DNA of 64,000 bases from Bythopirellula sp. (GCA_965216565.1 OZ244170.1:2048001-2112000); one strand, 5' to 3'; shown: positions 1 to 64,000, numbered from the stretch's first letter. Numbers and translations are program-made. The notes: a model not told the origin generated them from the sequence alone.

Positions 1-1506
1 CCTACCGCCTACCGCGTGTATGCCTCGCGTGATGGTTACGGCTACGCAGGCTACGTAGAAGTGGCCGGAGCGGGTGCCGGTTCGTACACTTTCGATTCCG
101 CCGACTTGGATGACGATCCTTACTATTTCAAAGTCGTGGCCGTCAACAGTGGCGGTGAGTCGCCCCGTAGTCTGGTCGCAGCTGCCCAGAAATCTTCGGT
201 CGTCGGCGCTAAACGCGTCCTCATCCTCCAGGCCTTTGATCGCAACGATCGATTCCTCAATGAACGCTATTCCGATCCCCAATCCAACGATCCAGATGGG
301 CTCGATTTAGTCGATCGCGTTCGACCTCGCTACAACAACACGTTCGACTACTCCATCCAAGTCGCTGAAGCCATCGATGCCACGCCCAATTCACTCCGCA
401 TCGACACTGCCTCGAACGAAGAGTTGCTCGCCGGCGATGTCACGCTGAGCGATTACGATGCCGTATTCTGGACCTCGGGCGAGGAATCTTCCGCCGACGA
501 CACCTTCAATGCCACCGAACAGACGCTTGTTGAAAACTACCTGACTGGTGGAGGCAAGCTGTTTGTTTCGGGAGCAGAGATCGGTTGGGATCTCGATAAT
601 CTCAACAATGGCCGCGATTTTTACAATGATTTCTTGCGGGCCGACTACGTCAGCGACGACGCCGCCACCTACGACGTGCAGGGAGCAGGCGGGTCTATCT
701 TCGCAGGACTTTCGTTCTCGTTCGATGATGGCGATTTGTTTTATGACACGAATTTCCCCGACCGAATCAATCCCTTGGGCGGAGCCACTTCGGCACTGAC
801 CTATGTCGGCGGTCTCGGGGGCAACGCTGCCATTCAGTACGATAGCGGCGCAGCGACCAAAGTGGTCAACTTCGGCTTCCCTTTCGAAACGATTGCTTCC
901 GAAGCAGATCGCAGCCTCGTCATGGAACGAGTGCTCGGTTTCTTCGAACTCGATGTCATCGCCAATGCCGATTTCGACAGTAGCGGGGCCGTCACCGGTC
1001 TTGATTTCCTGGCTTGGCAAATCGGTAACGGCACCACCGGCGGAGCCACATTGGCCGATGGCGATGCCAACGCTGATGGCAACGTCGGTAGCGCGGACTT
1101 AGCTATTTGGGAAGCGCAGTATGGAGCCGCACCGCAAACCGCAGCCATCCAGGCTCCCCTGGCAAGCTCAAGTGCCATCCTTGCCCAGCCGACACAACCT
1201 GGATTCGAAGAAGACAATTCGGGCGGATTCGCCGATACGGTTGATGCGGCTTCTTTGGCCAACGTCGCCCAACGCTTGGCTGATTTGGCGATCGAGAACG
1301 GAGGTGCCGATCCTACCGAATGGATCCTTCCGCCAACGTCTTACGAAGCCCTGCTCGATCGGCAAATAGCCGGGTCCCCAGAGACTTCGCCAACAAGTAC
1401 TGCTGCAGACGAAGAATCATCCCTCAACTCTGAAGACGGAGAAGTGGCACGTCAGGAGGCTTTTGAAGGACTGGATTCAGGTATGCCTCCGCACAGCCTT
1501 GAATGA
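1..1506 (+). CDS. C-terminal part of a secreted protein: fibronectin-III-like segment, alpha/beta domain and dockerin-like repeat (5' truncated by window edge)
   Basis: Frame is open from base 1. FN3-like YYFKVVAVNSGGES; ADFDSSGAVTGLDFLAWQ...DGDANADGNVGSADLAIWEAQYG dockerin-like motif; low-complexity tail. Confidence 0.65.
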   Translation, partial: PTAYRVYASRDGYGYAGYVEVAGAGAGSYTFDSADLDDDPYYFKVVAVNSGGESPRSLVAAAQKSSVVGAKRVLILQAFDRNDRFLNERYSDPQSNDPDGLDLVDRVRPRYNNTFDYSIQVAEAIDATPNSLRIDTASNEELLAGDVTLSDYDAVFWTSGEESSADDTFNATEQTLVENYLTGGGKLFVSGAEIGWDLDNLNNGRDFYNDFLRADYVSDDAATYDVQGAGGSIFAGLSFSFDDGDLFYDTNFPDRINPLGGATSALTYVGGLGGNAAIQYDSGAATKVVNFGFPFETIASEADRSLVMERVLGFFELDVIANADFDSSGAVTGLDFLAWQIGNGTTGGATLADGDANADGNVGSADLAIWEAQYGAAPQTAAIQAPLASSSAILAQPTQPGFEEDNSGGFADTVDAASLANVAQRLADLAIENGGADPTEWILPPTSYEALLDRQIAGSPETSPTSTAADEESSLNSEDGEVARQEAFEGLDSGMPPHSLE

Positions 1507-1842
1507 TCGTAAGGTGTTTCCAAGCCCCTCACATTCTTACAGCGCGAGGAATTTGCTGGCCATCGTCCAGCAGGTCGTGATGCCGCTGCCTGGGCCTCTA
1601 AGCCATAAATCCCACGGAATTGGCTGAAATACGGTCCCTCGCTCTCGATTTGAGCCTGCCTGAGATGTTCGATTGCGCAAAATAGACAAAAAAAGACGCT
1701 CGCACTGTTTGGACTTTTGAGATTCTTTTTTATGATAGAGATAGTTCCAGTGCTAAAGGCTGGGCTGAAAGCCATTTTTGCTTATCGATTTTCTCTGTTT
1801 CACAACCAGTGGTTTATTAACCAAGATTAGGGGAATTGTCTA

Positions 1843-2790
1843 ATGAACGTAGTAAAACTTTTGTCGGCGTGCACTGTTTTTTTTGCGCTATCGCCACTAG
1901 CTGCATCGGCAGCAACCGTTCTCTATCAGGATCAACTCGATGATCCTAACGCCCTAGGTTCGACCTGGGGGAAGAATGCAAGTAGTTCCGACCAGGTTTC
2001 CACTTTCGGCTACAACTACGCCGCGGACGGCATTCCTGAAGCCCCGAACAATCTGGGCGGGGCCGCCACAACTGGCGTAAAAATGGAAGCCAATCTTCTC
2101 TCTCCTGGTACTGGTGAACACTTCACTCTGTATCCTATTGGTGAGAACTTCACGGGGAAGTATCAACTCAGATTCGACGCCTGGCAAAACTTCGAAGACA
2201 ACGCCGGAACAAGCACCGAGTTTATGGGTGGCGGTATTGGCTACGACAACGTAACCGCCGACATTGCCAGTGGTGCCCAAGCAATTGCAACGACAGAAGG
2301 CGGATCCAGCAACGACTGGCGTGCCTTCAAGTCGCCTCCACAGTTCTTCATTCCTGATCCCGACATGGCTGCCGGCACCCATCAGGGCGCTGATCCCTAC
2401 TACGCCGACTTCCTGCCTTCGGTAGCTGCCCCTGCAGCTCAAGGCCAGGTGGGTGGAGTTAGTACCGCCGGTTCGCCCGGGTTCCAGTGGATTACCTGGG
2501 AGTTCAATACGGATGGGAACGATGTTTCTGTTGTTATCGAAAAACCAGACGGAACTCGTCGGCTGATCGTAGAGTACGACAGGACGGATACCAGCGATGG
2601 TTCCGCCGGAGTGAACACCGATGGAAACATCTCGCTGTTCTTCGCCGATTTCTTCTCGTCCGTGTCTCCTCGCCCCGACCTTCAATTCGGCATTGTCGAT
2701 AATGTGATGGTCATGACCATTCCCGAGCCGACCAGCATCGCATTGCTGGGCTTGGGCAGCATTGGCTTGATGCTGCGACGTAGGAAATAG
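1843..2790 (+). CDS. PEP-CTERM surface protein, unknown function
   Basis: Signal peptide; C-terminal IPEPTSIALLGLGSIGLMLRRRK. Confidence 0.9.
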   Translation: MNVVKLLSACTVFFALSPLAASAATVLYQDQLDDPNALGSTWGKNASSSDQVSTFGYNYAADGIPEAPNNLGGAATTGVKMEANLLSPGTGEHFTLYPIGENFTGKYQLRFDAWQNFEDNAGTSTEFMGGGIGYDNVTADIASGAQAIATTEGGSSNDWRAFKSPPQFFIPDPDMAAGTHQGADPYYADFLPSVAAPAAQGQVGGVSTAGSPGFQWITWEFNTDGNDVSVVIEKPDGTRRLIVEYDRTDTSDGSAGVNTDGNISLFFADFFSSVSPRPDLQFGIVDNVMVMTIPEPTSIALLGLGSIGLMLRRRK

Positions 2791-2823
2791 TCGAAGAGAC
2801 AACTAAATTTCAAACCCTACGCA

Positions 2824-2871
2824 TGCGACCCGGCCTGGAGCTTTGGTTCCAGACCGGGTCGCAATTTTTTT
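2824..2871 (+). terminator. Rho-independent terminator
   Basis: TGCGACCCGGCCTGGAGC-tttg-GTTCCAGACCGGGTCGCA hairpin followed by a T run. Confidence 0.8.
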
Positions 2872-3086
2872 GGCTGAATCGAGTCCATGCTGGAATACCT
2901 GGGTGAAGGACTGTCCGGGCAGTAATCTCAGAAATCGAACCTCTTGTAGGGAGGTTTGAGCCTAGACAGGTGCGCATTACCGAGTAAAGACTGCGCTCAT
3001 TTCGATTGCCGCCGATCTGGATTTGGCTCAGAATAGACAAATATCTTCGATACATACGGCAATATAGAGCTTTACGGAACAAAACT

Positions 3087-4211
3087 ATGAACTCATCATC
3101 CGCCAATCTCGTCAGTCGACGGGATCCCCTCTCTTCATCCCGACGTGGTTTCACGCTTGTGGAGCTACTCGTGGTGATCGCCATTATTGGTGTGTTGGTC
3201 GCCCTGCTGCTGCCAGCCGTGCAGGCCGCTCGCGAAGCAGCCCGTCGCATCCAGTGCAGCAACCACCTCCGCCAAATTGGCTTGGCCTGTGCCAACTTCG
3301 AGGTCACCCACAAGCACTACCCCTCAGGTGGCTGGCGATTCAACTGGACTGCCGATCCCGACCGCGGTTACGGTCCCGATCAGCCCGGTTCCTGGATGTA
3401 CAACATTCTCGACTTCATCGAGCAACAGAATCTGCGTCAATTGGGAGCGGGCACCGCCATGAATAGTGCCGCTCGACGCGAGGCCTCTATCCAATTGCAT
3501 CAGACGCCAGTTTCAACCTACAACTGTCCCTCTCGCGGTCGTCCTGCAGTGACTATTGCCAGATGGCTATCTGTCCGAGAGCAAACCTGGTTGGCAAACG
3601 TTGCTCAGAGTGAAGGGATTGTGAAGGCCGACTACGCAGCAAGTTCTGGCGACACTTTGGAGTCGGATGCTTTGAATATGTATGCTCCCAGTTCCTACGC
3701 AGATCAGAGAGACTCACTATGGACCGTAACCAACGACCCCGATCGGCCCACATCCCGAGGACAGCCAGATAACTCCCGTTTTTTCCAGAGTGGTATTATG
3801 TTCTACCGTAGCAAACTGGAAGTGCAGCAGATCGAGGACGGGACGTCAAACACCTACTTGGCAGGAGAGAAATGGGTAAATTCGGACGGCTACGATGGCG
3901 TCATTCAAACGAATTCTCCTGGCTACTCTTGGGGGGATAACCAGTCTATGTACACCGGCTACGATTGGGACAACCAACGGGTGGCCTGGCATCCGGATGC
4001 GGTTGGCGATCAAGAAGACTATCAGCCGTCGCAAGACCGAGCTGGTCTTGGTGCCCCACAACCCGAAGGCAAGTTTGGCAGTGCCCATCCTGGCGGTTTC
4101 AACATGGCCTTCGCAGATGGTTCTGTTCAATGGGTCGCTTTTGATATCGATCCACTCACCCATCGCTGGCAAGCCAATCGCTCTGACGGTCAGGTGATCA
4201 ACCGAGAGTAA
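3087..4211 (+). CDS. DUF1559 prepilin-type N-terminal cleavage/methylation protein
   Basis: [36 protein letters not shown]...C; C-terminal [14 protein letters not shown] (H-X9-DG). Start placed at ATG 3087. Confidence 0.92.
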
Positions 4212-4299
4212 GAACAGCCCATCCCTCCCTGATTCAAGCTGTAGTGGGCGGTAGCCGACATCTCGCGCTACGCCATAGAATTAGCGAGGGTTAAAACGA

Positions 4300-4968
4300 C
4301 TACTTCGATTTCACCTTGAAAACGACCCTTTGTTCGACAATTTCAGGGTCGTCCATTGCCACTTGTTGACCAAGAATCGTCTCTTCGTTGAAACGGGCGG
4401 GGATCGTCTCTTTGCCATTCACTTCTTTGGAAATCTTCACCTTGTAGAATCCAAGTTGAATTCCTGGTGGTGTATCAGGAGTCGGTCTGTTCTCCTTGGG
4501 AATTCTTGGCGACACGAGGCCCGTGTATCTCGTCTCAGCAACAGCGGTTTGGATTGAGTCTTTCAGAAACTCCGCGGGTTCAAACGTTACGGTCGCGCCT
4601 TCCAACGGGTGACCATCCATCGTCACAAGACATCGGATCGTAGTCAGTCCAGCTCGTGTTCCCTGCCAGACCAGGATGCGGGCTTCAATCTCGTCTTCCG
4701 AAACCTTGCCATCGCCATCGGTGTCGAGCGTTTCCATAGACGCACTCAAAGCGGGCGTGCTTTCCAATTCCTCACCCGCGATGAACCCATCGCCATCGGA
4801 ATCGTACAATTCCATGGCTTTGGCCGCTGCGTCGTCGGCATCGATCGACGGTGGCATGATTCGCGACGGACCACTGCTACAGCCGACACCAATAACCAGC
4901 CCCAAAGCCAGGCTGCTCACACTGATCCAGCCAACAAGCGGAGATCGAGAATCCGAATACTCATTCAT
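4300..4968 (-). CDS. Lipoprotein with EF-hand pair and carboxypeptidase-regulatory-like domain
   Basis: Lipobox VGC; DSDGDGFIAGEEL and DTDGDGKVSEDEI; VTMDGHPLEGATVTFEP...G.YKVKISK...IPARFN. Confidence 0.75.
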   Translation of the reverse strand: MNEYSDSRSPLVGWISVSSLALGLVIGVGCSSGPSRIMPPSIDADDAAAKAMELYDSDGDGFIAGEELESTPALSASMETLDTDGDGKVSEDEIEARILVWQGTRAGLTTIRCLVTMDGHPLEGATVTFEPAEFLKDSIQTAVAETRYTGLVSPRIPKENRPTPDTPPGIQLGFYKVKISKEVNGKETIPARFNEETILGQQVAMDDPEIVEQRVVFKVKSK

Positions 4969-4994
4969 AGCTTTGCAATCCAAATCTATACTCC

Positions 4995-6959
4995 TCAAAT
5001 CAAACCTAAGGTGTCTTCATTCCAACGCACAAATCCCTCGATCGCTTCATACTCGGCCAAGCCCAGTGCGTCGTAGAGTTCCGCAGTGCGGCGGTTGCGA
5101 TCTTCGGCCCGTTGCCAGAATTCTCGCGGATCGGGCCCAGGAAACAAGGCGCGATCCTTCTGCGATTCGTGCTTAAAGATGGCGTTCCGCTTGCGTAGTA
5201 GTTCCATGGGGCTCAGCGGCACAGCCATCTCGATCTGATGCGGGCTCCATTCCTGCCAGGCACCGCGATACAGCCAGACCTGGCACACGGAGTACCAGTC
5301 GTCCTGCTCCACCTCCTTACAGGCCCTGAGGATCGCACTCAAGCACGTACGGTGCGTACCGTGGGGATCTGACAGATCGCCCGCCGTGTAGATCTGGTGG
5401 GGCTTGAGCTTCCGCATGAGATCGACGGTTAGCTGGATGTCTTCTTCGCTCAGCGGCTTTTTCCGCACGCGACCCGTCTCGTAAAAAGGCATATCCATAA
5501 AGTGCAGTCTCTCGCTCGGGACACCGCAAACCGCAGCCCCTGCCTTGGCTTCGCCGCGGCGAATCATTCCCTTAATCGCCTGCACCGCGTCGCTATCTAC
5601 CTGGCCCGGTTGTTTATTCTCCAGCGAGTCTTGGATATCGGAGAGAATCTCACTTGTGCGGTCCGACGACACGTCAAACGCCTTGCTAAACTCACGGAGG
5701 AAATCGGCCTGAAACTCAACATCCTCGTCGAAGACGGCGATATTTCCGGAGGTTTGATAAGCCACGTGGACTTCGTGCCCCTGATCGGCCAGTCGCCCTA
5801 AGGTGCCTCCCATCGAGATCACGTCATCGTCCGGGTGCGGGGAAAATACTAGAACCCTCTTGGGGAAAATATCTTCGTGTTGCTGCGAACGGTCCCCGGG
5901 CTGACGCTCGTGCTCGGGTTTACCCCCCGGCCAACCGGTAATCGTCGACTGCAAATGTCGGAACACCGCCAAATTGATGTCGTAAGCCGAACCGTGACGA
6001 GCCAGCAACTCCTGCAGACCTTCTTCGTTGTAGTCCTCGACAGTCAGCTTCAGCAGTGGCTTTTGCAGCTTCTCACACAGCCAGATTACGGCTTTGCGGG
6101 TGAGGGCATCGTCCCACTGGCAATCACCCAACATCCAGGGGCAACGATAGCGGGTGAGCCGTTCGGCAGCGGCTTCGTCCAGCACGATCTTAGACTGCGG
6201 ATGCTCCTGCAAAAAGCTGGCCGCGATCGCCTTCGAAACTTCGCCTTCCACCGCTTCCGCCACCACAGGTGCCTTGCCTTCGCCAAAGCCCAGCAAGTAG
6301 ATCTGACGGGCACCTAGGATCGTGCCCACCCCCATGGTGATGGCCCGGCGAGGCACGTTCTCTTCTCCGAAAAAGTCACTAGCCGCGTCGCGACGGGTGA
6401 CTTTGTCTAGCGTAATCAGTCTGGTGCGGCTTTCTCGACCCGAACCAGGTTCGTTGAATCCGATATGGCCGGTTCGACCGATGCCCAACAATTGGATATC
6501 GATTCCCCCCGCGTCGTTTATCGCGGCTTCATATTTCCGGCAATATTCATCGACCTCATCTTCATTATACGTGCCGTCGGGGATGTGGACGTTGCTGGGA
6601 TCGATGTCGATATGGTCGAACAGATGCTCCCACATGAACCGCACATAGCTTTGAAGTGCATCGGGCTCCATGGGGAAGTATTCATCCAAGTTGAACGTCA
6701 CCACATTGCTGAAGCTCAATCCCTCTTCCTGGCAGAGTCGCACTAGTTCGTTATAGACCGATACGGGAGTGCTGCCCGTTGCCAGACCGAGCACGCACTT
6801 CTCACCAGCTTCGCTCCGCTTGCGGATGAGGTCGGCAATTTGAGCGGCTACAAACTTGCTCGCATCCCCGGCATGCTGGAAGACGTGGCACGGCACGCGC
6901 TCCGGTTGTTGCGACGACCCTGCAATGCTTGCAAATTCAATACCGTCGTGAGTCTTCAT
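4995..6959 (-). CDS. nagB: Glucosamine-6-phosphate deaminase fused to PIG-L/LmbE-like domain
   Basis: VLGLATGSTP, TFNLDEY, GIGRTGHIGFNEPGS; C-terminal FSPHPDDDVISMGGT and DPHGTH. Confidence 0.93.
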   Translation of the reverse strand: MKTHDGIEFASIAGSSQQPERVPCHVFQHAGDASKFVAAQIADLIRKRSEAGEKCVLGLATGSTPVSVYNELVRLCQEEGLSFSNVVTFNLDEYFPMEPDALQSYVRFMWEHLFDHIDIDPSNVHIPDGTYNEDEVDEYCRKYEAAINDAGGIDIQLLGIGRTGHIGFNEPGSGRESRTRLITLDKVTRRDAASDFFGEENVPRRAITMGVGTILGARQIYLLGFGEGKAPVVAEAVEGEVSKAIAASFLQEHPQSKIVLDEAAAERLTRYRCPWMLGDCQWDDALTRKAVIWLCEKLQKPLLKLTVEDYNEEGLQELLARHGSAYDINLAVFRHLQSTITGWPGGKPEHERQPGDRSQQHEDIFPKRVLVFSPHPDDDVISMGGTLGRLADQGHEVHVAYQTSGNIAVFDEDVEFQADFLREFSKAFDVSSDRTSEILSDIQDSLENKQPGQVDSDAVQAIKGMIRRGEAKAGAAVCGVPSERLHFMDMPFYETGRVRKKPLSEEDIQLTVDLMRKLKPHQIYTAGDLSDPHGTHRTCLSAILRACKEVEQDDWYSVCQVWLYRGAWQEWSPHQIEMAVPLSPMELLRKRNAIFKHESQKDRALFPGPDPREFWQRAEDRNRRTAELYDALGLAEYEAIEGFVRWNEDTLGLI

Positions 6960-7259
6960 GTTTCAGTTTCCGAGGGGTTCCTATATCGGGAGGCTACTTA
7001 AGAGATGGGCTGCTAGAGACATCTATCGCCAGATGCCACATATACTGAGAATAAACTACTAGCGAGTTCCACACAAACGGTGCAGCGGGGCAGGGTGCGG
7101 TAAATCAGGATAGTTGTCGCGGTCGTTGTGAAGCACGAACCGCTGGAGGCTACGTTTCTGCCTTTCGCGCATCCTGCACATGCCAATGCGCAACGACAAT
7201 GGTGGTATTTTGTACTGATTAGTCCAAGGCTATCGAGCGTCCCCAGCAGCAGAAATTCA

Positions 7260-8180
7260 ATGCCCTCTCATCAGCCATCGCGTCGCAAGTTTCTACTCAC
7301 ATCCACGGCAGGGGCGCTTGCCCTGACGACGACCCAGCTTAGCCAAGCTGAACCTCAACGGTCGGACAGCCTGCCAGCCGAACTTTCCTCTGTCCGCAAG
7401 AAGCAAAGAATTTTCAAATCCGTGAAATGGGGCATGATCGAATCGGACGCTTCAATAGCGGATAAGTTTGCCAAAATGAAATCCTTAGGTTTCGATGGCA
7501 TCGAACTCGAAAGTCCCGGGCTTTTCGACTGGCATGAAATTCTCGCGGCGAGCGAGCAAACCGGCATGCCAGTCCACGGCGTGGTAAACATGCGGCACTG
7601 GAAAGTACGATTGTCGGCACCCAAAGCAAGTCGTCGCGACGAAGCTCGGGAAACGCTCCTGCAGTGTATTTACGAAACCGCTCGTTTCGGAGGAAGTTCG
7701 GTCCTGCTTGTGCCGGGTAAAGTGACGGGGACGAACGAAACGCACGATCACGTCTGGCAGAGGTCGATCGCAGAAATCCGAAAAGTCCTCCCCCTGGCCA
7801 GTCGACTTGGAATACGGGTCCTCATCGAAAACGTTTGGAATGGCTTCTGCGAATCGCCCGAGGTGTTTCGCGATTACCTCGACGAAATCAATAGCCCGTG
7901 GGTCGGTGCCTACTTCGATATTGGCAATGCTCAGAAATTTGCGCCCAGCGAACACTGGATCGAAACCCTTGGTTCCCGCATCGTCAAACTCGACATCAAA
8001 GGCTGGGGATCCGAATCGGGGTTTTGCAAAATCGGCTCCGGCGATATCAATTGGCCTGCAGTCCGCACCGCTCTGACTCGAATCGGCTTCACCGGTTGGG
8101 CAACTGCCGAAGTCAACGGAGGCGGTTGGGATCGGCTCGCAGAAATTGGTTCCAACATGGATACAGCGTTGGGTCTGTAG
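7260..8180 (+). CDS. Tat-exported sugar-phosphate isomerase/epimerase (TIM barrel)
   Basis: SRRKFL Tat motif; GFDGIEL, LIENVWN, YFDIGN, KLDIK, TAEV. Confidence 0.85.
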   Translation: MPSHQPSRRKFLLTSTAGALALTTTQLSQAEPQRSDSLPAELSSVRKKQRIFKSVKWGMIESDASIADKFAKMKSLGFDGIELESPGLFDWHEILAASEQTGMPVHGVVNMRHWKVRLSAPKASRRDEARETLLQCIYETARFGGSSVLLVPGKVTGTNETHDHVWQRSIAEIRKVLPLASRLGIRVLIENVWNGFCESPEVFRDYLDEINSPWVGAYFDIGNAQKFAPSEHWIETLGSRIVKLDIKGWGSESGFCKIGSGDINWPAVRTALTRIGFTGWATAEVNGGGWDRLAEIGSNMDTALGL

Positions 8181-8203
8181 ACGGCAATGATAAATTCGCC
8201 CGA

Positions 8204-9067
8204 CTAGCGGGTGCGGCGTCTAACCGCCGAAACGAAGCCCAAGATCGCCAGCAAAGCAGCGCTTGGCTCCGGCACGTTCGCAATCCGCTCCGACACCTCG
8301 CCGATCACTTGGTTCCAGGGAAAAAACTGGCCGGGATCACTTCGATTCCAAGGTTGCACCTGGCCGTGAGCCACGAGCCCCGGCAAGTTATATCTGTCGT
8401 TGGAAAAATCATAAGCATCGCCGCTGGGATGCTCTAAGGGAATTGCCGGATAGGCCGTTACAATCCAGGCCAGCAAATCGACGAGCGATCCCAAATTATC
8501 TTCGTTCCAAGTGGACGACTGCCCGGCAAATCCCACCATCTCAATTCCAATCGAACGCGAGTTATAGTACGTCGCATGCCAGGCTCGTTTATCCACGTCG
8601 ACCATCTCGTAAATATCTCCGTTGGGAGCAATCACAAAATGTGCGCTCACCTGCGATGCGGTCGAACGAAAAATATCTAGCGTCCCCGCCAGCGACACCT
8701 CCGTCGTATGCATCACCACACTATCAACCGCCGGCACTGCATTGCTGCGCACTCCAAAGTTTGGACTCGGATCAACAATAGTCGCAGGCTTGGGGATCGG
8801 TGTCGGGCCGGGCGTGTACGTCGGACTGCAACGCCCACCTCGCAAATCGCTACCTAATGTAGATTCGCCGCACACCAATGCGAGCGCAATCGCAGCCAAC
8901 AACCGCCATGTGCATCTTTCGCACAATCTGAAGAATGCTCGCAGGGAATTCGATTCCCACCTGGGCCAAAGACTTTGTTCGTGCATGGAAAGCAACCTTA
9001 AAGTGGGTCCACAAAAAAACGCCAGATTCGTCACGGCACTCCAACTCGAAGTTGGACATTCCGTCAC
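8204..9067 (-). CDS. N-acetylmuramoyl-L-alanine amidase (Amidase_2/AmpD-like) with PEP-CTERM tail; true start probably downstream of 9067
   Basis: VVMHTTE, SAHFVI, AWHA, NSRSIGIE, VAHG, RSDPG; ends VPEPSAALLAILGFVSAVRRRTR. Confidence 0.85.
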   Translation of the reverse strand: MTECPTSSWSAVTNLAFFCGPTLRLLSMHEQSLWPRWESNSLRAFFRLCERCTWRLLAAIALALVCGESTLGSDLRGGRCSPTYTPGPTPIPKPATIVDPSPNFGVRSNAVPAVDSVVMHTTEVSLAGTLDIFRSTASQVSAHFVIAPNGDIYEMVDVDKRAWHATYYNSRSIGIEMVGFAGQSSTWNEDNLGSLVDLLAWIVTAYPAIPLEHPSGDAYDFSNDRYNLPGLVAHGQVQPWNRSDPGQFFPWNQVIGEVSERIANVPEPSAALLAILGFVSAVRRRTR

Positions 9068-9256
9068 AAATCTGGCGTTTGTTATTAGGTCGTTACTCTT
9101 GGATAATCTGGCTAGCAGGGCACTCCACGGCGCCTCTTGTTTCCCAGTTATAATCCCGCCTTAACAACGAGTCAACAGATCGAGGGCGGCCCGGCTAACG
9201 CCAAGACCGCCCTCGATGAATTCGCAAAGCCCCCTCTGAGGGGCCTGAAGGTGTTA

Positions 9257-10183
9257 TTAACGCCGGCGCCTCAAGAATCCGCCAGCCAGCATCAGAGCCA
9301 GGAGTCCTGTGGTTGGCTCTGGAACCTGATTCTGGACCAGGGCAGGGTTGGCAGTCAGATTGGGGACCAGCAACCCGCCATCGATCATGCCTAAATCGCT
9401 TACCGCGCCAGAGTTTAAATTGATGGAGACTAGATGGCTATCGTTCGTAGTTAACCAATCGAGAGATGCGAAAGCCAGATTGTTGCCATTGTTCAGAGCA
9501 ACAATCTCAAAACCTACATCAGCGGTGGTATCGACTCCCAATCCTCCGACAGGAGTGAGCGTTCCAGCGTTGAACGCCTGTAGAACCAATCCATCCGTAC
9601 CAGAATCGATGGCATACTGGGTGGTCCCAATCGTCGATCCGCCCAGGCCACTATTCGTGTAAGCTTCGCCAACAATGTTAGGGTTAGGGGTGCCGCCGAC
9701 ATAGGCGACATCAGTCGCAATTAAGATGTCCGTCGTGTCGACATTCACGGCCAAGTTTTGACCTGTGTTGCTGACGATGCGAAGACTGTTCGAACCACTG
9801 GCATCGGCCGAGGGGTTGAAATCGAATCCAAAATTCGTCCCCGAGAGTCCGCCGGCTGCCGCAAAGTTGGGGTCGGCATTAAAGTTGAAAACTGGCGTTG
9901 CCACGGCCACCCCTGGAGGTGCGGGGTCGATCGTGTAGATGTTGCCAAATTCGCCCAAGGCGTAAAGAACGGCAGTGGTGGGTCGATAGTCGATGCCCCG
10001 AATATCCTCGCCAGGAACCAGTCCAGAAATCGCCTTTCCACTAAGCAGTGTACTCGGTGCGGAAGAATCGAAGGTAATCAATTGATTGTCGTCGGTCACG
10101 CCCGTCAGCAGCGCCGCGTAGCTGCTGGAAGCGACAGCCAGAACAGCGATCGCTGTGAAAATTGTTGTTAATGTCCGTTGCAT
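9257..10183 (-). CDS. DUF4394-domain PEP-CTERM protein
   Basis: GIDYRP...LYALG, GFDFNP, LRIVSNTGQNL, AYTNS, YAID; VPEPTTGLLALMLAGGFLRRRR. Confidence 0.85.
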   Translation of the reverse strand: MQRTLTTIFTAIAVLAVASSSYAALLTGVTDDNQLITFDSSAPSTLLSGKAISGLVPGEDIRGIDYRPTTAVLYALGEFGNIYTIDPAPPGVAVATPVFNFNADPNFAAAGGLSGTNFGFDFNPSADASGSNSLRIVSNTGQNLAVNVDTTDILIATDVAYVGGTPNPNIVGEAYTNSGLGGSTIGTTQYAIDSGTDGLVLQAFNAGTLTPVGGLGVDTTADVGFEIVALNNGNNLAFASLDWLTTNDSHLVSINLNSGAVSDLGMIDGGLLVPNLTANPALVQNQVPEPTTGLLALMLAGGFLRRRR

Positions 10184-10299
10184 TAGTTCTACTCCGTTTT
10201 CGCAATTAAATAATGAAAAGATATGTATCGATTACTTCCTGATCGACTGCGGAGCAAACAATGCACCCCACCTACCCAGAAATTGTTCCTACCGACAAT

Positions 10300-10325
10300 T
10301 ACGAGAACCGTGCGGACGCGGATGC
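10300..10325 (-). promoter_or_regulatory. Putative ECF promoter, motif 1 (GCATCC-N16-CGTA), for the DUF4394 gene
   Basis: Same motif and spacing at 15362-15387 and 18603-18628. Confidence 0.65.
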
Positions 10326-10540
10326 AAAAAATACTTCGAAAACACGCTTCAGCCACGAAAATCCGCCAAGATGCTGTATTCGTGGCAGCTTGGGAGTAGG
10401 CCGCACCGTTTACTGTCGCTTTACAGACAACCCCGCGTAGTTTCAACGAGGTTTGCAAGCAGCGTGTGACAGAATGTCACAGCGAGACTTCAACCAGACT
10501 CGGAGCCCGTCGCGATGGCCAAGCTCAAGTGCGCGAGCAA

Positions 10541-10604
10541 GGGTGCCATGGCCACGCGGAAACTTGCGGCAGTCTTAGCTAACTCGCAGCGTAACGAACA
10601 TGCC
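10541..10604. repeat. Repeat A, left part (A1); joined through TGCCC to the linker preceding repeat B
   Basis: Near-identical to the starts of 10777-10928 and 13593-13744. Confidence 0.85.
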
Positions 10605-10642
10605 CTGGGTGAAGAGACTGAGACAATATCGAACTATCTGCC

Positions 10643-10729
10643 GTAGGGTGGCGCCGTTAGGCCCACCGATAGTAAAACCACTGCAACAACCGACACGGTG
10701 TGCCGCCGCGCTGCTTTGGCACACCCTAT
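10643..10729. repeat. Repeat B1: 87-bp GTAG-type REP inverted doublet (REPIN-like)
   Basis: GTAGGGTG...CACCCTA(T); each half is GTAG plus a hairpin; copies at 12535 and 13797. Confidence 0.85.
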
Positions 10730-10776
10730 CTTCCTGGCCGGTAAGCGGCCCGCGACTCAACCCGACGATCAGAGCC

Positions 10777-10928
10777 GGGTGCCATGGCCACGCGAAAACT
10801 TGCGGCAGTCTTACCTGACTCGCAGCGTAACGAACATGCCCACGCGATACCGTAGAAACAGGCAGCGTGGCCATGCGCTTCGACCAGGAAACGTCTGCAG
10901 GCTCTTCTCTAGCGTTGGCATGGCACCC
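10777..10928. repeat. Repeat A2: 152-bp MITE/REP-like element with terminal inverted repeats
   Basis: GGGTGCCATGGCCACGC...GCGTTGGCATGGCACCC; four CATG(G/C)CCACGC-like motifs oriented > > < <. Confidence 0.85.
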
Positions 10929-11131
10929 TGCTAAATCATGAAATGTCTTGCTTAGAGCTGGGTGATAATTCAGGAGAGAAGGCTATACCCGTACTTGGCC
11001 CTTCTAGTACGCGTTCTCTCTGATTTTTTGCTCTCCAAACTATCGCCACCCTTCCCTCCAGAAGTAAGTCTTTTGTTATACTGTGGGAGACTATCAAGCT
11101 CTACCAATGGTTTTTTTGAGGAGGCGTAGCG

Positions 11132-11917
11132 TTGAGGTACTATCTTGGGCTCGTTCTCTCGCTGTTTGCTGTAGCAGCAGTTTGTGGTCAGGTTTCCGCC
11201 AATACAATTCTGTTTGAGAGCGGTACCCTCGGTCCAACGGGTATTCCATACTCTGAGTTAATCAATCAGAACGTCCCAGGGACTAACGTTCATCCATCGG
11301 TTTTTTCGGGTGTCAGGTTCCAACTCAATAAGCCTGCGCAAACGACTCAGGTGGGAGGCCACTTCGTTAGCGGTATCGGCGGTACGTTTTTTGGTGCGAT
11401 AGTTAAACTAGATGACCAAAATGATTTCCCCAACTCTACCGATCCGAACGCTTTCGAAGCTGAGGTACTTGGCCATACACTACTCAATTTCCCAACATCT
11501 TCCGCTGAGGTGTTTGGCGACCTGGATCTAGAACTCGATCCTGGTTGGTACACACTTGTCTTCGGCAGCGGTATCTTCGGAGCTACGGGTGCTGGAGTTA
11601 CTGTTCGCAATAGCACAGACATTGGCAATCCGACTTACATTGGATTACAACCAGATTCAATTTTTGGCTGGGTCAATAGACTGACTTCTGTCAATCGCAG
11701 GCATGTGGTGAAAGGCCGAATCGTACCAGAACCAACTACAATTTTATCTATGGCATTGTGTTTTCCTTGCTTATCGATCAGAAGACGGTCGCGAAAAAAG
11801 TCGTATGGCAGGGGTGCCATGCCCACGCGCTACACTGGTGAACGACAGCGTGGCCATGCGCTTCGACCAGCAACCGTCCGCATGCTCTTCTCTGGCGTGG
11901 GCATGGCACCCAGCTAG
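11132..11917 (+). CDS. PEP-CTERM protein whose frame reads through repeat A3
   Basis: Signal peptide; VPEPTTILSMALCFPCLSIRRRSRKK followed by a repeat-encoded extension. Confidence 0.8.
   Translation: MRYYLGLVLSLFAVAAVCGQVSANTILFESGTLGPTGIPYSELINQNVPGTNVHPSVFSGVRFQLNKPAQTTQVGGHFVSGIGGTFFGAIVKLDDQNDFPNSTDPNAFEAEVLGHTLLNFPTSSAEVFGDLDLELDPGWYTLVFGSGIFGATGAGVTVRNSTDIGNPTYIGLQPDSIFGWVNRLTSVNRRHVVKGRIVPEPTTILSMALCFPCLSIRRRSRKKSYGRGAMPTRYTGERQRGHALRPATVRMLFSGVGMAPS
11812..11911. repeat. Repeat A3: 100-bp short variant with perfect 17-bp terminal inverted repeat
   Basis: GGGTGCCATGCCCACGC ... GCGTGGGCATGGCACCC. Confidence 0.85.
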
Positions 11918-11955
11918 AGCCCCGCCTACCTACTCAATGGCTACGACAATCCCAC

Positions 11956-12345
11956 TCACGACTGAACAGGCTCGTGAAAGTAATAGCACAATTCATCGGG
12001 AGCGACTACAAAGAAGACTTGCAACTTCTCACCGTCGCGCTCATCGATTCGCCAGTTTCCGACTTCCACACCTCGGGATTCCAGTTCTTCTTTCATACGC
12101 TCAATGTTGCTGACCAGAACAGCCGCACCATCCTGCGAGGCATCACCGCCGTTGATTGCGAAGCCCAATCTCGTGCCGTCTCGTTCAAGAATCACTGTTG
12201 GATAAGGGTCGGTGAGTCGTTCCTTCTCAACCATACCGAAGTGCTCGGAGTACCACTTCGATGCAACATCTAGGTCAAGAACCGGAAGAGCAAGAACATC
12301 CTGTTGGAATGGAAAGGCTGCCTTGAATGATTGATTCTCTGGCAT
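11956..12345 (-). CDS. VOC (glyoxalase/bleomycin-resistance) family protein
   Basis: LPVLDLDVASKWYSEHFG; VSNIERMKEELESRGV; FFVVAPDELCYYF. Confidence 0.85.
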   Translation of the reverse strand: MPENQSFKAAFPFQQDVLALPVLDLDVASKWYSEHFGMVEKERLTDPYPTVILERDGTRLGFAINGGDASQDGAAVLVSNIERMKEELESRGVEVGNWRIDERDGEKLQVFFVVAPDELCYYFHEPVQS

Positions 12346-12450
12346 GAGGTCCGTTACTCACGATGGCTTGGCATTCGAATGCGGGCAAGCTACCGCTGGC
12401 TTGCTCTAGCAGACACCTTACTGCGGCATCAGACTGCAGACAAGCCAGTG

Positions 12451-12621
12451 GCAAGCTCTTCTCTGGCGTGGGCATGGCACCCTCGGGATTACTGCCCTGA
12501 GCGAAAAGACTTCGACAATGTCGAACTATCTGACGTAGGGTGGCGCCGTTAGGCCCACCGATAGTAAAACCACTGCATCAACCGACACGGTGTGCCGCCG
12601 CGTTGCTTTGGCACACCCTAC
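12451..12621. repeat. Right end of repeat A (A4) + linker + repeat B2 (12535-12621)
   Basis: Nearly identical to 13713-13883. Confidence 0.88.
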
Positions 12622-12932
12622 CTTCAAGTTGTGGTGACTAAGCTCAAGTGTGCGAGCAGGGGTGCCCCTCCTACCTACTGAACGGCTACTACAATCCCAC
12701 TCACGACTGAACAGACTCGTGAGAGGACACTCCTCCGCTGATTCTGTCAACGTAAGCTGGTGCTATTAAACCCCTCGCTTTGCAAGATTTTAGTTCCGTC
12801 CGTACCGAGGGACTGCCGCTTCGTTAGAACCCCTCCTAACTTCTATTTAATGGAGCAACGATTATAATTTAGACAGTCCCTAACATGGCACCGAAGCAAC
12901 AACCAGTCGTGTAAAATCGGATCAGTTTCCAC

Positions 12933-13634
12933 ATGAAATTTTCAAAATCTAAGTTAGCTTTACTCTACTCACTTGCAGTGTTGGTTCACGCACCAAAATC
13001 TGTGGCAGCACCGGTCTACAGCCAGGTGACGCCTATGGATCCAATTGGAGCATTTGCTTCCAATGATTCTTTGGCAACTTCTCAAAGAGTTGCTGACAAC
13101 TTCTTCATTGGTGGAGAGAATCCAATTACAATTCGTTCTGTGCGATTTATTGGTGGTTCAGGTCTAAGTGGCCCTACTCTAGATAACTTCCGCGTTGTCT
13201 TTTTTGACGATGCAGGAGGGAGCCCAGGTGCTCCTCTCTCTGGTGGAGACTTCAGCATCGGTCCTGCTTTCAGCCGTAATCCAACCGGAGGCCAATTGCT
13301 TAACGGTGTGACTGTTCCCCAAGAGTACGTCATTAACCTGCCTAATGACATTACAGTTAACCCTAACAGACCCTACTGGTTTTCTATAACCAATGACATA
13401 TTGCCCGTTTCTGGTTGGGTATGGGCAAGAGCAGAGGGAACATTCGATGAAACCATAGCTTCCGTAACTGATAGTATAGAGACTGGTACATGGAGTACTC
13501 TTGTAAACGGAGGGATGTGGTTTGAACTTAGCGATCACATAGTACCTGAGCCATCGTCACTATCGCTTCTCATAGCGACTTTGATCTTGACCGGGTGGCA
13601 TGGCCACGCGAAGACTTGCGGCAGTCTTACCTGA
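12933..13634 (+). CDS. PEP-CTERM protein with sorting signal interrupted by repeat A5
   Basis: Signal peptide; VADNF motif; VPEPSSLSLLIATLILT then repeat-derived GWHGHAKTCGSLT, with no basic cluster. Confidence 0.8.
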   Translation: MKFSKSKLALLYSLAVLVHAPKSVAAPVYSQVTPMDPIGAFASNDSLATSQRVADNFFIGGENPITIRSVRFIGGSGLSGPTLDNFRVVFFDDAGGSPGAPLSGGDFSIGPAFSRNPTGGQLLNGVTVPQEYVINLPNDITVNPNRPYWFSITNDILPVSGWVWARAEGTFDETIASVTDSIETGTWSTLVNGGMWFELSDHIVPEPSSLSLLIATLILTGWHGHAKTCGSLT

Positions 13635-13929
13635 CTCGCAGCGTAACGAACATGCCCACGCGATACCGGAGTAACAGGCAGCGTGGCCATGCGCTTCGAC
13701 CAACAACCGTCCGCAAGCTCTTCTCTGGCGTGGGCATGGCACCCTCGGGATTACTGCCCTGAGCGAAAAGACTTCGACAATGTCGAACTATCTGCCGTAG
13801 GGTGGCGCCGTTAGGCCCACCGATAGTAAAACCACTGCATCAACCGACACGGTGTGCCGCCGCGTTGCTTTGGCACACCCTACCTTCCTGGCCGGTAAGC
13901 GGCCCGCGACTCAACCCGACGATCAGAGC
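13593..13929. repeat. Complete composite unit: A5 (13593-13744), linker, B3 (13797-13883), tail (13884-13929)
   Basis: Tail CTTCCTGGCCGGTAAGCGG...GATCAGAGC also occurs at 10730-10775. Confidence 0.88.
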
Positions 13930-14720
13930 GGCTCGGGTTGGACGGGGGAACGTAGCTGCACGTTGTCGGAAGGGGTTGTTGCCGTCTCGTCTTTTTCGAG
14001 CGTCACCAACACCTCCCGCATCGCCGACGTATCGCTCGGGAATTTCACGATTGCCGAGCCTCGCAGGGCTTCGGCTTCAATTTGAACGACGCTCGAGCTG
14101 ATCGCGTTCTGCTTCTCGTCGAGGAGCCATAGCTTGTAAGTCTCGCCAGAAACTGCATCGAAGTTGAAACCAAAGAAATGGCCTTCGCCCGCTTTGTAGT
14201 CGTAGACTAGGGCTCCATGCAGATTCGAATCTTCTCCCACGGGCTGAAGCGATGCAAACTGAAGCTGAGCTCTTCCAAACGTTTTCTCTAGCTCTTGCAG
14301 AGTTTGCATTTGTTCGGCAAGCTCTTGAATTCGGTGTTGTTCCGCGTCAGCTACCTCCATCTCAACCGAATCCCTGGCTTGACGCGACCAGAGAATCGAA
14401 AAGGTTAGCGCGAGAAATACGCTGGCAGCTAAGGCATACTTCCAGAAACCACCACGGGACTCTTGCTGGTCGAGGCTGGCAGGAGTTGTTGTGCCGGCGC
14501 CCGCAATTCTTCGCATGACGGCAGCCTCCAGCTCGGGACTTACCGTCGGGGTTTCGAGCGCAGCGGGCATCAATAGCCAGGTATCCTGTAACTCTACTGA
14601 TTCGCTCTGGCACTTTGAACAATGGTCCAGGTGCGCACGAACCTCATCAGATAAATTCGGCTCTGGGCCGTCGAGATAAGCTACCTCGAGTGCTTCGCAT
14701 ACTTGGCGGCAATCGATCAT
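13923..14720 (-). CDS. Anti-sigma factor, RskA-like with N-terminal zinc finger
   Basis: HLDHCSKC, single TM helix, YKLW...VTLE...TPS; overlaps sigma gene stop. Confidence 0.85.
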   Translation of the reverse strand: MIDCRQVCEALEVAYLDGPEPNLSDEVRAHLDHCSKCQSESVELQDTWLLMPAALETPTVSPELEAAVMRRIAGAGTTTPASLDQQESRGGFWKYALAASVFLALTFSILWSRQARDSVEMEVADAEQHRIQELAEQMQTLQELEKTFGRAQLQFASLQPVGEDSNLHGALVYDYKAGEGHFFGFNFDAVSGETYKLWLLDEKQNAISSSVVQIEAEALRGSAIVKFPSDTSAMREVLVTLEKDETATTPSDNVQLRSPVQPEPL

Positions 14721-15316
14721 CCTGATCCTCCTGCACCAGTGCTGTGGAAAATAGTACGCAGTTTCAACATCCCTCTGCGAATGTGCGACTTTACGGTCCC
14801 TAGTGGGATATCTAATCGGTCGGCAATCTCAGCGTGTGATAGGTCTTCGTAAAAAACAAGTTCGAGAGTATCACGTTGGCCCGGTTGTAACTCTCGCATA
14901 GCTTGCTTCGCAATTCCGTGGAGTTCGCTGTCTGTGGCCAATTGAGCCGAATCGTCACGCTCCGAGGCCAACTCGGACTCCATACTTCCCTTACCGGCCA
15001 CGATGACTGATTTTGTCCTACGGTTGACCCGGTAGCGATCTATCGACCGAGAACGAGCAAGCAGTAGCAAGTAACTTCGAGGCGTGGAACGGGATTGATC
15101 GTAGCGAGTTTTCTTGGACCATAGCTCAAAGAATACTTCGGAGGAAACGTCTTCTGCATCTTGGGCATTGCCCAAGATCCGCTGACACACTGCCAGCACA
15201 TCAGCAGCATGACGACGAAAGAAGTGGCCAAACGCCTCTCGATTGCCGTCGAGGATCTGTTCGACAAGCTCCAAATCATCTTGTCGGCAATCATCGTTGC
15301 TCACGGTTACCCTCAC
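14717..15316 (-). CDS. ECF sigma-70 factor (SigK-like)
   Basis: DAEDVSSEVFFELW; LSHAEIADRLDIPLGTVKSHIRRG. Confidence 0.92.
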   Translation of the reverse strand: MRVTVSNDDCRQDDLELVEQILDGNREAFGHFFRRHAADVLAVCQRILGNAQDAEDVSSEVFFELWSKKTRYDQSRSTPRSYLLLLARSRSIDRYRVNRRTKSVIVAGKGSMESELASERDDSAQLATDSELHGIAKQAMRELQPGQRDTLELVFYEDLSHAEIADRLDIPLGTVKSHIRRGMLKLRTIFHSTGAGGSG

Positions 15317-15361
15317 TGTAACTCAGACCAAAACGATGAAAGTCCTGTGCCATGAATTCTT

Positions 15362-15387
15362 TACGAAGACCTGCTTTTGTCCGATGC
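15362..15387 (-). promoter_or_regulatory. Putative autoregulatory ECF promoter, motif 1 (GCATCG-N16-CGTA)
   Basis: Directly upstream of the sigma gene; matches two other sites. Confidence 0.65.
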
Positions 15388-15451
15388 GAAATACTCGGAT
15401 TCGACCAATTGGCCTTCGCTTGAATTTTGACTACTAAAATTGGCATAAGTC

Positions 15452-16027
15452 TCATATAGAATTGGGTTTATCGGCGTTTGGAGGACCAAAGGCTCGTTCG
15501 AATTTTAGAGGAAAAACAGCGTCGGTCATCCAACAGCCCTCGTACGGTAGCACCGATTGTTTCGAAAGCACCCAAACGAATGGATGAACATTCCCTTCTC
15601 GCACGGCGGTGACGAGGATGCGTACTTGCTCGGCGTCAAAGACTGATTGGCCGATCAGAACCGTTTCAGGGTTCGCTAATGCGTCGAAAGGGGGCTGCCG
15701 AACCATCTGGGCGAAACGGACCAAAGGACCTGTCACAGCTCGATTATTAGGCGAGGCAAACGTCATACATTGCAAAATTCCTTGCGTAACATCGTCACTC
15801 GCCAATCCATCAAGTTGTATCTGCACGACCTCCTCGGGCGTCAACTCGGGCCTCGGTTGTTCGACCGCTTCAACGGTGGCCAAAACGCTTTCCAATTTTT
15901 TTTCTGAAACCGCCGATTTGGCCACCTGGGGCGGCGCAGGATTCGGCAAAAAAATCCAAATCAAAAACATAGAAAATACAACATATAGTGTGGGCCGAAA
16001 AAAGTCATACAAGCGGTAGGAAGTCAT
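15452..16027 (-). CDS. DUF4864-like protein with N-terminal TM
   Basis: PEEVVQIQLDGL, FASPNNRAVTGPLVRFAQMV, WMTDAV. Confidence 0.75.
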   Translation of the reverse strand: MTSYRLYDFFRPTLYVVFSMFLIWIFLPNPAPPQVAKSAVSEKKLESVLATVEAVEQPRPELTPEEVVQIQLDGLASDDVTQGILQCMTFASPNNRAVTGPLVRFAQMVRQPPFDALANPETVLIGQSVFDAEQVRILVTAVREGNVHPFVWVLSKQSVLPYEGCWMTDAVFPLKFERAFGPPNADKPNSI

Positions 16028-16067
16028 CGTAATTCGCCGTCTGTTTGAATGGTCATCTGCTCAAAAT

Positions 16068-17201
16068 CTAGAATCCGATAATTTCGACATTGAATAATCG
16101 TTCGTAGGTCCAAACCCCAGCCAATAACGCGATCAACAACGAACCGCCGCGAAGAAATAGCCACTTATAAATCCAAGTTCCCCGCAACAGATACACTATT
16201 GGGAAAAACACCAGCACGATGGCGATCTGCCCGAGTTCGACACCGACGTTAAAGCCCAACAACGCCACCGCCATCGCAACATTGCTCAATCCCAAATCAA
16301 GCAGGACGTTCGCAAAACCAAAGCCATGAACCAATCCAAACATAAATGCAATCGCCCAGCCTGACAAAGGTAGAACGGGATAAAGGTTGTTTAGCGCGGT
16401 CACGACAATCGATATCGCAATGGTCGCTTCCACCATTTGGCTCGGCAGGGTGACGTATTCCATCACCGCAAGCCACAAGGTGATCGAGTGCGCCACAGTG
16501 AAGACGGTGACAATTTTCAGCACCGCCATACATGCGGCCCGGAAGTCCTCCACCGGACGCCAGCTTTTTTCCTTCTGCACCAGCACAGCCGGCAGGAGCA
16601 GAGAGAGCAGGAACAGAATATGATCGAACCCGATCCAAATGTGCCAGACACCCTCGCGGGTATAATCCACAAACGCGTGCCAGAGCCCCGACTGCTGATC
16701 CGAGAGGTTCACAGTTCGTCTGTCTGGCGCAAGTACATGGGTACTTGTGCTGGTGCCATCGGAAAACAGAACTAGTCCACGGTGAGTAGGGTCAACATCG
16801 AAGAGAAGATCGTATTCCACGCCAAAATCACCTGCGTCCTGCGGCGAATCTGCCTGCAGCATTAGCGCTGCGTAGCCCCCGTCGCTGTGTTGAGAGACCC
16901 GTAGATCGACGATCTGTAGCTCAATCTCTTCATTACCCCTTAATAGCTTGAGCCGGCTAAGTGCATGGGCGAAGATCCCCGAGCGTTTTTCCTTCAACTC
17001 CCCCCAAGTGATCTCGCCATTCTGATCTGAATCTAAGCCAATTAAGTGCTCCAGATCCTTAATTGCAATGTCCCATTGCACAGATAGCTGAGCATCTTCT
17101 TGCTTAATCTTTAAATAGCTATCACTCGGTTTATGCGCCCACGCCGGTGTGGCAGCTACACACACAATAAGCAACAGGAATGTTCGTACGAAATGCTTCA
17201 C
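16068..17201 (-). CDS. HupE/UreJ family membrane protein
   Basis: AWAHKPSDSYL; GVWHIWIGFDHILF; FTVAHSITL; FGLVHGFGFA; FNVGVELGQ. Confidence 0.9.
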   Translation of the reverse strand: MKHFVRTFLLLIVCVAATPAWAHKPSDSYLKIKQEDAQLSVQWDIAIKDLEHLIGLDSDQNGEITWGELKEKRSGIFAHALSRLKLLRGNEEIELQIVDLRVSQHSDGGYAALMLQADSPQDAGDFGVEYDLLFDVDPTHRGLVLFSDGTSTSTHVLAPDRRTVNLSDQQSGLWHAFVDYTREGVWHIWIGFDHILFLLSLLLPAVLVQKEKSWRPVEDFRAACMAVLKIVTVFTVAHSITLWLAVMEYVTLPSQMVEATIAISIVVTALNNLYPVLPLSGWAIAFMFGLVHGFGFANVLLDLGLSNVAMAVALLGFNVGVELGQIAIVLVFFPIVYLLRGTWIYKWLFLRGGSLLIALLAGVWTYERLFNVEIIGF

Positions 17202-18442
17202 TTGGGATCCAATTCCTCGACCAGCTTGCTCAAGGCAGCGTGCTCCGTTCCATGTTTCTTAAGGAATTCGAGCACCGGTTGGGCTGCTTGGGGGTCCTCT
17301 GCTGCAATTGCAGCTTCTAAGAAAATACGTGTATCGCGAATTTCCTTCTGCTTCTCCCAGTTTGCCTGGGCCAGTTCTAGGGCACGTTGAGGGTCATCGA
17401 GCACTTCCAGCGCAAACCGCGATTCGAACCTGCCGTGAGGCTCGCTACCGCGGAGCCGAATTTCGTCGAAACGCGTCTGCAGTTGCCTCTGCCACTGAGA
17501 TGCCTCAGGCTCGTTGCCTAAGCGTCGTGCTGCAATTGCGAGTCGCAGCAGAATGCCATTGTCGCTTTGGTGTTCAGCGAGCCGATCCAACACTTCGCTC
17601 TCTCGGCCTCGATCCAGCAGGAAGTCGGCATAGGATCGCAGCAGATAGAGGTTAGTGGGATCTGCTTCCAAACCGCTCAGGAAAACTTCTTCCGCCTCGG
17701 TATCACGTCCCAACGCAACTGCAATTTCAGCCTGCATTGTCAGAATCCAGCTTTCGGTACTAGGAAACTGCTCTTGGGCCAGGGGCATTAGTTCTTTTAA
17801 CTGCGCAAAAGCCTGCTCAGCTTGGCCTGTCAAAGCCATAATCGGAGCGTTGCAAAGCATCGTTGGTATGGGGCCGGCGAATTCATCTAGCTTTCGACCC
17901 ACTTCAGTCGCTTGAGCATACTTCCCCTGCACCCGATAGATATTGGCCAGATTGATCCAGGCCTGTGCGTCCCGAGGCTCTTGCTCTAGCAGTAACTTCA
18001 GATCAGTAGCCGCCTCATCGTACCGATGATCTTTCTCTTTCAACTTAGCCCGTAACGCCAAAGCCTCGGGTTCGATTTCTTCCGTATTCCACCAAGGCCC
18101 GAGTGCGGCACGCGCATAGCCATAGTAACGCGGGTCGCCTTCAGCATTCCCCAGTTGGACATATTGGTTCGCCAATTTCACCGCAAGATCGGAGTTTTCT
18201 GGATTATTTCGCTGCCGCTCGCGTAGTTTTTCAAATTCTGTGCGATTCGCAAGTAGCGTCCTGGGCAGGGTTTCCAGCACTTCTTCATCTGTTTTAGGAA
18301 TATATGCATCGGATGCCGCCCCTACGCTCGTAAGACAAATAGTGAGCGTGGTCATCGCTAGGAACTCAGCAACGACGCGATTAGCTATCCACGGACTGGT
18401 GAGTATTCGCGACGCATGTGGAGGATTGATCGTCAGGTTCAT
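17198..18442 (-). CDS. Tetratricopeptide-repeat protein
   Basis: GDPRYYGYARAALGPWW and multiple TPR-like helices; typical DUF4331/HupE neighbour. Confidence 0.8.
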   Translation of the reverse strand: MNLTINPPHASRILTSPWIANRVVAEFLAMTTLTICLTSVGAASDAYIPKTDEEVLETLPRTLLANRTEFEKLRERQRNNPENSDLAVKLANQYVQLGNAEGDPRYYGYARAALGPWWNTEEIEPEALALRAKLKEKDHRYDEAATDLKLLLEQEPRDAQAWINLANIYRVQGKYAQATEVGRKLDEFAGPIPTMLCNAPIMALTGQAEQAFAQLKELMPLAQEQFPSTESWILTMQAEIAVALGRDTEAEEVFLSGLEADPTNLYLLRSYADFLLDRGRESEVLDRLAEHQSDNGILLRLAIAARRLGNEPEASQWQRQLQTRFDEIRLRGSEPHGRFESRFALEVLDDPQRALELAQANWEKQKEIRDTRIFLEAAIAAEDPQAAQPVLEFLKKHGTEHAALSKLVEELDPK

Positions 18443-18602
18443 CGAGCAATTGATCGTTGAAGGATTCGTGTCAAGTTGAGTTTAGTCATACCGTTTCTGT
18501 GTCGCAAGAAAAATGGCAATCTTCAAGATAGAAAGTAAAGCTAGTGAATGTTTGTAGTCATCTACAACAACTAACTAATTACTAACTTCTTAATGAAGAT
18601 TT

Positions 18603-18628
18603 GCATCTAATGCGAGAAGCGTCGCGTA
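18603..18628 (+). promoter_or_regulatory. Putative ECF promoter, motif 1 (GCATCT-N16-CGTA), for the DUF4331 gene
   Basis: Same motif and spacing as 10300 and 15362. Confidence 0.65.
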
Positions 18629-18741
18629 CTACTCATCAGAACAGACCGACACTTTTAAGCCGCAACTTCTTAAATACTTAAATACTAATTATTGAGCGGT
18701 TGCTAGGCATTGCTGATGTTTACCCCTCTGGAGATCCCTCT

Positions 18742-19797
18742 ATGTTTAATCGAAATACGCTAGTGCTCCTGGCAATAGGAGCAGTCTTTACTATATCGGC
18801 TCCTTCCTCTCAAGCTGCAGACCACTTGGACGCCCCCTCACTTTCTGGCAATGGTGATCAAGACATCAACGATCTCTACGCTTTTCAGTCTCCGAACGAT
18901 CCTAATAGCACTGTCCTGATCATGACAGTAAACCCTTTTGCGGGCGTCATGAGCAACAAAACCTTCGGTAGCGATGTGACTTACGAGTTTCAGATTGATA
19001 ACGACGGCGACGCCGTGGCCGATATCACCTACTCTTCCACGTTCACCACTCCTATTGCGGGTAATCAGACTCTGACGACAAACCGCAACAATGTTCTGTA
19101 TGCCACCGGGGCAACGGGATCTAACATCACTACTACCGCTGGTGGAACAGTTCATGCAGGTCTTTTTGAAGATCCATTCTTCTTCGACCTGGTTGGTTTC
19201 CAAAATACGCTCGACCCGAACTCCTCGGCAACCTTCACTGGCGACGACACGTTCGCAGGTGCCGACGTCTCGGCAATTGTCCTAGAACTGCCAAGCTCAG
19301 AGCTAGGTGCATCGAACATCGGTGTCTGGGCTCGCACCGTCGTCGGTGGAAACCAGATCGATCGAATGGGACGGCCTGCAATCAATACCGTGCTCATTCC
19401 GTCGGGCAAAAAGGATGCATTTAACGAAGGAGCTCCTGCAAACGATCCCAATGCTTTTGCCGCGGACGTCCAAGCTTCCATCGAAAGCCTCAATGGAGGC
19501 GACCCGAATCACGCAGCTGGTCTTACTGGAATCCTGCTGCCTGATGTGCTTACCATCGACACTTCAAATCCCGCAGGATTCTTGAATGGTCGTCAACTTG
19601 CGGACGACGTGATTGACGCCGAACTGGGTCTACTAACGCAAGGTGCGATTACTACCGACATGGTCGATACGAATGACGTTGCCTTTTTGGGAGTGTTCCC
19701 ATACTTAGCACCGGCAAACGTTCCGGAACCATCCTCGGCAATCCTGGCGCTCGTGGCGTTGGCAACGAGTGTCCGCAGGAGACGTCAGCTTAGTTGA
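18742..19797 (+). CDS. DUF4331-domain PEP-CTERM protein
   Basis: ADHLDAP, DINDLYAFQSP, DPFFFDL, QIDRMGRPAIN, NGRQLADDVID, FPYLAP; VPEP...RRRR. GGAG precedes ATG 18742. Confidence 0.9.
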   Translation: MFNRNTLVLLAIGAVFTISAPSSQAADHLDAPSLSGNGDQDINDLYAFQSPNDPNSTVLIMTVNPFAGVMSNKTFGSDVTYEFQIDNDGDAVADITYSSTFTTPIAGNQTLTTNRNNVLYATGATGSNITTTAGGTVHAGLFEDPFFFDLVGFQNTLDPNSSATFTGDDTFAGADVSAIVLELPSSELGASNIGVWARTVVGGNQIDRMGRPAINTVLIPSGKKDAFNEGAPANDPNAFAADVQASIESLNGGDPNHAAGLTGILLPDVLTIDTSNPAGFLNGRQLADDVIDAELGLLTQGAITTDMVDTNDVAFLGVFPYLAPANVPEPSSAILALVALATSVRRRRQLS

Positions 19798-19843
19798 CGT
19801 CCCGCAAGCATCCCCCCACTCTAATTTTTAGAGTGATTCCCGT

Positions 19844-19878
19844 AGAGCCTGGCCCCGCAATGGCCAGGCTCTTTTTTT
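19844..19878 (+). terminator. Rho-independent terminator
   Basis: AGAGCCTGGCC-loop-GGCCAGGCTCT followed by a T run. Confidence 0.85.
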
Positions 19879-20086
19879 GCGCTATGGAACAATTGCTTCG
19901 TGCATAGCTCGCCCCTATCACTTAGCCAAAGATCGGTGAATCGAGCACATTCCGGCAACTCTTGCTCTGCTCTCTCCAGCAACGCTTGCAAAGGTCCCCC
20001 AATCAGGGTATCAAAAGTCGTTCACAGGCTCCTCGGGCATGGACCATTTTCTCCGTATAGATAGAACAGATAAGGATTCGTAGTAC

Positions 20087-21397
20087 ATGGCATTCTTTCC
20101 TGAAATCGACCGCATTCCTTTCGAGGGCCCTGAAAGCAAGAATCCACTTGCCTTCCGATATTACAATGCCGACGAGATGGTCGAAGGCAAATCGATGCGT
20201 GACCATCTCAGGTTTAGCGTTGTCTATTGGCACACTTTTCGTGGCCAAGGCTCCGATCCTTTTGGACCAGGAACGGCAGTGCGTCCTTGGGACGATGGCT
20301 CCAAATCGATCGAGAACGCCCAGAATCGAGTTCGAGTTGCTTTTGAGTTTATGGAAAAACTAGGCGCTCCGTACTATGCATTTCACGATCGGGATGTTGC
20401 CCCGGAAGGGGGCTCGCTCGCCGAGTCAAACAAAAACCTCGATGCCATTGTCGAAGTCTTGCAAGAAGAGCAACAGCGGACTGGGATCAAGCTCTTGTGG
20501 GGCACGGCAAACCTATTTAGCAATCCGCGATATATGCATGGCGCGGCGACGAGTCCCAATAGCGAAGTGTTTGCGTACGCGGCCGGCCAAGTCAAGAAAG
20601 CCATGGAAGTGACTCTCCAGCTGGGAGGTGAAGGGTATACCTTCTGGGGAGGACGAGAAGGCTATCAGAACTTGTGGAATACAAACATGAAACGGGAACT
20701 TGACCACCTGGCTCGGTTCCTGCACATGGCAGTCGACTATGCCAAGCAGATTGGCTTTAAGGGGCAGTTCTATATTGAACCAAAACCTAAAGAGCCGACA
20801 AAGCATCAATACGACAGCGATGCCGCCGCGTGCCTCAATTTTCTTCGGCAATACGATCTGCTCGACCACCTGAAACTCAATCTCGAAACCAATCATGCCA
20901 CGCTTGCAGGGCATACGATGCAGCATGAGATGGATGTTGCCGGTAGCGCGGGAGCACTCGGTTCGATTGATGCAAACACGGGTGACATGCTCCTCGGCTG
21001 GGACACTGATCAATTTCCTACCGATATCTATCTGACGAGCCAGTGTATGTACGAATTGATGAAATACGGAGGGTTTTCAACGGGCGGGGTCAATTTTGAT
21101 GCGAAAGTTCGCCGAGAAAGCTTCGAGCCCATCGATCTATTCTACGCCCACATCGGTGGAATGGATGCTTTTGCACGCGGGCTGAAGATTGCTTCGGCGA
21201 TGCGGGCCGACGGTCGATTGGAAGGTTTGCTCACCGAGCGATATTCCAGCTGGGATCGCGGGTTAGGAGCAGAGATCGAAGCTGGCGAACATAGCTTTGA
21301 TTCTCTGGAAAAACTAATGCTCGAAAAGGGCGAACCTGCTGCGAATGTCAGTGGCAGACAAGAGATGATCGAGAACCTCATTAATTGCTATTTGTAG
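20087..21397 (+). CDS. xylA: Xylose isomerase (class II)
   Basis: [38 protein letters not shown]. Confidence 0.97.
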
Positions 21398-21603
21398 ACC
21401 GGCAAATCTAAACCAGGCATATAGGCCTTGAGTCAGGCATCTCTCGAGGGAAGGGACCAGTCGCATCCGGTCGCAAGTTTGTTGCGGATGATTGGAGTCG
21501 GTACAATAGGAAACTGGTAATACGCACATCTGCAGTTGCTTTTATCGGGTGAGTCCGTTCCAAGACATCACCAGTCTAGTCGTCCAGCGCAGTTACGTTC
21601 CTA

Positions 21604-24600
21604 ATGCAACTAACTCTTAGTCCATCTTGCATTGCCTTTCGTCTGCTGGTTGGAGGGTTTGTTACTCTCGTAACTGTAGTGCTTCCCTGCTTTGGAGAAG
21701 GCGAGTCGCAGACGCCGGTTGATTTCAACAAGCACATTCGGCCAATCCTATCGGACGCCTGTTTTACTTGTCACGGGCCTGATGAAGATGCTCGGCAAGC
21801 GGAACTGCGACTCGATCACCGCGATTCGGCAATCGCAGATCGCGGGGGGTATGTCGCGGTTGCTCCGGGTGATGCTAGTAGCAGTGAACTCGTCCAGCGA
21901 ATAACTTCCAGTGACGAAGCACTCGTCATGCCTCCCCCCGAGTCAAAACGAAGCCTAACCGCTGCCGAGGTTCTTCTACTGCAGCGATGGATCGACGAAG
22001 GGGCCGTCTATTCCAAGCATTGGGCTTTTGTGCCGCCCGAACGGCCCCCTCTTCCCGACTTAGATGCTGAGGGCGATCGGTGGGTTCGCAATCCCATCGA
22101 CTCTTTCATTTTTCGCAAGCTTCAAAGTGAGGGCATGGTTCCCTCGGAACGGGCAGACCGAGCCACCCTAGTTCGACGAATGCATCTCGACCTTACCGGC
22201 TTACCACCAACACTAGAAGAGCAGGACACATTCCTAAACGACAACAGCTCAACGGCTTTCCGGACGAAAGTCGAGCAGTTACTCGCTTCGCCCCATTACG
22301 GCGAACGATGGGGGCGTCACTGGCTAGATGCAGCCCGCTATTCCGATTCAGACGGCTACGAGAAAGACATGCGGAGATCCAACTGGTTCTATCGCGATTG
22401 GGTCATAAACGCCGTCAACGAAGACAAACCCTATGACGAGTTTATCATCGAACAAATTGCTGGCGACATGTTGCCCGGAGCGGGCCAGGACGAGCTCGTT
22501 GCAACAGGATTTCTTCGCAACTCCATGGTTAATGAAGAGGGAGGCGCCGATCCTGAGCAGTTTCGCGTAGAAGCGATCTTCGATCGCATGGATGCCATAG
22601 GCAAAGCAGTCCTTGGGATCACAACGCAATGCGCCCAGTGTCATACGCATAAATACGATCCGCTGACGCACAACGATTACTATGGCATGTTCGCGTTTCT
22701 CAATAGTTGCTATGAGTCGAATATCACAGTCTATACCGCAGATGAACAACAACAGATCAGATCTATTCAGCAAGATATCGCAAGAGTTGAGCAGCAGCTC
22801 AGAGAATCGCGACCCAACTGGAAAGAGGAGTTGATTGCCTGGGCCAAGTCGGAACGACAACCTAAGTCGGCATGGCAAGTCCTTCATACACAGCGATACA
22901 ACTTCACCGGCCAAAAGTTCTCATTCCTAGACGATGGCTCGATTGTCTCTCGCAGCTATGCGCCACCAAATCAAGTGAATGACTTTGTCGTCGACTCACC
23001 CGTGGGCAGGGTCACTGGCTTTCGATTTGAGCTACTTCTCCACCCCGATCTCCCGCACGGCGGCCCGGGGCGATCGATCTATGGAACCAACGCGCTCACA
23101 GAGTTCGAAGTGGCCCTCCTCAAGGACGATGGTCAGGAACAAACGCTTAAGTTCGCCTCGGCTGCTTCGGATATCAATGTTAAGGAACGGCCGATAGCGT
23201 TCCCATTCATCGATGACCGTCAGGGTCCTGAAAAGCGAATCGTTGGCCCGATCCACTTTGCGATTGATAGCGATGACAAAACAGGGTGGACGACCAATTC
23301 AGGGCCCGCAACACGCAATCAACCAAGGAAAGCAGTTTTCGTTTTGGATGAGCCGCTAGAACTGGAAGGCGGCACTAGGCTCATCCTCCGGCTAAAGCAA
23401 AACCATGGCGGGCAACTAGGCAATCAGCGGCACAGTAACATCGCTGGGCACTTTCGTTTTTCAATTACAGACGCCAGTGCACCGGAGATCGATCTCCTGC
23501 CCGAAGATGTTCGTCAGATTGTTTCTCGGAAGGTGGATACCTGGGCAGCCAATGACTGGGACCGACTTTTTTCATATTGGAGAACGACACAATCCGACTG
23601 GGACTCTTCGAATAGCCAAATCAACGAACTGCTGGCTGCATACCCAGCCGGAAGAAGCCAGTATGTTGTTTCCCCGCTTCCCACACCACGCAATACATAC
23701 CGAATGGATCGAGGCGATTTCTTAAGCCCGGCAGAGGAAGTTGAGCCACATACTCCTGATTTCTTACATCCATTCGACTCCAGCCTTAGTCGCAATCGCC
23801 TGGGTTTTGCGCGGTGGCTCGTAGATCGCCGTTCGCCAACAACGGCTAGGGCACTCGTGAATCGAGTTTGGCAGCACTATTTCGGCAAGGGATTGGTAGA
23901 AACAACGGAAGATCTCGGCTCGCAGTCGCCGCAGCCATCGCATCCAGAATTACTAGACTGGCTAGCCGTTGAGTTTATGGAATCTGGATGGAGCCTTAAG
24001 CATCTTCATAAATTAATTATCAATTCAGCAACGTACCAACAACTTTCTACATCCAGCGAAGAGGATCGAAAAATCGATCCGTACAATCGTCTGCTTGCCC
24101 GGGGTCCTCGCGTTCGGGTCCAAGCCGAAATTGTTCGAGATATCGCCTTAGCGGCCAGTGGCTTACTCAATCCCAATCTGGGTGGGCCGACCGTTTACCC
24201 GCCGGCGCCGGCATTTATTTTCCTACCACCGGCCAGCTATGGTGTGAAACAATGGGAGACGGCGAACGGACCTGCCGATTACCGCCGGAGCGTTTACGTA
24301 CAAGCTTATCGATCCGCACAATACCCGACGATGCAAGCGTTTGACGCCCCTAATGGCAATACGTCTTGCGTCAGGCGGAACCGCTCCAATACTCCCTTGC
24401 AGGCGCTCACTGTTTTGAATGAACAGCAATACATGGAGTGCGCCCAAGCCCTATCGCAACGATTGTTGCAATCAACCAGCGCCGGAGATGCGGAGAGGAT
24501 CGAGACAGCTTTTCGTTTGCTTCTCAGTCGCACTCCTACCGACGATGAGATGACAACCCTCAACACGTTCCTGGACCAATGTCGTCGGGACATCGGCACT

Positions 24601-24732
24601 CAGGGGAACCAAGCATCGAAAATTGCTGGTTTCAGTAATAGTGAATCCGACAGTGACGCCAAGGAAGCTGCCGTCTGGACACTATTAGCCAGATGTTTAT
24701 TGAACCTCGACGAAACGATTACCAAACAATAG
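21604..24732 (+). CDS. Planctomycete cytochrome c + DUF1549/DUF1553 (PSD1) protein
   Basis: [59 protein letters not shown]. Confidence 0.93.
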
Positions 24733-24746
24733 GTATCAGTCTACCG

Positions 24747-26186
24747 ATGGCTTCTAATCCCTATCCCTGCAATCGCAACACACCCGCAATGGCCGATGCA
24801 CGGATGACGAATCGCCGTTGGTTTCTCGGTCAGTGCGGGGTCGGGCTCGGTTCTATTGCCCTCAACAGTTTGTTGGCAAGCGAATGTGAGGCATCTTCCA
24901 GAGACCCACTGGCACCGAAGCAAGCCCATCATCGTCCCCGCGCCAAAAACGTGATTTTGCTATTCATGGGAGGAGGTCCCAGCCAGTTTGAAATGTGGGA
25001 CTACAAGCCGGATCTTGAAAGACTAGATGGGACGATGCCTCCTCCGGAGGTTTTGGAAGGCTATCGTGCCGCGTTTATCAATCCGAATTCTAAGCTTCTT
25101 GGACCAAAATATAATTTCACCGAGTGCGGTGATAACGGCCTGCATGTTTCCGAACTACTCCCCTATACGCGAAAAGTCTTGCAAGACTTGTGCGTAGTCC
25201 GTTCTGCAACGACGGATGCATTCAACCATGCCCCTGCACAATTATTCATGCAAAGCGGCTCACAACAATTTGGACGTCCCAGCATGGGTGCCTGGACAAC
25301 CTACGGATTGGGAAGCGAGTCGCGCGACCTTCCAGCTTTTGTAGTTTTCAACTCCGGTGTCAAAGGCCCGAGTGCTGGTTCCGCGAATTGGGGTTCTGGA
25401 TTCTTACCGACCGTTCATTCAGGCGTTGAATTTCGTAGCAGCGGCGATCCGGTGCTCTTTGTTTCTTCTCCGAATGGGATCACTGACCATTTGCAGCGAA
25501 AGTCCATTGATACGATCAACGCTTTGAATCGCAAGAATTTTCAAATCTTCGGCGACCCCGAGATTGCTACCAGAATCAATTCCTACGAGATGGCCTACCG
25601 AATGCAAACGAGTGCTCCGGAAGCTGTTGACTTATCGAGTGAAACGAATCAAACGCTGGAGCTCTATGGAATCGACATGGGGAAACCGTCATTCGCCAAG
25701 AATTGCCTGCTAGCGCGTAGGCTGGTCGAGCGGGGGGTCCGATTTGTGCAGCTATTCCACGAATCGTGGGATCAACACAGCCATTTGACTGAGAAAGTGA
25801 AACGCAATTGTCTGGCAACCGACCAGGCATGTGCCGCGCTGATTACAGATCTAAAACAGAGGGGGATGCTCGAGGATACGCTAGTAATCTGGACCGGAGA
25901 GTTTGGTCGCACGCCAATGGTCCAAGGCAATGATGGGCGGGACCATCATCCCAATGCATTTACTATGTGGATGGCCGGCGGAGGGACCAAACCGGGACTC
26001 GTTTACGGATCGACCGACGACCTAGGATTTAACGTAGCAGAAAAACCAGTTCATGTTCACAACTTGCACGCCACAATCTTGCATCTATTGGGTTTGGAAC
26101 ACACTCGTCTAACCTACCGCTTTCAAGGCCGCGACTATCGCCTGACAGATGTTCATGGCGAAGTGATGGACGATCTTATAGCGTGA
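24747..26186 (+). CDS. DUF1501 protein
   Basis: Tat-like NRRWFL; GGPSQ, ARRLVERGVRFVQL, WDQH, GEFGRTP, GRDHH, RLTDVHG. Confidence 0.93.
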   Translation: MASNPYPCNRNTPAMADARMTNRRWFLGQCGVGLGSIALNSLLASECEASSRDPLAPKQAHHRPRAKNVILLFMGGGPSQFEMWDYKPDLERLDGTMPPPEVLEGYRAAFINPNSKLLGPKYNFTECGDNGLHVSELLPYTRKVLQDLCVVRSATTDAFNHAPAQLFMQSGSQQFGRPSMGAWTTYGLGSESRDLPAFVVFNSGVKGPSAGSANWGSGFLPTVHSGVEFRSSGDPVLFVSSPNGITDHLQRKSIDTINALNRKNFQIFGDPEIATRINSYEMAYRMQTSAPEAVDLSSETNQTLELYGIDMGKPSFAKNCLLARRLVERGVRFVQLFHESWDQHSHLTEKVKRNCLATDQACAALITDLKQRGMLEDTLVIWTGEFGRTPMVQGNDGRDHHPNAFTMWMAGGGTKPGLVYGSTDDLGFNVAEKPVHVHNLHATILHLLGLEHTRLTYRFQGRDYRLTDVHGEVMDDLIA

Positions 26187-26234
26187 CTCAGATCTCAGGA
26201 ATTAGATTGAGCAATCCATGTGGATGTTCTCGAT

Positions 26235-27272
26235 CTACTCCGCCGCATATTTGTCATATTCTTTAGCTATCTGTGCCTGTTTCTCATCCCCTCGGTGCAA
26301 GATCATTCGATAGCGAAACTGCAAAGAATCGTTTCCAGGAACAGTCAATCGAAGTGGACGCTTAGTGACGTCGCTATCGGGATCAGTGAAAGCCTCTTTC
26401 CCGAATGGGTTCGATGCGAAGAGACCATAGGTTCGCACGTGCCAACGTGGTTTGGGATCGAAACTATTCGGATGGCACAGAATTGCAATGCCGACTGTCT
26501 CGCCGTCCACGGGCCCATGGTAGTCGACCCACTCAGCTCGCTGTGCCCAAGCGTCGACATCGGTCTTGCCGGTACTGGTGATGATCTCCCCGCCCAGTTC
26601 GGCATCGACACGCATAGTCGGAGCTACTCGCACAGCAAAGAGTCCTTCTTTGCTATCTCCAATCCGCAAGGGGCCTGCCGAAGCCTTTAGTTCGACATGG
26701 CAGTCAATCCAGCGGAGCTCACTGGTACAGCCAAACCGAAACGTACGAGTATCGGAACACACGAGTTCGCCTGTTTTGCTCATCCAATCGTTCTTCGCCA
26801 CGATCGTAACACCATTGGAGTCTGACTTGACTTCGCTGAATTCACGATGCTTCACGGTTCCTATTGGAAAAGGACGAGTCTCATCTTTCTCTGGCTCGTG
26901 CCAATAGTCGTTGCCATTGAGCCCCTCGTAGCCAAACCACATCGATCGATGATGCAAATGGTCTTTTTCTTCTTGATCACTACCCTTGCCGACAGGGTAG
27001 GCTCTCGTCATCCGCTTACCCGTTGGGCCTACGAGAGGCCATAGCACCGGCCGAGTGCCAGAGAGAATGTGATAACGGGTGAACAGCTCATCGTCGATCA
27101 GGACGTTGACGCCGTGCGAATCTTCGGTGCAGGAGAACTTCGGAGTGGCCGCGGTCGCCACGGACACGCCAAAGACTGTTGCGAATAGAAGCACAATCGC
27201 CAGCAAATGCCTTATCGAACACGATAGTTGACTTGGAGAATGGCCTGGGTACTCGATCCGAGTTGGGTTCAC
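26235..27272 (-). CDS. DUF6807 ('PmoA-like') secreted protein
   Basis: RPVLWPLVGPTGKRMTRAYP, DHLHHRSMWF, WHVRTYGLFASNPFG. Confidence 0.8.
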   Translation of the reverse strand: MNPTRIEYPGHSPSQLSCSIRHLLAIVLLFATVFGVSVATAATPKFSCTEDSHGVNVLIDDELFTRYHILSGTRPVLWPLVGPTGKRMTRAYPVGKGSDQEEKDHLHHRSMWFGYEGLNGNDYWHEPEKDETRPFPIGTVKHREFSEVKSDSNGVTIVAKNDWMSKTGELVCSDTRTFRFGCTSELRWIDCHVELKASAGPLRIGDSKEGLFAVRVAPTMRVDAELGGEIITSTGKTDVDAWAQRAEWVDYHGPVDGETVGIAILCHPNSFDPKPRWHVRTYGLFASNPFGKEAFTDPDSDVTKRPLRLTVPGNDSLQFRYRMILHRGDEKQAQIAKEYDKYAAE

Positions 27273-28672
27273 AATTCTAATCCTAAGTAGTCGCGGGCGT
27301 TGCTAAAACAGATCCTACGCACCAAGCTGCCGACTAGTCCGAAATCATTCGGCAAAACTCCGTTCTCGAGCTCCGTACCCAACATGTTGCAGAGGCAACG
27401 TCGGAAGTATTCGTGTCTTGGGTAGGACATGAACGACCGAGAGTCGGTAAGCATTCCAACAAATGTAGACAACAGTCCAAGATTCGAGAGTGCATTCAGC
27501 TGCCAACGAATCCCTTCTTCTTGATCTAAGAACCACCAACCACTTCCAAACTGAACTTTGCCAGCAACTTCGTCGGTTTGATAGTTCCCTGCCATGGTGG
27601 CAAAGAGGTAATTTTCTCTCGGATTGAGGTTGTAGAGAATTGTTTTTGGCAGAGCCCCTTCGGCATCCAAGGCACCTAGGTACTTGGATAAACGCTGCCC
27701 CTGAGGCCAGTCGCCTATCGAGTCGTACCCAATGTCGCGTCCCACAGCGGCGAGCATTCGAGGGTTGTTGTTTCTTAAGGCACCCAGATGCAACTGCTTG
27801 GTCCAGCCCTTTTCAGCATCCCACCGCCCGAAGTGCATCATTAAGTTGCTGGCGTACTGCTCATGTTTTTGAGGATCGATCTCACCACCACGAAGTGCCT
27901 GATCGAAGATTTCACCAGCGACGTTGTCAGCACAGAAATCGGCATAGCAGTATTCCAGACCATGATCCGATAGACGGCAACCAATTTCGTGGAATGCGTC
28001 GTGGCGCTTTCTTAATGCGGTCAGGAGATCCTGGTAGGAATTGACCTCGACATCACTCACGCCTTGCAGTTTGGCAAGCCATGCCTGGAACTCTTGAGGC
28101 TCTGTGATTCTGAGTGCCGCGTCGGGACGAAACGTGGGATAGATTTTCGTCGAGAGGCCACTCTCGGCGATCGCCTTGTGTTCCGACAAATCATCAGCGG
28201 GGTCATCCGTGGTGCAGACACAGCGAACCTGGAACTTATCCAAAATTCCGTGGGCGGTGAACTCGTCCTTTTGCAACAAGCTATTGGCGTGCTTCCAGAT
28301 TTCTGGCGCGGAACTTTCGTTGAGGAGTTCATCGATGCCGAAGTATCGCTTCAATTCCAAATGCGTCCAATGGTAGAGCGGATTACGAAGCGTATTGGGA
28401 ACTGTCCCTGCCCAAGCCACAAATTTGTCGTACGGAGATGCATCGCCAGTGCAAAAACTCTCCGCCACGCCATTGGCACGCATGGCTCGCCACTTGTAAT
28501 GGTCCCCCTCAAGCCAGATTTCAAACAGATCGTTGAACCGACGATTCGAGGCTACGTCCTGCGGCGGCAAGTGGGTGTGATAGTCTAAGATCTGCTCGTC
28601 CTCGGCGTACTCGTGATAGAGTCGCTGAGCAGCCTTGGATTGCAGCAAGAAATCGTCGTGAATATAGGTCAT
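27269..28672 (-). CDS. uxaC: Glucuronate (uronate) isomerase
   Basis: DYHTHL, WLEGDHYKWRAMR, NPLYHWTHLELKRYF, GSGWWF, GMLTDSRSFMSYPRHEYFRR. Confidence 0.97.
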   Translation of the reverse strand: MTYIHDDFLLQSKAAQRLYHEYAEDEQILDYHTHLPPQDVASNRRFNDLFEIWLEGDHYKWRAMRANGVAESFCTGDASPYDKFVAWAGTVPNTLRNPLYHWTHLELKRYFGIDELLNESSAPEIWKHANSLLQKDEFTAHGILDKFQVRCVCTTDDPADDLSEHKAIAESGLSTKIYPTFRPDAALRITEPQEFQAWLAKLQGVSDVEVNSYQDLLTALRKRHDAFHEIGCRLSDHGLEYCYADFCADNVAGEIFDQALRGGEIDPQKHEQYASNLMMHFGRWDAEKGWTKQLHLGALRNNNPRMLAAVGRDIGYDSIGDWPQGQRLSKYLGALDAEGALPKTILYNLNPRENYLFATMAGNYQTDEVAGKVQFGSGWWFLDQEEGIRWQLNALSNLGLLSTFVGMLTDSRSFMSYPRHEYFRRCLCNMLGTELENGVLPNDFGLVGSLVRRICFSNARDYLGLEL

Positions 28673-29180
28673 AGCAATGAAGTAATTGGGGGAGAAATTA
28701 AACGCACTCCAAGGAATGCTAACTTAACATTCAGCAAGTGAATGGTGTGTTGAAAATATTGTGTACAGCTGGGCTCAGAGCGAAAGGGAAGAATCTCGCG
28801 TTCGATTCAGATTTCTTAGAAAACGCTCCTTGAGGTCGCGATTTGCGGTCGCTTTTCTGCAATCTACAAAAATAGACCAACCGCTAAGTATTTAGTTGTA
28901 AGAGACACGTGAGGCCTTCCCACGATACATAGAGCCATTTATTCCTGCGATAATCTCTCTGACTAGGCGAATCCCGGGAAAGCAGTATCAGTTCACTAGG
29001 ATTTGAAACCAGCAGAAGCCGATCACCCCGAAGTTACGTCGCGCGCACGCGGAACTCCGAAGGTCACGCAAGTTACCGAGATCTGAAGCATGCCACTGAG
29101 TCTTCCGTTAAGTGCTGGGAGCCTACTCTCTTCGCGGCACAGGCTTAGCCGCTTTCCCTTAAGCAAACTCCGCACCGGGC

Positions 29181-30992
29181 TTAGCCGCGAAAATATAAAT
29201 ACGCGGCCACAATGGCTACCAGCAAAGCGACCGATGCAAACACGTCCAGCCCGCTCCAGCTCTGCCTTGTTTCTTGCTTATGCTCTTCTGTCACCGTGCC
29301 ATAGGTTAGTCCGCTGATCTGATCGTAGTCGGGTTCGCTCGTGAGATAGCTAACCACGATCATCGCTGCGGAACTAACCAGAAAGATCAGCAGGCTGTAG
29401 TATTGAAAATAGATCTTGTTGACGACCCAGAAAAAAGAGCCAACATCGTAATAGGAGCTGTCATCGAAATACTTGGGTAGCGTGTCGACGGCAAGTCGAA
29501 ACACACCCATAGCGAATCCCACGATCAAGGCCGCCAAACATCCCTTGGCATTGAGCCGCTTCCAGAAGATGCCGAGGAAGAAAACGACAAATATCGGGGG
29601 AGCCAAGTAACCCTGCACCGACTGCAGGTAATCGTACAGCCCTCGCGACCCCTTAATCACTGGAATCCACGCCAGACCAATCAGTACCATCACGATCGTG
29701 GCTCGGCGGCCAACTCTCACAAGCTGATGCTCCGAGGCACCTGGCTTGAACTTACTATAGAGATCCATCGTGAACAGGGTCGAGCATGCGTTGAACACGC
29801 CGGCGAGCGAACTCATTAACGCAGACAGCAAACCAGCCACGACAATACCGCGGACGCCGGTGGGCAATACGTTTTTCACCATCATCGGAAAGGCCTTGCC
29901 GCTTTCGGCGATCTTCGGCTGACCATTCTCGGTACCACTTAACATCTCGCTGAAATCCATCGCGGCCAGCGTTGCATTGGCCTCAGTCGCCCCAGGGTCA
30001 CTGGTCTTTAGGATCAATCCCCAGCAGATCATCCCTGGAATGATAAAGATAAACACAGGCAGCAGCTTGAGAATTCCGGCAAAGATACTGCCGCGACGGG
30101 CCTCAGTTTCGTTTGGAGCACCCAGTGCTCGTTGCACGATATATTGGTCGGTGCACCAGTACCAGAGCCCAATGATTGGTGCGCAGAACAGCATCCCTAG
30201 CCAAGGATAGTGCCCTGGAAATTCAAAATACCAAGCCTTCTTCACCACGTCGCCAGCATCATTCGCCACTTCCACAGGAGACCAAACGCCTTCGATGCCT
30301 GTGGGCACTAGAGGCTTCCAAAGATTGAACTTGTCGTCGCCAATGGTTTCCTTCAGTTCCCCCCAACCACCGATCGCTTCCAATCCGTAGTAGGTGACCA
30401 GCGCGGAGCCGACAATCAGAATTACAGTTTGTACGGCTTCGGTGTAGGCGACGGCCCGAAATCCTCCCAACGTTGTGTAGACGCCGGTAATGAGCAGCAC
30501 CAAAATCGATCCAATCCAAAAGCTATCCAGTCGGCCAATTTGCATCTCGGGCAGCAACACCGAAAATACGATTCCACCAGCAAATATGCCAACCGCAATC
30601 TTTGTGACGACGTAAGCCACCAGTGAAATGATGGAAAGTACGTATCGAGCCGCGGGGGAAAACCGGCGCTCGAGGAACTCGGGCATCGTAAACACGCCAG
30701 AACGAGCATAGAATGGCACCATCACCCAGCCAAGGACTAGCAGGCACCAGGCATGCAGTTCGTAGTGAGCCATGGCCACACCGTCCGAAGTGCCAGAACC
30801 AGCCAGTCCAACCAAGTGCTCGGAACCAATGTTCGAGGCGAATATCGATGCCCCTACGATGAACCAGCCTAGAGAATGCCCCGCCAGAAAATAGTCAGCC
30901 GAGGTGTCCTTATTCTTCAGAACCACCCACCAGGTAATGCCCAGCAGCAATACAAAGTAGGCTGCGATGATTCCCCAATCGAGTGGCTGCAT
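29181..30992 (-). CDS. Sodium:solute symporter (SGLT-like, sugar)
   Basis: YFLAG, ASNIGSEHLVGLAG, TMPEFLERRF, WYWCTDQYIVQRAL, ALMSSL. Confidence 0.92.
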   Translation of the reverse strand: MQPLDWGIIAAYFVLLLGITWWVVLKNKDTSADYFLAGHSLGWFIVGASIFASNIGSEHLVGLAGSGTSDGVAMAHYELHAWCLLVLGWVMVPFYARSGVFTMPEFLERRFSPAARYVLSIISLVAYVVTKIAVGIFAGGIVFSVLLPEMQIGRLDSFWIGSILVLLITGVYTTLGGFRAVAYTEAVQTVILIVGSALVTYYGLEAIGGWGELKETIGDDKFNLWKPLVPTGIEGVWSPVEVANDAGDVVKKAWYFEFPGHYPWLGMLFCAPIIGLWYWCTDQYIVQRALGAPNETEARRGSIFAGILKLLPVFIFIIPGMICWGLILKTSDPGATEANATLAAMDFSEMLSGTENGQPKIAESGKAFPMMVKNVLPTGVRGIVVAGLLSALMSSLAGVFNACSTLFTMDLYSKFKPGASEHQLVRVGRRATIVMVLIGLAWIPVIKGSRGLYDYLQSVQGYLAPPIFVVFFLGIFWKRLNAKGCLAALIVGFAMGVFRLAVDTLPKYFDDSSYYDVGSFFWVVNKIYFQYYSLLIFLVSSAAMIVVSYLTSEPDYDQISGLTYGTVTEEHKQETRQSWSGLDVFASVALLVAIVAAYLYFRG

Positions 30993-31183
30993 GTAGATTC
31001 CTATAAATAGGGTGGCGAGACAGAACACAAATCAGCGAAGAGTTTTGAATTCTTCACTCGACCAGTTCAACCACTATAGCCCATGTTGATGCTGAAATCA
31101 TGCAGGTTCGTTGCTGTTCAACCAAGATTTATTCCACGAATTCTACGTGGCGAAACCACGAACAAGACAACACAAATCGAACC

Positions 31184-32494
31184 CTAATGGGAATCCACAA
31201 CGCTCGTGACGAGCGGTTTATATCGATCGATAAAATCAGCTAATGTCTCACGCGCCTGCGTTAGATGCTCGTCCGTTAAGGGCAACGAAAGGAACAGATC
31301 GCCACGGCTGCAGACAAGCATGCCAGATAGCAGCAATTCCATATGCAGCAGCGCGTTCATCACTTGACATTCCGCACTTCTGATCACCATGTGCTGGAGC
31401 GGTTCGCGGGTAAAGTGAATCGCAAACATCGAGCCGAGCCCATTGCAGAACATCGGTACCTTCTTCTCGACAAACATACTATTCAGCGATTGGCGAAACG
31501 CCTCAGACCATTCGAAGAATTCTGCTGCGCGCTCGGGAGTGAATACCCTACCTAGAGCGGAAATCCCAGCAGCCATGGAGCAGACATTATTGTTGAAAGT
31601 GCCCGCATGTTTCCAAGTACCGGCTTGCTTGGGATTGTAGCACGCCATGATCTCTGCTTTGCCGCCGAATGCACCCGTCGGCAGCCCGCCACCAATGATC
31701 TTGCCTAGCATGGTCAGATCAGGCTCAATGCCTAGCATCCCCTGAACCCCCGCCGGGCCGAGGCGTGCAGTTTTGACTTCGTCAAATATCAGCAGGGCCC
31801 CCACGTCGCGAGTGGACTGCCGGAGCATCGCTAGAAACTCCGGAGAACCTGGTATGCTTCCGCCTGCACCTAAAATGGGCTCGACAATCACTGCTGCCAA
31901 TGCGTCACCCGTCTGCCGAATTGCCTCCGCCGTGCCCGCGGTGTCATTGTAATCTGCCAAGATATAATCGAATGGAACGTTAAATTCGGAAGGTCCGGTC
32001 GGAAACTTCACGACGCCTCCATGATAAGCTCCATGGAAGGCGAGAATTTTGTTTCGACCAGTCACCATTCGCGCCGTCGTCAGCGCCATGATGCCAGCTT
32101 CGGTTCCTGAATTGCAGAATCGCAATTGTTCCACCGAGGGAAAACGCTCGCAGATTAAACCCGCCAGCTCCCTTTCCAGCTCAGTCGGGGCGCCCATCAC
32201 GATGCCCCTCTCCAATGCCTGTTGAACCGCCGACTTGATGGCTTGGTCCGAATGGCCAAACAGGCCGGCAGAAAACTCACCGACGAAGTCGACGTACCGA
32301 TGCCCATCCAAGTCGACCAGCTCTGCCCCTTCGCCTCGAACCATGGTCAAGGGAAAAGGTTCGTAATGCAACACATTGCGTGTATTTCCCCCGGGCAAGT
32401 AGCGCTGGGCCTCTTCGTCGGCTGCCATGCTCTGCGGATTGGCTGCCGCGTAGCGGTTACGTGCATCACTTAGTGCTTGTTGTAATGCTTCCAT
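31184..32494 (-). CDS. Class III PLP aminotransferase of the beta-amino-acid (beta-phenylalanine-type) transaminase group
   Basis: LPGGNTRNVLHYEPFPLT, QLRFCNSGTEA, YHGG, NVPFD, FDEVKTARL, LGKIIGGG (PLP Lys), HAGTFNNN, SRG...LSLPLT. Start ATG 32494. Confidence 0.85.
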   Translation of the reverse strand: MEALQQALSDARNRYAAANPQSMAADEEAQRYLPGGNTRNVLHYEPFPLTMVRGEGAELVDLDGHRYVDFVGEFSAGLFGHSDQAIKSAVQQALERGIVMGAPTELERELAGLICERFPSVEQLRFCNSGTEAGIMALTTARMVTGRNKILAFHGAYHGGVVKFPTGPSEFNVPFDYILADYNDTAGTAEAIRQTGDALAAVIVEPILGAGGSIPGSPEFLAMLRQSTRDVGALLIFDEVKTARLGPAGVQGMLGIEPDLTMLGKIIGGGLPTGAFGGKAEIMACYNPKQAGTWKHAGTFNNNVCSMAAGISALGRVFTPERAAEFFEWSEAFRQSLNSMFVEKKVPMFCNGLGSMFAIHFTREPLQHMVIRSAECQVMNALLHMELLLSGMLVCSRGDLFLSLPLTDEHLTQARETLADFIDRYKPLVTSVVDSH

Positions 32495-32502
32495 AACTAG
32501 CG

Positions 32503-33705
32503 CTACCCGACCTTCTCGATCGCCAGCGCAATTCCCTGGCCAACACCAACGCACATTGTGCAGAGGGCTCGTTTGCCTTCCCCGCGACGTAATTGATCGA
32601 ATGCGGTCAGTGCCAGTCGGGCACCGCTCATACCCAAGGGATGGCCCAAGGCGATAGCTCCGCCGCGAGTATTGAGTCGGGAATCGTCATCCGCTAGCCC
32701 TAGCTCTCTAGTACAGGCTAAAGCCTGCGCCGCAAATGCTTCGTTGAGTTCTAAGATATCGAAGCTATCCAACGTAACGCCTAACCGCTCGAGCAACTTG
32801 TTCGTTGCGGGAACGGGACCAATGCCCATAATTCGCGGAGGCACACCGGCTACAGACATTCCAAGCACGCGAGCCACGGGTTCGAGTTGGTGACGCTTAG
32901 CCCCAACTTCGGATGCCAGGAGCAATGCTGCGGCGCCGTCGTTGATGCCCGACGCATTTCCTGCGGTCACAGTGCCCTCTGGAAGAATTGGCTTCAGTTT
33001 GGCGAGTTTCTCGAGTGTTACTTCACGTGGATGCTCGTCCCGATCAACGAGGATCGGATCTTGCTTACGTCGCGGAACACTCACGGCGCAGATCTCACCA
33101 GCAAGTCGGCCGTCTTGCTGAGCAGTGGCGGCTTTGGTTTGACTCCAAATCGCAAACTGGTCTTGATCCTCGCGGCTGATGGAGCGTTCTCTGGCGAGGT
33201 TTTCAGCCGTTTCCGGCATCGATTCTGTGCCGTACTGCTCCTGCAGATTAGAGTTAATAAATCTCCATCCCATCGTGGTATCAAACATTTCCTGCTGTCG
33301 TCCAAAGGCCGCCTCCGGTTTGCCGATGACAAAAGGAGATCGAGACATACTCTCCACACCGCCGGCAATCATGAGATCGCCTTCTCCCGACTGGATTGCC
33401 GAAGCGCAGTTGCCCAAAGCGTTGAGCCCCGATGCACAGAGGCGATTGATTGTGTAGGCTGGCACTTCTTGCGGCACGCCGGCTAACAAACTGCTCATAC
33501 GCGCAACATTGCGATTGTCTTCCCCCGACTGATTGGTGCAGCCCAGCACAACATCGTCTAGCTCATGCCAGTCGACGCTAGGGTTTCGCTCCATCAGCGA
33601 CTTAATCGGTATCGCTGCCAGATCGTCGGTTCGAATCGTTGACAAACATCCTCCGTAACGCCCCACAGGTGTCCGGATTCCATCGCATAGGTAGACTTCA
33701 GTCAT
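32503..33705 (-). CDS. pcaF: 3-oxoadipyl-CoA thiolase (PcaF/PaaJ type)
   Basis: RTPVGRYGG, GEDNRNVARM, INRLCASG, SMPETAEN, NEAFAAQ, GHPLGMSGAR, CVGVGQG. Confidence 0.9.
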   Translation of the reverse strand: MTEVYLCDGIRTPVGRYGGCLSTIRTDDLAAIPIKSLMERNPSVDWHELDDVVLGCTNQSGEDNRNVARMSSLLAGVPQEVPAYTINRLCASGLNALGNCASAIQSGEGDLMIAGGVESMSRSPFVIGKPEAAFGRQQEMFDTTMGWRFINSNLQEQYGTESMPETAENLARERSISREDQDQFAIWSQTKAATAQQDGRLAGEICAVSVPRRKQDPILVDRDEHPREVTLEKLAKLKPILPEGTVTAGNASGINDGAAALLLASEVGAKRHQLEPVARVLGMSVAGVPPRIMGIGPVPATNKLLERLGVTLDSFDILELNEAFAAQALACTRELGLADDDSRLNTRGGAIALGHPLGMSGARLALTAFDQLRRGEGKRALCTMCVGVGQGIALAIEKVG

Positions 33706-33745
33706 GATTCTGTTCTCATTGTTACTGCGGCACGCTCACGAGTAG

Positions 33746-34405
33746 CTAATTTGCAGGCAACTGGTTTGCGGGTAATATCGCTGTCCCCGTTTTCTGCTCG
33801 ACCTCTGCAAACCTAATTCCGGGCGCCAATTCGGCAACTTGAAAACCCTCAGGAGTAATATCAACCACCGCCAAATCGGTGTAAACACGAGATATTACAC
33901 CCACGCCCGTCAGTGGATAGGAGCACTGTTTCACCAGTTTAGGTTCGCCAGTTTTGGTCGTGTGTTGGGTGAGTACGTAGATGTTTTTCACACCCTGCAC
34001 CAGATCCATCGCGCCGCCAACTGCAGGGATGGCATCGGGAGCCCCGGTGGACCAATTCGCAATATCTCCATGGGCTGACACTTGCATAGTGCCTAACACA
34101 CAGACATCAATATGACCGCCTCGGATCATGCTGAAACTGTCGGCATGATGAAAATACGCCGCTCCAGGCACGGCTGTCACGTACTTCTTCCCAGCATTCA
34201 TCAGGTCGAGATCGATTTTGTCCTCGGCCGGCGCGGGTCCCATGCCTAGCAAACCATTTTCGGTGTGATACATGAATTCACGACCCGCAGGCACAAATTT
34301 GGTGACCAGCTCTGGTATGCCGATGCCTAAATTGACGTACGATCCGTCGGGAATGTCCTGGGCCACTCGTGCCGCCATCTGCTCCCTTGTCCAACCATTA
34401 CTCAT
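33746..34405 (-). CDS. pcaJ: 3-oxoacid (3-oxoadipate) CoA-transferase subunit B
   Basis: YVNLGIGIP, HTENG (catalytic Glu), HHADSFSMIRGGH, DAIPAVGGAMDL; ATGA overlap with subunit A stop. Confidence 0.88.
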   Translation of the reverse strand: MSNGWTREQMAARVAQDIPDGSYVNLGIGIPELVTKFVPAGREFMYHTENGLLGMGPAPAEDKIDLDLMNAGKKYVTAVPGAAYFHHADSFSMIRGGHIDVCVLGTMQVSAHGDIANWSTGAPDAIPAVGGAMDLVQGVKNIYVLTQHTTKTGEPKLVKQCSYPLTGVGVISRVYTDLAVVDITPEGFQVAELAPGIRFAEVEQKTGTAILPANQLPAN

Positions 34406-35112
34406 GGGTAACTCTTGCCCTCCGCAATCAGCGTGTCTTCGTGAATAGGCTGAGAAACTTCTACAACGCGATTGACAAAAATCCCAGGAGTGACGACGCA
34501 CTCGGGATCGATTTCTCCCCGTTCGACTAAATTTCTTGTCTGAACGATCGTGGTTGTAGCTGCCATGCACATCAGTGGGCTAAAGTTGCGGGCAGTTTTA
34601 TTGTAGGTCAAGTTGCCGAGGGGATCGGCACACTCACTCTTGATCAATGCAAAGTCTGCTTTCAACCACGGCTCTAACACATACGTCCGACCATCAAACT
34701 CACGTTGCTCTTTGCCCTCCGCCAGGACCGTACCCACAGTAGTAGGAGTATAGAAGGCAGGTATTCCCGCGCCGGCCGAACGAATGCGTTCCGCCAGGGT
34801 GCCTTGAGGAACCAGGTCGAGTTCTATCTTTCCTTCTCGAAATAGCTTGGGAAAAACACGCGATTGACTCGATCTAGGAAAAGAGCAAATCATCTTTCTC
34901 ACCTGTCCATTGCCAATCAGGGCAGCCAGGCCTACTTCGCCGTTGCCCGTGTTGTTGTTGATCAAAGTCAGATCCTTCGCACCTTGATCAATGAGCGCAT
35001 GGATCAATTCGATCGGACTACCCGATGCACCGAAACCGCCAACCATTACGGTTGCACCGTCAGGGATATCGGCCACGGCTTCCGCCACGGATGGGCATGT
35101 TTTGTTGATCAC
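34402..35112 (-). CDS. pcaI: 3-oxoacid (3-oxoadipate) CoA-transferase subunit A
   Basis: GTG-INK start; GGFGASGSPIELIHALID, CSFPRS, PQGTLAERIR, TARNF, VTPGIFV. Confidence 0.88.
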   Translation of the reverse strand: MINKTCPSVAEAVADIPDGATVMVGGFGASGSPIELIHALIDQGAKDLTLINNNTGNGEVGLAALIGNGQVRKMICSFPRSSQSRVFPKLFREGKIELDLVPQGTLAERIRSAGAGIPAFYTPTTVGTVLAEGKEQREFDGRTYVLEPWLKADFALIKSECADPLGNLTYNKTARNFSPLMCMAATTTIVQTRNLVERGEIDPECVVTPGIFVNRVVEVSQPIHEDTLIAEGKSYP

Positions 35113-35153
35113 CTGCAATCTCTCCGGCAAGCTATGAGATTTTGAAAAGCCAC

Positions 35154-35987
35154 CTATCGAAAAACGTCCGTCGATTCCCAAAGTTCTTCAATTCGGTCGA
35201 TACGCTCAGTCGCTTCCTCCTTCAACTCTTTGGCAATCTTTGACACAAGCAACTCGGCGATCGCCACTACGGGGACGGAACTATCAAACGGCCCGATAGC
35301 CGGCACTGAAATTTCGCACCAAATATCTGCCAATTCGACAAGAGGAGACAGCGGGCCATCGGTAATCGCAACTATCTCTACTCCATTATCGGCTAGCAGT
35401 TCGGTTGCCGTCACGACTAACCGCCGATAGCGGAAAAAGTCGAACACAACGGCGACATCTTTCGGGCCTGCATTCCCAATTTCGCTACCAAGGGAACGGT
35501 CATCCAACATTTGCACGCCTGGCCGAACCATCGATAGTCCGCTCTTAAATGCAATCGCGCCGGCTTGCGACGTCTCGCCAGACAGGATCCAAACATTCTT
35601 TGCACGCACTATCGACCGGACGAGTTTTGTTATTTTTTGTCTCTGAATTGCATCAAAAACAGAGTCGATCGCGCCATCTATCGTCTCGCGAACTGACAGA
35701 TCTGGTTTTTCGTCGCCCCGAATCCTTTCACTAGGACGAGCCAGACGACGCGACACATCGCTGCGGACCAACCGCTGTAATTGTGTGAAACCTTCGAAGC
35801 CCAGTTTGTTGGCAAAACGTACTACCGAAGGTCGACTCGTGCCGATGCGAGTTGCCAGATCTGACACCGTTCCAAAAGCGAGCAACATCGGCTCGGCGAG
35901 CACTGTCTCTGCAATACGTCGGTCGGTGGGCGTAAATTGCCCTCCTGCCGCAACTACCAGATCGGTTAGTGGAGAATTTTCCCTCAT
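35154..35987 (-). CDS. RpiR/MurR family regulator (HTH + SIS)
   Basis: TVSDLATRIGTSRPSVVRFANKLGFEGF; FFRY; AITDGPLSP. Confidence 0.9.
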   Translation of the reverse strand: MRENSPLTDLVVAAGGQFTPTDRRIAETVLAEPMLLAFGTVSDLATRIGTSRPSVVRFANKLGFEGFTQLQRLVRSDVSRRLARPSERIRGDEKPDLSVRETIDGAIDSVFDAIQRQKITKLVRSIVRAKNVWILSGETSQAGAIAFKSGLSMVRPGVQMLDDRSLGSEIGNAGPKDVAVVFDFFRYRRLVVTATELLADNGVEIVAITDGPLSPLVELADIWCEISVPAIGPFDSSVPVVAIAELLVSKIAKELKEEATERIDRIEELWESTDVFR

Positions 35988-35988
35988 G

Positions 35989-36036
35989 CTGTTCACTATG
36001 TTACACAGTTGTACCACTCTGTTCAACCTGTTACAC
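35989..36036. promoter_or_regulatory. Two 18-bp direct repeats in the divergent promoter; candidate RpiR operators
   Basis: CTGTTCActaTGTTACAC (35989) and CTGTTCAaccTGTTACAC (36019), 30 bp apart. Confidence 0.5.
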
Positions 36037-36091
36037 TGGCTATTCGGAAGCGAAGTATAGGTTGAATGAAGAAAACATAGCGAGGTAACCC

Positions 36092-37555
36092 GTGGCTAAC
36101 GATGACACATATGAGATGACAGACCGTCAGCAGGAATTTCTGGATTCAATTGATAGTCCGAAATACGAGCGAGAGATCATCAACGGCCTGAAGCCTTTTT
36201 TTGAAGAGAAGGCTCCGGAAGATATTAGAAACTTCTATTCCTCTGAGGAACTTGAGTCGTTGCGCGTCATTACCGACACCGAACGCGACGTGGAAACGCG
36301 GATGCCGGTGAAGGTTACCCGGCACTATTTCGAGTTGGCCAGAAACAGCCTGCCGCTGCAACGACTTGTGAAAGCCAGCCCGGACGAAACACTCAATCTG
36401 GAAGGGTCAGAAGATCCCGGTTATCAAATGGACTTCTCTCCGGTCGAGGGAATGTTGCACAAGTACGAGATGGGCTTGCTCTATACGGTCTCCACATGCT
36501 CGGCACATTGTCGTTTTTGTTACCGCGAAGAGCTGATCGGAAACAAAGAAGTAGAACGCCAAGATGGTTCGGTCGCCAGAAAAGGCATCGCTAAGATCAA
36601 AGACGTGACGGACTATATCCGCACACACAACGCCATGGTTGATTCCAATGGTGGAGTTCACCCAACGACAGGCCGCGAGAAACTTCGCGAAGTACTACTC
36701 TCGGGTGGCGATGCCATGATGCTTCCCAATAAGAAGATTGGTGAATGGCTGGCTGCCCTGGCAGAAGCAGGCGTGGAATCAATCCGCCTCGGCACGAAGG
36801 ACATGGCCTTCTACCCCAAACGCTTCGACAGCACCTTTTTGGCGATGATGGATAGTTTTCACGAAAAGTATCCAGACGTCGGATTCCGGTTGATGATTCA
36901 CTTTAATCATCCTGACGAATTCTTACTCAAAACGCCTGATGGCGAATATGCCACCAATCCAAATGGCACTCTCAAATGGCACGAAGACACGAAGCAGGCC
37001 ATGGAAGGCGTTGTCTCCCGCGGTTGGCTTAACGTCGAAAACCAAGCGCCGATCATCAAGGGCATCAATGACAATGTGGAAGCACTAAGGCTCATGCAAC
37101 GTGCCTTGTACCGATGTGGAATCAACAATCATTACTTTTTCTGTGGTAGAGATATCGTTGCTTACCGCGCCTTCAATGTCCCCATCGAAACCGCCTGGAC
37201 TCTTCTCAACGAATCCCAAAAAGGCTTGTCCGGCGTCGAAGCCCACGCGCGTCTCTCGATCACTCACTACAAGGGAAAAACCGAGGTTGCCGCGGTGACT
37301 AATGAACCGATGTCGGGAGTCCCTGGGGCAGAAAACGGCGTGCTAATTTTCAAGATTCTTCGCAACGCGTTGGATGCTCCAGACCGCGGCAAAGTATGCA
37401 TCGTGGGCCGCAACCCCGAAGCGATCTGGTTCGACGATTATGAAGACCGAGTGCTCTTTGACGAAGCCGGCTTGTACGAGTATTCGCGAGTCGACAAGAA
37501 GAAAGTCGAGATCAAGCAAACCGCAGATCTCGATACTGCGCTGAGCCAGAAGTAG
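36092..37555 (+). CDS. KamA-family radical SAM protein (amino-acid 2,3-aminomutase-like)
   Basis: LHKY, CSAHCRFCYR (CxxxCxxC), EVLLSGGD, RLGT, HFNHP, NQAPIIKGIND, LSG...HYKGK (probable PLP Lys), WFDD. Confidence 0.88.
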   Translation: MANDDTYEMTDRQQEFLDSIDSPKYEREIINGLKPFFEEKAPEDIRNFYSSEELESLRVITDTERDVETRMPVKVTRHYFELARNSLPLQRLVKASPDETLNLEGSEDPGYQMDFSPVEGMLHKYEMGLLYTVSTCSAHCRFCYREELIGNKEVERQDGSVARKGIAKIKDVTDYIRTHNAMVDSNGGVHPTTGREKLREVLLSGGDAMMLPNKKIGEWLAALAEAGVESIRLGTKDMAFYPKRFDSTFLAMMDSFHEKYPDVGFRLMIHFNHPDEFLLKTPDGEYATNPNGTLKWHEDTKQAMEGVVSRGWLNVENQAPIIKGINDNVEALRLMQRALYRCGINNHYFFCGRDIVAYRAFNVPIETAWTLLNESQKGLSGVEAHARLSITHYKGKTEVAAVTNEPMSGVPGAENGVLIFKILRNALDAPDRGKVCIVGRNPEAIWFDDYEDRVLFDEAGLYEYSRVDKKKVEIKQTADLDTALSQK

Positions 37556-37569
37556 AAATAACACGCGGC

Positions 37570-37878
37570 AATGAAACGAATTCTTCGGCGGTTGGCTGCT
37601 CAGACTGTGAGTCGTGGCTTTGCTACGAGTGTGCAGCAACTTGCTCGAGTTGTGGAGAAGGACACTGCCATCAGTGCCTTCGATCCTGTGGCCGCTGCGA
37701 GGAACCGTTTTGCGCGAAGTGCCTTAAAACCTGCTCAGGCTGTCTGGAGCAAGTCTGTAACTGTTGTTTCATCTCAGACGAAAGGTGTGGTGATTGTTAT
37801 GAAGAAAATCAAGAGTCAACCAAATCCGTCTCTACGGTTCTCTCCCACCGCCTGGGCCAAGCTGCAATATCTCCATGA
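37570..37878 (+). pseudogene. Startless Cys-rich (CxxC-repeat) gene fragment, absent from the ORF track
   Basis: Frame 1 reads CSDCESWLCYECAATCSSCGEGHCHQCLRSCGRCEEPFCAKCLKTCSGC...CGDC; no start codon between the KamA-like stop and the Cys-rich segment. Confidence 0.65.
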
Positions 37879-38044
37879 TGCAGGGGATACCGAACTCTGA
37901 GATTTCGGGATCGCCAGTGCCGAGGATCTCTTGTTGATCGAGGATGTGGTGCTCGTTGACCAGCGGTGCAGTGTGGTGGAAGTTGAACTAGTGGACTCGG
38001 TCGTGACAGATGCAATGCTGCGCCTTGTTCCAGCAAATAGATAG
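37799..38044 (+). pseudogene. Truncated planctomycete JAB/MPN-like gene with in-frame TGA
   Basis: [45 protein letters not shown]; ends before any HxH motif. Confidence 0.55.
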
Positions 38045-38081
38045 TCTGGAAGGGGAATTTGCGTTGTGCACATTTCCCCTT

Positions 38082-38342
38082 TTAGCTATCAACGCTTTCT
38101 AGATTCGTGGGACTCGATATTCGCTTCAAATTACCGACTTGCAAGCCACTAAATACCGCTCCGATGAATACCATAACGAGTCCACCAGTCGCGATATCCA
38201 TTCGACCATCATCGTCGATTTCTGCGAGCTTCACGCCATCTGCTCCCGTGGCAGAATTTAATCGTCGAAAACTTGGAGTACCCAGTGAGATCCCATCGGT
38301 TCCACGGCATTGGACTTCAACGCTTCGAAAACTAAGCTGCAA
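38082..38342 (-). pseudogene. FG-GAP/VCBS-repeat gene remnant
   Basis: One isolated GADGVKLAEIDDDGRMDIATG repeat. Confidence 0.5.
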
Positions 38343-38389
38343 AGATTAGCGGGCGCTGGGATAGGCTAACTTTCACAAAGACAGATCAA

Positions 38390-39796
38390 CTAAGGAGAGG
38401 CCACCAACAATTTGCGGTGCTTGAGCGGATACCAATCAGCGATTCGCTTCGACAATCGTTCCACAATCTCGGGGTGTTGATCTGCAAGGTTCGACAGCTC
38501 GTTTGGATCAGCTTCCAAATCGAACAGCTGCGGACCTTTGATCGTGCGTGGATGGCTACTACGATAGCGATGTGCCTCGCCGTCATAAGTCAGCAGGAGC
38601 TTCCACTTGCCCTCGATGCACCAGCGATAGAGGAGCGAAGCCTCGGGGTCTTCGATGTCAGCGATGTCGTGGGCAAATCCCTCGCCGAAGATTGCGTCGC
38701 GGCCGATGGGATCCCCCCCGGTTAGAGATTGCCAAAGGTCGAGTCCTGGCAGATCCTCAGGCTGTCGCGCACCAGCGGCGCTCAGGATTGTGGGAACCAG
38801 GTCAATGCTACTGACTAGTTCGGATCGATCGGCTGGCTTCAGTTTGCCCGGCCAGGAAAACAAGATTGGCGTTCGCACGCCACCTTCATAGGGCGATTGC
38901 TTCGATCGGGCTGCGTAGCTGTCTTTATCGGGATGTTGAATCCAACCGTTGTCCGTAACGTAGACAATCAGAGTATTTTCGCGCAAACCCTTCTGGTCGA
39001 TCATTCCAATCAACTGCCCACAGGTTTCGTTAAACCAATCGCACATCGCGTAGTACTTAGCAACTGTGATTGGCCGGCTTTCGGTGCGATATTTGTCCAG
39101 AATTCTTTCCGGCGGATTGTGTGGAGTATGAGGTAGAAACGGTGCGTACCAAAGGAAGAATGGTTTTTCCTCTGCCTGGGCCATATCGACGAACTCTTCA
39201 ATCGGCTCCATGCCATGGCGTCCAATCTTCAGGCCGTCGTCTCCGTGTCGCCCGCCCGGCTTGGGGAAACCGCGCGTCATGCCATGTGTAAAGCCAGCAC
39301 GCTTGTAATTGCCTTCCCAATACTTACCGCTTTGGTGAGACAAATACCCCTGTTCGGCGAGCAGTTCCGGCAACGTATCGAACCGATCGATGTATGAGAT
39401 GAGTTGAGCACACCGCTGCTTATACAAATCGGAACCCTTCTCCGCATACTTCGGCGAAGGGTCGTTGCCGGTCACACCATGCTTGGACGCGTAGTGGCCG
39501 GTGAGTAGCGTTACCAAAGAAGGACGGCACAATGCAGTCGGTACATAGCCGCGTTTGAACACCACGCTATCACGGGCCAATTGATCCAGATGGGGTGTTT
39601 GAATATCAGGATGCCCCATAAAGCCATAGTCGGTCCAACTTTGATCATCCGAGATGATCAGCACAATGTTGGGCCGATCGGCTGCCAGAACATCGTTACT
39701 CGCTGCGCCCATTAGTGAGCCGACGAGGACGAGCAGCAATTGAGCTGCCGGTGAAACTTTGGGCATTTGCATACTTGGTGATTTTTTTAGGGACAA
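38390..39796 (-). CDS. Sulfatase S1 family (CRPSL variant)
   Basis: RPNIVLIISDD, TPHLD, LCRPSLVTLLTG, PHTP, TDNG, EGGVRTP, LFDLEADPNE. Confidence 0.9.
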   Translation of the reverse strand: MSLKKSPSMQMPKVSPAAQLLLVLVGSLMGAASNDVLAADRPNIVLIISDDQSWTDYGFMGHPDIQTPHLDQLARDSVVFKRGYVPTALCRPSLVTLLTGHYASKHGVTGNDPSPKYAEKGSDLYKQRCAQLISYIDRFDTLPELLAEQGYLSHQSGKYWEGNYKRAGFTHGMTRGFPKPGGRHGDDGLKIGRHGMEPIEEFVDMAQAEEKPFFLWYAPFLPHTPHNPPERILDKYRTESRPITVAKYYAMCDWFNETCGQLIGMIDQKGLRENTLIVYVTDNGWIQHPDKDSYAARSKQSPYEGGVRTPILFSWPGKLKPADRSELVSSIDLVPTILSAAGARQPEDLPGLDLWQSLTGGDPIGRDAIFGEGFAHDIADIEDPEASLLYRWCIEGKWKLLLTYDGEAHRYRSSHPRTIKGPQLFDLEADPNELSNLADQHPEIVERLSKRIADWYPLKHRKLLVASP

Positions 39797-40019
39797 CGTT
39801 CAACGGCCTGATTCACAATTGCGGCCTGCTGGATACGTAAGGTTTGCTCAGGCCAGCTAGTCTTGAAATCGTAAAGTGCACACTCTGCAGATCGTCTAAG
39901 ATGAAGGAGCACCTGGACGCAATTGGGCACTCGCTAATTAATAGGGCTTTACTTCACAACTGGATGACCAATCCTTCTATTCTTTGCGTAGCGGTAGCCA
40001 TAAGCGAGAATCGACTACA

Positions 40020-40044
40020 ACGTCGCAGCCTCTCAGATTTGGAC
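40020..40044 (-). promoter_or_regulatory. Putative ECF promoter, motif 2 (GTCCA-N17-CGT), for sulfatase 38390-39796
   Basis: One of eight same-spacing intergenic sites. Confidence 0.6.
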
Positions 40045-40230
40045 AAGATTTCTCAGAAACTTTGGGGTAGCTTGAATCGCCCTAGAAACGAGGGTCTTCC
40101 CGAAATTTGTTGAGTTCGAGGAAGCAGTGCAGTTCTCCGCAATGGCTGACTACAGATACACTTGGAACGAGCCGTTGGGGCTTAATCTGCGGGTTCTACG
40201 AACATTTCGCACAATTTGCCTTGAATAGTC

Positions 40231-40255
40231 GTCCATTTTCCCGCCTTTGGGCCGT
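40231..40255 (+). promoter_or_regulatory. Putative ECF promoter, motif 2, for the PEP-CTERM cluster
   Basis: GTCCA-N17-CGT. Confidence 0.6.
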
Positions 40256-40395
40256 GATACTCAAGAAGAACAGTGTGAAAACACTTATTTTGCTGGGTAT
40301 GGTGCGCTCGAAGGGTCATCAACGATCCCTTAAGTGAGCCTGGGAAAGAACTAATGAACAAAAGCAGCTAACTTTTCAGAGAGGGAGCCTCACCG

Positions 40396-41877
40396 ATGAG
40401 GAATTATCTATTTCTAACAATAACGGCGCTCGGTCTTGCCACATTTCTTAATGGTTCTTCTGCTTCTGCGCAATTTATTGCCGGCTGGGAACAATGGGCT
40501 TCTGGGGCTGGAGTAAAGGATGCAACCCAAACCGACGGATTCACCACAGCCACCACCCTCAACAACATGGGCAACAACAATGGTTTCGGTCTCGATTTCA
40601 CCGGGAACACCGACGGGACTTGGGGAACCTTAGCTGATCCCAATGCTGATGCGACAACAGACGAAAATTCTGATGGTTATCGGCTGACTAACGGTGAAGA
40701 TGGCTCGATCGATTTCATGTTGACAGACACCAGTGGTATCCCCAGAGATTTAAACACTTTTCATTTCGATACCGCCACTTGGAGACCTAACGCTGCCAAT
40801 GATTGGGAACTGTCGGTGATATCAGGTGATCTCACCGTGGGATCGATAGCGACCGGAAACGCTCCGAATGTCACGGGCGGTACCCCAGATTGGTCTGACT
40901 TCGATATCGATCTTACGGGGCTGGCTGACAATACACTGGACGGGAATGGTTCTGTAACGTTCCGCCTTAATTTTACAGGTGGCGTGTTAGGCAGTGCTGG
41001 CCACCATCAGTCGCTTGACAACGTGGCAATCTCTGGCGATGTTCCGACCTTGCCACCTAGCACTCTGCTCGCTGGTTGGGACGTCTGGGAATCAGACGGA
41101 GTCATTTCTCCCTCCTTCACCGAGGCAAATACAACAGGCTTCACGAGCAACAACGGTGGCGTTGCCGATCCCAACGGAAGCGGGTTTGGCCTGGATTTTG
41201 ACGGCAACACCGACGGGACTTGGGGTACTTTAGATACTCCTGCGGCCGACACAACAACAGACGACAACATGGATGTCTTCCGGTTGGTTAATGGTGAAGA
41301 TGGTTCTCTAGATTTCACGATCACCGACACGGGCGGTGTCGATCGAGACTTGGCTATTTTCCATTTTGACTCGGCTACGTTGCGACCAAATTCCTCTCGA
41401 GACTACGAGCTATCGATCGTAGCCGGTGACCTGACTTTAGGCACAGTAGCAACGGGTACCGTGCCGTCTCTTACAGGAGGTGTTCAGGATTGGACCGATT
41501 TTGATATCGTTCTCACCAATCTTGCTGACTTTACCTTGGATGCAAACGGGTCGGTCACTTTCCGGTTGCAATTTACCGGAAGCGATCCGAACTCTTCGCA
41601 AGCTGGTCACCATCAGTACCTAGATAATGTTGGCATTTCTGAGCTAGCGGCTCTCCCTGGTGACTTCGACTTCAGTGGAGTCGTCGATGGGTTGGATTTC
41701 CTTTTCTGGCAAGTAAACCTTGGCGACGCTGCCAATCTCACTCTGTGGGAAAACAACTACGGTAATTCACTGTCTGTAGGGGCATCCACAGCGGTTCCTG
41801 AACCTTCGAGTGCCGCACTCTTGACGTTGTTGACGGCCGGTGTGCTCTCTCGAAGGCGCCATCGTCGGATTCATTGA
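40396..41877 (+). CDS. PEP-CTERM protein with two copies of an unrecognised ~190-aa domain and a dockerin-like motif
   Basis: Internal duplication (AGW..W, GNTDGTWG, NGEDGS, FHFD...RPN, GHHQ.LDNV); VPEP...RRRHRR. Confidence 0.9.
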   Translation: MRNYLFLTITALGLATFLNGSSASAQFIAGWEQWASGAGVKDATQTDGFTTATTLNNMGNNNGFGLDFTGNTDGTWGTLADPNADATTDENSDGYRLTNGEDGSIDFMLTDTSGIPRDLNTFHFDTATWRPNAANDWELSVISGDLTVGSIATGNAPNVTGGTPDWSDFDIDLTGLADNTLDGNGSVTFRLNFTGGVLGSAGHHQSLDNVAISGDVPTLPPSTLLAGWDVWESDGVISPSFTEANTTGFTSNNGGVADPNGSGFGLDFDGNTDGTWGTLDTPAADTTTDDNMDVFRLVNGEDGSLDFTITDTGGVDRDLAIFHFDSATLRPNSSRDYELSIVAGDLTLGTVATGTVPSLTGGVQDWTDFDIVLTNLADFTLDANGSVTFRLQFTGSDPNSSQAGHHQYLDNVGISELAALPGDFDFSGVVDGLDFLFWQVNLGDAANLTLWENNYGNSLSVGASTAVPEPSSAALLTLLTAGVLSRRRHRRIH

Positions 41878-41972
41878 TCCTGTTAGTTCACTGTTTTGAA
41901 CCACAGAAATTTCAAATTGTTTGTCATGTTTTTTGATCTAACCTTTTACCACTTTTCTTGAGGAGAAGACTA

Positions 41973-42692
41973 ATGATTTTGAGAGGATTAATTGTAACGT
42001 GTTTAGCGTTAGGCTTGCACGCCAACTGTTCGGCGGCCCTGATCGTGGCTTTTGATCAGGTTCGAAGTTCGAACGGCACTGATCCATTGAACTACGTAGT
42101 GCAAGACAGCGTCGACGTGATCACCACGCGCAGTGGCACCAACTCCTCCGGCGGTTCTGCTACTCCAGGCGTCAACAAAGAAGGCTCTACTGATGGCACA
42201 ATTGGTAGCGTCGCCGCTGCTGGCGTGAGTACTGATACAACAATAAACGGTGAGTCATGGCGTTGGACAAACGGCGCACAGACTGCCAATTTCGACTTCG
42301 ATTTCACTGATACCAGTGGTGCGGCCAGAACTGTATCAACATTCCATTTCGATGGTGGAACGAATCGTCCGAATGTAGCACAGGACTGGGAATTGTTTCA
42401 CGTCACAGGCGGAGGTGATGTTAGCCTCGGCACTGGAACGATTCCTCTTGTTTCTGGCGGCGCACTCCCAGAATACACAGACTTCGACGTTGCTTTGGGA
42501 GGCTTGACGTTACCTGCTAATGGTACGCTCAGCCTGAGTCTTCGCTTCACGAGGGATGATACAAACTCAGGCGTCAGCGGCCATCACGGTTACATCGATA
42601 ACATCGGACTCAGTGTTGTTCCAGAACCAAGCAGCTTGGCTCTGTTGACAATGATGTCCGTCGTCGCGCTCGGCAGAAAACGCCGTTCGTAA
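41973..42692 (+). CDS. PEP-CTERM protein with one copy of the same domain
   Basis: FHFDGGTNRPN, GHHGYIDNI; AGGAG before ATG; VPEP...RKRRS. Confidence 0.9.
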   Translation: MILRGLIVTCLALGLHANCSAALIVAFDQVRSSNGTDPLNYVVQDSVDVITTRSGTNSSGGSATPGVNKEGSTDGTIGSVAAAGVSTDTTINGESWRWTNGAQTANFDFDFTDTSGAARTVSTFHFDGGTNRPNVAQDWELFHVTGGGDVSLGTGTIPLVSGGALPEYTDFDVALGGLTLPANGTLSLSLRFTRDDTNSGVSGHHGYIDNIGLSVVPEPSSLALLTMMSVVALGRKRRS

Positions 42693-42724
42693 CAAGTAAT
42701 TTTGGAATTTGTTAGACACTAATT

Positions 42725-42766
42725 GAGACAGGTTCGGTGCACTATGCAGCGCCGAACCTGTTTTTC
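42725..42766 (+). terminator. Stem-loop terminator or mRNA-stabilising hairpin
   Basis: ACAGGTTCGGTGC...GCGCCGAACCTGT followed by TTTT. Confidence 0.65.
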
Positions 42767-42781
42767 GATTGAAGGAATGGG

Positions 42782-45013
42782 ATGTACAGCTTCCGCTTGA
42801 TTCTTGTCCTGCTTATCTGTCAGGCCTGTGGGTTGGCGTTTGCTGTAGAGTACCCCTATTCCAACGTTGGGCCGCAGAGCGCTTCACTAAGCGTCAGCAC
42901 CTTCAACCCAACGCCTTTCAATAGCAAGCTGCTCGGGCTAAACACCAATTTTCCCGAGAATCAGTATGGTAGTGATGGCTACAACGACGCCGATGGGCAG
43001 GCGTTGATCACAGCCTGGTCGCCACCAGCATTGAGGTTTCCACATGGAGTGTGGTCCAACTTCTACGACTGGGAAGTCGATGGTCGCCGAATCTACGACA
43101 ACTACATGGGCACGTACTACAATGCTGTCGTGAATCACCCGAATTTGCGGTATGGATATGACGGCTTCAAAACGCTGCATGACAGTCTGGGTTTCGATGT
43201 TCTTCATACTTGGAACGTGAATTATGACAGTCCCGCTAAAGGTGTTGCCAGGCTTCAGGACCGAAGAGCCGATGGATTTGACGTCAATCGTATTGAGCTC
43301 GGCAATGAGACCTTCTGGGTGAATCAGCGTAGCGAAGCTGTTGCTACTCCCGCACTGTACGTGTCGGTCGCCCAGGCACACTCTGCGGCGCTGAAAGCCG
43401 AGGATCCGAACATTCAAATCTCAGTACCCGTTTCCTGGAGGACGACAGGCCACCATGTGCCTTGGAACGCTGCCCTGGAAGCCGACCAGTCCTATTACGA
43501 CGCAGTCACACTCCATAAGTACATTCGACCAGGCGATTCGACCGCTGGGTTGCAGGAAGTACTCGACGCCCGCGCACAAATGATTCAGACCGCTGAGGCC
43601 ACCCGTGCGCAGTTTCCAGGTAAGCCGATCTGGCTATCGGAGTGGAGTATCGATGGAGGCGATAACGCCATCAGCGTGCTGGGGCTCTCGGATACGTATT
43701 TGGGGCTTATCGATCGACCCGATCTGTTCGATTCTGCCGAATACTTCCAAATCCACAATCACGATCCCTTGGTAATCTACGACAAGAATGCAAACCCCAA
43801 GCACGTGAAGACAACCCGCGGAGCTGGCTACGATATTCTTCGCAACGTGTTCCTCGACAGCGAACTGCTTTCTGGACAGGTCACCTCCAGCGAGATCGTG
43901 CCCGGCTTGGAAGCGACTTCGGCGAAGGCAGTCCTCAGAAATGGAGAACTAGTAGTCTACGCGGTTAACAAATCGCCAGTCAGCGTCCCGTTCAGCCTGG
44001 ATGTCGACAATACTGCCTATAGTGGAGCCTATACCCACGAGACACTACAGTTTAACGACGTCAACGACTTCCCTACTTTTGATCTCGGCGATAGTGGGCT
44101 AACGACTATCTCGTCCACGCCAGGCTCTATCACTCTCCCGCCGCTTTCGATCAGTGTGCTTTCCGGATTCGATCCAATTGAACCGAGCACTCTAGTAGCG
44201 GGTTGGGACACATGGAATGAAGTTGCCCCAGATTCGTGGGACGCTTCTCACTCTGCGGGAGTTTCGGCCCAAGCGGTCGGCACGGCGGAGGCTGGGGGTA
44301 TTTGGTTTAACTTTAGTAATGCAACAGTAGAAAATGGGGCCAGCAGCGATGGGCAGTTTGGAGCGACTGGCCCAGCTGAAGCCGAAACCTCAGTTGCCGT
44401 GAACACCGATGGGACGACTCTGTCCAACGGTTACGATGGGTCGATCGACTTCGTGTTAACTGATACTACTGGGACTGATAGGGCCCTAACCGGGTTTCAT
44501 TTTGATACGGGTGCTTTCCGACCGAACGCTGCCACAGATTGGGAGCTGGAAGTACTGGCAGGCGGCGATCTCACTGCGGGTTCTTTGGCTGCCGGAACTA
44601 CGACCATTAACCAAGGCCCCATACAAGACGATGAATCGATTAGTCTCAACGGACTCGCTGACAACACGCTAGAAGCATTTGGGTCAGTCACTTTTCGACT
44701 TAGTTTCACTGGAGGCGTCGACGGCTCGGCTGGTCACCATCTATTCTTGGACAATGTCGGGATCAGCGGATTTGCTCTTGGATTGCCGGGGGACTTCGAC
44801 AGCGATGGCGATGTGGATGGGCTCGACTTTATTGAGTGGCAAATGAACGACGGCACCGCTGCTGGGCTAGCGGACTGGCAGAACAACTATGGAACACAAT
44901 CACCTCAAGTCGCGGCAGCAGCGACCGTACCCGAGCCATCCTCGATGCTGCTGCTGACGTTGGGGACGATTCTATTTGCGAAGAGAAAAAGGCATGAGCC
45001 ATATGATAAATAA
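42782..45013 (+). CDS. Clan GH-A-like glycoside hydrolase + shared domain + PEP-CTERM
   Basis: LRFPHG..SNFYDW, IELGNE (acid/base), DAVTLHKY, IWLSEW (nucleophile). Confidence 0.75.
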   Translation: MYSFRLILVLLICQACGLAFAVEYPYSNVGPQSASLSVSTFNPTPFNSKLLGLNTNFPENQYGSDGYNDADGQALITAWSPPALRFPHGVWSNFYDWEVDGRRIYDNYMGTYYNAVVNHPNLRYGYDGFKTLHDSLGFDVLHTWNVNYDSPAKGVARLQDRRADGFDVNRIELGNETFWVNQRSEAVATPALYVSVAQAHSAALKAEDPNIQISVPVSWRTTGHHVPWNAALEADQSYYDAVTLHKYIRPGDSTAGLQEVLDARAQMIQTAEATRAQFPGKPIWLSEWSIDGGDNAISVLGLSDTYLGLIDRPDLFDSAEYFQIHNHDPLVIYDKNANPKHVKTTRGAGYDILRNVFLDSELLSGQVTSSEIVPGLEATSAKAVLRNGELVVYAVNKSPVSVPFSLDVDNTAYSGAYTHETLQFNDVNDFPTFDLGDSGLTTISSTPGSITLPPLSISVLSGFDPIEPSTLVAGWDTWNEVAPDSWDASHSAGVSAQAVGTAEAGGIWFNFSNATVENGASSDGQFGATGPAEAETSVAVNTDGTTLSNGYDGSIDFVLTDTTGTDRALTGFHFDTGAFRPNAATDWELEVLAGGDLTAGSLAAGTTTINQGPIQDDESISLNGLADNTLEAFGSVTFRLSFTGGVDGSAGHHLFLDNVGISGFALGLPGDFDSDGDVDGLDFIEWQMNDGTAAGLADWQNNYGTQSPQVAAAATVPEPSSMLLLTLGTILFAKRKRHEPYDK

Positions 45014-46700
45014 AACGGTTCTGATTGGTTTGATCTTTTCAGTAGTAGCTTGCTGTAACGTACTCTGTTACGCGCAGGGCGTTCTCTACACAGAAGGTCC
45101 GGGTACCAATCCGCCATTTGAAGATATCCGGGACGATATTACGAACGGATACTCGGGAACCGTGATCGATGTGAACAACGCGTTGGTCGAGGGCGGGCTA
45201 TACGGTTCCCTAGGTATCGAAGACAACCTGCGACTCCACACACTCGCGAATAGTTCGATAAGCCAGAGCAACTTTGATAACTGGAGCCGGTGGTATCAGA
45301 CCGATGGGGCGACGCAAATCTTCCGGCTCTTCCCAGGTGAGGAGAATGTTCGCAATAGTCGGCCGCTGGCAGCTCGAGTCGAGGCCTTTGACGCAAACAC
45401 TGGCTGGAACGTCGGCGACGGAGAGTGGCACGACTGGGTTGCTCGCTACACCATAGTAAAACCGATAAACGCGGCGATCTTCCAAGCAAAAGACCAAGAT
45501 GACGAGGCGTGGTCTGTGCATCTGAATATGAATCAGGATGGACGAGTCTCTGTGACACATAGGCGCCCATTGCCGGGGCAACCCAAGACCGAGACTCTGG
45601 TGGAGAATGCAATCGGTCAGCCTTTTGACGTTCGTGTTCGAGACAATGGACTCGACTACGAGGTTTACTTTGGCGACCAGACCCAACCGTTCACGACAGG
45701 GCAATATGTTCGGAATGCTGATCCTGGAGACAATTCAGACACACGATTCCGTTGGGGAATTTATGTTGGAGCCCAGGAGGTCTTAAGCGAAGCGATGATC
45801 TTTGTCAGTCACGCGTCCGTAGACCCAGTCATTGACATTCCTACCGAACCCGACCCGGAATACGGCACGCTCATTGCCGGTTGGGATACTTGGGATAGCG
45901 GAGCTACTCCTACCGCATCTGTCACCGCGGCTGGTATTGCTGCATCGGCTGTTACAACAACTGAAGGAATAAACTGGCATACGACCGACGAACGGGGTGC
46001 CAGCGCTGACGGCGATTGGGGAACTTTTGCGGGTGCCCCTGCAGCAGACACTTCTGTTGCTGATACGGACAATCAAAATCTAGAGTTGTCCAATGCCACG
46101 TCAGGCGGAACGATTACCTTTACGATCACTAACAATGGCACAGAGGACATCGAACTGGACGGCTTTCATTTCGATGCGTATGCCTTCCGTCCCAAAGCAG
46201 CTAGAGCCTACGAATTGAGCGTGGCGTCGGGCGATATCTCGAACGGTGTGATTTATACTTCTAGCGATGATGAGATCACCAGCGTTTCGGGGGCATGGGA
46301 CAACAATGCTCACGACGATATCAGCCATTCCTTGTTGGGACTCACCGACAATGTCCTCGAAGTTGGCGGAACAGTGGATTTTCTACTGGCTTTTTCAAGT
46401 GGAGCAGGCGATGGTACCGGCGGGCATGATCTTTGGGTCGATAATGTTGCCATCACTGCGGTGGTAGACATAGCGGACGGCGACTTCGATGGCGATGGCG
46501 ATGTCGATGGACTCGACTTCCTAGAATGGCAGACTAGCAATGGCACAGCGGCTGGCATAACGGCTTGGCAAGAAAACTATGGAAACCAGCCACCATTGAA
46601 TGCTACCTCCACAGCTGTGCCTGAGCCCAGCGGGATTTTATTGATCGCCATACTTTCTCTCCACCTGACCAACAGAAGCTGCAAGCGGTTGGTGAGCTAA
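45003..46700 (+). CDS. Putative polysaccharide lyase (PL7-like jelly roll) + shared domain + PEP-CTERM
   Basis: ARVEAF, IFQAK and FRWGIY resemble the RxE / Q / YFKxGxY lyase motifs. Confidence 0.55.
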   Translation: MINKTVLIGLIFSVVACCNVLCYAQGVLYTEGPGTNPPFEDIRDDITNGYSGTVIDVNNALVEGGLYGSLGIEDNLRLHTLANSSISQSNFDNWSRWYQTDGATQIFRLFPGEENVRNSRPLAARVEAFDANTGWNVGDGEWHDWVARYTIVKPINAAIFQAKDQDDEAWSVHLNMNQDGRVSVTHRRPLPGQPKTETLVENAIGQPFDVRVRDNGLDYEVYFGDQTQPFTTGQYVRNADPGDNSDTRFRWGIYVGAQEVLSEAMIFVSHASVDPVIDIPTEPDPEYGTLIAGWDTWDSGATPTASVTAAGIAASAVTTTEGINWHTTDERGASADGDWGTFAGAPAADTSVADTDNQNLELSNATSGGTITFTITNNGTEDIELDGFHFDAYAFRPKAARAYELSVASGDISNGVIYTSSDDEITSVSGAWDNNAHDDISHSLLGLTDNVLEVGGTVDFLLAFSSGAGDGTGGHDLWVDNVAITAVVDIADGDFDGDGDVDGLDFLEWQTSNGTAAGITAWQENYGNQPPLNATSTAVPEPSGILLIAILSLHLTNRSCKRLVS

Positions 46701-46784
46701 AGCGGACACAATGGAATTAATAAAATTCTATGGTGAGGAAAGGAACAACCCTTTAGCAAAGTGCTTCATTCATGGGTTTTAAGT

Positions 46785-46809
46785 GTCCAGAACCCGGGAT
46801 ATGGAACGT
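46785..46809 (+). promoter_or_regulatory. Putative ECF promoter, motif 2
   Basis: GTCCA-N17-CGT(TCTA). Confidence 0.6.
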
Positions 46810-46870
46810 TCTACAAAAGAGTGGTGTATCTATTCTTCATGCCGGGATTCACAGGAATACTAACTGAATC

Positions 46871-47854
46871 ATGACGAACTTAGACATCCGTCACGATCGC
46901 GATAGCTCCAAGGCTTTCACGCTGGTTGAGCTGCTGGTCGTGATAGCCATTATTGGTGTTCTTGTGGCCCTGTTGTTACCTGCTGTACAAGCCGCACGCG
47001 AGGCAGCACGCCGCATGCAGTGCAGCAACCAGCTCAGGCAGATAGGATTAGCCACCCAGAATTACCATGATACCAATCTGAAGCTCCCCATCGCGTCCGC
47101 GGAGGGCACGAATATCAGCTGCCTTGCTCAGATCCTTCCCTTTCTGGAACAGCAAAGCTTGCGAGACTTGGTGAACGAGGAGAGAAGCTGGTCGCACTCT
47201 TCAAACGAATCGGCAAAGCTGACTCTCGTATCCGTGTTTCTATGCCCATCAACCGGGCCCGACCTGGGAGCGTTTCTTACGCAGCCAGGTCAGTCCTCTG
47301 CTTATGTAGAATCAACGCCGCTAAGAGCTCACTACTTTGGAGTGATGGGGGCCAAGTCGGAGCATTGCCCGATCGATTCATCGACGCCTTGGCCTGATTC
47401 CGGCTACGAATTCGTGGAATGCAATCACAGGTCGGGTGGCTATGCGGCGAACGGGGCGATTGCTTTGCGGGAGAATGTCGCGTTCAATGAAATTACCGAT
47501 GGATTGTCGAATACGATGGTGTTTGCCGAGCAGTCGTGGGTATCTCCTGACAATGGAGTTGGCCCCTCTAGGGTCTGGATTGTGGGTTTGTCGGGGAAGT
47601 TCGTTTACAACGCAGAAAATATTTTCAAACCGATGAGGGTTGCATATCGCGACGTACCCGGATCGTCGAACAACAGCAGTGGCTACTTCAATAACGATGG
47701 CAGCATGGGCAGTGAACACCCTGGAGGTGCTCACGTCAATCTAATCGATGGCTCGGTCCAGTTTTTTAATGAGGACATTGATTTGCGAGTACTCAAGGCC
47801 TATGCCACCCGTGCCAATGAAGACAACTTGAATCCAGAAGTCATTGGTTCCTAA
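46871..47854 (+). CDS. DUF1559 protein
   Basis: [14 protein letters not shown]...[21 protein letters not shown]. Confidence 0.92.
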
Positions 47855-47936
47855 AGGTCTAGAAATCTTCTGTAAATGCTTGCGTCCGGCGATGGCGACC
47901 TAGTAGCGGAAGTCACGGTGCTGTTTAGAAATTATC

Positions 47937-48437
47937 ATGACAACGAATACCATGACAACGAATACACCAGCTTACCGCTTCCCAATAGCTATCCCACACA
48001 GCTTCGCAAAGCGAAGCTTTCACTATGGATGCTTTGTGTTTTTCTCCAGTGCCTGCACTTTGATAGGGGGTTGCTCGACCCATGATCATCCTTTGGTGCC
48101 TGCAACTGGCACAGTCATTCTCGATGGTAAGCCGCTTACGTTAGGGGTCGTCATTGCGACGGCTGAGAATGGGCGGGACGCGCGAGGTGATATTGCGCCG
48201 GATGGGTCATTCAGCTTAGAAACACGTCCCTGGGGTCAGGGAGCGTTGGTTGGTGTTCACCGCGTTTCTGTCAAGGCATACAAACTGAATGACCCTTCTA
48301 ACCCAGAGTCGATGGGTGTCTCTTTAGTGCCTGCGAAATACACAAATGCCTATAACTCGGGAATCTCAATCGAAGTTACTGAGGATGGAGAAAACGACTT
48401 CCGCATTGAGCTCTCTAGTAAACCCCGTCGACCTTAG
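47937..48437 (+). CDS. Carboxypeptidase-regulatory-like lipoprotein (DUF1559 partner)
   Basis: GGC lipobox; VPATGTVILDGKPL; GALVGVHRVSV; PAKY...SG. Confidence 0.8.
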   Translation: MTTNTMTTNTPAYRFPIAIPHSFAKRSFHYGCFVFFSSACTLIGGCSTHDHPLVPATGTVILDGKPLTLGVVIATAENGRDARGDIAPDGSFSLETRPWGQGALVGVHRVSVKAYKLNDPSNPESMGVSLVPAKYTNAYNSGISIEVTEDGENDFRIELSSKPRRP

Positions 48438-48631
48438 CCGATTCTAGACTTTCTCTTATGGCAGGCCACGCGATAATCGAGGTGTGATAGGTTGAGCAAA
48501 GGTGCTTCCCTCCTGGAAATCTTCCATTCGATTGCCCCAACGTCTTATAAACTCGAATGGAGATCTCTACCAGTCAGGCCTTTAATAATTCCGTTGATCA
48601 CCCAGCATGAGACACTCCGAAGGATACCGTT

Positions 48632-50110
48632 TTGATCTATCGCACTTACTCAATCAGCAAATGGCTAATTCTATTTCTGATAGTGGTTATAGAGTGCAGT
48701 CTCGTTCACGCTGAGCCAATCACGAGAAGTAGCAGGCCGAACTTCCTGATCTTCATTGCTGACGACTTGAACAAAGAATACTTCAAGTGTTATGGCAATA
48801 AGCATACTGCGGCACCGACCACTTCGCGTCTAGCAGCGGAGGGCATGGTATTCGATAGCGCCTTCACTGGGCAGGCGATTTGTACTCCGTCGCGGGCGAT
48901 GCTCTATACAGGCAAATACCCGTTGAGAAACGGGGCGTTTATGAACCATTCGCATGTGTTCGAGGGGACTCGAAGCGTCTGTCACTATCTTCGTGATGCC
49001 TCTTACAACGTCATTCTCTGTGGAAAGTCGCATGTTAACCCAGATAGTGCGTTCCCTTGGACGATTGCCATGGATTCTGTTGAGCCGGCCGGTGATCCCG
49101 CAATGTATACGAGGCCTACGATGCCGCTGGATAGGGTGGAGACCTATTTAGCTAACAAGAGCAATGACGATGAACGCCCCTTCTGTATCATGGCCTCCAG
49201 CTTCTACCCTCATGGGGAGCATCCTCAGAACACCAACTTCACCGCAGATTCGATCAGCGTCACCCGATTTCAAGAAGACAACAGACGGACGAGACAGTCC
49301 GAGGCTAGGTTTAGCCAGGCCGTTCAGAATAGTGACGACGAACTCTCCCAGATGCTTGGCCTCTTGGAGAAGTATGGTCTATCTAGGAACACGATGGTGA
49401 TTTTCGCTTCTGATCATGGGCGTTTCGGTAAATGGTCCGTCTACGACAAGGGACTCAATGTTCCCTTCATTGTGCGGTGGCCGGGAGTTGTTAAGGCAGG
49501 AACAAGAACCAATGCCCTCATTTCTTTTGCAGATGTTCTTCCGACGATGCTAGAGTTAGCAGGCGCAGAACCCGTCGAAGATCTTGACGGCAGGAGTTTC
49601 TTAAGCCTCCTCAACGGTAGTACAACGACACACCAGGACTACGTCTATGGTGTGATGACCAATCAGGGAATTATTAACGCCCATGTATTTCCCGGAAGAA
49701 TGATTCGGTCGAAGCGATACAAATACATTCGGAATTACAACGCGATGGAAGTCGTAGAGCGTCGCGAGAGGGCAGGGGAGAAGTGGATTGATTTCCTAAG
49801 AATGGGAGCTGAACAGCATCCGGGTGTGCCCGAAGAGGAGCTTTTCGATATTCTTAACGATCCAGAAGAGCAAAACAATTTGGCTGCCGATCCGAACTAC
49901 CGCGAAATCAAAGCAGATTTGAAAAAGAAGCTGCAAGACTGGCTGGTTGCTCAGAACGACTTTTTAAGATTGGAAGGACATATGCCTTTCTTGGCTACTC
50001 AAAAACATTTTAGATTGGATTTGTTAAGCCATCCCAAGAATAGAGTTGTGCTGCCCTCCAGTCTGAAGCACTCCCTTGATGGGTATGAGTTTTACACTCA
50101 TCAAAACTGA
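48632..50110 (+). CDS. Sulfatase S1
   Basis: RPNFLIFIADD, ICTPSRAMLYTG, SDHG. Confidence 0.92.
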   Translation: MIYRTYSISKWLILFLIVVIECSLVHAEPITRSSRPNFLIFIADDLNKEYFKCYGNKHTAAPTTSRLAAEGMVFDSAFTGQAICTPSRAMLYTGKYPLRNGAFMNHSHVFEGTRSVCHYLRDASYNVILCGKSHVNPDSAFPWTIAMDSVEPAGDPAMYTRPTMPLDRVETYLANKSNDDERPFCIMASSFYPHGEHPQNTNFTADSISVTRFQEDNRRTRQSEARFSQAVQNSDDELSQMLGLLEKYGLSRNTMVIFASDHGRFGKWSVYDKGLNVPFIVRWPGVVKAGTRTNALISFADVLPTMLELAGAEPVEDLDGRSFLSLLNGSTTTHQDYVYGVMTNQGIINAHVFPGRMIRSKRYKYIRNYNAMEVVERRERAGEKWIDFLRMGAEQHPGVPEEELFDILNDPEEQNNLAADPNYREIKADLKKKLQDWLVAQNDFLRLEGHMPFLATQKHFRLDLLSHPKNRVVLPSSLKHSLDGYEFYTHQN

Positions 50111-50170
50111 CCTTCCAGAGGACAACAGTCACACAATCGACCCTCAGAAGAATGAATAGTGTAGAAGACT

Positions 50171-51553
50171 ATGAGAGCCCTAAGCTTAGCAGTACTACTT
50201 GTCTTAACGCTTTTCGCGTCCCCGGCTATCGCTGAGAATACTAAGCCGAATGTCTTGTTCATCGCAATCGATGATCTGCGTCCCGAACTCGGCTGCTATG
50301 GCAATGCGGTTGTGAAGTCGCCGAATATCGACAAGCTGGCATCACATGGAATGAGGTTTGATCGAGCGTATTGCCAGGTCGCGGTATGCGGTGCCTCTCG
50401 TGCCAGTATGATGACTAGCATCCTCCCAACAAGCACGCGCTTTACACGCTTCAATTCACGAGCGGATGAAGATACCCCTGGTGCTATTACCATGGCCCAG
50501 GTTTTCAAAGAAGCCGGATATACCACTTTGGCAAATGGCAAAATCTTCCACGTCAGCTCCGATACAGCCGAGCGTAGCTGGAGCCGACCCGTCCAAGCTC
50601 CGGGGATAGCTCACACAAAATACCTTGATCCCACTACAGGCAGTGTGATGTCTGAGGAAGGCCACGGACTTTTCTTTGAATGCGTTGAGGCAGCTGACGA
50701 GGAATATGGAGATGGAATTGTAGCCCAAGACACCATCGCCGACCTGCGCAGACTCAAGCAATCTGGAGAACCCTTTTTCTTAGCCTGCGGGTTTATACGT
50801 CCGCACCTTCCCTTCTATGCTCCGAAGAAATATTGGGATCTTTACGATGAAGCAACCCTTCCGCTCGCCACCAACCAATACCGACCTCAAGATGCCCCGA
50901 AATCACTGCGAGGGTTCAAGGAATACGCCGTCTATTTCTTGGATGATTACGAGCCGGGGACGGAAGCCTTTCATCGAAAGATGCGTCACGGATACTACGC
51001 TGCGACCAGCTATGCTGACAAACTGACGGGCGATGTGCTGAACGAGCTCGAAGCGTTGGGTTTAGCTGACAATACCATCGTCGTCATTTGGGGAGATCAT
51101 GGCTGGCACCTCGGCGAGCATGACTTCTGGGGAAAGCACAACACTCTGCACAATGCACTTCGCATTCCGCTCATCGTAAAAGTGCCAGGGAAAACGGCCG
51201 GTACTTCCGAGTCACTGGTGCAGGCAGTCGACATCTTTCCAACTCTTTGCTCACTCGCGGGACTCGACGTCCCGAATTCGGTTCAAGGGTATAGTTTCGA
51301 ATCGCTACTGGATGATCCAAAAAAGAATATCTATGACGATGTCTATTCCCGCTTCAAGAATGCCGATGCCGTGGTCACGCATCGCTTTACTTATTCGCTG
51401 TTCGCGAATGGTGAAGAGATGCTTTTTGACCTGGAAAAGGACCCAGAAGAAAATCGTAACCTAGCCAATCGGCCGGACTATGCCAGCACTCTTCAGGCCA
51501 TGCGAAGTAAGCTGAAAGACCGGGTCAAGCTCGCGAAAGCAGCCACCTACTAA
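50171..51553 (+). CDS. Sulfatase S1 (iduronate-2-sulfatase-like)
   Basis: PNVLFIAIDDLRP, VCGASRAS, GKIFH, RPHLPF, WGDHGWHLGEH..WGKH. Confidence 0.92.
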   Translation: MRALSLAVLLVLTLFASPAIAENTKPNVLFIAIDDLRPELGCYGNAVVKSPNIDKLASHGMRFDRAYCQVAVCGASRASMMTSILPTSTRFTRFNSRADEDTPGAITMAQVFKEAGYTTLANGKIFHVSSDTAERSWSRPVQAPGIAHTKYLDPTTGSVMSEEGHGLFFECVEAADEEYGDGIVAQDTIADLRRLKQSGEPFFLACGFIRPHLPFYAPKKYWDLYDEATLPLATNQYRPQDAPKSLRGFKEYAVYFLDDYEPGTEAFHRKMRHGYYAATSYADKLTGDVLNELEALGLADNTIVVIWGDHGWHLGEHDFWGKHNTLHNALRIPLIVKVPGKTAGTSESLVQAVDIFPTLCSLAGLDVPNSVQGYSFESLLDDPKKNIYDDVYSRFKNADAVVTHRFTYSLFANGEEMLFDLEKDPEENRNLANRPDYASTLQAMRSKLKDRVKLAKAATY

Positions 51554-51640
51554 TTGCAGAGTTTCGGCAGAAAACTGCTCCTGTAGAGGATCAATAGAGC
51601 ACTTAGAGGAACTTTTTTGAACCCGTTCGGTTGCAATAAA

Positions 51641-51681
51641 CATGCAAGGGAGGCGTACTGCCCCGACGCTCCCCTTGCATG
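51641..51681 (-). terminator. Hairpin terminator between convergent genes
   Basis: CATGCAAGGGAGGCGT...ACGCTCCCCTTGCATG. Confidence 0.65.
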
Positions 51682-51728
51682 CTGCTATTGTGACTAGCAC
51701 GAAAGCGTATCTCTCGCTCGAGAGTCAA

Positions 51729-53573
51729 TTAGTTGGCACGTCTCCGAATGAAGGCTGCCGAGAGTGCCATCCCAAGGAGTGCCAACGAGCTGGGCTCCGG
51801 AACAGCACTCACTGCCGACAAACCTCCTACACCGTAGTTGGATTGCCAAGTTGGGATCTGCGAGGGGTCGTTTACTTGCCAACCCAAGAAGTCGAGCCCG
51901 TCTACATCTCCATCTCCGTCGAAATCACCGGGGACCGTAGTAACTAGAGCGGCAATTGCTGCCACGTCGGCGGCGTCGAAGGTATCGAACGGGGCGGCCA
52001 AATCGAACTCAGATAGATTCAGAGCCTCCAATATTTCGGACGCCAGGTTGCCGCTTCCGGTGTTGAGTAGAGTACTCTGACGAACGGCTGCCGTATCGCC
52101 ACCATTTCCGTCTAGGTAGAGCTGTGCCAAATTGACGTCGGCTTGCGTGACCAATCCGTCCTTGTTGACGTCACCGGCTACAAAGCCACTCAAAGCTAGC
52201 GAGAAGTTATCGAGCCGCGTTTGAGAAACAATCGCAGTGGTGGCATGGTCGTTCGGAGTGACAGTTCCTCCAGGAAAGCCGGGAATGGAAGTAGTGTTAA
52301 CGGCCTGAGCAATCAGGTTCACCTCACCACTATCTTGTGCCGCCTTCAGATCGGAACCACTGATGGTCAGGGTTTGTGTACTCCCTGGCGTGATGTTGGG
52401 CAACAGCTGACTGAAGAGTGAGCCATTCACGGCAGTATTGGGATTGGTGGAGTTAGTTCCAGTGGTCAAAGCAACGGTGAGAGTTGTGCTTCCATCATTG
52501 AAAGCGTAGTCGACATCGAAAGAGAGCTCATACGTTGCATTCGGATCAACCGTCACACCGTTAAGAATATCTGTCTGCGTCATACCATTCAGGTAGCCTG
52601 CTGCAGAGTTTAGCGAGAAGCGTTCCGAGGTGGTGCTCCAGTGGGTATCGAGATAGTAGGAGCCTTGATTGCCGCTGCCAGCATTGAGGAGATTTAGCCC
52701 AGTACCATCAGGGCCGTTTACAGCTGCAACAATCCCATCCGGGTCGTTGTTGTAGGGTGCCCAGTGATCGACATCCACGGCACTTCCACGGAAGGGGCCG
52801 AAGTGGCCATGCCCTCCGTTAATGTTAGCCGCTGTTGAATTTGAGCCAGTCGCTAAGCCAGTAACGTCAGAGAGGTCGCCGTTTTGAACGATATTGGCAG
52901 GAGAAATAGCGGGGAAGGGTTGGATGCTGTTACTACGGCCCAGTACGATGTTGTCAAACGACATCTCGGTGCCAATAGCGGAGTTTTCTCTAATTGGGTC
53001 GATTCGAAGTTCTTTGACATTCATCGCCCACGTACCATCGCTTACATCGTGCTGCACGGTATAGGTGTGATATTGGCCGTCTGTTTGGAGCTCCGGAGCC
53101 GTATCACCGCTTGACGTCCAAGTTCCAGTGCCCGTATTCACATAGAAGTGCACGTTACTCGGACTTCCTGAGACGGGTACCATGAACTGTTGCCCACGCA
53201 CGGCGGAATCCGAGATCGCAGCTCCGGGTAGGCTATCGAAGCGTAGGTCGAATTGCACAATGTCATACTGCCCAGGAAGGTCGCCAATTACGAAGGATTG
53301 TCCCGTTAGTCTTAGATAGGGGTCGTTGGCTGTAGTTGGAGTAATGTTTCGAAGATCGTTGTTGTTTGGATCGAGACCTCCAAAGTCGCTGCTGGGGTCT
53401 TGCTTCCAACCCTGAACAGTTCCATCATCGAAGTCACCGCGGACTAGTATGTCACTTACTACAGGGGCAGGGTTGCCATTGGGATCGAATCCGTCCAAAT
53501 AAGTAACCGCTGCCTGGGCAGAGCTTACGGCCAATACAATCGTGAAGCAGCTTAACGCCTGAAGAACTCTCAT
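51729..53573 (-). CDS. PEP-CTERM protein with dockerin-like motifs, unknown function
   Basis: Signal peptide; LRIDP beta-sandwich motif; GDVNKDG, GDFDGDGDVDGLDF; VPEP...RRRAN. Confidence 0.88.
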   Translation of the reverse strand: MRVLQALSCFTIVLAVSSAQAAVTYLDGFDPNGNPAPVVSDILVRGDFDDGTVQGWKQDPSSDFGGLDPNNNDLRNITPTTANDPYLRLTGQSFVIGDLPGQYDIVQFDLRFDSLPGAAISDSAVRGQQFMVPVSGSPSNVHFYVNTGTGTWTSSGDTAPELQTDGQYHTYTVQHDVSDGTWAMNVKELRIDPIRENSAIGTEMSFDNIVLGRSNSIQPFPAISPANIVQNGDLSDVTGLATGSNSTAANINGGHGHFGPFRGSAVDVDHWAPYNNDPDGIVAAVNGPDGTGLNLLNAGSGNQGSYYLDTHWSTTSERFSLNSAAGYLNGMTQTDILNGVTVDPNATYELSFDVDYAFNDGSTTLTVALTTGTNSTNPNTAVNGSLFSQLLPNITPGSTQTLTISGSDLKAAQDSGEVNLIAQAVNTTSIPGFPGGTVTPNDHATTAIVSQTRLDNFSLALSGFVAGDVNKDGLVTQADVNLAQLYLDGNGGDTAAVRQSTLLNTGSGNLASEILEALNLSEFDLAAPFDTFDAADVAAIAALVTTVPGDFDGDGDVDGLDFLGWQVNDPSQIPTWQSNYGVGGLSAVSAVPEPSSLALLGMALSAAFIRRRAN

Positions 53574-53749
53574 CTTAGATCCCCTCCGAGTACAAGAACC
53601 AATTTTCTATGTCTGAAGAATCAGGACAACTTGACTGGCATCGCTCTAGCCATGCCAATGTCGTCAATTGAAACAAAGTGTTTGAAAAAAGTCCGTCAGG
53701 ACGAATGAAAAGGGCAGTCTATCGGGCAAGTCGCCCGATCCACCTTAGA

Positions 53750-53774
53750 ACGACCGAGGGGACACAACTTAGAC
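53750..53774 (-). promoter_or_regulatory. Putative ECF promoter, motif 2
   Basis: GTCTA-N17-CGT(TCTA). Confidence 0.6.
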
Positions 53775-53970
53775 AGAAAATCTTCGATGTTTTCAAAAAA
53801 GAAATGCGCGTGCTAGAGCTTGCTTACTTGAAACGCTAGGGCTGACTTTCGTTGCGGCGCAACACTACGAATAGCCATAGAGGCCCATGAAGAAATACTG
53901 TGATACCACGTCGGTCGCTAAGATAATTCTCAGTCGAGGTCGATGGCCAGTTCATCCAGACCTGCAGTGT

Positions 53971-55017
53971 TTATTTGGGGCCGTCAGTCTGGAGCGACGC
54001 TAGTCTGCTGCGATATTCCGTCAAGTTCTCTGCTTTGACAGCTAAACAAGGTATGTAGCGAGTGCTAGGCACGGCAAAGAGTCCTGCAGAAGCCTGTTGC
54101 TCGTTCTTCGAAAACTCCACCAACGCCTTCACTACTTCGTATCCGTATTCGTACGGCGTTTGCGCAACAGTTGCATAGATGTGGCCTGCCTCGATCCCAG
54201 CGAGAGTCGGGGCTTGGTCATCGAAAGTAACTAACTTGACGTCACCAAGTTTTTGCCCCTCCTCGAGGGCTTTCAAGCACATTGGCCCGTTGTAGCCGTA
54301 CAGGGCGATCATCCCTGCAAGGTCGGGATGCTCTTCTAGGGCACGGGTGGCATTCTCTTTTGCCGCTGCCGGCTTCATGCCATCGACATAGGTGGCAACA
54401 ATCGTAAAATCGCCCGCCTCAATTGGTTGGCCAATGGGATCGAGGTTCGCACCGGGCGTTCTTGCGATTCCTTTTAAGGCATCCACCAAACCTTGCCTAC
54501 GAAGCTGCGCATTCTGGCGATCGTGTGTTCCGACAAATAACGCGATTTTTCCCCCCTCAGGTAGCGCTTCCCTGATGAGTTGCCCACACAATGTGCCGGC
54601 TACATAGTTGTTTGTACCTACATGGCGATGGCAAACAGCTTCCGGAGTTTCGTTGTCATAAGTGACTACTTTGGTGCGGGTTGCCAGGGAACTAATAATT
54701 CGTGCCTGTTCTCCTGGTTGTAGAGGACTAATGGCAACTCCATGGAAATCGCTCGGGTCGAATTTCATCAGCAGTTCGGTCTGGCTTGAGGCACCTTCCT
54801 CTGGAACGATGAACTCGAGGCTTGCTTTGAATTGCTTGGCAGCATCTTTTGCCCCACTAGAAACTTGTTTACGGAATGGCTCTGAGCCTCCCAGGACAAC
54901 TGCAATACGAGGGTTTTCAGATGTACTTGGCGTATCAACTTCGCCTTGATTGTAGGAATAAGCGACGAAGACAGCCAAACACACCGACACCCAAAACCAG
55001 ATATTCTTGATCACCAT
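53971..55017 (-). CDS. Sugar-binding periplasmic protein (RbsB-like), stand-alone
   Basis: GVAISP, VGTNNYVAG, NAQLRRQG, FDD...TLAGI, VAQTPYEYG. Confidence 0.88.
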   Translation of the reverse strand: MVIKNIWFWVSVCLAVFVAYSYNQGEVDTPSTSENPRIAVVLGGSEPFRKQVSSGAKDAAKQFKASLEFIVPEEGASSQTELLMKFDPSDFHGVAISPLQPGEQARIISSLATRTKVVTYDNETPEAVCHRHVGTNNYVAGTLCGQLIREALPEGGKIALFVGTHDRQNAQLRRQGLVDALKGIARTPGANLDPIGQPIEAGDFTIVATYVDGMKPAAAKENATRALEEHPDLAGMIALYGYNGPMCLKALEEGQKLGDVKLVTFDDQAPTLAGIEAGHIYATVAQTPYEYGYEVVKALVEFSKNEQQASAGLFAVPSTRYIPCLAVKAENLTEYRSRLASLQTDGPK

Positions 55018-55366
55018 GTACCTCTAGTTATTCGTAAAATGTGAGTTGGATGTGTGGGGTTAGAATAATAAATCTAGGGGCCGACTCCCCAAGCAAGTTC
55101 TGGTGCCCTAGTAGCAATGTACAATAATGCAGTCTTAGGAATGGATTTCAACTCGCAACGCGGCGGTCGACGGACTCGAAAGCCATCAAGCAGAGAGGCC
55201 CTATCAATTAGATTCATCGAGTCCGTCGAGGCCCGTTAGCAAGTCCGAACACCTTCCCTACGAAAGCCTGGGATTCAAAGCATCGCTGCGCCCATCAATC
55301 GACTGCTCAAAATCCGTAAGCTACCTACTGTGGTCTTGTGTTAGCGGCATTTTCCTCTGTTGAGTT

Positions 55367-55391
55367 ACGTCCTAGCAACCGGATTGTGGAC
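55367..55391 (-). promoter_or_regulatory. Putative ECF promoter, motif 2, for the sugar-binding protein
   Basis: GTCCA-N17-CGT on the minus strand, back-to-back with the 55413 site. Confidence 0.6.
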
Positions 55392-55412
55392 AGAAATATT
55401 CACATTTTTTTT

Positions 55413-55437
55413 GTCCACCATCACCCGCATATTGCGT
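55413..55437 (+). promoter_or_regulatory. Putative ECF promoter, motif 2, for DUF1559 gene
   Basis: GTCCA-N17-CGT. Confidence 0.6.
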
Positions 55438-55613
55438 GTTTTGTAGGAGGTTAAGAGCAAAGCTGCTTCTTAATGGCTCGGCAGAAAGGTGCTTCAAGGA
55501 AGAATCACTGACAGATGATTTGACCTGTAATAATCGATGTTGAGCACCCAAATGCGACAATACCAAGCTGGGCTTGAAAAGAGGCCCTCCCTAAACACAA
55601 AACGGATTACACC

Positions 55614-56663
55614 ATGAATCGATTTAGAAGAAGCAACCCTCTTCAGGTATCTAGCAACTACAGCCTTCGTATGGGTGGATTTACGCTCGTCGAACTGCTG
55701 GTTGTGATCGCCATTATTGGCGTATTGGTCGCTTTGTTGCTGCCTGCCGTTCAGGCAGCGCGTGAGGCCGCACGCCGTGCGCAATGTCAGAATCATTTGA
55801 GACAGCTTGGGATTGCCTGTCAAAACTATGCGTCGGCACGCAAGAGTTTTCCGCCTGCGAACGGAAAGTTGTCTCCTGACGAGGAGAAACGTAATAGCCG
55901 CGATGTAGGAAATTGGAGCTATCTTGCTTTTTTGACTCCCTATGTTGAGCAGGAGAATCTGAAGGACCTTTTAGACCCGAAGTTCGCATACGATCGACAA
56001 ACTCCTGAGGTCCGTGAGTTTTTAAATACGACTCCCATTCCGGGTTTCAAGTGTCCGTCATTCGCTTCTGAGCAACCGGTGATTATTGGTGACTTTGGAA
56101 TGGGAAATGAGTTTGAGACTCTAGGAACTGCCACGCATTACCTCGCCGTGCTGGGTGCCAATCTCGATGAGTACACGGGGACCGATCTCGTGCCCGGTTG
56201 TGGGGCAGGAAACCGTGTTAATGAGAGTAGTCCCTACACAATGCTAGAGAATTCTTCCGGTAACGGGCGATGCCATACTGGTGGCGAAGGGAAAGTTGCA
56301 ATCAATGGAGTGATCACTTTTCAGGGCAAGGTCGACTTCCGCAACATTACGGACGGCACCAGCCATACGTTTATCATCGGCGAGACGGGATTTGGCGAAC
56401 CCGAGGAGCAACGGACACGCGGCTGGTGGATCGGGGCTGCCACAACTTGGTTCTACAACGCCCACAATCTTACCTATCCCCTGAATAGTGCTCCAATGCG
56501 TGGCCCGCGACGAAACGAACTCGGTTTTGGGTCCGTGCATCCGGGAGGTTGTCATTTTGCGATGGCTGATGGATCGGTGCATTTTATCCAAGAAGACATT
56601 AGGCTCCGAGACCTCTACGCATTTGCAAGTCGTGCAGGGAATGAGGTTATGAACATTCCCTAG
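55614..56663 (+). CDS. DUF1559 protein
   Basis: [10 protein letters not shown]...; ITDGTSHT; HPGGCHFAMADGSV. Confidence 0.92.
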   Translation: MNRFRRSNPLQVSSNYSLRMGGFTLVELLVVIAIIGVLVALLLPAVQAAREAARRAQCQNHLRQLGIACQNYASARKSFPPANGKLSPDEEKRNSRDVGNWSYLAFLTPYVEQENLKDLLDPKFAYDRQTPEVREFLNTTPIPGFKCPSFASEQPVIIGDFGMGNEFETLGTATHYLAVLGANLDEYTGTDLVPGCGAGNRVNESSPYTMLENSSGNGRCHTGGEGKVAINGVITFQGKVDFRNITDGTSHTFIIGETGFGEPEEQRTRGWWIGAATTWFYNAHNLTYPLNSAPMRGPRRNELGFGSVHPGGCHFAMADGSVHFIQEDIRLRDLYAFASRAGNEVMNIP

Positions 56664-56728
56664 TTGACCGCCCCCTAGGAGACTGCCGGTCTAATCAAGA
56701 GAACTTGCTAGGCAGTTGTATCTGTCGA

Positions 56729-59700
56729 TCATCGAAGGGGCAGAGCGACTACCTTTCCCAGATGCAGCCGTACTGATTGACTTAGTCCAGCGAAATCTAG
56801 TGGCGATTTAGGAGGGGGGGTGTGAAAGGTCCAAGTCTTGCGTTGTGTCTTAGGCAATTCTGCGTCATAAGCCAGGCGGTTATGCCAGGTGTTTGTGACA
56901 GATACGGTCAGTTCGTTTTCTCCTGCTGTGACGTACTTGGTGATGTCCTGGCGAAACGGCGCGGCCCACATTACTCCAGCCTCTTGCCCATTTATTTCGA
57001 CTTTCGCAATGTTTCCCACCCGACCAAGGTCTAACATCAGTCGCTCATCAGCTTTCAGTTGACTGTGCGAGAATACTGTTCGATACGTCGCAGTACCAGA
57101 AAAGTGACGAGTTGCTTTGTCCCTCAGTTCAGACCACGGTTTGATATGGTTGAGTTCCACCGATTTCTTCGTATCCCATCCTGAGGGAAACTCCAAGGTC
57201 CAATTCTCTTTGAGTGGTATCATTTTTGTTCCAGCGATGTTCACGGAAGAAGTTTCTTTGTTAGTTCGCGTAAACCGATACTCTCCGTCATTCCAAGCAA
57301 CTAGGGTCTGACCACTTTCGACTAGATCGAATGTTAGTGGGTTCGGTTCAACCCAAGGTTGGATTGGCTCGGTGCGAGACAGACCAAAAGGTGGAAACGG
57401 GCCGGCAGTGTCTTTGCGACTTTGGTCGCTGGCGTCCGTAAGAACTTTGCCGTCAAGCTCGACCCTTTGGATTGACGGCTGCGTTTGGCCCGTTCGAAAT
57501 ACCAGGAATGCGGAACCGGCTACAGGCAAACGCATCGGAATTGTGGTGCCCTGGTCATCACTATGGAAGACTGAAATTGGGCTAACTTCGCCGCTGATAG
57601 GATCCCAAATTTCGGGCACACCCTTGGCGCGAAACTTAAGATTCGCAACAAGGGGTACTGTCCGATCTCCAATCACAAAATAGATATCTGTGTCGTCAAC
57701 ACGACGATGGCACCATCTTGCGGGAAGAACCCCACTCACATCGGGCAGGATTTCTAGCTTCTCGAGCGAATGTGCCAGATCACCTCCCCAGAGCAACCTC
57801 CCTTTGCCAATGCGACGGTCACCCGTCTCCGTAGGCTCATTTCCCCAGAGCTCTTCTGTTAGAGATTGAAATGCCTCTTCGGCTTTTGCTCCATTAGTCA
57901 AGGAGGGATTCATTATGGGTGCTTCACCAACAACAGTCGCACCAGCAGTCAGAAGCTCTTTGATCTTTGCAAGCGTGCTGGACGTAAGCCTTTGGCATTG
58001 CTCGCTCGGGAGCCATAGCACCCGCCAACTCGTACCCTCGGGCACAACCAACTCTCCATCGCGAACCGTAAGTCGAGTCTGCAATGCGTCGGCATTCAGG
58101 TAATCGAAGTGGTATCCAGAAGGAAACGGTGCATTCTGCCTGGGCCTGTGATCGATATCATCACCGAGGTACCACAGTACATCGGCAACGGGTTGCCCCT
58201 GCTCGAGCATGGTCCCGCATCGCGATAGATATTCGGTGAATAACGGCATATGCTTCCACCACGTTTGCCCGCGCAGAAAAGGGGTGCCGATCCGATTGCC
58301 GAATGATGTTCCAGGCACCCGGTCGAGAGGATTGTGCGTGTAGGTATGAAATACTAAATGCGTCACACCGAGAGCAAAACTGCGGTCCGCAAGATGCTTC
58401 AGTGCGAATGGATGCTCGCGCCAATCTATCGGAATGCTAGTGAACGACTCAGCCGCGACGCGCGGTTTTCCATAGATGTGTGCCGCCGATGCAGTAACCG
58501 CGATTGGCTTGGCCTCTAATCCCCCATCGTGCGGATCATTCGGCTGCCAAAACTCACACATCGGGACGTCTGCCGCTTTGTAGTACTCCAATATGTCGCC
58601 GGGCGACACGTCCCCAACAGATGTTTCAAACGATAATTGCAGATCACGCTCGTGCCCCAGCTTAGCCAATCGCCCGTAATAGTTCTCGACAATCAAATCG
58701 CTGATCGTCGCCCGCCAGTCTCGCAAAAAGCGTTCGCTGGTCTGGTGATCGTTCACTACCCAGCCCGCCAAAGCCGGTAGCCAAGGACGCAATGCATATC
58801 CTCTGCGACTCTCAAACTCCTGCTCCATCGCTGGTGTCCAGGTTTGGGTGTAGCATTCCCAGCTATCGATCAACATGCCATGCAGTCGGCCGGCATCGGC
58901 TGCGCCACCAGGTTTGGATAATCGACCAATGTATCCTTCAAAGTGTTGGTCTGCCCCAACAGTCGAGAGTTTGTCACATTCAAAGCCGGTTGCCTCGGGG
59001 GGGGCTGGTTTATTCTTAACCCCGGTGTTGACGTGACCAAATCGGGTTACTATCCAGTCACCGGGCGGTGCATCCCAATTCAAATGCCCCGACCGACCGA
59101 CGTAGTCGGTCAAATCAATCACGGATTCTCTTTTTATCCAGGCACCAGGTGACTGGATTGGGTTGGAGGCTCGCTCAAGGCTCCTTAATGCATAGCCAGC
59201 CTGTGCTCGCCAGTCTTGTGTTCGTGCCAATGCGGAAAGACGAAGGTAGGAAATCTCCATCGGTCGGTTGTTGTAGAAATCGATTCGATAGTGAGTGGAC
59301 TTCGCATCGGGAACGGCCAACACATACGGATACTCACTCTGCCGATCTTGCCAGGTGCCTCGAGGTACAACGTGTCGAACCAATTCTCTCCAGACACTAC
59401 CATCTTGGATGCAGACGGCAATCGTTGTATCTGGATCAAAGTTCGCACGCTTCATCAGGTGTTCAATCGGCGGCAACTCGATTGATCTCACAGTTGTGGG
59501 ATTCTTAAAGGTAAGTTCTAACTGTGCGGGCTTGTCTCCAACGGGGATCTGAACCACTGCTTCATTTCCAGCCAGCCAGTCATTCCATGCCGGATCGGGC
59601 GGGTTGCTGACAACTTTTTCTGGCATCAACCACGCCTCGCTATTGCCTTCAGGAGCAGGGAAAGCGAGTACTGCGATATCCTTGTAATCTCGCCAATCTT

Positions 59701-60208
59701 CTTCGCTGGGTTGGGGAACTTTCAGGTCGATCGAAATATGCCTGCCGCCAATGATGCTGTGGCGACTAGAAATGAGGTGACGCATTGCCTTGTCGGGGGT
59801 GATCCAAGGGCCCCCAGACATCGCCCAACCAGGACAATTTTGCATCGTGAATCGAAGCCCCAAACGCTCGGTCTCGTCTGCGACGTGGCTAATCAGTGAG
59901 TCCCAGGTCGGGCTGAGGGTTTGGATTTGGGGTTCCACGCCCGGCCATGGTCGTCCTTTTCCGTGGAACAACTGGATCCCGCTGATACCCGCCTGATGAA
60001 CTGCTGCTAGGTCTTTCGTCAACGCACCTTTGTCAACGTTGCCCCCAATCAAGTGGAACCATGTCTCTGGAAACGAGTCGCGAGGAGGGGACCTGAAGGT
60101 AGTTGCCAGTTGCGACTCATCTAATCCTTTTGCAGGAGACAGGCTGCAAGCAGCTATGCTAATAGTGATCGCAGATACAATTCGAATAATATGACAGTGT
60201 TTCTTCAT
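56729..60208 (-). CDS. GH106 alpha-L-rhamnosidase-like glycoside hydrolase
   Basis: PETWFHLIGGN, GWAMSGGPWI, GFECDKL, DSWE, MCEFW, SAAHIYGK..VAAESFT, LDLGRV. Confidence 0.88.
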   Translation of the reverse strand: MKKHCHIIRIVSAITISIAACSLSPAKGLDESQLATTFRSPPRDSFPETWFHLIGGNVDKGALTKDLAAVHQAGISGIQLFHGKGRPWPGVEPQIQTLSPTWDSLISHVADETERLGLRFTMQNCPGWAMSGGPWITPDKAMRHLISSRHSIIGGRHISIDLKVPQPSEEDWRDYKDIAVLAFPAPEGNSEAWLMPEKVVSNPPDPAWNDWLAGNEAVVQIPVGDKPAQLELTFKNPTTVRSIELPPIEHLMKRANFDPDTTIAVCIQDGSVWRELVRHVVPRGTWQDRQSEYPYVLAVPDAKSTHYRIDFYNNRPMEISYLRLSALARTQDWRAQAGYALRSLERASNPIQSPGAWIKRESVIDLTDYVGRSGHLNWDAPPGDWIVTRFGHVNTGVKNKPAPPEATGFECDKLSTVGADQHFEGYIGRLSKPGGAADAGRLHGMLIDSWECYTQTWTPAMEQEFESRRGYALRPWLPALAGWVVNDHQTSERFLRDWRATISDLIVENYYGRLAKLGHERDLQLSFETSVGDVSPGDILEYYKAADVPMCEFWQPNDPHDGGLEAKPIAVTASAAHIYGKPRVAAESFTSIPIDWREHPFALKHLADRSFALGVTHLVFHTYTHNPLDRVPGTSFGNRIGTPFLRGQTWWKHMPLFTEYLSRCGTMLEQGQPVADVLWYLGDDIDHRPRQNAPFPSGYHFDYLNADALQTRLTVRDGELVVPEGTSWRVLWLPSEQCQRLTSSTLAKIKELLTAGATVVGEAPIMNPSLTNGAKAEEAFQSLTEELWGNEPTETGDRRIGKGRLLWGGDLAHSLEKLEILPDVSGVLPARWCHRRVDDTDIYFVIGDRTVPLVANLKFRAKGVPEIWDPISGEVSPISVFHSDDQGTTIPMRLPVAGSAFLVFRTGQTQPSIQRVELDGKVLTDASDQSRKDTAGPFPPFGLSRTEPIQPWVEPNPLTFDLVESGQTLVAWNDGEYRFTRTNKETSSVNIAGTKMIPLKENWTLEFPSGWDTKKSVELNHIKPWSELRDKATRHFSGTATYRTVFSHSQLKADERLMLDLGRVGNIAKVEINGQEAGVMWAAPFRQDITKYVTAGENELTVSVTNTWHNRLAYDAELPKTQRKTWTFHTPPPKSPLDFAGLSQSVRLHLGKVVALPLR

Positions 60209-60358
60209 TGAATGACCATGAACGGATCTTTTGAGACATGCGATTTAAATCATCTCTACAATCTTCCGCCGCGACTCCAAACCGCAATCCTGTTTTCTAT
60301 ACCAGTCAGTTAGACAATCTTGCGTTGGGAAGGAGGATTTGAATGTCCAAGTTCGGCA

Positions 60359-60859
60359 TCAATTCGTGGACAACTCAATCGGCAATTCGTTGTCGGTATC
60401 GGGCTTTACCGTCACAGTGAGTCCAGAAGTCCGCGCACTCGTATAATGCCGCGGGATTATTTTCGCGGTGACGGAGAGGGGCATCCCTTCCTGCGGAGGC
60501 GGTGGAAGTACAGAAACGGCATGCGACCCGATTTGCGCCCCATCGCTATCCGTGTCAGTACCCAAGATAAATGTGCCATCCGTCTGGATACTCCCCTTGG
60601 CCATCTTGCCTTCTACTGGTGTCACAAATACGAAACCCTCAGTCAACGGCTTTCCGTCAAGAGTTACAAAGCCATGCACCGGGGCTAAACCATCTCTTGA
60701 GCCTCCACACCCAACTAGGCCCATTGTGCCAATTACTAAAGGCAATAGGATTCGACGTGTACTCGGCGTTAGCCCAGAGTCAACTGTCGAAGCTTTAATG
60801 TTGGATCCCTGGGAACGTTCGTTTCGCGGACTCACCACGTAGCAAATGTCTCCGACCAT
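60359..60859 (-). CDS. Carboxypeptidase-regulatory-like lipoprotein (start uncertain)
   Basis: LVGC lipobox; APVHGFVTLDGKPL; DGAQIGSHAV; paralog of 61249-61752. Confidence 0.8.
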   Translation of the reverse strand: MVGDICYVVSPRNERSQGSNIKASTVDSGLTPSTRRILLPLVIGTMGLVGCGGSRDGLAPVHGFVTLDGKPLTEGFVFVTPVEGKMAKGSIQTDGTFILGTDTDSDGAQIGSHAVSVLPPPPQEGMPLSVTAKIIPRHYTSARTSGLTVTVKPDTDNELPIELSTN

Positions 60860-60902
60860 GTTAAAGTTCTTCCCAGTTGCGCTAGTGATCAATGGGCATA
60901 GG

Positions 60903-61200
60903 TCAATGATTATCGGGACACGCGACTCGAGAGCGGCAGTGTTTTCTGCAGGCTATCGATAGGCCTGCTAGTATCATTGCGATTGATTCCGGAACGCCGG
61001 TTACATTAAGAAGAAAAGTGTTTCCGTAAGCCATTTGCCATTCGATCAAATCTTCTCAGCTAAATGGACTGGGCGAATCGCCAACTTGCCAGTTTAAGAA
61101 ATCCAGCCCGTCAATATTGGCGTTGCTGTCGAAGTCGCCCGGAGTGAGAACCGTCAGTGTGCCGCCACCTGTGAATCTTCCGCTGGTTCCAAGAATCTGT
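60903..61200 (-). pseudogene. Decayed 3' end of a dockerin-like/PEP-CTERM gene
   Basis: FTGGGTLTVLTPGDFDSNANIDGLDFLNWQVGDSPSPFS*EDLIEWQMAYG...VPESIAMILAGLSIACRKHCRSR; in-frame TGA at 61056-61058. Confidence 0.75.
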
Positions 61201-61248
61201 TGACCGAACCGAGCTGCCCAGATGGGCCGCCCGCCAAGAATTCGAATC

Positions 61249-61752
61249 TTATTTACTGGAGAGTTTCAGTTCTTTAAAATTGTCTTCGCCCGCTTTCACG
61301 TCGATGGTCAGTCCTGAAGATTTTGCGGTCGAGTACTTGGGAGGAATAGGAACTGTGCCCGGGGCAGGTTTCTCGCCCTCACCGAGTGGTATCGCAACAA
61401 CGGTAACGTTGTGAGTTCCGACCTGAGCACCATCATCAGCCTCATAAGTGCCGACAACAAATGAGCCATCCTGATTAATCACTCCCTTAGCCATCCGCCC
61501 CTTCGCCGGAACAATGTAAACGAATCCATTCGGCAAAGGCTTGCCATCTAGGGTAACCGTACCGCTTACCGGCGCCGTTTCCAACTCATGCGCATTTCCA
61601 CCACAGCCAACTACAAATAACAAGGTGGCCGATAAAGTCAGAACTTGACTCATCCTCGCAAGCCGTGCTGCCAGCTTGGTTTGAAGAAAAAGCGATTTGT
61701 ATGTCGGCGCCTGCTGCTGGTCACACACTTTTGTTTTTGTTTCCATTCTCAA
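61249..61752 (-). CDS. Carboxypeptidase-regulatory-like lipoprotein
   Basis: VVGC; APVSGTVTLDGKPL; DGAQVGTHNV; IPPKY...SGLT. Confidence 0.82.
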   Translation of the reverse strand: MRMETKTKVCDQQQAPTYKSLFLQTKLAARLARMSQVLTLSATLLFVVGCGGNAHELETAPVSGTVTLDGKPLPNGFVYIVPAKGRMAKGVINQDGSFVVGTYEADDGAQVGTHNVTVVAIPLGEGEKPAPGTVPIPPKYSTAKSSGLTIDVKAGEDNFKELKLSSK

Positions 61753-61832
61753 CTTCTTACTTTAAGAGATACCTATTAGTGAGAAACCAATCAACTGTTT
61801 AAGGGATAAAGGCAGTCTTCGGCAAAGCAGAG

Positions 61833-62936
61833 CTAATTGAAATCGGCAATCTCGCCTCCCTCACGGCTAGAGAGCATCATCAGAGTCTCCAATTCAACGT
61901 TTTCGCCGACAAATTGGACCGATCCGTCTGCCATTGCAAAGTGACATCCGCCTGGATGCTCAGACCCGAAACTTACGTCGTTGCGCGTGGTCTGTCTAAA
62001 TTCCAATGCGTTTAGCGGATTCGTCATGTTTCTTGCCGTATAGTAGAAGCTGCCTGATTTCCCAACCCACCAAGGCCTGGTGGTCTGAACATCCGGGTCG
62101 CCCCAAGCAGACTCGCCAATGAGAAAGGTATTGCTCGTACCATCGGTAATCTGTTGAAAAGAGACTTTATTGTCGGCAATAATAATGCCATTTTGTGCCA
62201 CTCTACCGGGACCATTCCCACTTGCGTTTCTGCATGTGGTACTAGTTGGAGAAGTAGTTTCCATGACTAGAGGACTTGAATCGTTGTCACAATAGTCAAT
62301 GAGTCGAGTTCCACCATAGTTGATGAGATTCGCACCCAGCACTGCTACGTAGTGAGTCGCTAAGTGTGACTCACGATTATAGGATCCTCCGTCGTGAGGA
62401 GATTGGCCAGAGCCAAACGGGTTCACCATTTGGAAGGGTTCGTAACTTGGACATTTAAACGTAGCGATTTCAGGCGTATGTAGCACCGAGGATAGTGGAT
62501 TTCCCGGCTCAGCAAGGGGCTGTTGGTACCAGAGCTTGGACTTGTCGATGGAATCATAGATAGTTCCGAGTTCAAGGTAGGGGAGAACAAAGGTAAGGTA
62601 TCCCCACTGATTGGCATGTTGGTGATTTAGGCTGGAGTCAAGTTTACTGCTTGAAGCTGGGAATTTGTTAGCAGCGACGGAATAGTTTTGACAGGCTAAC
62701 GAGACTTGTCTCATATGGTTCTGGCAGGTCATACGACGGGCCGCTTCTCGAGCCGCCTGCACCGCCGGAAGAAGCAGTGAAACCAGCACACCGATGATCG
62801 AAATCACAACCAGTAATTCTACGAGTGTAAAACCTCTGGGCATATTTGATCTAGCAGCGTGATGCTGCCCAGTAATGACTTTACTGCTATTGTCCCGCAC
62901 GGAGAGTCCTAGAAAAAATTTACGACTATGGATCAT
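61833..62936 (-). CDS. DUF1559 protein (start 62936 or downstream)
   Basis: [15 protein letters not shown]...; ITDGTSNT; HPGGCHFAMADGSV. Confidence 0.9.
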   Translation of the reverse strand: MIHSRKFFLGLSVRDNSSKVITGQHHAARSNMPRGFTLVELLVVISIIGVLVSLLLPAVQAAREAARRMTCQNHMRQVSLACQNYSVAANKFPASSSKLDSSLNHQHANQWGYLTFVLPYLELGTIYDSIDKSKLWYQQPLAEPGNPLSSVLHTPEIATFKCPSYEPFQMVNPFGSGQSPHDGGSYNRESHLATHYVAVLGANLINYGGTRLIDYCDNDSSPLVMETTSPTSTTCRNASGNGPGRVAQNGIIIADNKVSFQQITDGTSNTFLIGESAWGDPDVQTTRPWWVGKSGSFYYTARNMTNPLNALEFRQTTRNDVSFGSEHPGGCHFAMADGSVQFVGENVELETLMMLSSREGGEIADFN

Positions 62937-63169
62937 GATTCTTTGAATCCTATTTAGTGACTTCGCGTACCGGAATCGATGCCCTTCGAAACTCGAATTC
63001 CGCAAGAAATCTGGGGCCTTTTCTCGACAAGAACGATGGGGTCGCCCAATAAGCAAAGTGCCAACCAACCAGAAAGTAGCGATAGGAAACACGCATGATT
63101 GCAGCCACCATCAACCGCCAGAATCTACACAGTTAAGCTCGAGCACTCCACACTCGTTCTACTTTTCCT

Positions 63170-63194
63170 ACGTCAATTTACTGCCAGATTGGAC
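63170..63194 (-). promoter_or_regulatory. Putative ECF promoter, motif 2, for the DUF1559-lipoprotein-GH106 run
   Basis: GTCCA-N17-CGT. Confidence 0.6.
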
Positions 63195-63366
63195 AAAGAA
63201 AATCCTTGAAACCATGCATTTACAACTGTTAAAAGAAGCGTTTTGATCGGCTCAGAATACCCTTGCCATACAGTCTCCGGCTACTGAGCCTTGGCTCTGC
63301 CAGAAGCCCATCTAGCGACTCAGAAGGCATAAGAACGGGTTTCGCCTCTTTTTCTCTATTTTTTTA

Positions 63367-63391
63367 GTCCATTCTCTCGCATCTGGGGCGT
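63367..63391 (+). promoter_or_regulatory. Putative autoregulatory ECF promoter, motif 2
   Basis: GTCCA-N17-CGT ends 9 nt before the sigma ATG; no SD sequence seen, so possibly leaderless. Confidence 0.62.
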
Positions 63392-63400
63392 ATTTCTACG

Positions 63401-63952
63401 ATGTCAGATTCCACGAAAAAACCCGGCCCACCCGCTGATTCTCAGCGATACGAACTATTCGTCAAGCTCTTGCTAGAGCATGAGCCGAGTGTGCGTGCTT
63501 TCCTGCGTGGATTACTTCCAACTTGGCAGGATGTTGAAGAAGTCACCCAAGAAGCAAGCTTGGTGGCATGGCGGAAATTTTCTGAATTCGAAGAAGGCTC
63601 ATCATTCGGCGGCTGGTTGCTGACAATAGCTCGGTATGAAGCAATGAGTCATCGACGACGTCTGGCACGAACGCCAATGGTATTTTCCTCCGATGTTTGG
63701 GAACTCTTGGCATCAGAGGCGGCTAAGGAGGATTACAGCCTTTTGCGTCGCCAATATCTTGAAGATTGTCTAAAAAAACTGGATGCTACTAGTCGCGAGC
63801 TACTGATGAAAGTTTACTCCCCTGGCGTTGTGATGCGTGAAGTTGCAAAGCAATCGGGTAAGGGCGAGCAAGCATTTTATAAAGTCATTCAACGTTTGCG
63901 GTCCGCACTCCTGAAATGCATTTCGAAGGCCATGGCCAAGGAAGGTGTGTGA
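63401..63952 (+). CDS. ECF sigma-70 factor (Rhodopirellula/Verrucomicrobium type)
   Basis: DVEEVTQEASLVAWRKF..F..GSSFGGW...IARY; LEDCL..L; YKVIQRLRSALLKCI. Confidence 0.9.
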   Translation: MSDSTKKPGPPADSQRYELFVKLLLEHEPSVRAFLRGLLPTWQDVEEVTQEASLVAWRKFSEFEEGSSFGGWLLTIARYEAMSHRRRLARTPMVFSSDVWELLASEAAKEDYSLLRRQYLEDCLKKLDATSRELLMKVYSPGVVMREVAKQSGKGEQAFYKVIQRLRSALLKCISKAMAKEGV

Positions 63953-64000
63953 TGGCTGAAAGTAATATGAAACAAACAGAATTTGAAAATTTAATCGCGG
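63952..64000 (+). CDS. Start of probable anti-sigma gene (partial)
   Basis: TGATG overlap with the sigma stop; reads MAESNMKQTEFENLIA. The identity is inferred from position only. Confidence 0.4.
   Translation, partial: MAESNMKQTEFENLIA

Follow-up and report, generated by a model that had tools for sequence, protein, structure and literature searches.

Known lysine 2,3-aminomutases (KamA) sit with genes of lysine fermentation or of the acetyl-β-lysine osmolyte. The clostridial lysine fermentation acts on lysine itself, and employs KamA, KamDE, Kdd, Kce, and an acyl-CoA β-transaminase. Glutamate 2,3-aminomutases reportedly exist in both bacteria and archaea (Ruzicka & Frey 2007; Tunckanat et al. 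2022). 2-Aminoadipate is produced by L-piperideine-6-carboxylate (P6C) dehydrogenase. Its known catabolism begins with transamination to 2-oxoadipate, followed by HglS (2-oxoadipate dioxygenase/decarboxylase) or by oxidative decarboxylation to glutaryl-CoA. Our literature search found no description of 2-aminoadipate breakdown via a 2,3-amino shift and the β-ketoadipate end steps.

The window analysed here is a stretch of 64,000 nucleotides from Bythopirellula sp. ORFs and family scans placed a minus-strand run rpiR-pcaI-pcaJ-pcaF-aminotransferase (31184-35987) opposite a plus-strand KamA-like radical-SAM gene (36092-37555). The initial annotation had described this tight run as divergent from the KamA-like gene across about 100 bp; this is confirmed, and the spacer is 104 bp. 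The gaps within the run are 8, 40, 0, and 41 bp in ascending coordinates. The features are as follows:

29181..31028, minus strand: sodium:solute symporter (PF00474 and TIGR00813), doubtful member
31184..32494, minus strand: class-III β-transaminase of the β-phenylalanine-aminotransferase type, predicted 3-aminoadipate:2-oxo-acid transaminase
32503..33705, minus strand: 3-oxoadipyl-CoA thiolase PcaF (TIGR02430, PRK09050)
33746..34405, minus strand: 3-oxoacid CoA-transferase subunit B, PcaJ-type (TIGR02428)
34402..35112, minus strand: 3-oxoacid CoA-transferase subunit A, PcaI-type (TIGR02429)
35154..35987, minus strand: RpiR/MurR-family regulator (Pfam HTH_6 PF01418 and SIS PF01380)
35988..36091, no strand: divergent control region of 104 bp with a direct repeat
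36092..37555, plus strand: KamA-like radical-SAM/PLP aminomutase of 487 aa, predicted L-2-aminoadipate 2,3-aminomutase
37571..37900, plus strand: 109-aa ORF 3' of the aminomutase gene, doubtful member

The probable starts are ATG 35987 for RpiR (ORF 35154-36026), GTG 35112 for subunit A (ORF 34402-35181), ATG 34405 for subunit B (ORF 33746-34570), which abuts the pcaI stop, and ATG 32494 for the aminotransferase (ORF 31184-32554). The direct repeat CTGTTCAnnnTGTTACAC occurs in the spacer at 35989-36006 and 36019-36036, 30 bp apart, and is a candidate RpiR operator. RpiR would probably govern both divergent promoters through this repeat. RpiR/SIS regulators usually sense sugar phosphates, which counts against the pathway proposed below. 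The symporter lies 156 bp downstream of the transaminase gene, with no terminator placed in the gap by the scan, and none of the 80 relatives was found to have it next to the module. The 109-aa ORF has no Pfam or NCBIfam family match, and no tblastn match in the 80 loci.

As the initial annotation had proposed, this cluster probably converts 2-aminoadipate via 3-aminoadipate and 3-oxoadipate into succinyl-CoA and acetyl-CoA. It would make up an oxygen-independent branch of four steps for the catabolism of L-2-aminoadipate, which arises from lysine degradation through saccharopine or pipecolate and piperideine-6-carboxylate. The KamA-like enzyme would shift the amino group from C2 to C3 to give 3-aminoadipate, using a reduced [4Fe-4S] cluster, SAM, and PLP, as in lysine 2,3-aminomutase. 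The β-transaminase would then convert 3-aminoadipate to 3-oxoadipate; PcaIJ would move CoA from succinyl-CoA to 3-oxoadipate; and PcaF would split 3-oxoadipyl-CoA into succinyl-CoA and acetyl-CoA. All six carbons would be retained, with neither decarboxylation nor oxygen. If this is true, bacteria could burn lysine-derived 2-aminoadipate through the last β-ketoadipate steps, by means of the predicted aminomutase.

The KamA-like protein contains the motif CSAHCRFC (C136, C140, and C143). Its residues were mapped onto lysine 2,3-aminomutase (2A5H) by a chained alignment, through EpmB of the same genome (hhalign, Prob 99.3). R145 aligned with R134, R353 with D293, S389 with D330, and K396 with K337; a direct profile search supports the D293 alignment weakly (7.3 bits), and D330 and K337 were mapped via the chained alignment. 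We take R134 to be the carboxylate arginine, K337 the PLP lysine, and D293 and D330 the lysine-binding aspartates of lysine 2,3-aminomutase. The alignment supports the replacement of both aspartates by Arg (R353) and Ser (S389), with the Fe-S motif, the carboxylate Arg, and the PLP Lys kept. All of these residues and the Cys motif are invariant in 17 aligned sequences. R353 and S389 stand in place of the aspartates that hold the lysine ε-amino group, so they might bind a distal carboxylate. Such an Arg/Ser pocket would equally accommodate glutamate or other side chains of an acidic or polar nature.

The closest solved relatives of the transaminase are 4AO9 (E 1.3e-122), 6IZ9 (7.6e-121), and 2YKU (2.2e-120), which bears out its earlier description as β-phenylalanine-type; the best match to a glutamate-1-semialdehyde aminomutase reached only 2e-74. 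The PLP-lysine motif is LGKIIGGG. The thiolase passes the PcaF equivalog TIGR02430 (659.1 bits, cut-off 597) and PRK09050 (677.4 bits, cut-off 605). The CoA-transferase subunits A and B pass TIGR02429 (356.4 bits, cut-off 128.5) and TIGR02428 (296.2 bits, cut-off 243.55), respectively, although such family models do not discriminate PcaIJ from ScoAB. The pcaIJ pair is single in the genome (tblastn). The initial annotation had seen no ring-cleavage or lactone genes in the window, and had held that induction of pcaIJF by aromatics, together with ring-cleavage genes elsewhere in the genome, would speak against the route. Over the 5.21 Mb of the complete single-contig genome, family searches gave none above cut-off for pcaB, pcaC, pcaD, pcaH, and catA: the best scores were 145 bits for pcaD (cut-off 256), 102 for pcaH (296), 48 for catA (392), and 119 for pcaB (356), with no match for pcaC.

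We collected 80 related loci, defined by an aminomutase gene 59-79% identical, from Gammaproteobacteria, Acidobacteriota, Planctomycetota, Gemmatimonadota, Bacteroidota, Actinomycetota, Alphaproteobacteria, and others. In 59/80 loci, the genes for PcaI, PcaJ, and a class-III transaminase all lay no more than 6 kb from the aminomutase gene. Counted singly over the same range, CoA-transferase A was found in 68, CoA-transferase B in 65, the class-III transaminase in 63, and the thiolase in 47 of the 80. Among the 38 well-flanked loci (5.5 kb or more on each side), these numbers were 37 for the transaminase, 35 for pcaIJ, and 29 for the thiolase. Recurrence in the majority of the 80 loci puts this arrangement far beyond chance, and the expected co-localisation of this KamA subgroup with a class-III transaminase and pcaIJ(F) holds across phyla. 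An RpiR-type regulator occupies the same position in 26/80 loci; apart from the transaminase, CoA-transferase, and thiolase genes, none recurs generally around the aminomutase gene in this set. The thiolase of Wocania is also over the TIGR02430 cut-off (651 bits vs 597), and that of the Phycisphaerales-type loci is just under it (553 vs 597). The transaminases of the 63 loci form two types: the Bythopirellula type (23 loci), and a second type (40 loci, about 31% identical) from a glutamate-1-semialdehyde-aminomutase-like clade, with 6K8H and ForI as best PDB matches. Two clades only 31% identical occupy the same slot, and it is therefore the function that is under selection. A radical-SAM enzyme in aerobes would need a ferredoxin. 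The ferredoxin gene fdxA directly follows kamA in 5 loci, and in Mesorhizobium and Wocania this 7Fe ferredoxin stands at the position of the 109-aa ORF.

The identity of the substrate is suggested by genomic context. In Flavobacteriaceae, Woeseiaceae, Mesorhizobium, and one Planctomycetota genome, the module adjoins genes of P6C dehydrogenase, saccharopine dehydrogenase, or HglS. In Wocania (L054), the genes run in one direction as kamA-fdxA-pcaI-pcaJ-AT-pcaF-P6C dehydrogenase, the last with 817 bits on NF050084 (cut-off 730). A saccharopine-dehydrogenase gene adjoins the transaminase gene in two Woeseiaceae loci (L075 and L006), and a P6C dehydrogenase gene is convergent with the module in the Planctomycetota genome (G338). 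In Mesorhizobium, kamA-fdxA-AT has genes for saccharopine dehydrogenase, HglS (729 bits, cut-off 550), and P6C dehydrogenase nearby; a few kb on, the same contig carries a PcaR-pcaIJF operon, with a CoA-transferase of a different subtype. Lysine-pathway genes were present in the fetched flank of only 6/80 loci, and of 1/4 extra loci. At the genome level, 48/50 carrier genomes had a match to P6C dehydrogenase of 478 bits or more, which was over cut-off in 35/50. Among 301 sampled genomes of the own phylum, P6C dehydrogenase occurred in 8/8 carriers and 118/293 non-carriers (hypergeometric probability 8e-4; 5e-3 counting six families). This enzyme is common in the phylum (42%), so the co-occurrence is a necessary condition and not a proof. 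HglS showed no complementary distribution (7/301 own-phylum genomes, 2/8 carriers), and Mesorhizobium holds both routes. The complete Bythopirellula genome contains no HglS; at C1:1095293-1100948, it has a cluster of a DAO-type oxidase, a saccharopine-dehydrogenase-like protein, and a P6C dehydrogenase (788 bits, cut-off 730). The in silico checks proposed in the initial annotation, on co-localisation and on aromatic-pathway genes, all turned out in its favour. Conservation, the active site, and the co-occurrence with P6C dehydrogenase support a 2-aminoadipate route via PcaIJF, and the neighbouring genes, which the initial annotation did not have before it, favour its choice of 2-aminoadipate over glutamate as the likely substrate.

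The order of the steps might be different. The CoA-transferase might activate 3-aminoadipate, and the transaminase might then turn 3-aminoadipyl-CoA into 3-oxoadipyl-CoA directly. The gene content would be identical, and nothing in the window settles the order; the CoA ester would avoid a free β-keto acid, and the reaction would resemble that of the acyl-CoA β-transaminase of lysine fermentation. However, the aminomutase, ferredoxin, and transaminase genes of Mesorhizobium have no CoA-transferase of their own, and the separate PcaR-regulated pcaIJF is consistent with free 3-oxoadipate being passed on. The closest solved transaminases also use free β-amino acids. Thioester formation before transamination is thus considered unlikely.

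The substrate may also be another acidic or polar amino acid, such as 2-aminopimelate, a sulfonated, phosphorylated, or amide-bearing amino acid, or N-acyl-lysine; the four types of reaction would then be unchanged, and would yield acetyl-CoA and a different acyl-CoA. Specificity is not readable from the sequence. The KamA-like family is a deep branch, about 20% identical to lysine 2,3-aminomutase; the specific KamA models all give 73-86 bits. However, the PcaF equivalog and the repeated presence of P6C dehydrogenase, saccharopine dehydrogenase, and HglS as neighbours point to a lysine-derived C6 dicarboxylate, and no gene for any other precursor recurs in the 80 loci, which leaves such substrates a rather slim chance. 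For L-glutamate itself, a 2,3-aminomutase would give β-glutamate, and transamination would give 3-oxoglutarate; its activation and cleavage would yield malonyl-CoA and acetyl-CoA, or its decarboxylation would lead via acetoacetate and acetoacetyl-CoA to two acetyl-CoA. Enzymes for the first step are said to exist, the Arg at the D293 position suits any acidic side chain, and the best solved relatives of subunit A are the succinyl-CoA:3-ketoacid (acetoacetate-type) CoA-transferases, a type that the models do not separate from PcaIJ. Nevertheless, glutamate seems improbable: TIGR04368, the equivalog model of glutamate 2,3-aminomutase, gives the protein 83 bits (cut-off 650), the thiolase passes the 3-oxoadipyl-CoA equivalog, the neighbours in four lineages are lysine/2-aminoadipate genes rather than glutamate genes, and Mesorhizobium pairs the module with PcaR-pcaIJF.

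It is very improbable that the radical-SAM protein performs chemistry other than a 2,3-amino shift, with a different pathway logic. The KamA family cut-off is not reached (TIGR00238, 85.7 bits vs 199.2), and the protein carries some 70 additional residues and inserts, and differs in its C-terminal part. However, the Fe-S motif, the carboxylate Arg, the GGD and NQ..GxND motifs, and the PLP Lys align with lysine 2,3-aminomutase and EpmB. The AlphaFold2 model (pLDDT 73.5; residues 109-152, the Fe-S loop, below 50) has 2A5H as its top Foldseek match (E 1.3e-12, TM 0.64, 427 columns), spanning nearly the whole chain, and a β-transaminase partner is what an aminomutase product needs. Some source databases name relatives 'L-lysine 2,3-aminomutase', but degradation of β-lysine via 3-oxo-6-aminohexanoate is scarcely credible: both lysine-binding aspartates are replaced, TIGR03820 gives 72.6 bits (cut-off 525), EpmB is encoded separately in the genome (439 bits, cut-off 369), as is a further KamA-like protein, and no recurrent gene accounts for the 4-aminobutyryl-CoA that would remain after cleavage.

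The KamA-like protein shares with the KamA of Clostridium subterminale (2A5H) the radical-SAM/PLP fold, the CxxxCxxC motif, and the R134/R145 and K337/K396 pairs. However, the identity is only 19-20%, D293 and D330 are aligned with Arg and Ser, and the protein exceeds this KamA in length by about 70 residues and has inserts behind the Fe-S motif and at 278-300; its gene also lies in a catabolic operon with PcaIJF. Like glutamate 2,3-aminomutase, it is a KamA-family protein with non-acidic residues at the lysine-binding aspartate positions, and is predicted to act on an acidic amino acid; these residues are presumably Lys and Asn in glutamate 2,3-aminomutase, whereas they are Arg and Ser here, and the context is lysine/2-aminoadipate rather than glutamate fermentation or osmolyte synthesis. 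The β-transaminases of Variovorax paradoxus (4AO9) and Mesorhizobium (2YKU), and 6IZ9, are the closest solved relatives over the full length (E about 1e-120 to 1e-122), whereas the predicted substrate here is an aliphatic β-amino dicarboxylate. Clostridial lysine fermentation also opens with a radical-SAM 2,3-aminomutase, as predicted here, and later uses β-keto and CoA chemistry, but its B12 5,6-aminomutase and cleavage enzyme do not recur at the module loci. The lower β-ketoadipate pathway has the same PcaIJ and PcaF family models and the same predicted products, succinyl-CoA and acetyl-CoA; in the present module, 3-oxoadipate would be derived from an amino acid instead of protocatechuate or catechol, and the regulator is RpiR instead of PcaR/IclR. 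With known 2-aminoadipate catabolism, the module would share the entry metabolite and the upstream saccharopine dehydrogenase and P6C dehydrogenase genes, whereas the proposed route would employ no oxygenase and no decarboxylation, and would keep the six carbons.

The KamA-like gene of the window lies divergent from a run of five genes on the minus strand. This arrangement, described in the initial annotation, was confirmed by the ORF listing and by the NCBIfam and Pfam scans. The genes of this module, and three genes downstream of its transaminase, are as follows:

26235-27272, minus strand, DUF6807 protein
27269-28672, minus strand, glucuronate isomerase UxaC
29181-31028, minus strand, sodium:solute symporter
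31184-32494, minus strand, class-III aminotransferase, closest to solved beta-transaminases; start probable
32503-33705, minus strand, thiolase (PcaF); TIGR02430 659.1 bits (cut-off 597), PRK09050 677.4 bits (cut-off 605)
33746-34405, minus strand, CoA-transferase subunit B (PcaJ-type); TIGR02428 296 bits, over the cut-off; start probable
34402-35112, minus strand, CoA-transferase subunit A (PcaI-type); TIGR02429 356 bits, over the cut-off; start probable
35154-35987, minus strand, RpiR regulator, from the NCBIfam and Pfam scans; start probable
36092-37555, plus strand, KamA-like gene (487 aa) with a CSAHCRFC motif; KamA models weakly matched

With the probable starts, the gaps from rpiR to the aminotransferase gene are 41, 0, 40, and 8 bp, and the spacer between rpiR and the divergent kamA is 104 bp. 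This spacer contains a direct repeat, CTGTTCAnnnTGTTACAC, at 35989-36006 and 36019-36036 (30 bp start to start), which may be a candidate RpiR operator. Two short inverted repeats are also present in the spacer. The promoter and terminator scan gave counts near those of shuffled sequences (10 vs 8.0, and 15 vs 9.7) and did not resolve the operon limits. The symporter, UxaC, and DUF6807 genes (26235-31028) do not recur with the module in its relatives, and resemble an independent unit for uronate use. A basic ORF of 109 aa (37571-37900, plus strand) lies 3' of the aminomutase gene; neither a family nor a match among the 80 related loci was found for it. This position is taken by an FdxA ferredoxin of 107 aa in Mesorhizobium and Wocania; the FdxA homologue of the window's own genome is far from the module (G000, contig C1: 102785-103060). 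A sulfatase gene is located at 38390-39796 (minus strand), with about 30 paralogues genome-wide by tblastn. The protein at 41958-42692 has a weak PEP-CTERM match, below the cut-off.

Homologues of the aminomutase were searched at the protein level, and more than 2000 had an E value of 1e-10 or lower. Identity is 75-84% for the best 120; the named ones belong to Woeseiaceae, Chromatiales, Lysobacterales, and a Bythopirellula. When one genome per species was scanned, 157 relatives were obtained, of which the best 80 loci (59-79% identity) were used. They span Gammaproteobacteria, Acidobacteriota, Planctomycetota, Gemmatimonadota, Actinomycetota, Bacteroidota, Mesorhizobium, and others. Neighbours within 6 kb of the aminomutase gene were counted by tblastn, using the window proteins and a second transaminase type. 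pcaI was found in 68 of the 80 loci, pcaJ in 65, a class-III transaminase in 63, the thiolase in 47, and RpiR in 26; many of these loci are cut by contig ends. The neighbourhood is conserved in the 38 loci flanked by 5.5 kb or more on each side: a transaminase is present in 37, pcaIJ in 35, and the thiolase in 29, and the three loci lacking pcaIJ are from Mesorhizobium. Clustering of all 978 ORFs of the loci revealed no further generally recurrent gene; the ORF calling was crude, and the antisense shadow ORFs it produced were disregarded. Based on this comparative genomics, the module is very probably an aminomutase-led route for beta-amino acid catabolism.

Three layouts were observed. In the first, kamA is divergent and accompanied by RpiR, as in the window. 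In the second (Phycisphaerales and others), kamA-pcaI-pcaJ-transaminase are co-directional and the thiolase is opposite. The third, kamA-ferredoxin-transaminase, is that of Mesorhizobium. The second and third layouts use another transaminase clade, which shares 31% identity with the window's enzyme and has 6K8H and ForI as its best solved relatives. In five loci fdxA is directly behind kamA, which fits the need for cluster reduction in aerobes. The distribution is patchy, yet the identity is 59-84% over at least eight phyla; this suggests that the module might have spread horizontally.

The initial annotation proposed a beta-phenylalanine-type transaminase, and the PDB comparison agrees. The window transaminase matches 4AO9 (1.3e-122), then 6IZ9 and 2YKU (about 1e-120 to 1e-122), vs 2e-74 for its best glutamate-1-semialdehyde aminomutase match, and the LGKIIGGG motif with the PLP lysine is present. 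It is assigned to the beta-Phe aminotransferase type of class III, with 3-aminoadipate as the predicted substrate. Among the thiolases of other loci, that of Wocania (650.7 bits) is over the cut-off of the PcaF equivalog TIGR02430 (597); that of the Phycisphaerales-type locus L031 (552.6 bits) is below it, yet TIGR02430 is its best-scoring model. The CoA-transferase subunits score over the cut-offs of the PcaI/ScoA and PcaJ/ScoB subfamily models, as family I two-subunit enzymes; TIGR02429 and TIGR02428 cover PcaIJ and ScoAB jointly, and the solved relatives are acetoacetate-type. The one point that favours 3-oxoadipate as the probable substrate of this transferase is its link to the PcaF-type thiolase. 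In the proposed pathway with the best support, the radical-SAM/PLP enzyme would isomerise L-2-aminoadipate to 3-aminoadipate, which would be transaminated to 3-oxoadipate. PcaIJ would activate 3-oxoadipate with succinyl-CoA, and PcaF would cleave the product to succinyl-CoA and acetyl-CoA.

The window's own genome consists of a single 5.21-Mb contig, has a marker-based completeness of 94%, and contains one pcaIJ pair. Ring-cleavage and lactone genes had been noted as absent from the window. This absence extends to the whole genome for the five genes covered by the search: pcaD, pcaH, catA, and pcaB were far below the cut-off, and pcaC had no match. The only PcaIJF set of this genome thus appears to have no aromatic feed, and the aromatic beta-ketoadipate pathway was rejected for lack of these upper genes. 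A likely source of 2-aminoadipate lies 1 Mb from the window, at C1:1095293-1100948 (locus L085: 5293-10948). This cluster encodes a DAO-family amine oxidase (424 bits on the N-methyltryptophan-oxidase model, cut-off 257), a saccharopine-dehydrogenase-like protein, and an L-piperideine-6-carboxylate (P6C) dehydrogenase (788 bits, cut-off 730). It is likely a pipecolate or saccharopine route to 2-aminoadipate, and implies that the organism can make this compound. A 468-aa ORF without a family sits on the other strand within the cluster. No 2-oxoadipate dioxygenase/decarboxylase (HglS) was found in the 5.21-Mb genome.

The neighbours of the module in relatives are regarded as the decisive evidence on the substrate, and they point to 2-aminoadipate. 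P6C dehydrogenase yields 2-aminoadipate. In Wocania arenilitoris (L054), one co-directional run contains kamA, fdxA, pcaI, pcaJ, the transaminase, PcaF (651 bits, cut-off 597), and P6C dehydrogenase (817 bits, cut-off 730). Two Woeseiaceae-type loci (L075 and L006) have a saccharopine-dehydrogenase gene (PF03435 and PF16653) after the transaminase. In a member of the Planctomycetota (genome G338), the module and the gene for P6C dehydrogenase converge on each other, with 225 bp between them. Three Mesorhizobium species have saccharopine dehydrogenase, HglS (729 bits, cut-off 550), and P6C dehydrogenase (807-811 bits) in the vicinity of kamA-fdxA-transaminase. Overall, lysine/2-aminoadipate genes flank the module in 6 of the 80 loci and in one of four extra loci, from four lineages.

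The Mesorhizobium loci also bear on the order of the steps. With the window PcaI as query, nothing was found in Mesorhizobium at E 1e-30; a PcaF family search found a pcaR-pcaIJF operon, whose CoA-transferase is of a different subtype. In M. australafricanum this operon is on the contig of the module, beyond an IS66 element, with two CoA-transferase genes and PcaF (702 bits) running divergently from pcaR. PcaR senses beta-ketoadipate. A CoA-first order, with a transaminase acting on the CoA ester, is possible; an upper module without its own transferase, near a PcaR-controlled pcaIJF, favours the hand-over of free 3-oxoadipate. An IS66 transposase and TnpB (L093: 11866-14202, Mesorhizobium G017, contig C2) lie between pcaR-pcaIJF and the P6C dehydrogenase/HglS/aminomutase region, which hints at recent rearrangement or mobility of this region.

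P6C dehydrogenase was also searched in the whole genomes of 50 of the 80 carriers of the aminomutase gene, mostly those with longer loci, three of them already known to be positive. It was over the cut-off in 35 of the 50, and a match of at least 478 bits was found in 48. The matches below the cut-off were truncated by contig ends or split, and paralogue-level matches were at most 295 bits. Two of the 50 genomes (G011 and G023) had no P6C dehydrogenase. In a sample of 301 genomes (at least 85% complete) of the window's phylum, eight carried the aminomutase gene, the window's included; it was absent from the other genomes sampled within the same order or class. All eight carriers have P6C dehydrogenase, vs 118 of the 293 non-carriers (126 of 301 in total). 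The hypergeometric probability of this association is 8e-4, or 5e-3 with the six families counted once each, kin not being independent. HglS was found in only 7 of the 301 genomes, two of them carriers, and showed no complementary pattern with the module.

Every KamA model matched the aminomutase weakly (73-86 bits, cut-offs 199-650): TIGR00238 (KamA family) gave 85.7 bits (cut-off 199.2), and TIGR03820 (lysine 2,3-aminomutase) 72.6 bits (cut-off 525.4). No Pfam match was found at E 1e-5. Judged by sequence, the protein represents a separate, deep-branching lineage of the KamA family. The window protein was aligned with those of 16 loci chosen for diversity from the 80, and the mean column identity was 75%. 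L077, from a Gammaproteobacteria MAG, was left out; its aminomutase match (9001-10395) has two stop codons within the range aligned by tblastn, for which a frameshift, a pseudogene, or a gap in the alignment could account. C136, C140, and C143 of the [4Fe-4S] motif CSAHCRFC are invariant in the 17 sequences, and align with the motif of lysine 2,3-aminomutase and of EpmB, a separate KamA relative in the same genome. The sole PDB match of the 17-sequence profile was 2A5H (E 4.4e-17), the lysine 2,3-aminomutase of Clostridium subterminale. The AlphaFold2 model (pLDDT 73.5, poor at residues 109-152) has the predicted lysine 2,3-aminomutase fold: its top Foldseek match is also 2A5H (E 1.3e-12, TM 0.64 on the target, 427 columns, 19-20% identity), and the next matches are other radical-SAM enzymes at E 3.5e-4 or worse.

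Residues were mapped to 2A5H in a chain, from the family profile to EpmB by hhalign (Prob 99.3), then from EpmB (439 bits, cut-off 369) to 2A5H, with which it aligns over residues 27-340. A phmmer search with residues 300-430 alone found nothing in the PDB, and the D330 and K337 positions were therefore mapped via EpmB; a direct profile search agrees on R353 = D293, weakly (7.3 bits). The following residues are invariant in the family:

R145, corresponding to R134 of 2A5H
R353, corresponding to D293 of 2A5H
S389, corresponding to D330 of 2A5H
K396, corresponding to K337 of 2A5H

We take the role of R134 to be carboxylate binding, that of D293 and D330 to be epsilon-amino binding, and that of K337 to be PLP binding. 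The catalytic apparatus of a 2,3-aminomutase thus seems to be kept, and the side-chain pocket to be shifted from acidic to basic/polar, which speaks for an acidic or polar substrate rather than lysine. Together with the lysine-gene neighbours and the P6C dehydrogenase co-occurrence, the changed pocket supports the 2-aminoadipate route via PcaIJF put forward in the initial annotation; from this comparative genomics, 2-aminoadipate is probably the substrate. Another acidic amino acid is possible. Glutamate, which would give beta-glutamate, is compatible with the changed pocket; evidence against it comes from the PcaF-type thiolase, from the neighbouring lysine genes, and from the 83 bits on the glutamate 2,3-aminomutase model (TIGR04368, cut-off 650). 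Beta-lysine degradation was rejected, since both lysine-binding aspartates are lost (R353 and S389 instead).

To our knowledge, how many bacteria get rid of 2-aminoadipate downstream of saccharopine, pipecolate, and P6C has been mapped only sparsely; in the window's phylum, P6C dehydrogenase is present in 126 of the 301 sampled genomes, but HglS in only 7. The initial annotation knew of no 2-aminoadipate 2,3-aminomutase or amino-acid entry into the beta-ketoadipate pathway, and a search of the literature outside most subscription journals found neither, nor any 3-aminoadipate catabolism. In a paper on adipate production, lysine 2,3-aminomutase is the sole aminomutase proposed (PMC7241714); a synthetic beta-glutamate cycle is described in a preprint (bioRxiv 10.1101/2025.11.21.689712). 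The enzymes belong to known types; what appears to be new is the substrate, the metabolite, and their combination into this pathway. If the proposal is true, it would add a new reaction (2-aminoadipate 2,3-aminomutase), a new natural metabolite (3-aminoadipate), and a new entry into the lower beta-ketoadipate pathway. The route would need no O2 and lose no carbon, which would suit the sediment and freshwater bacteria where the module is common. The enzyme would be of interest for beta-amino dicarboxylate production and adipate-related biocatalysis, and many "lysine 2,3-aminomutase" database labels would be corrected. On balance, we lean towards the view that this is the first 2-aminoadipate 2,3-aminomutase and founds a deep KamA branch. 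It would open a horizontally spread, O2-independent, and fully carbon-conserving branch of lysine catabolism, and would give the "aromatic" PcaIJF another role, fed by an amino acid, in at least eight phyla; these would include aerobes in which a dedicated ferredoxin supplies the radical enzyme. In lysine 2,3-aminomutase, D293 and D330 reportedly hold the epsilon-amino group, whereas the window protein has R353 and S389 there; glutamate 2,3-aminomutase is said to have Lys and Asn at the two aspartate sites, where the window protein has Arg and Ser.
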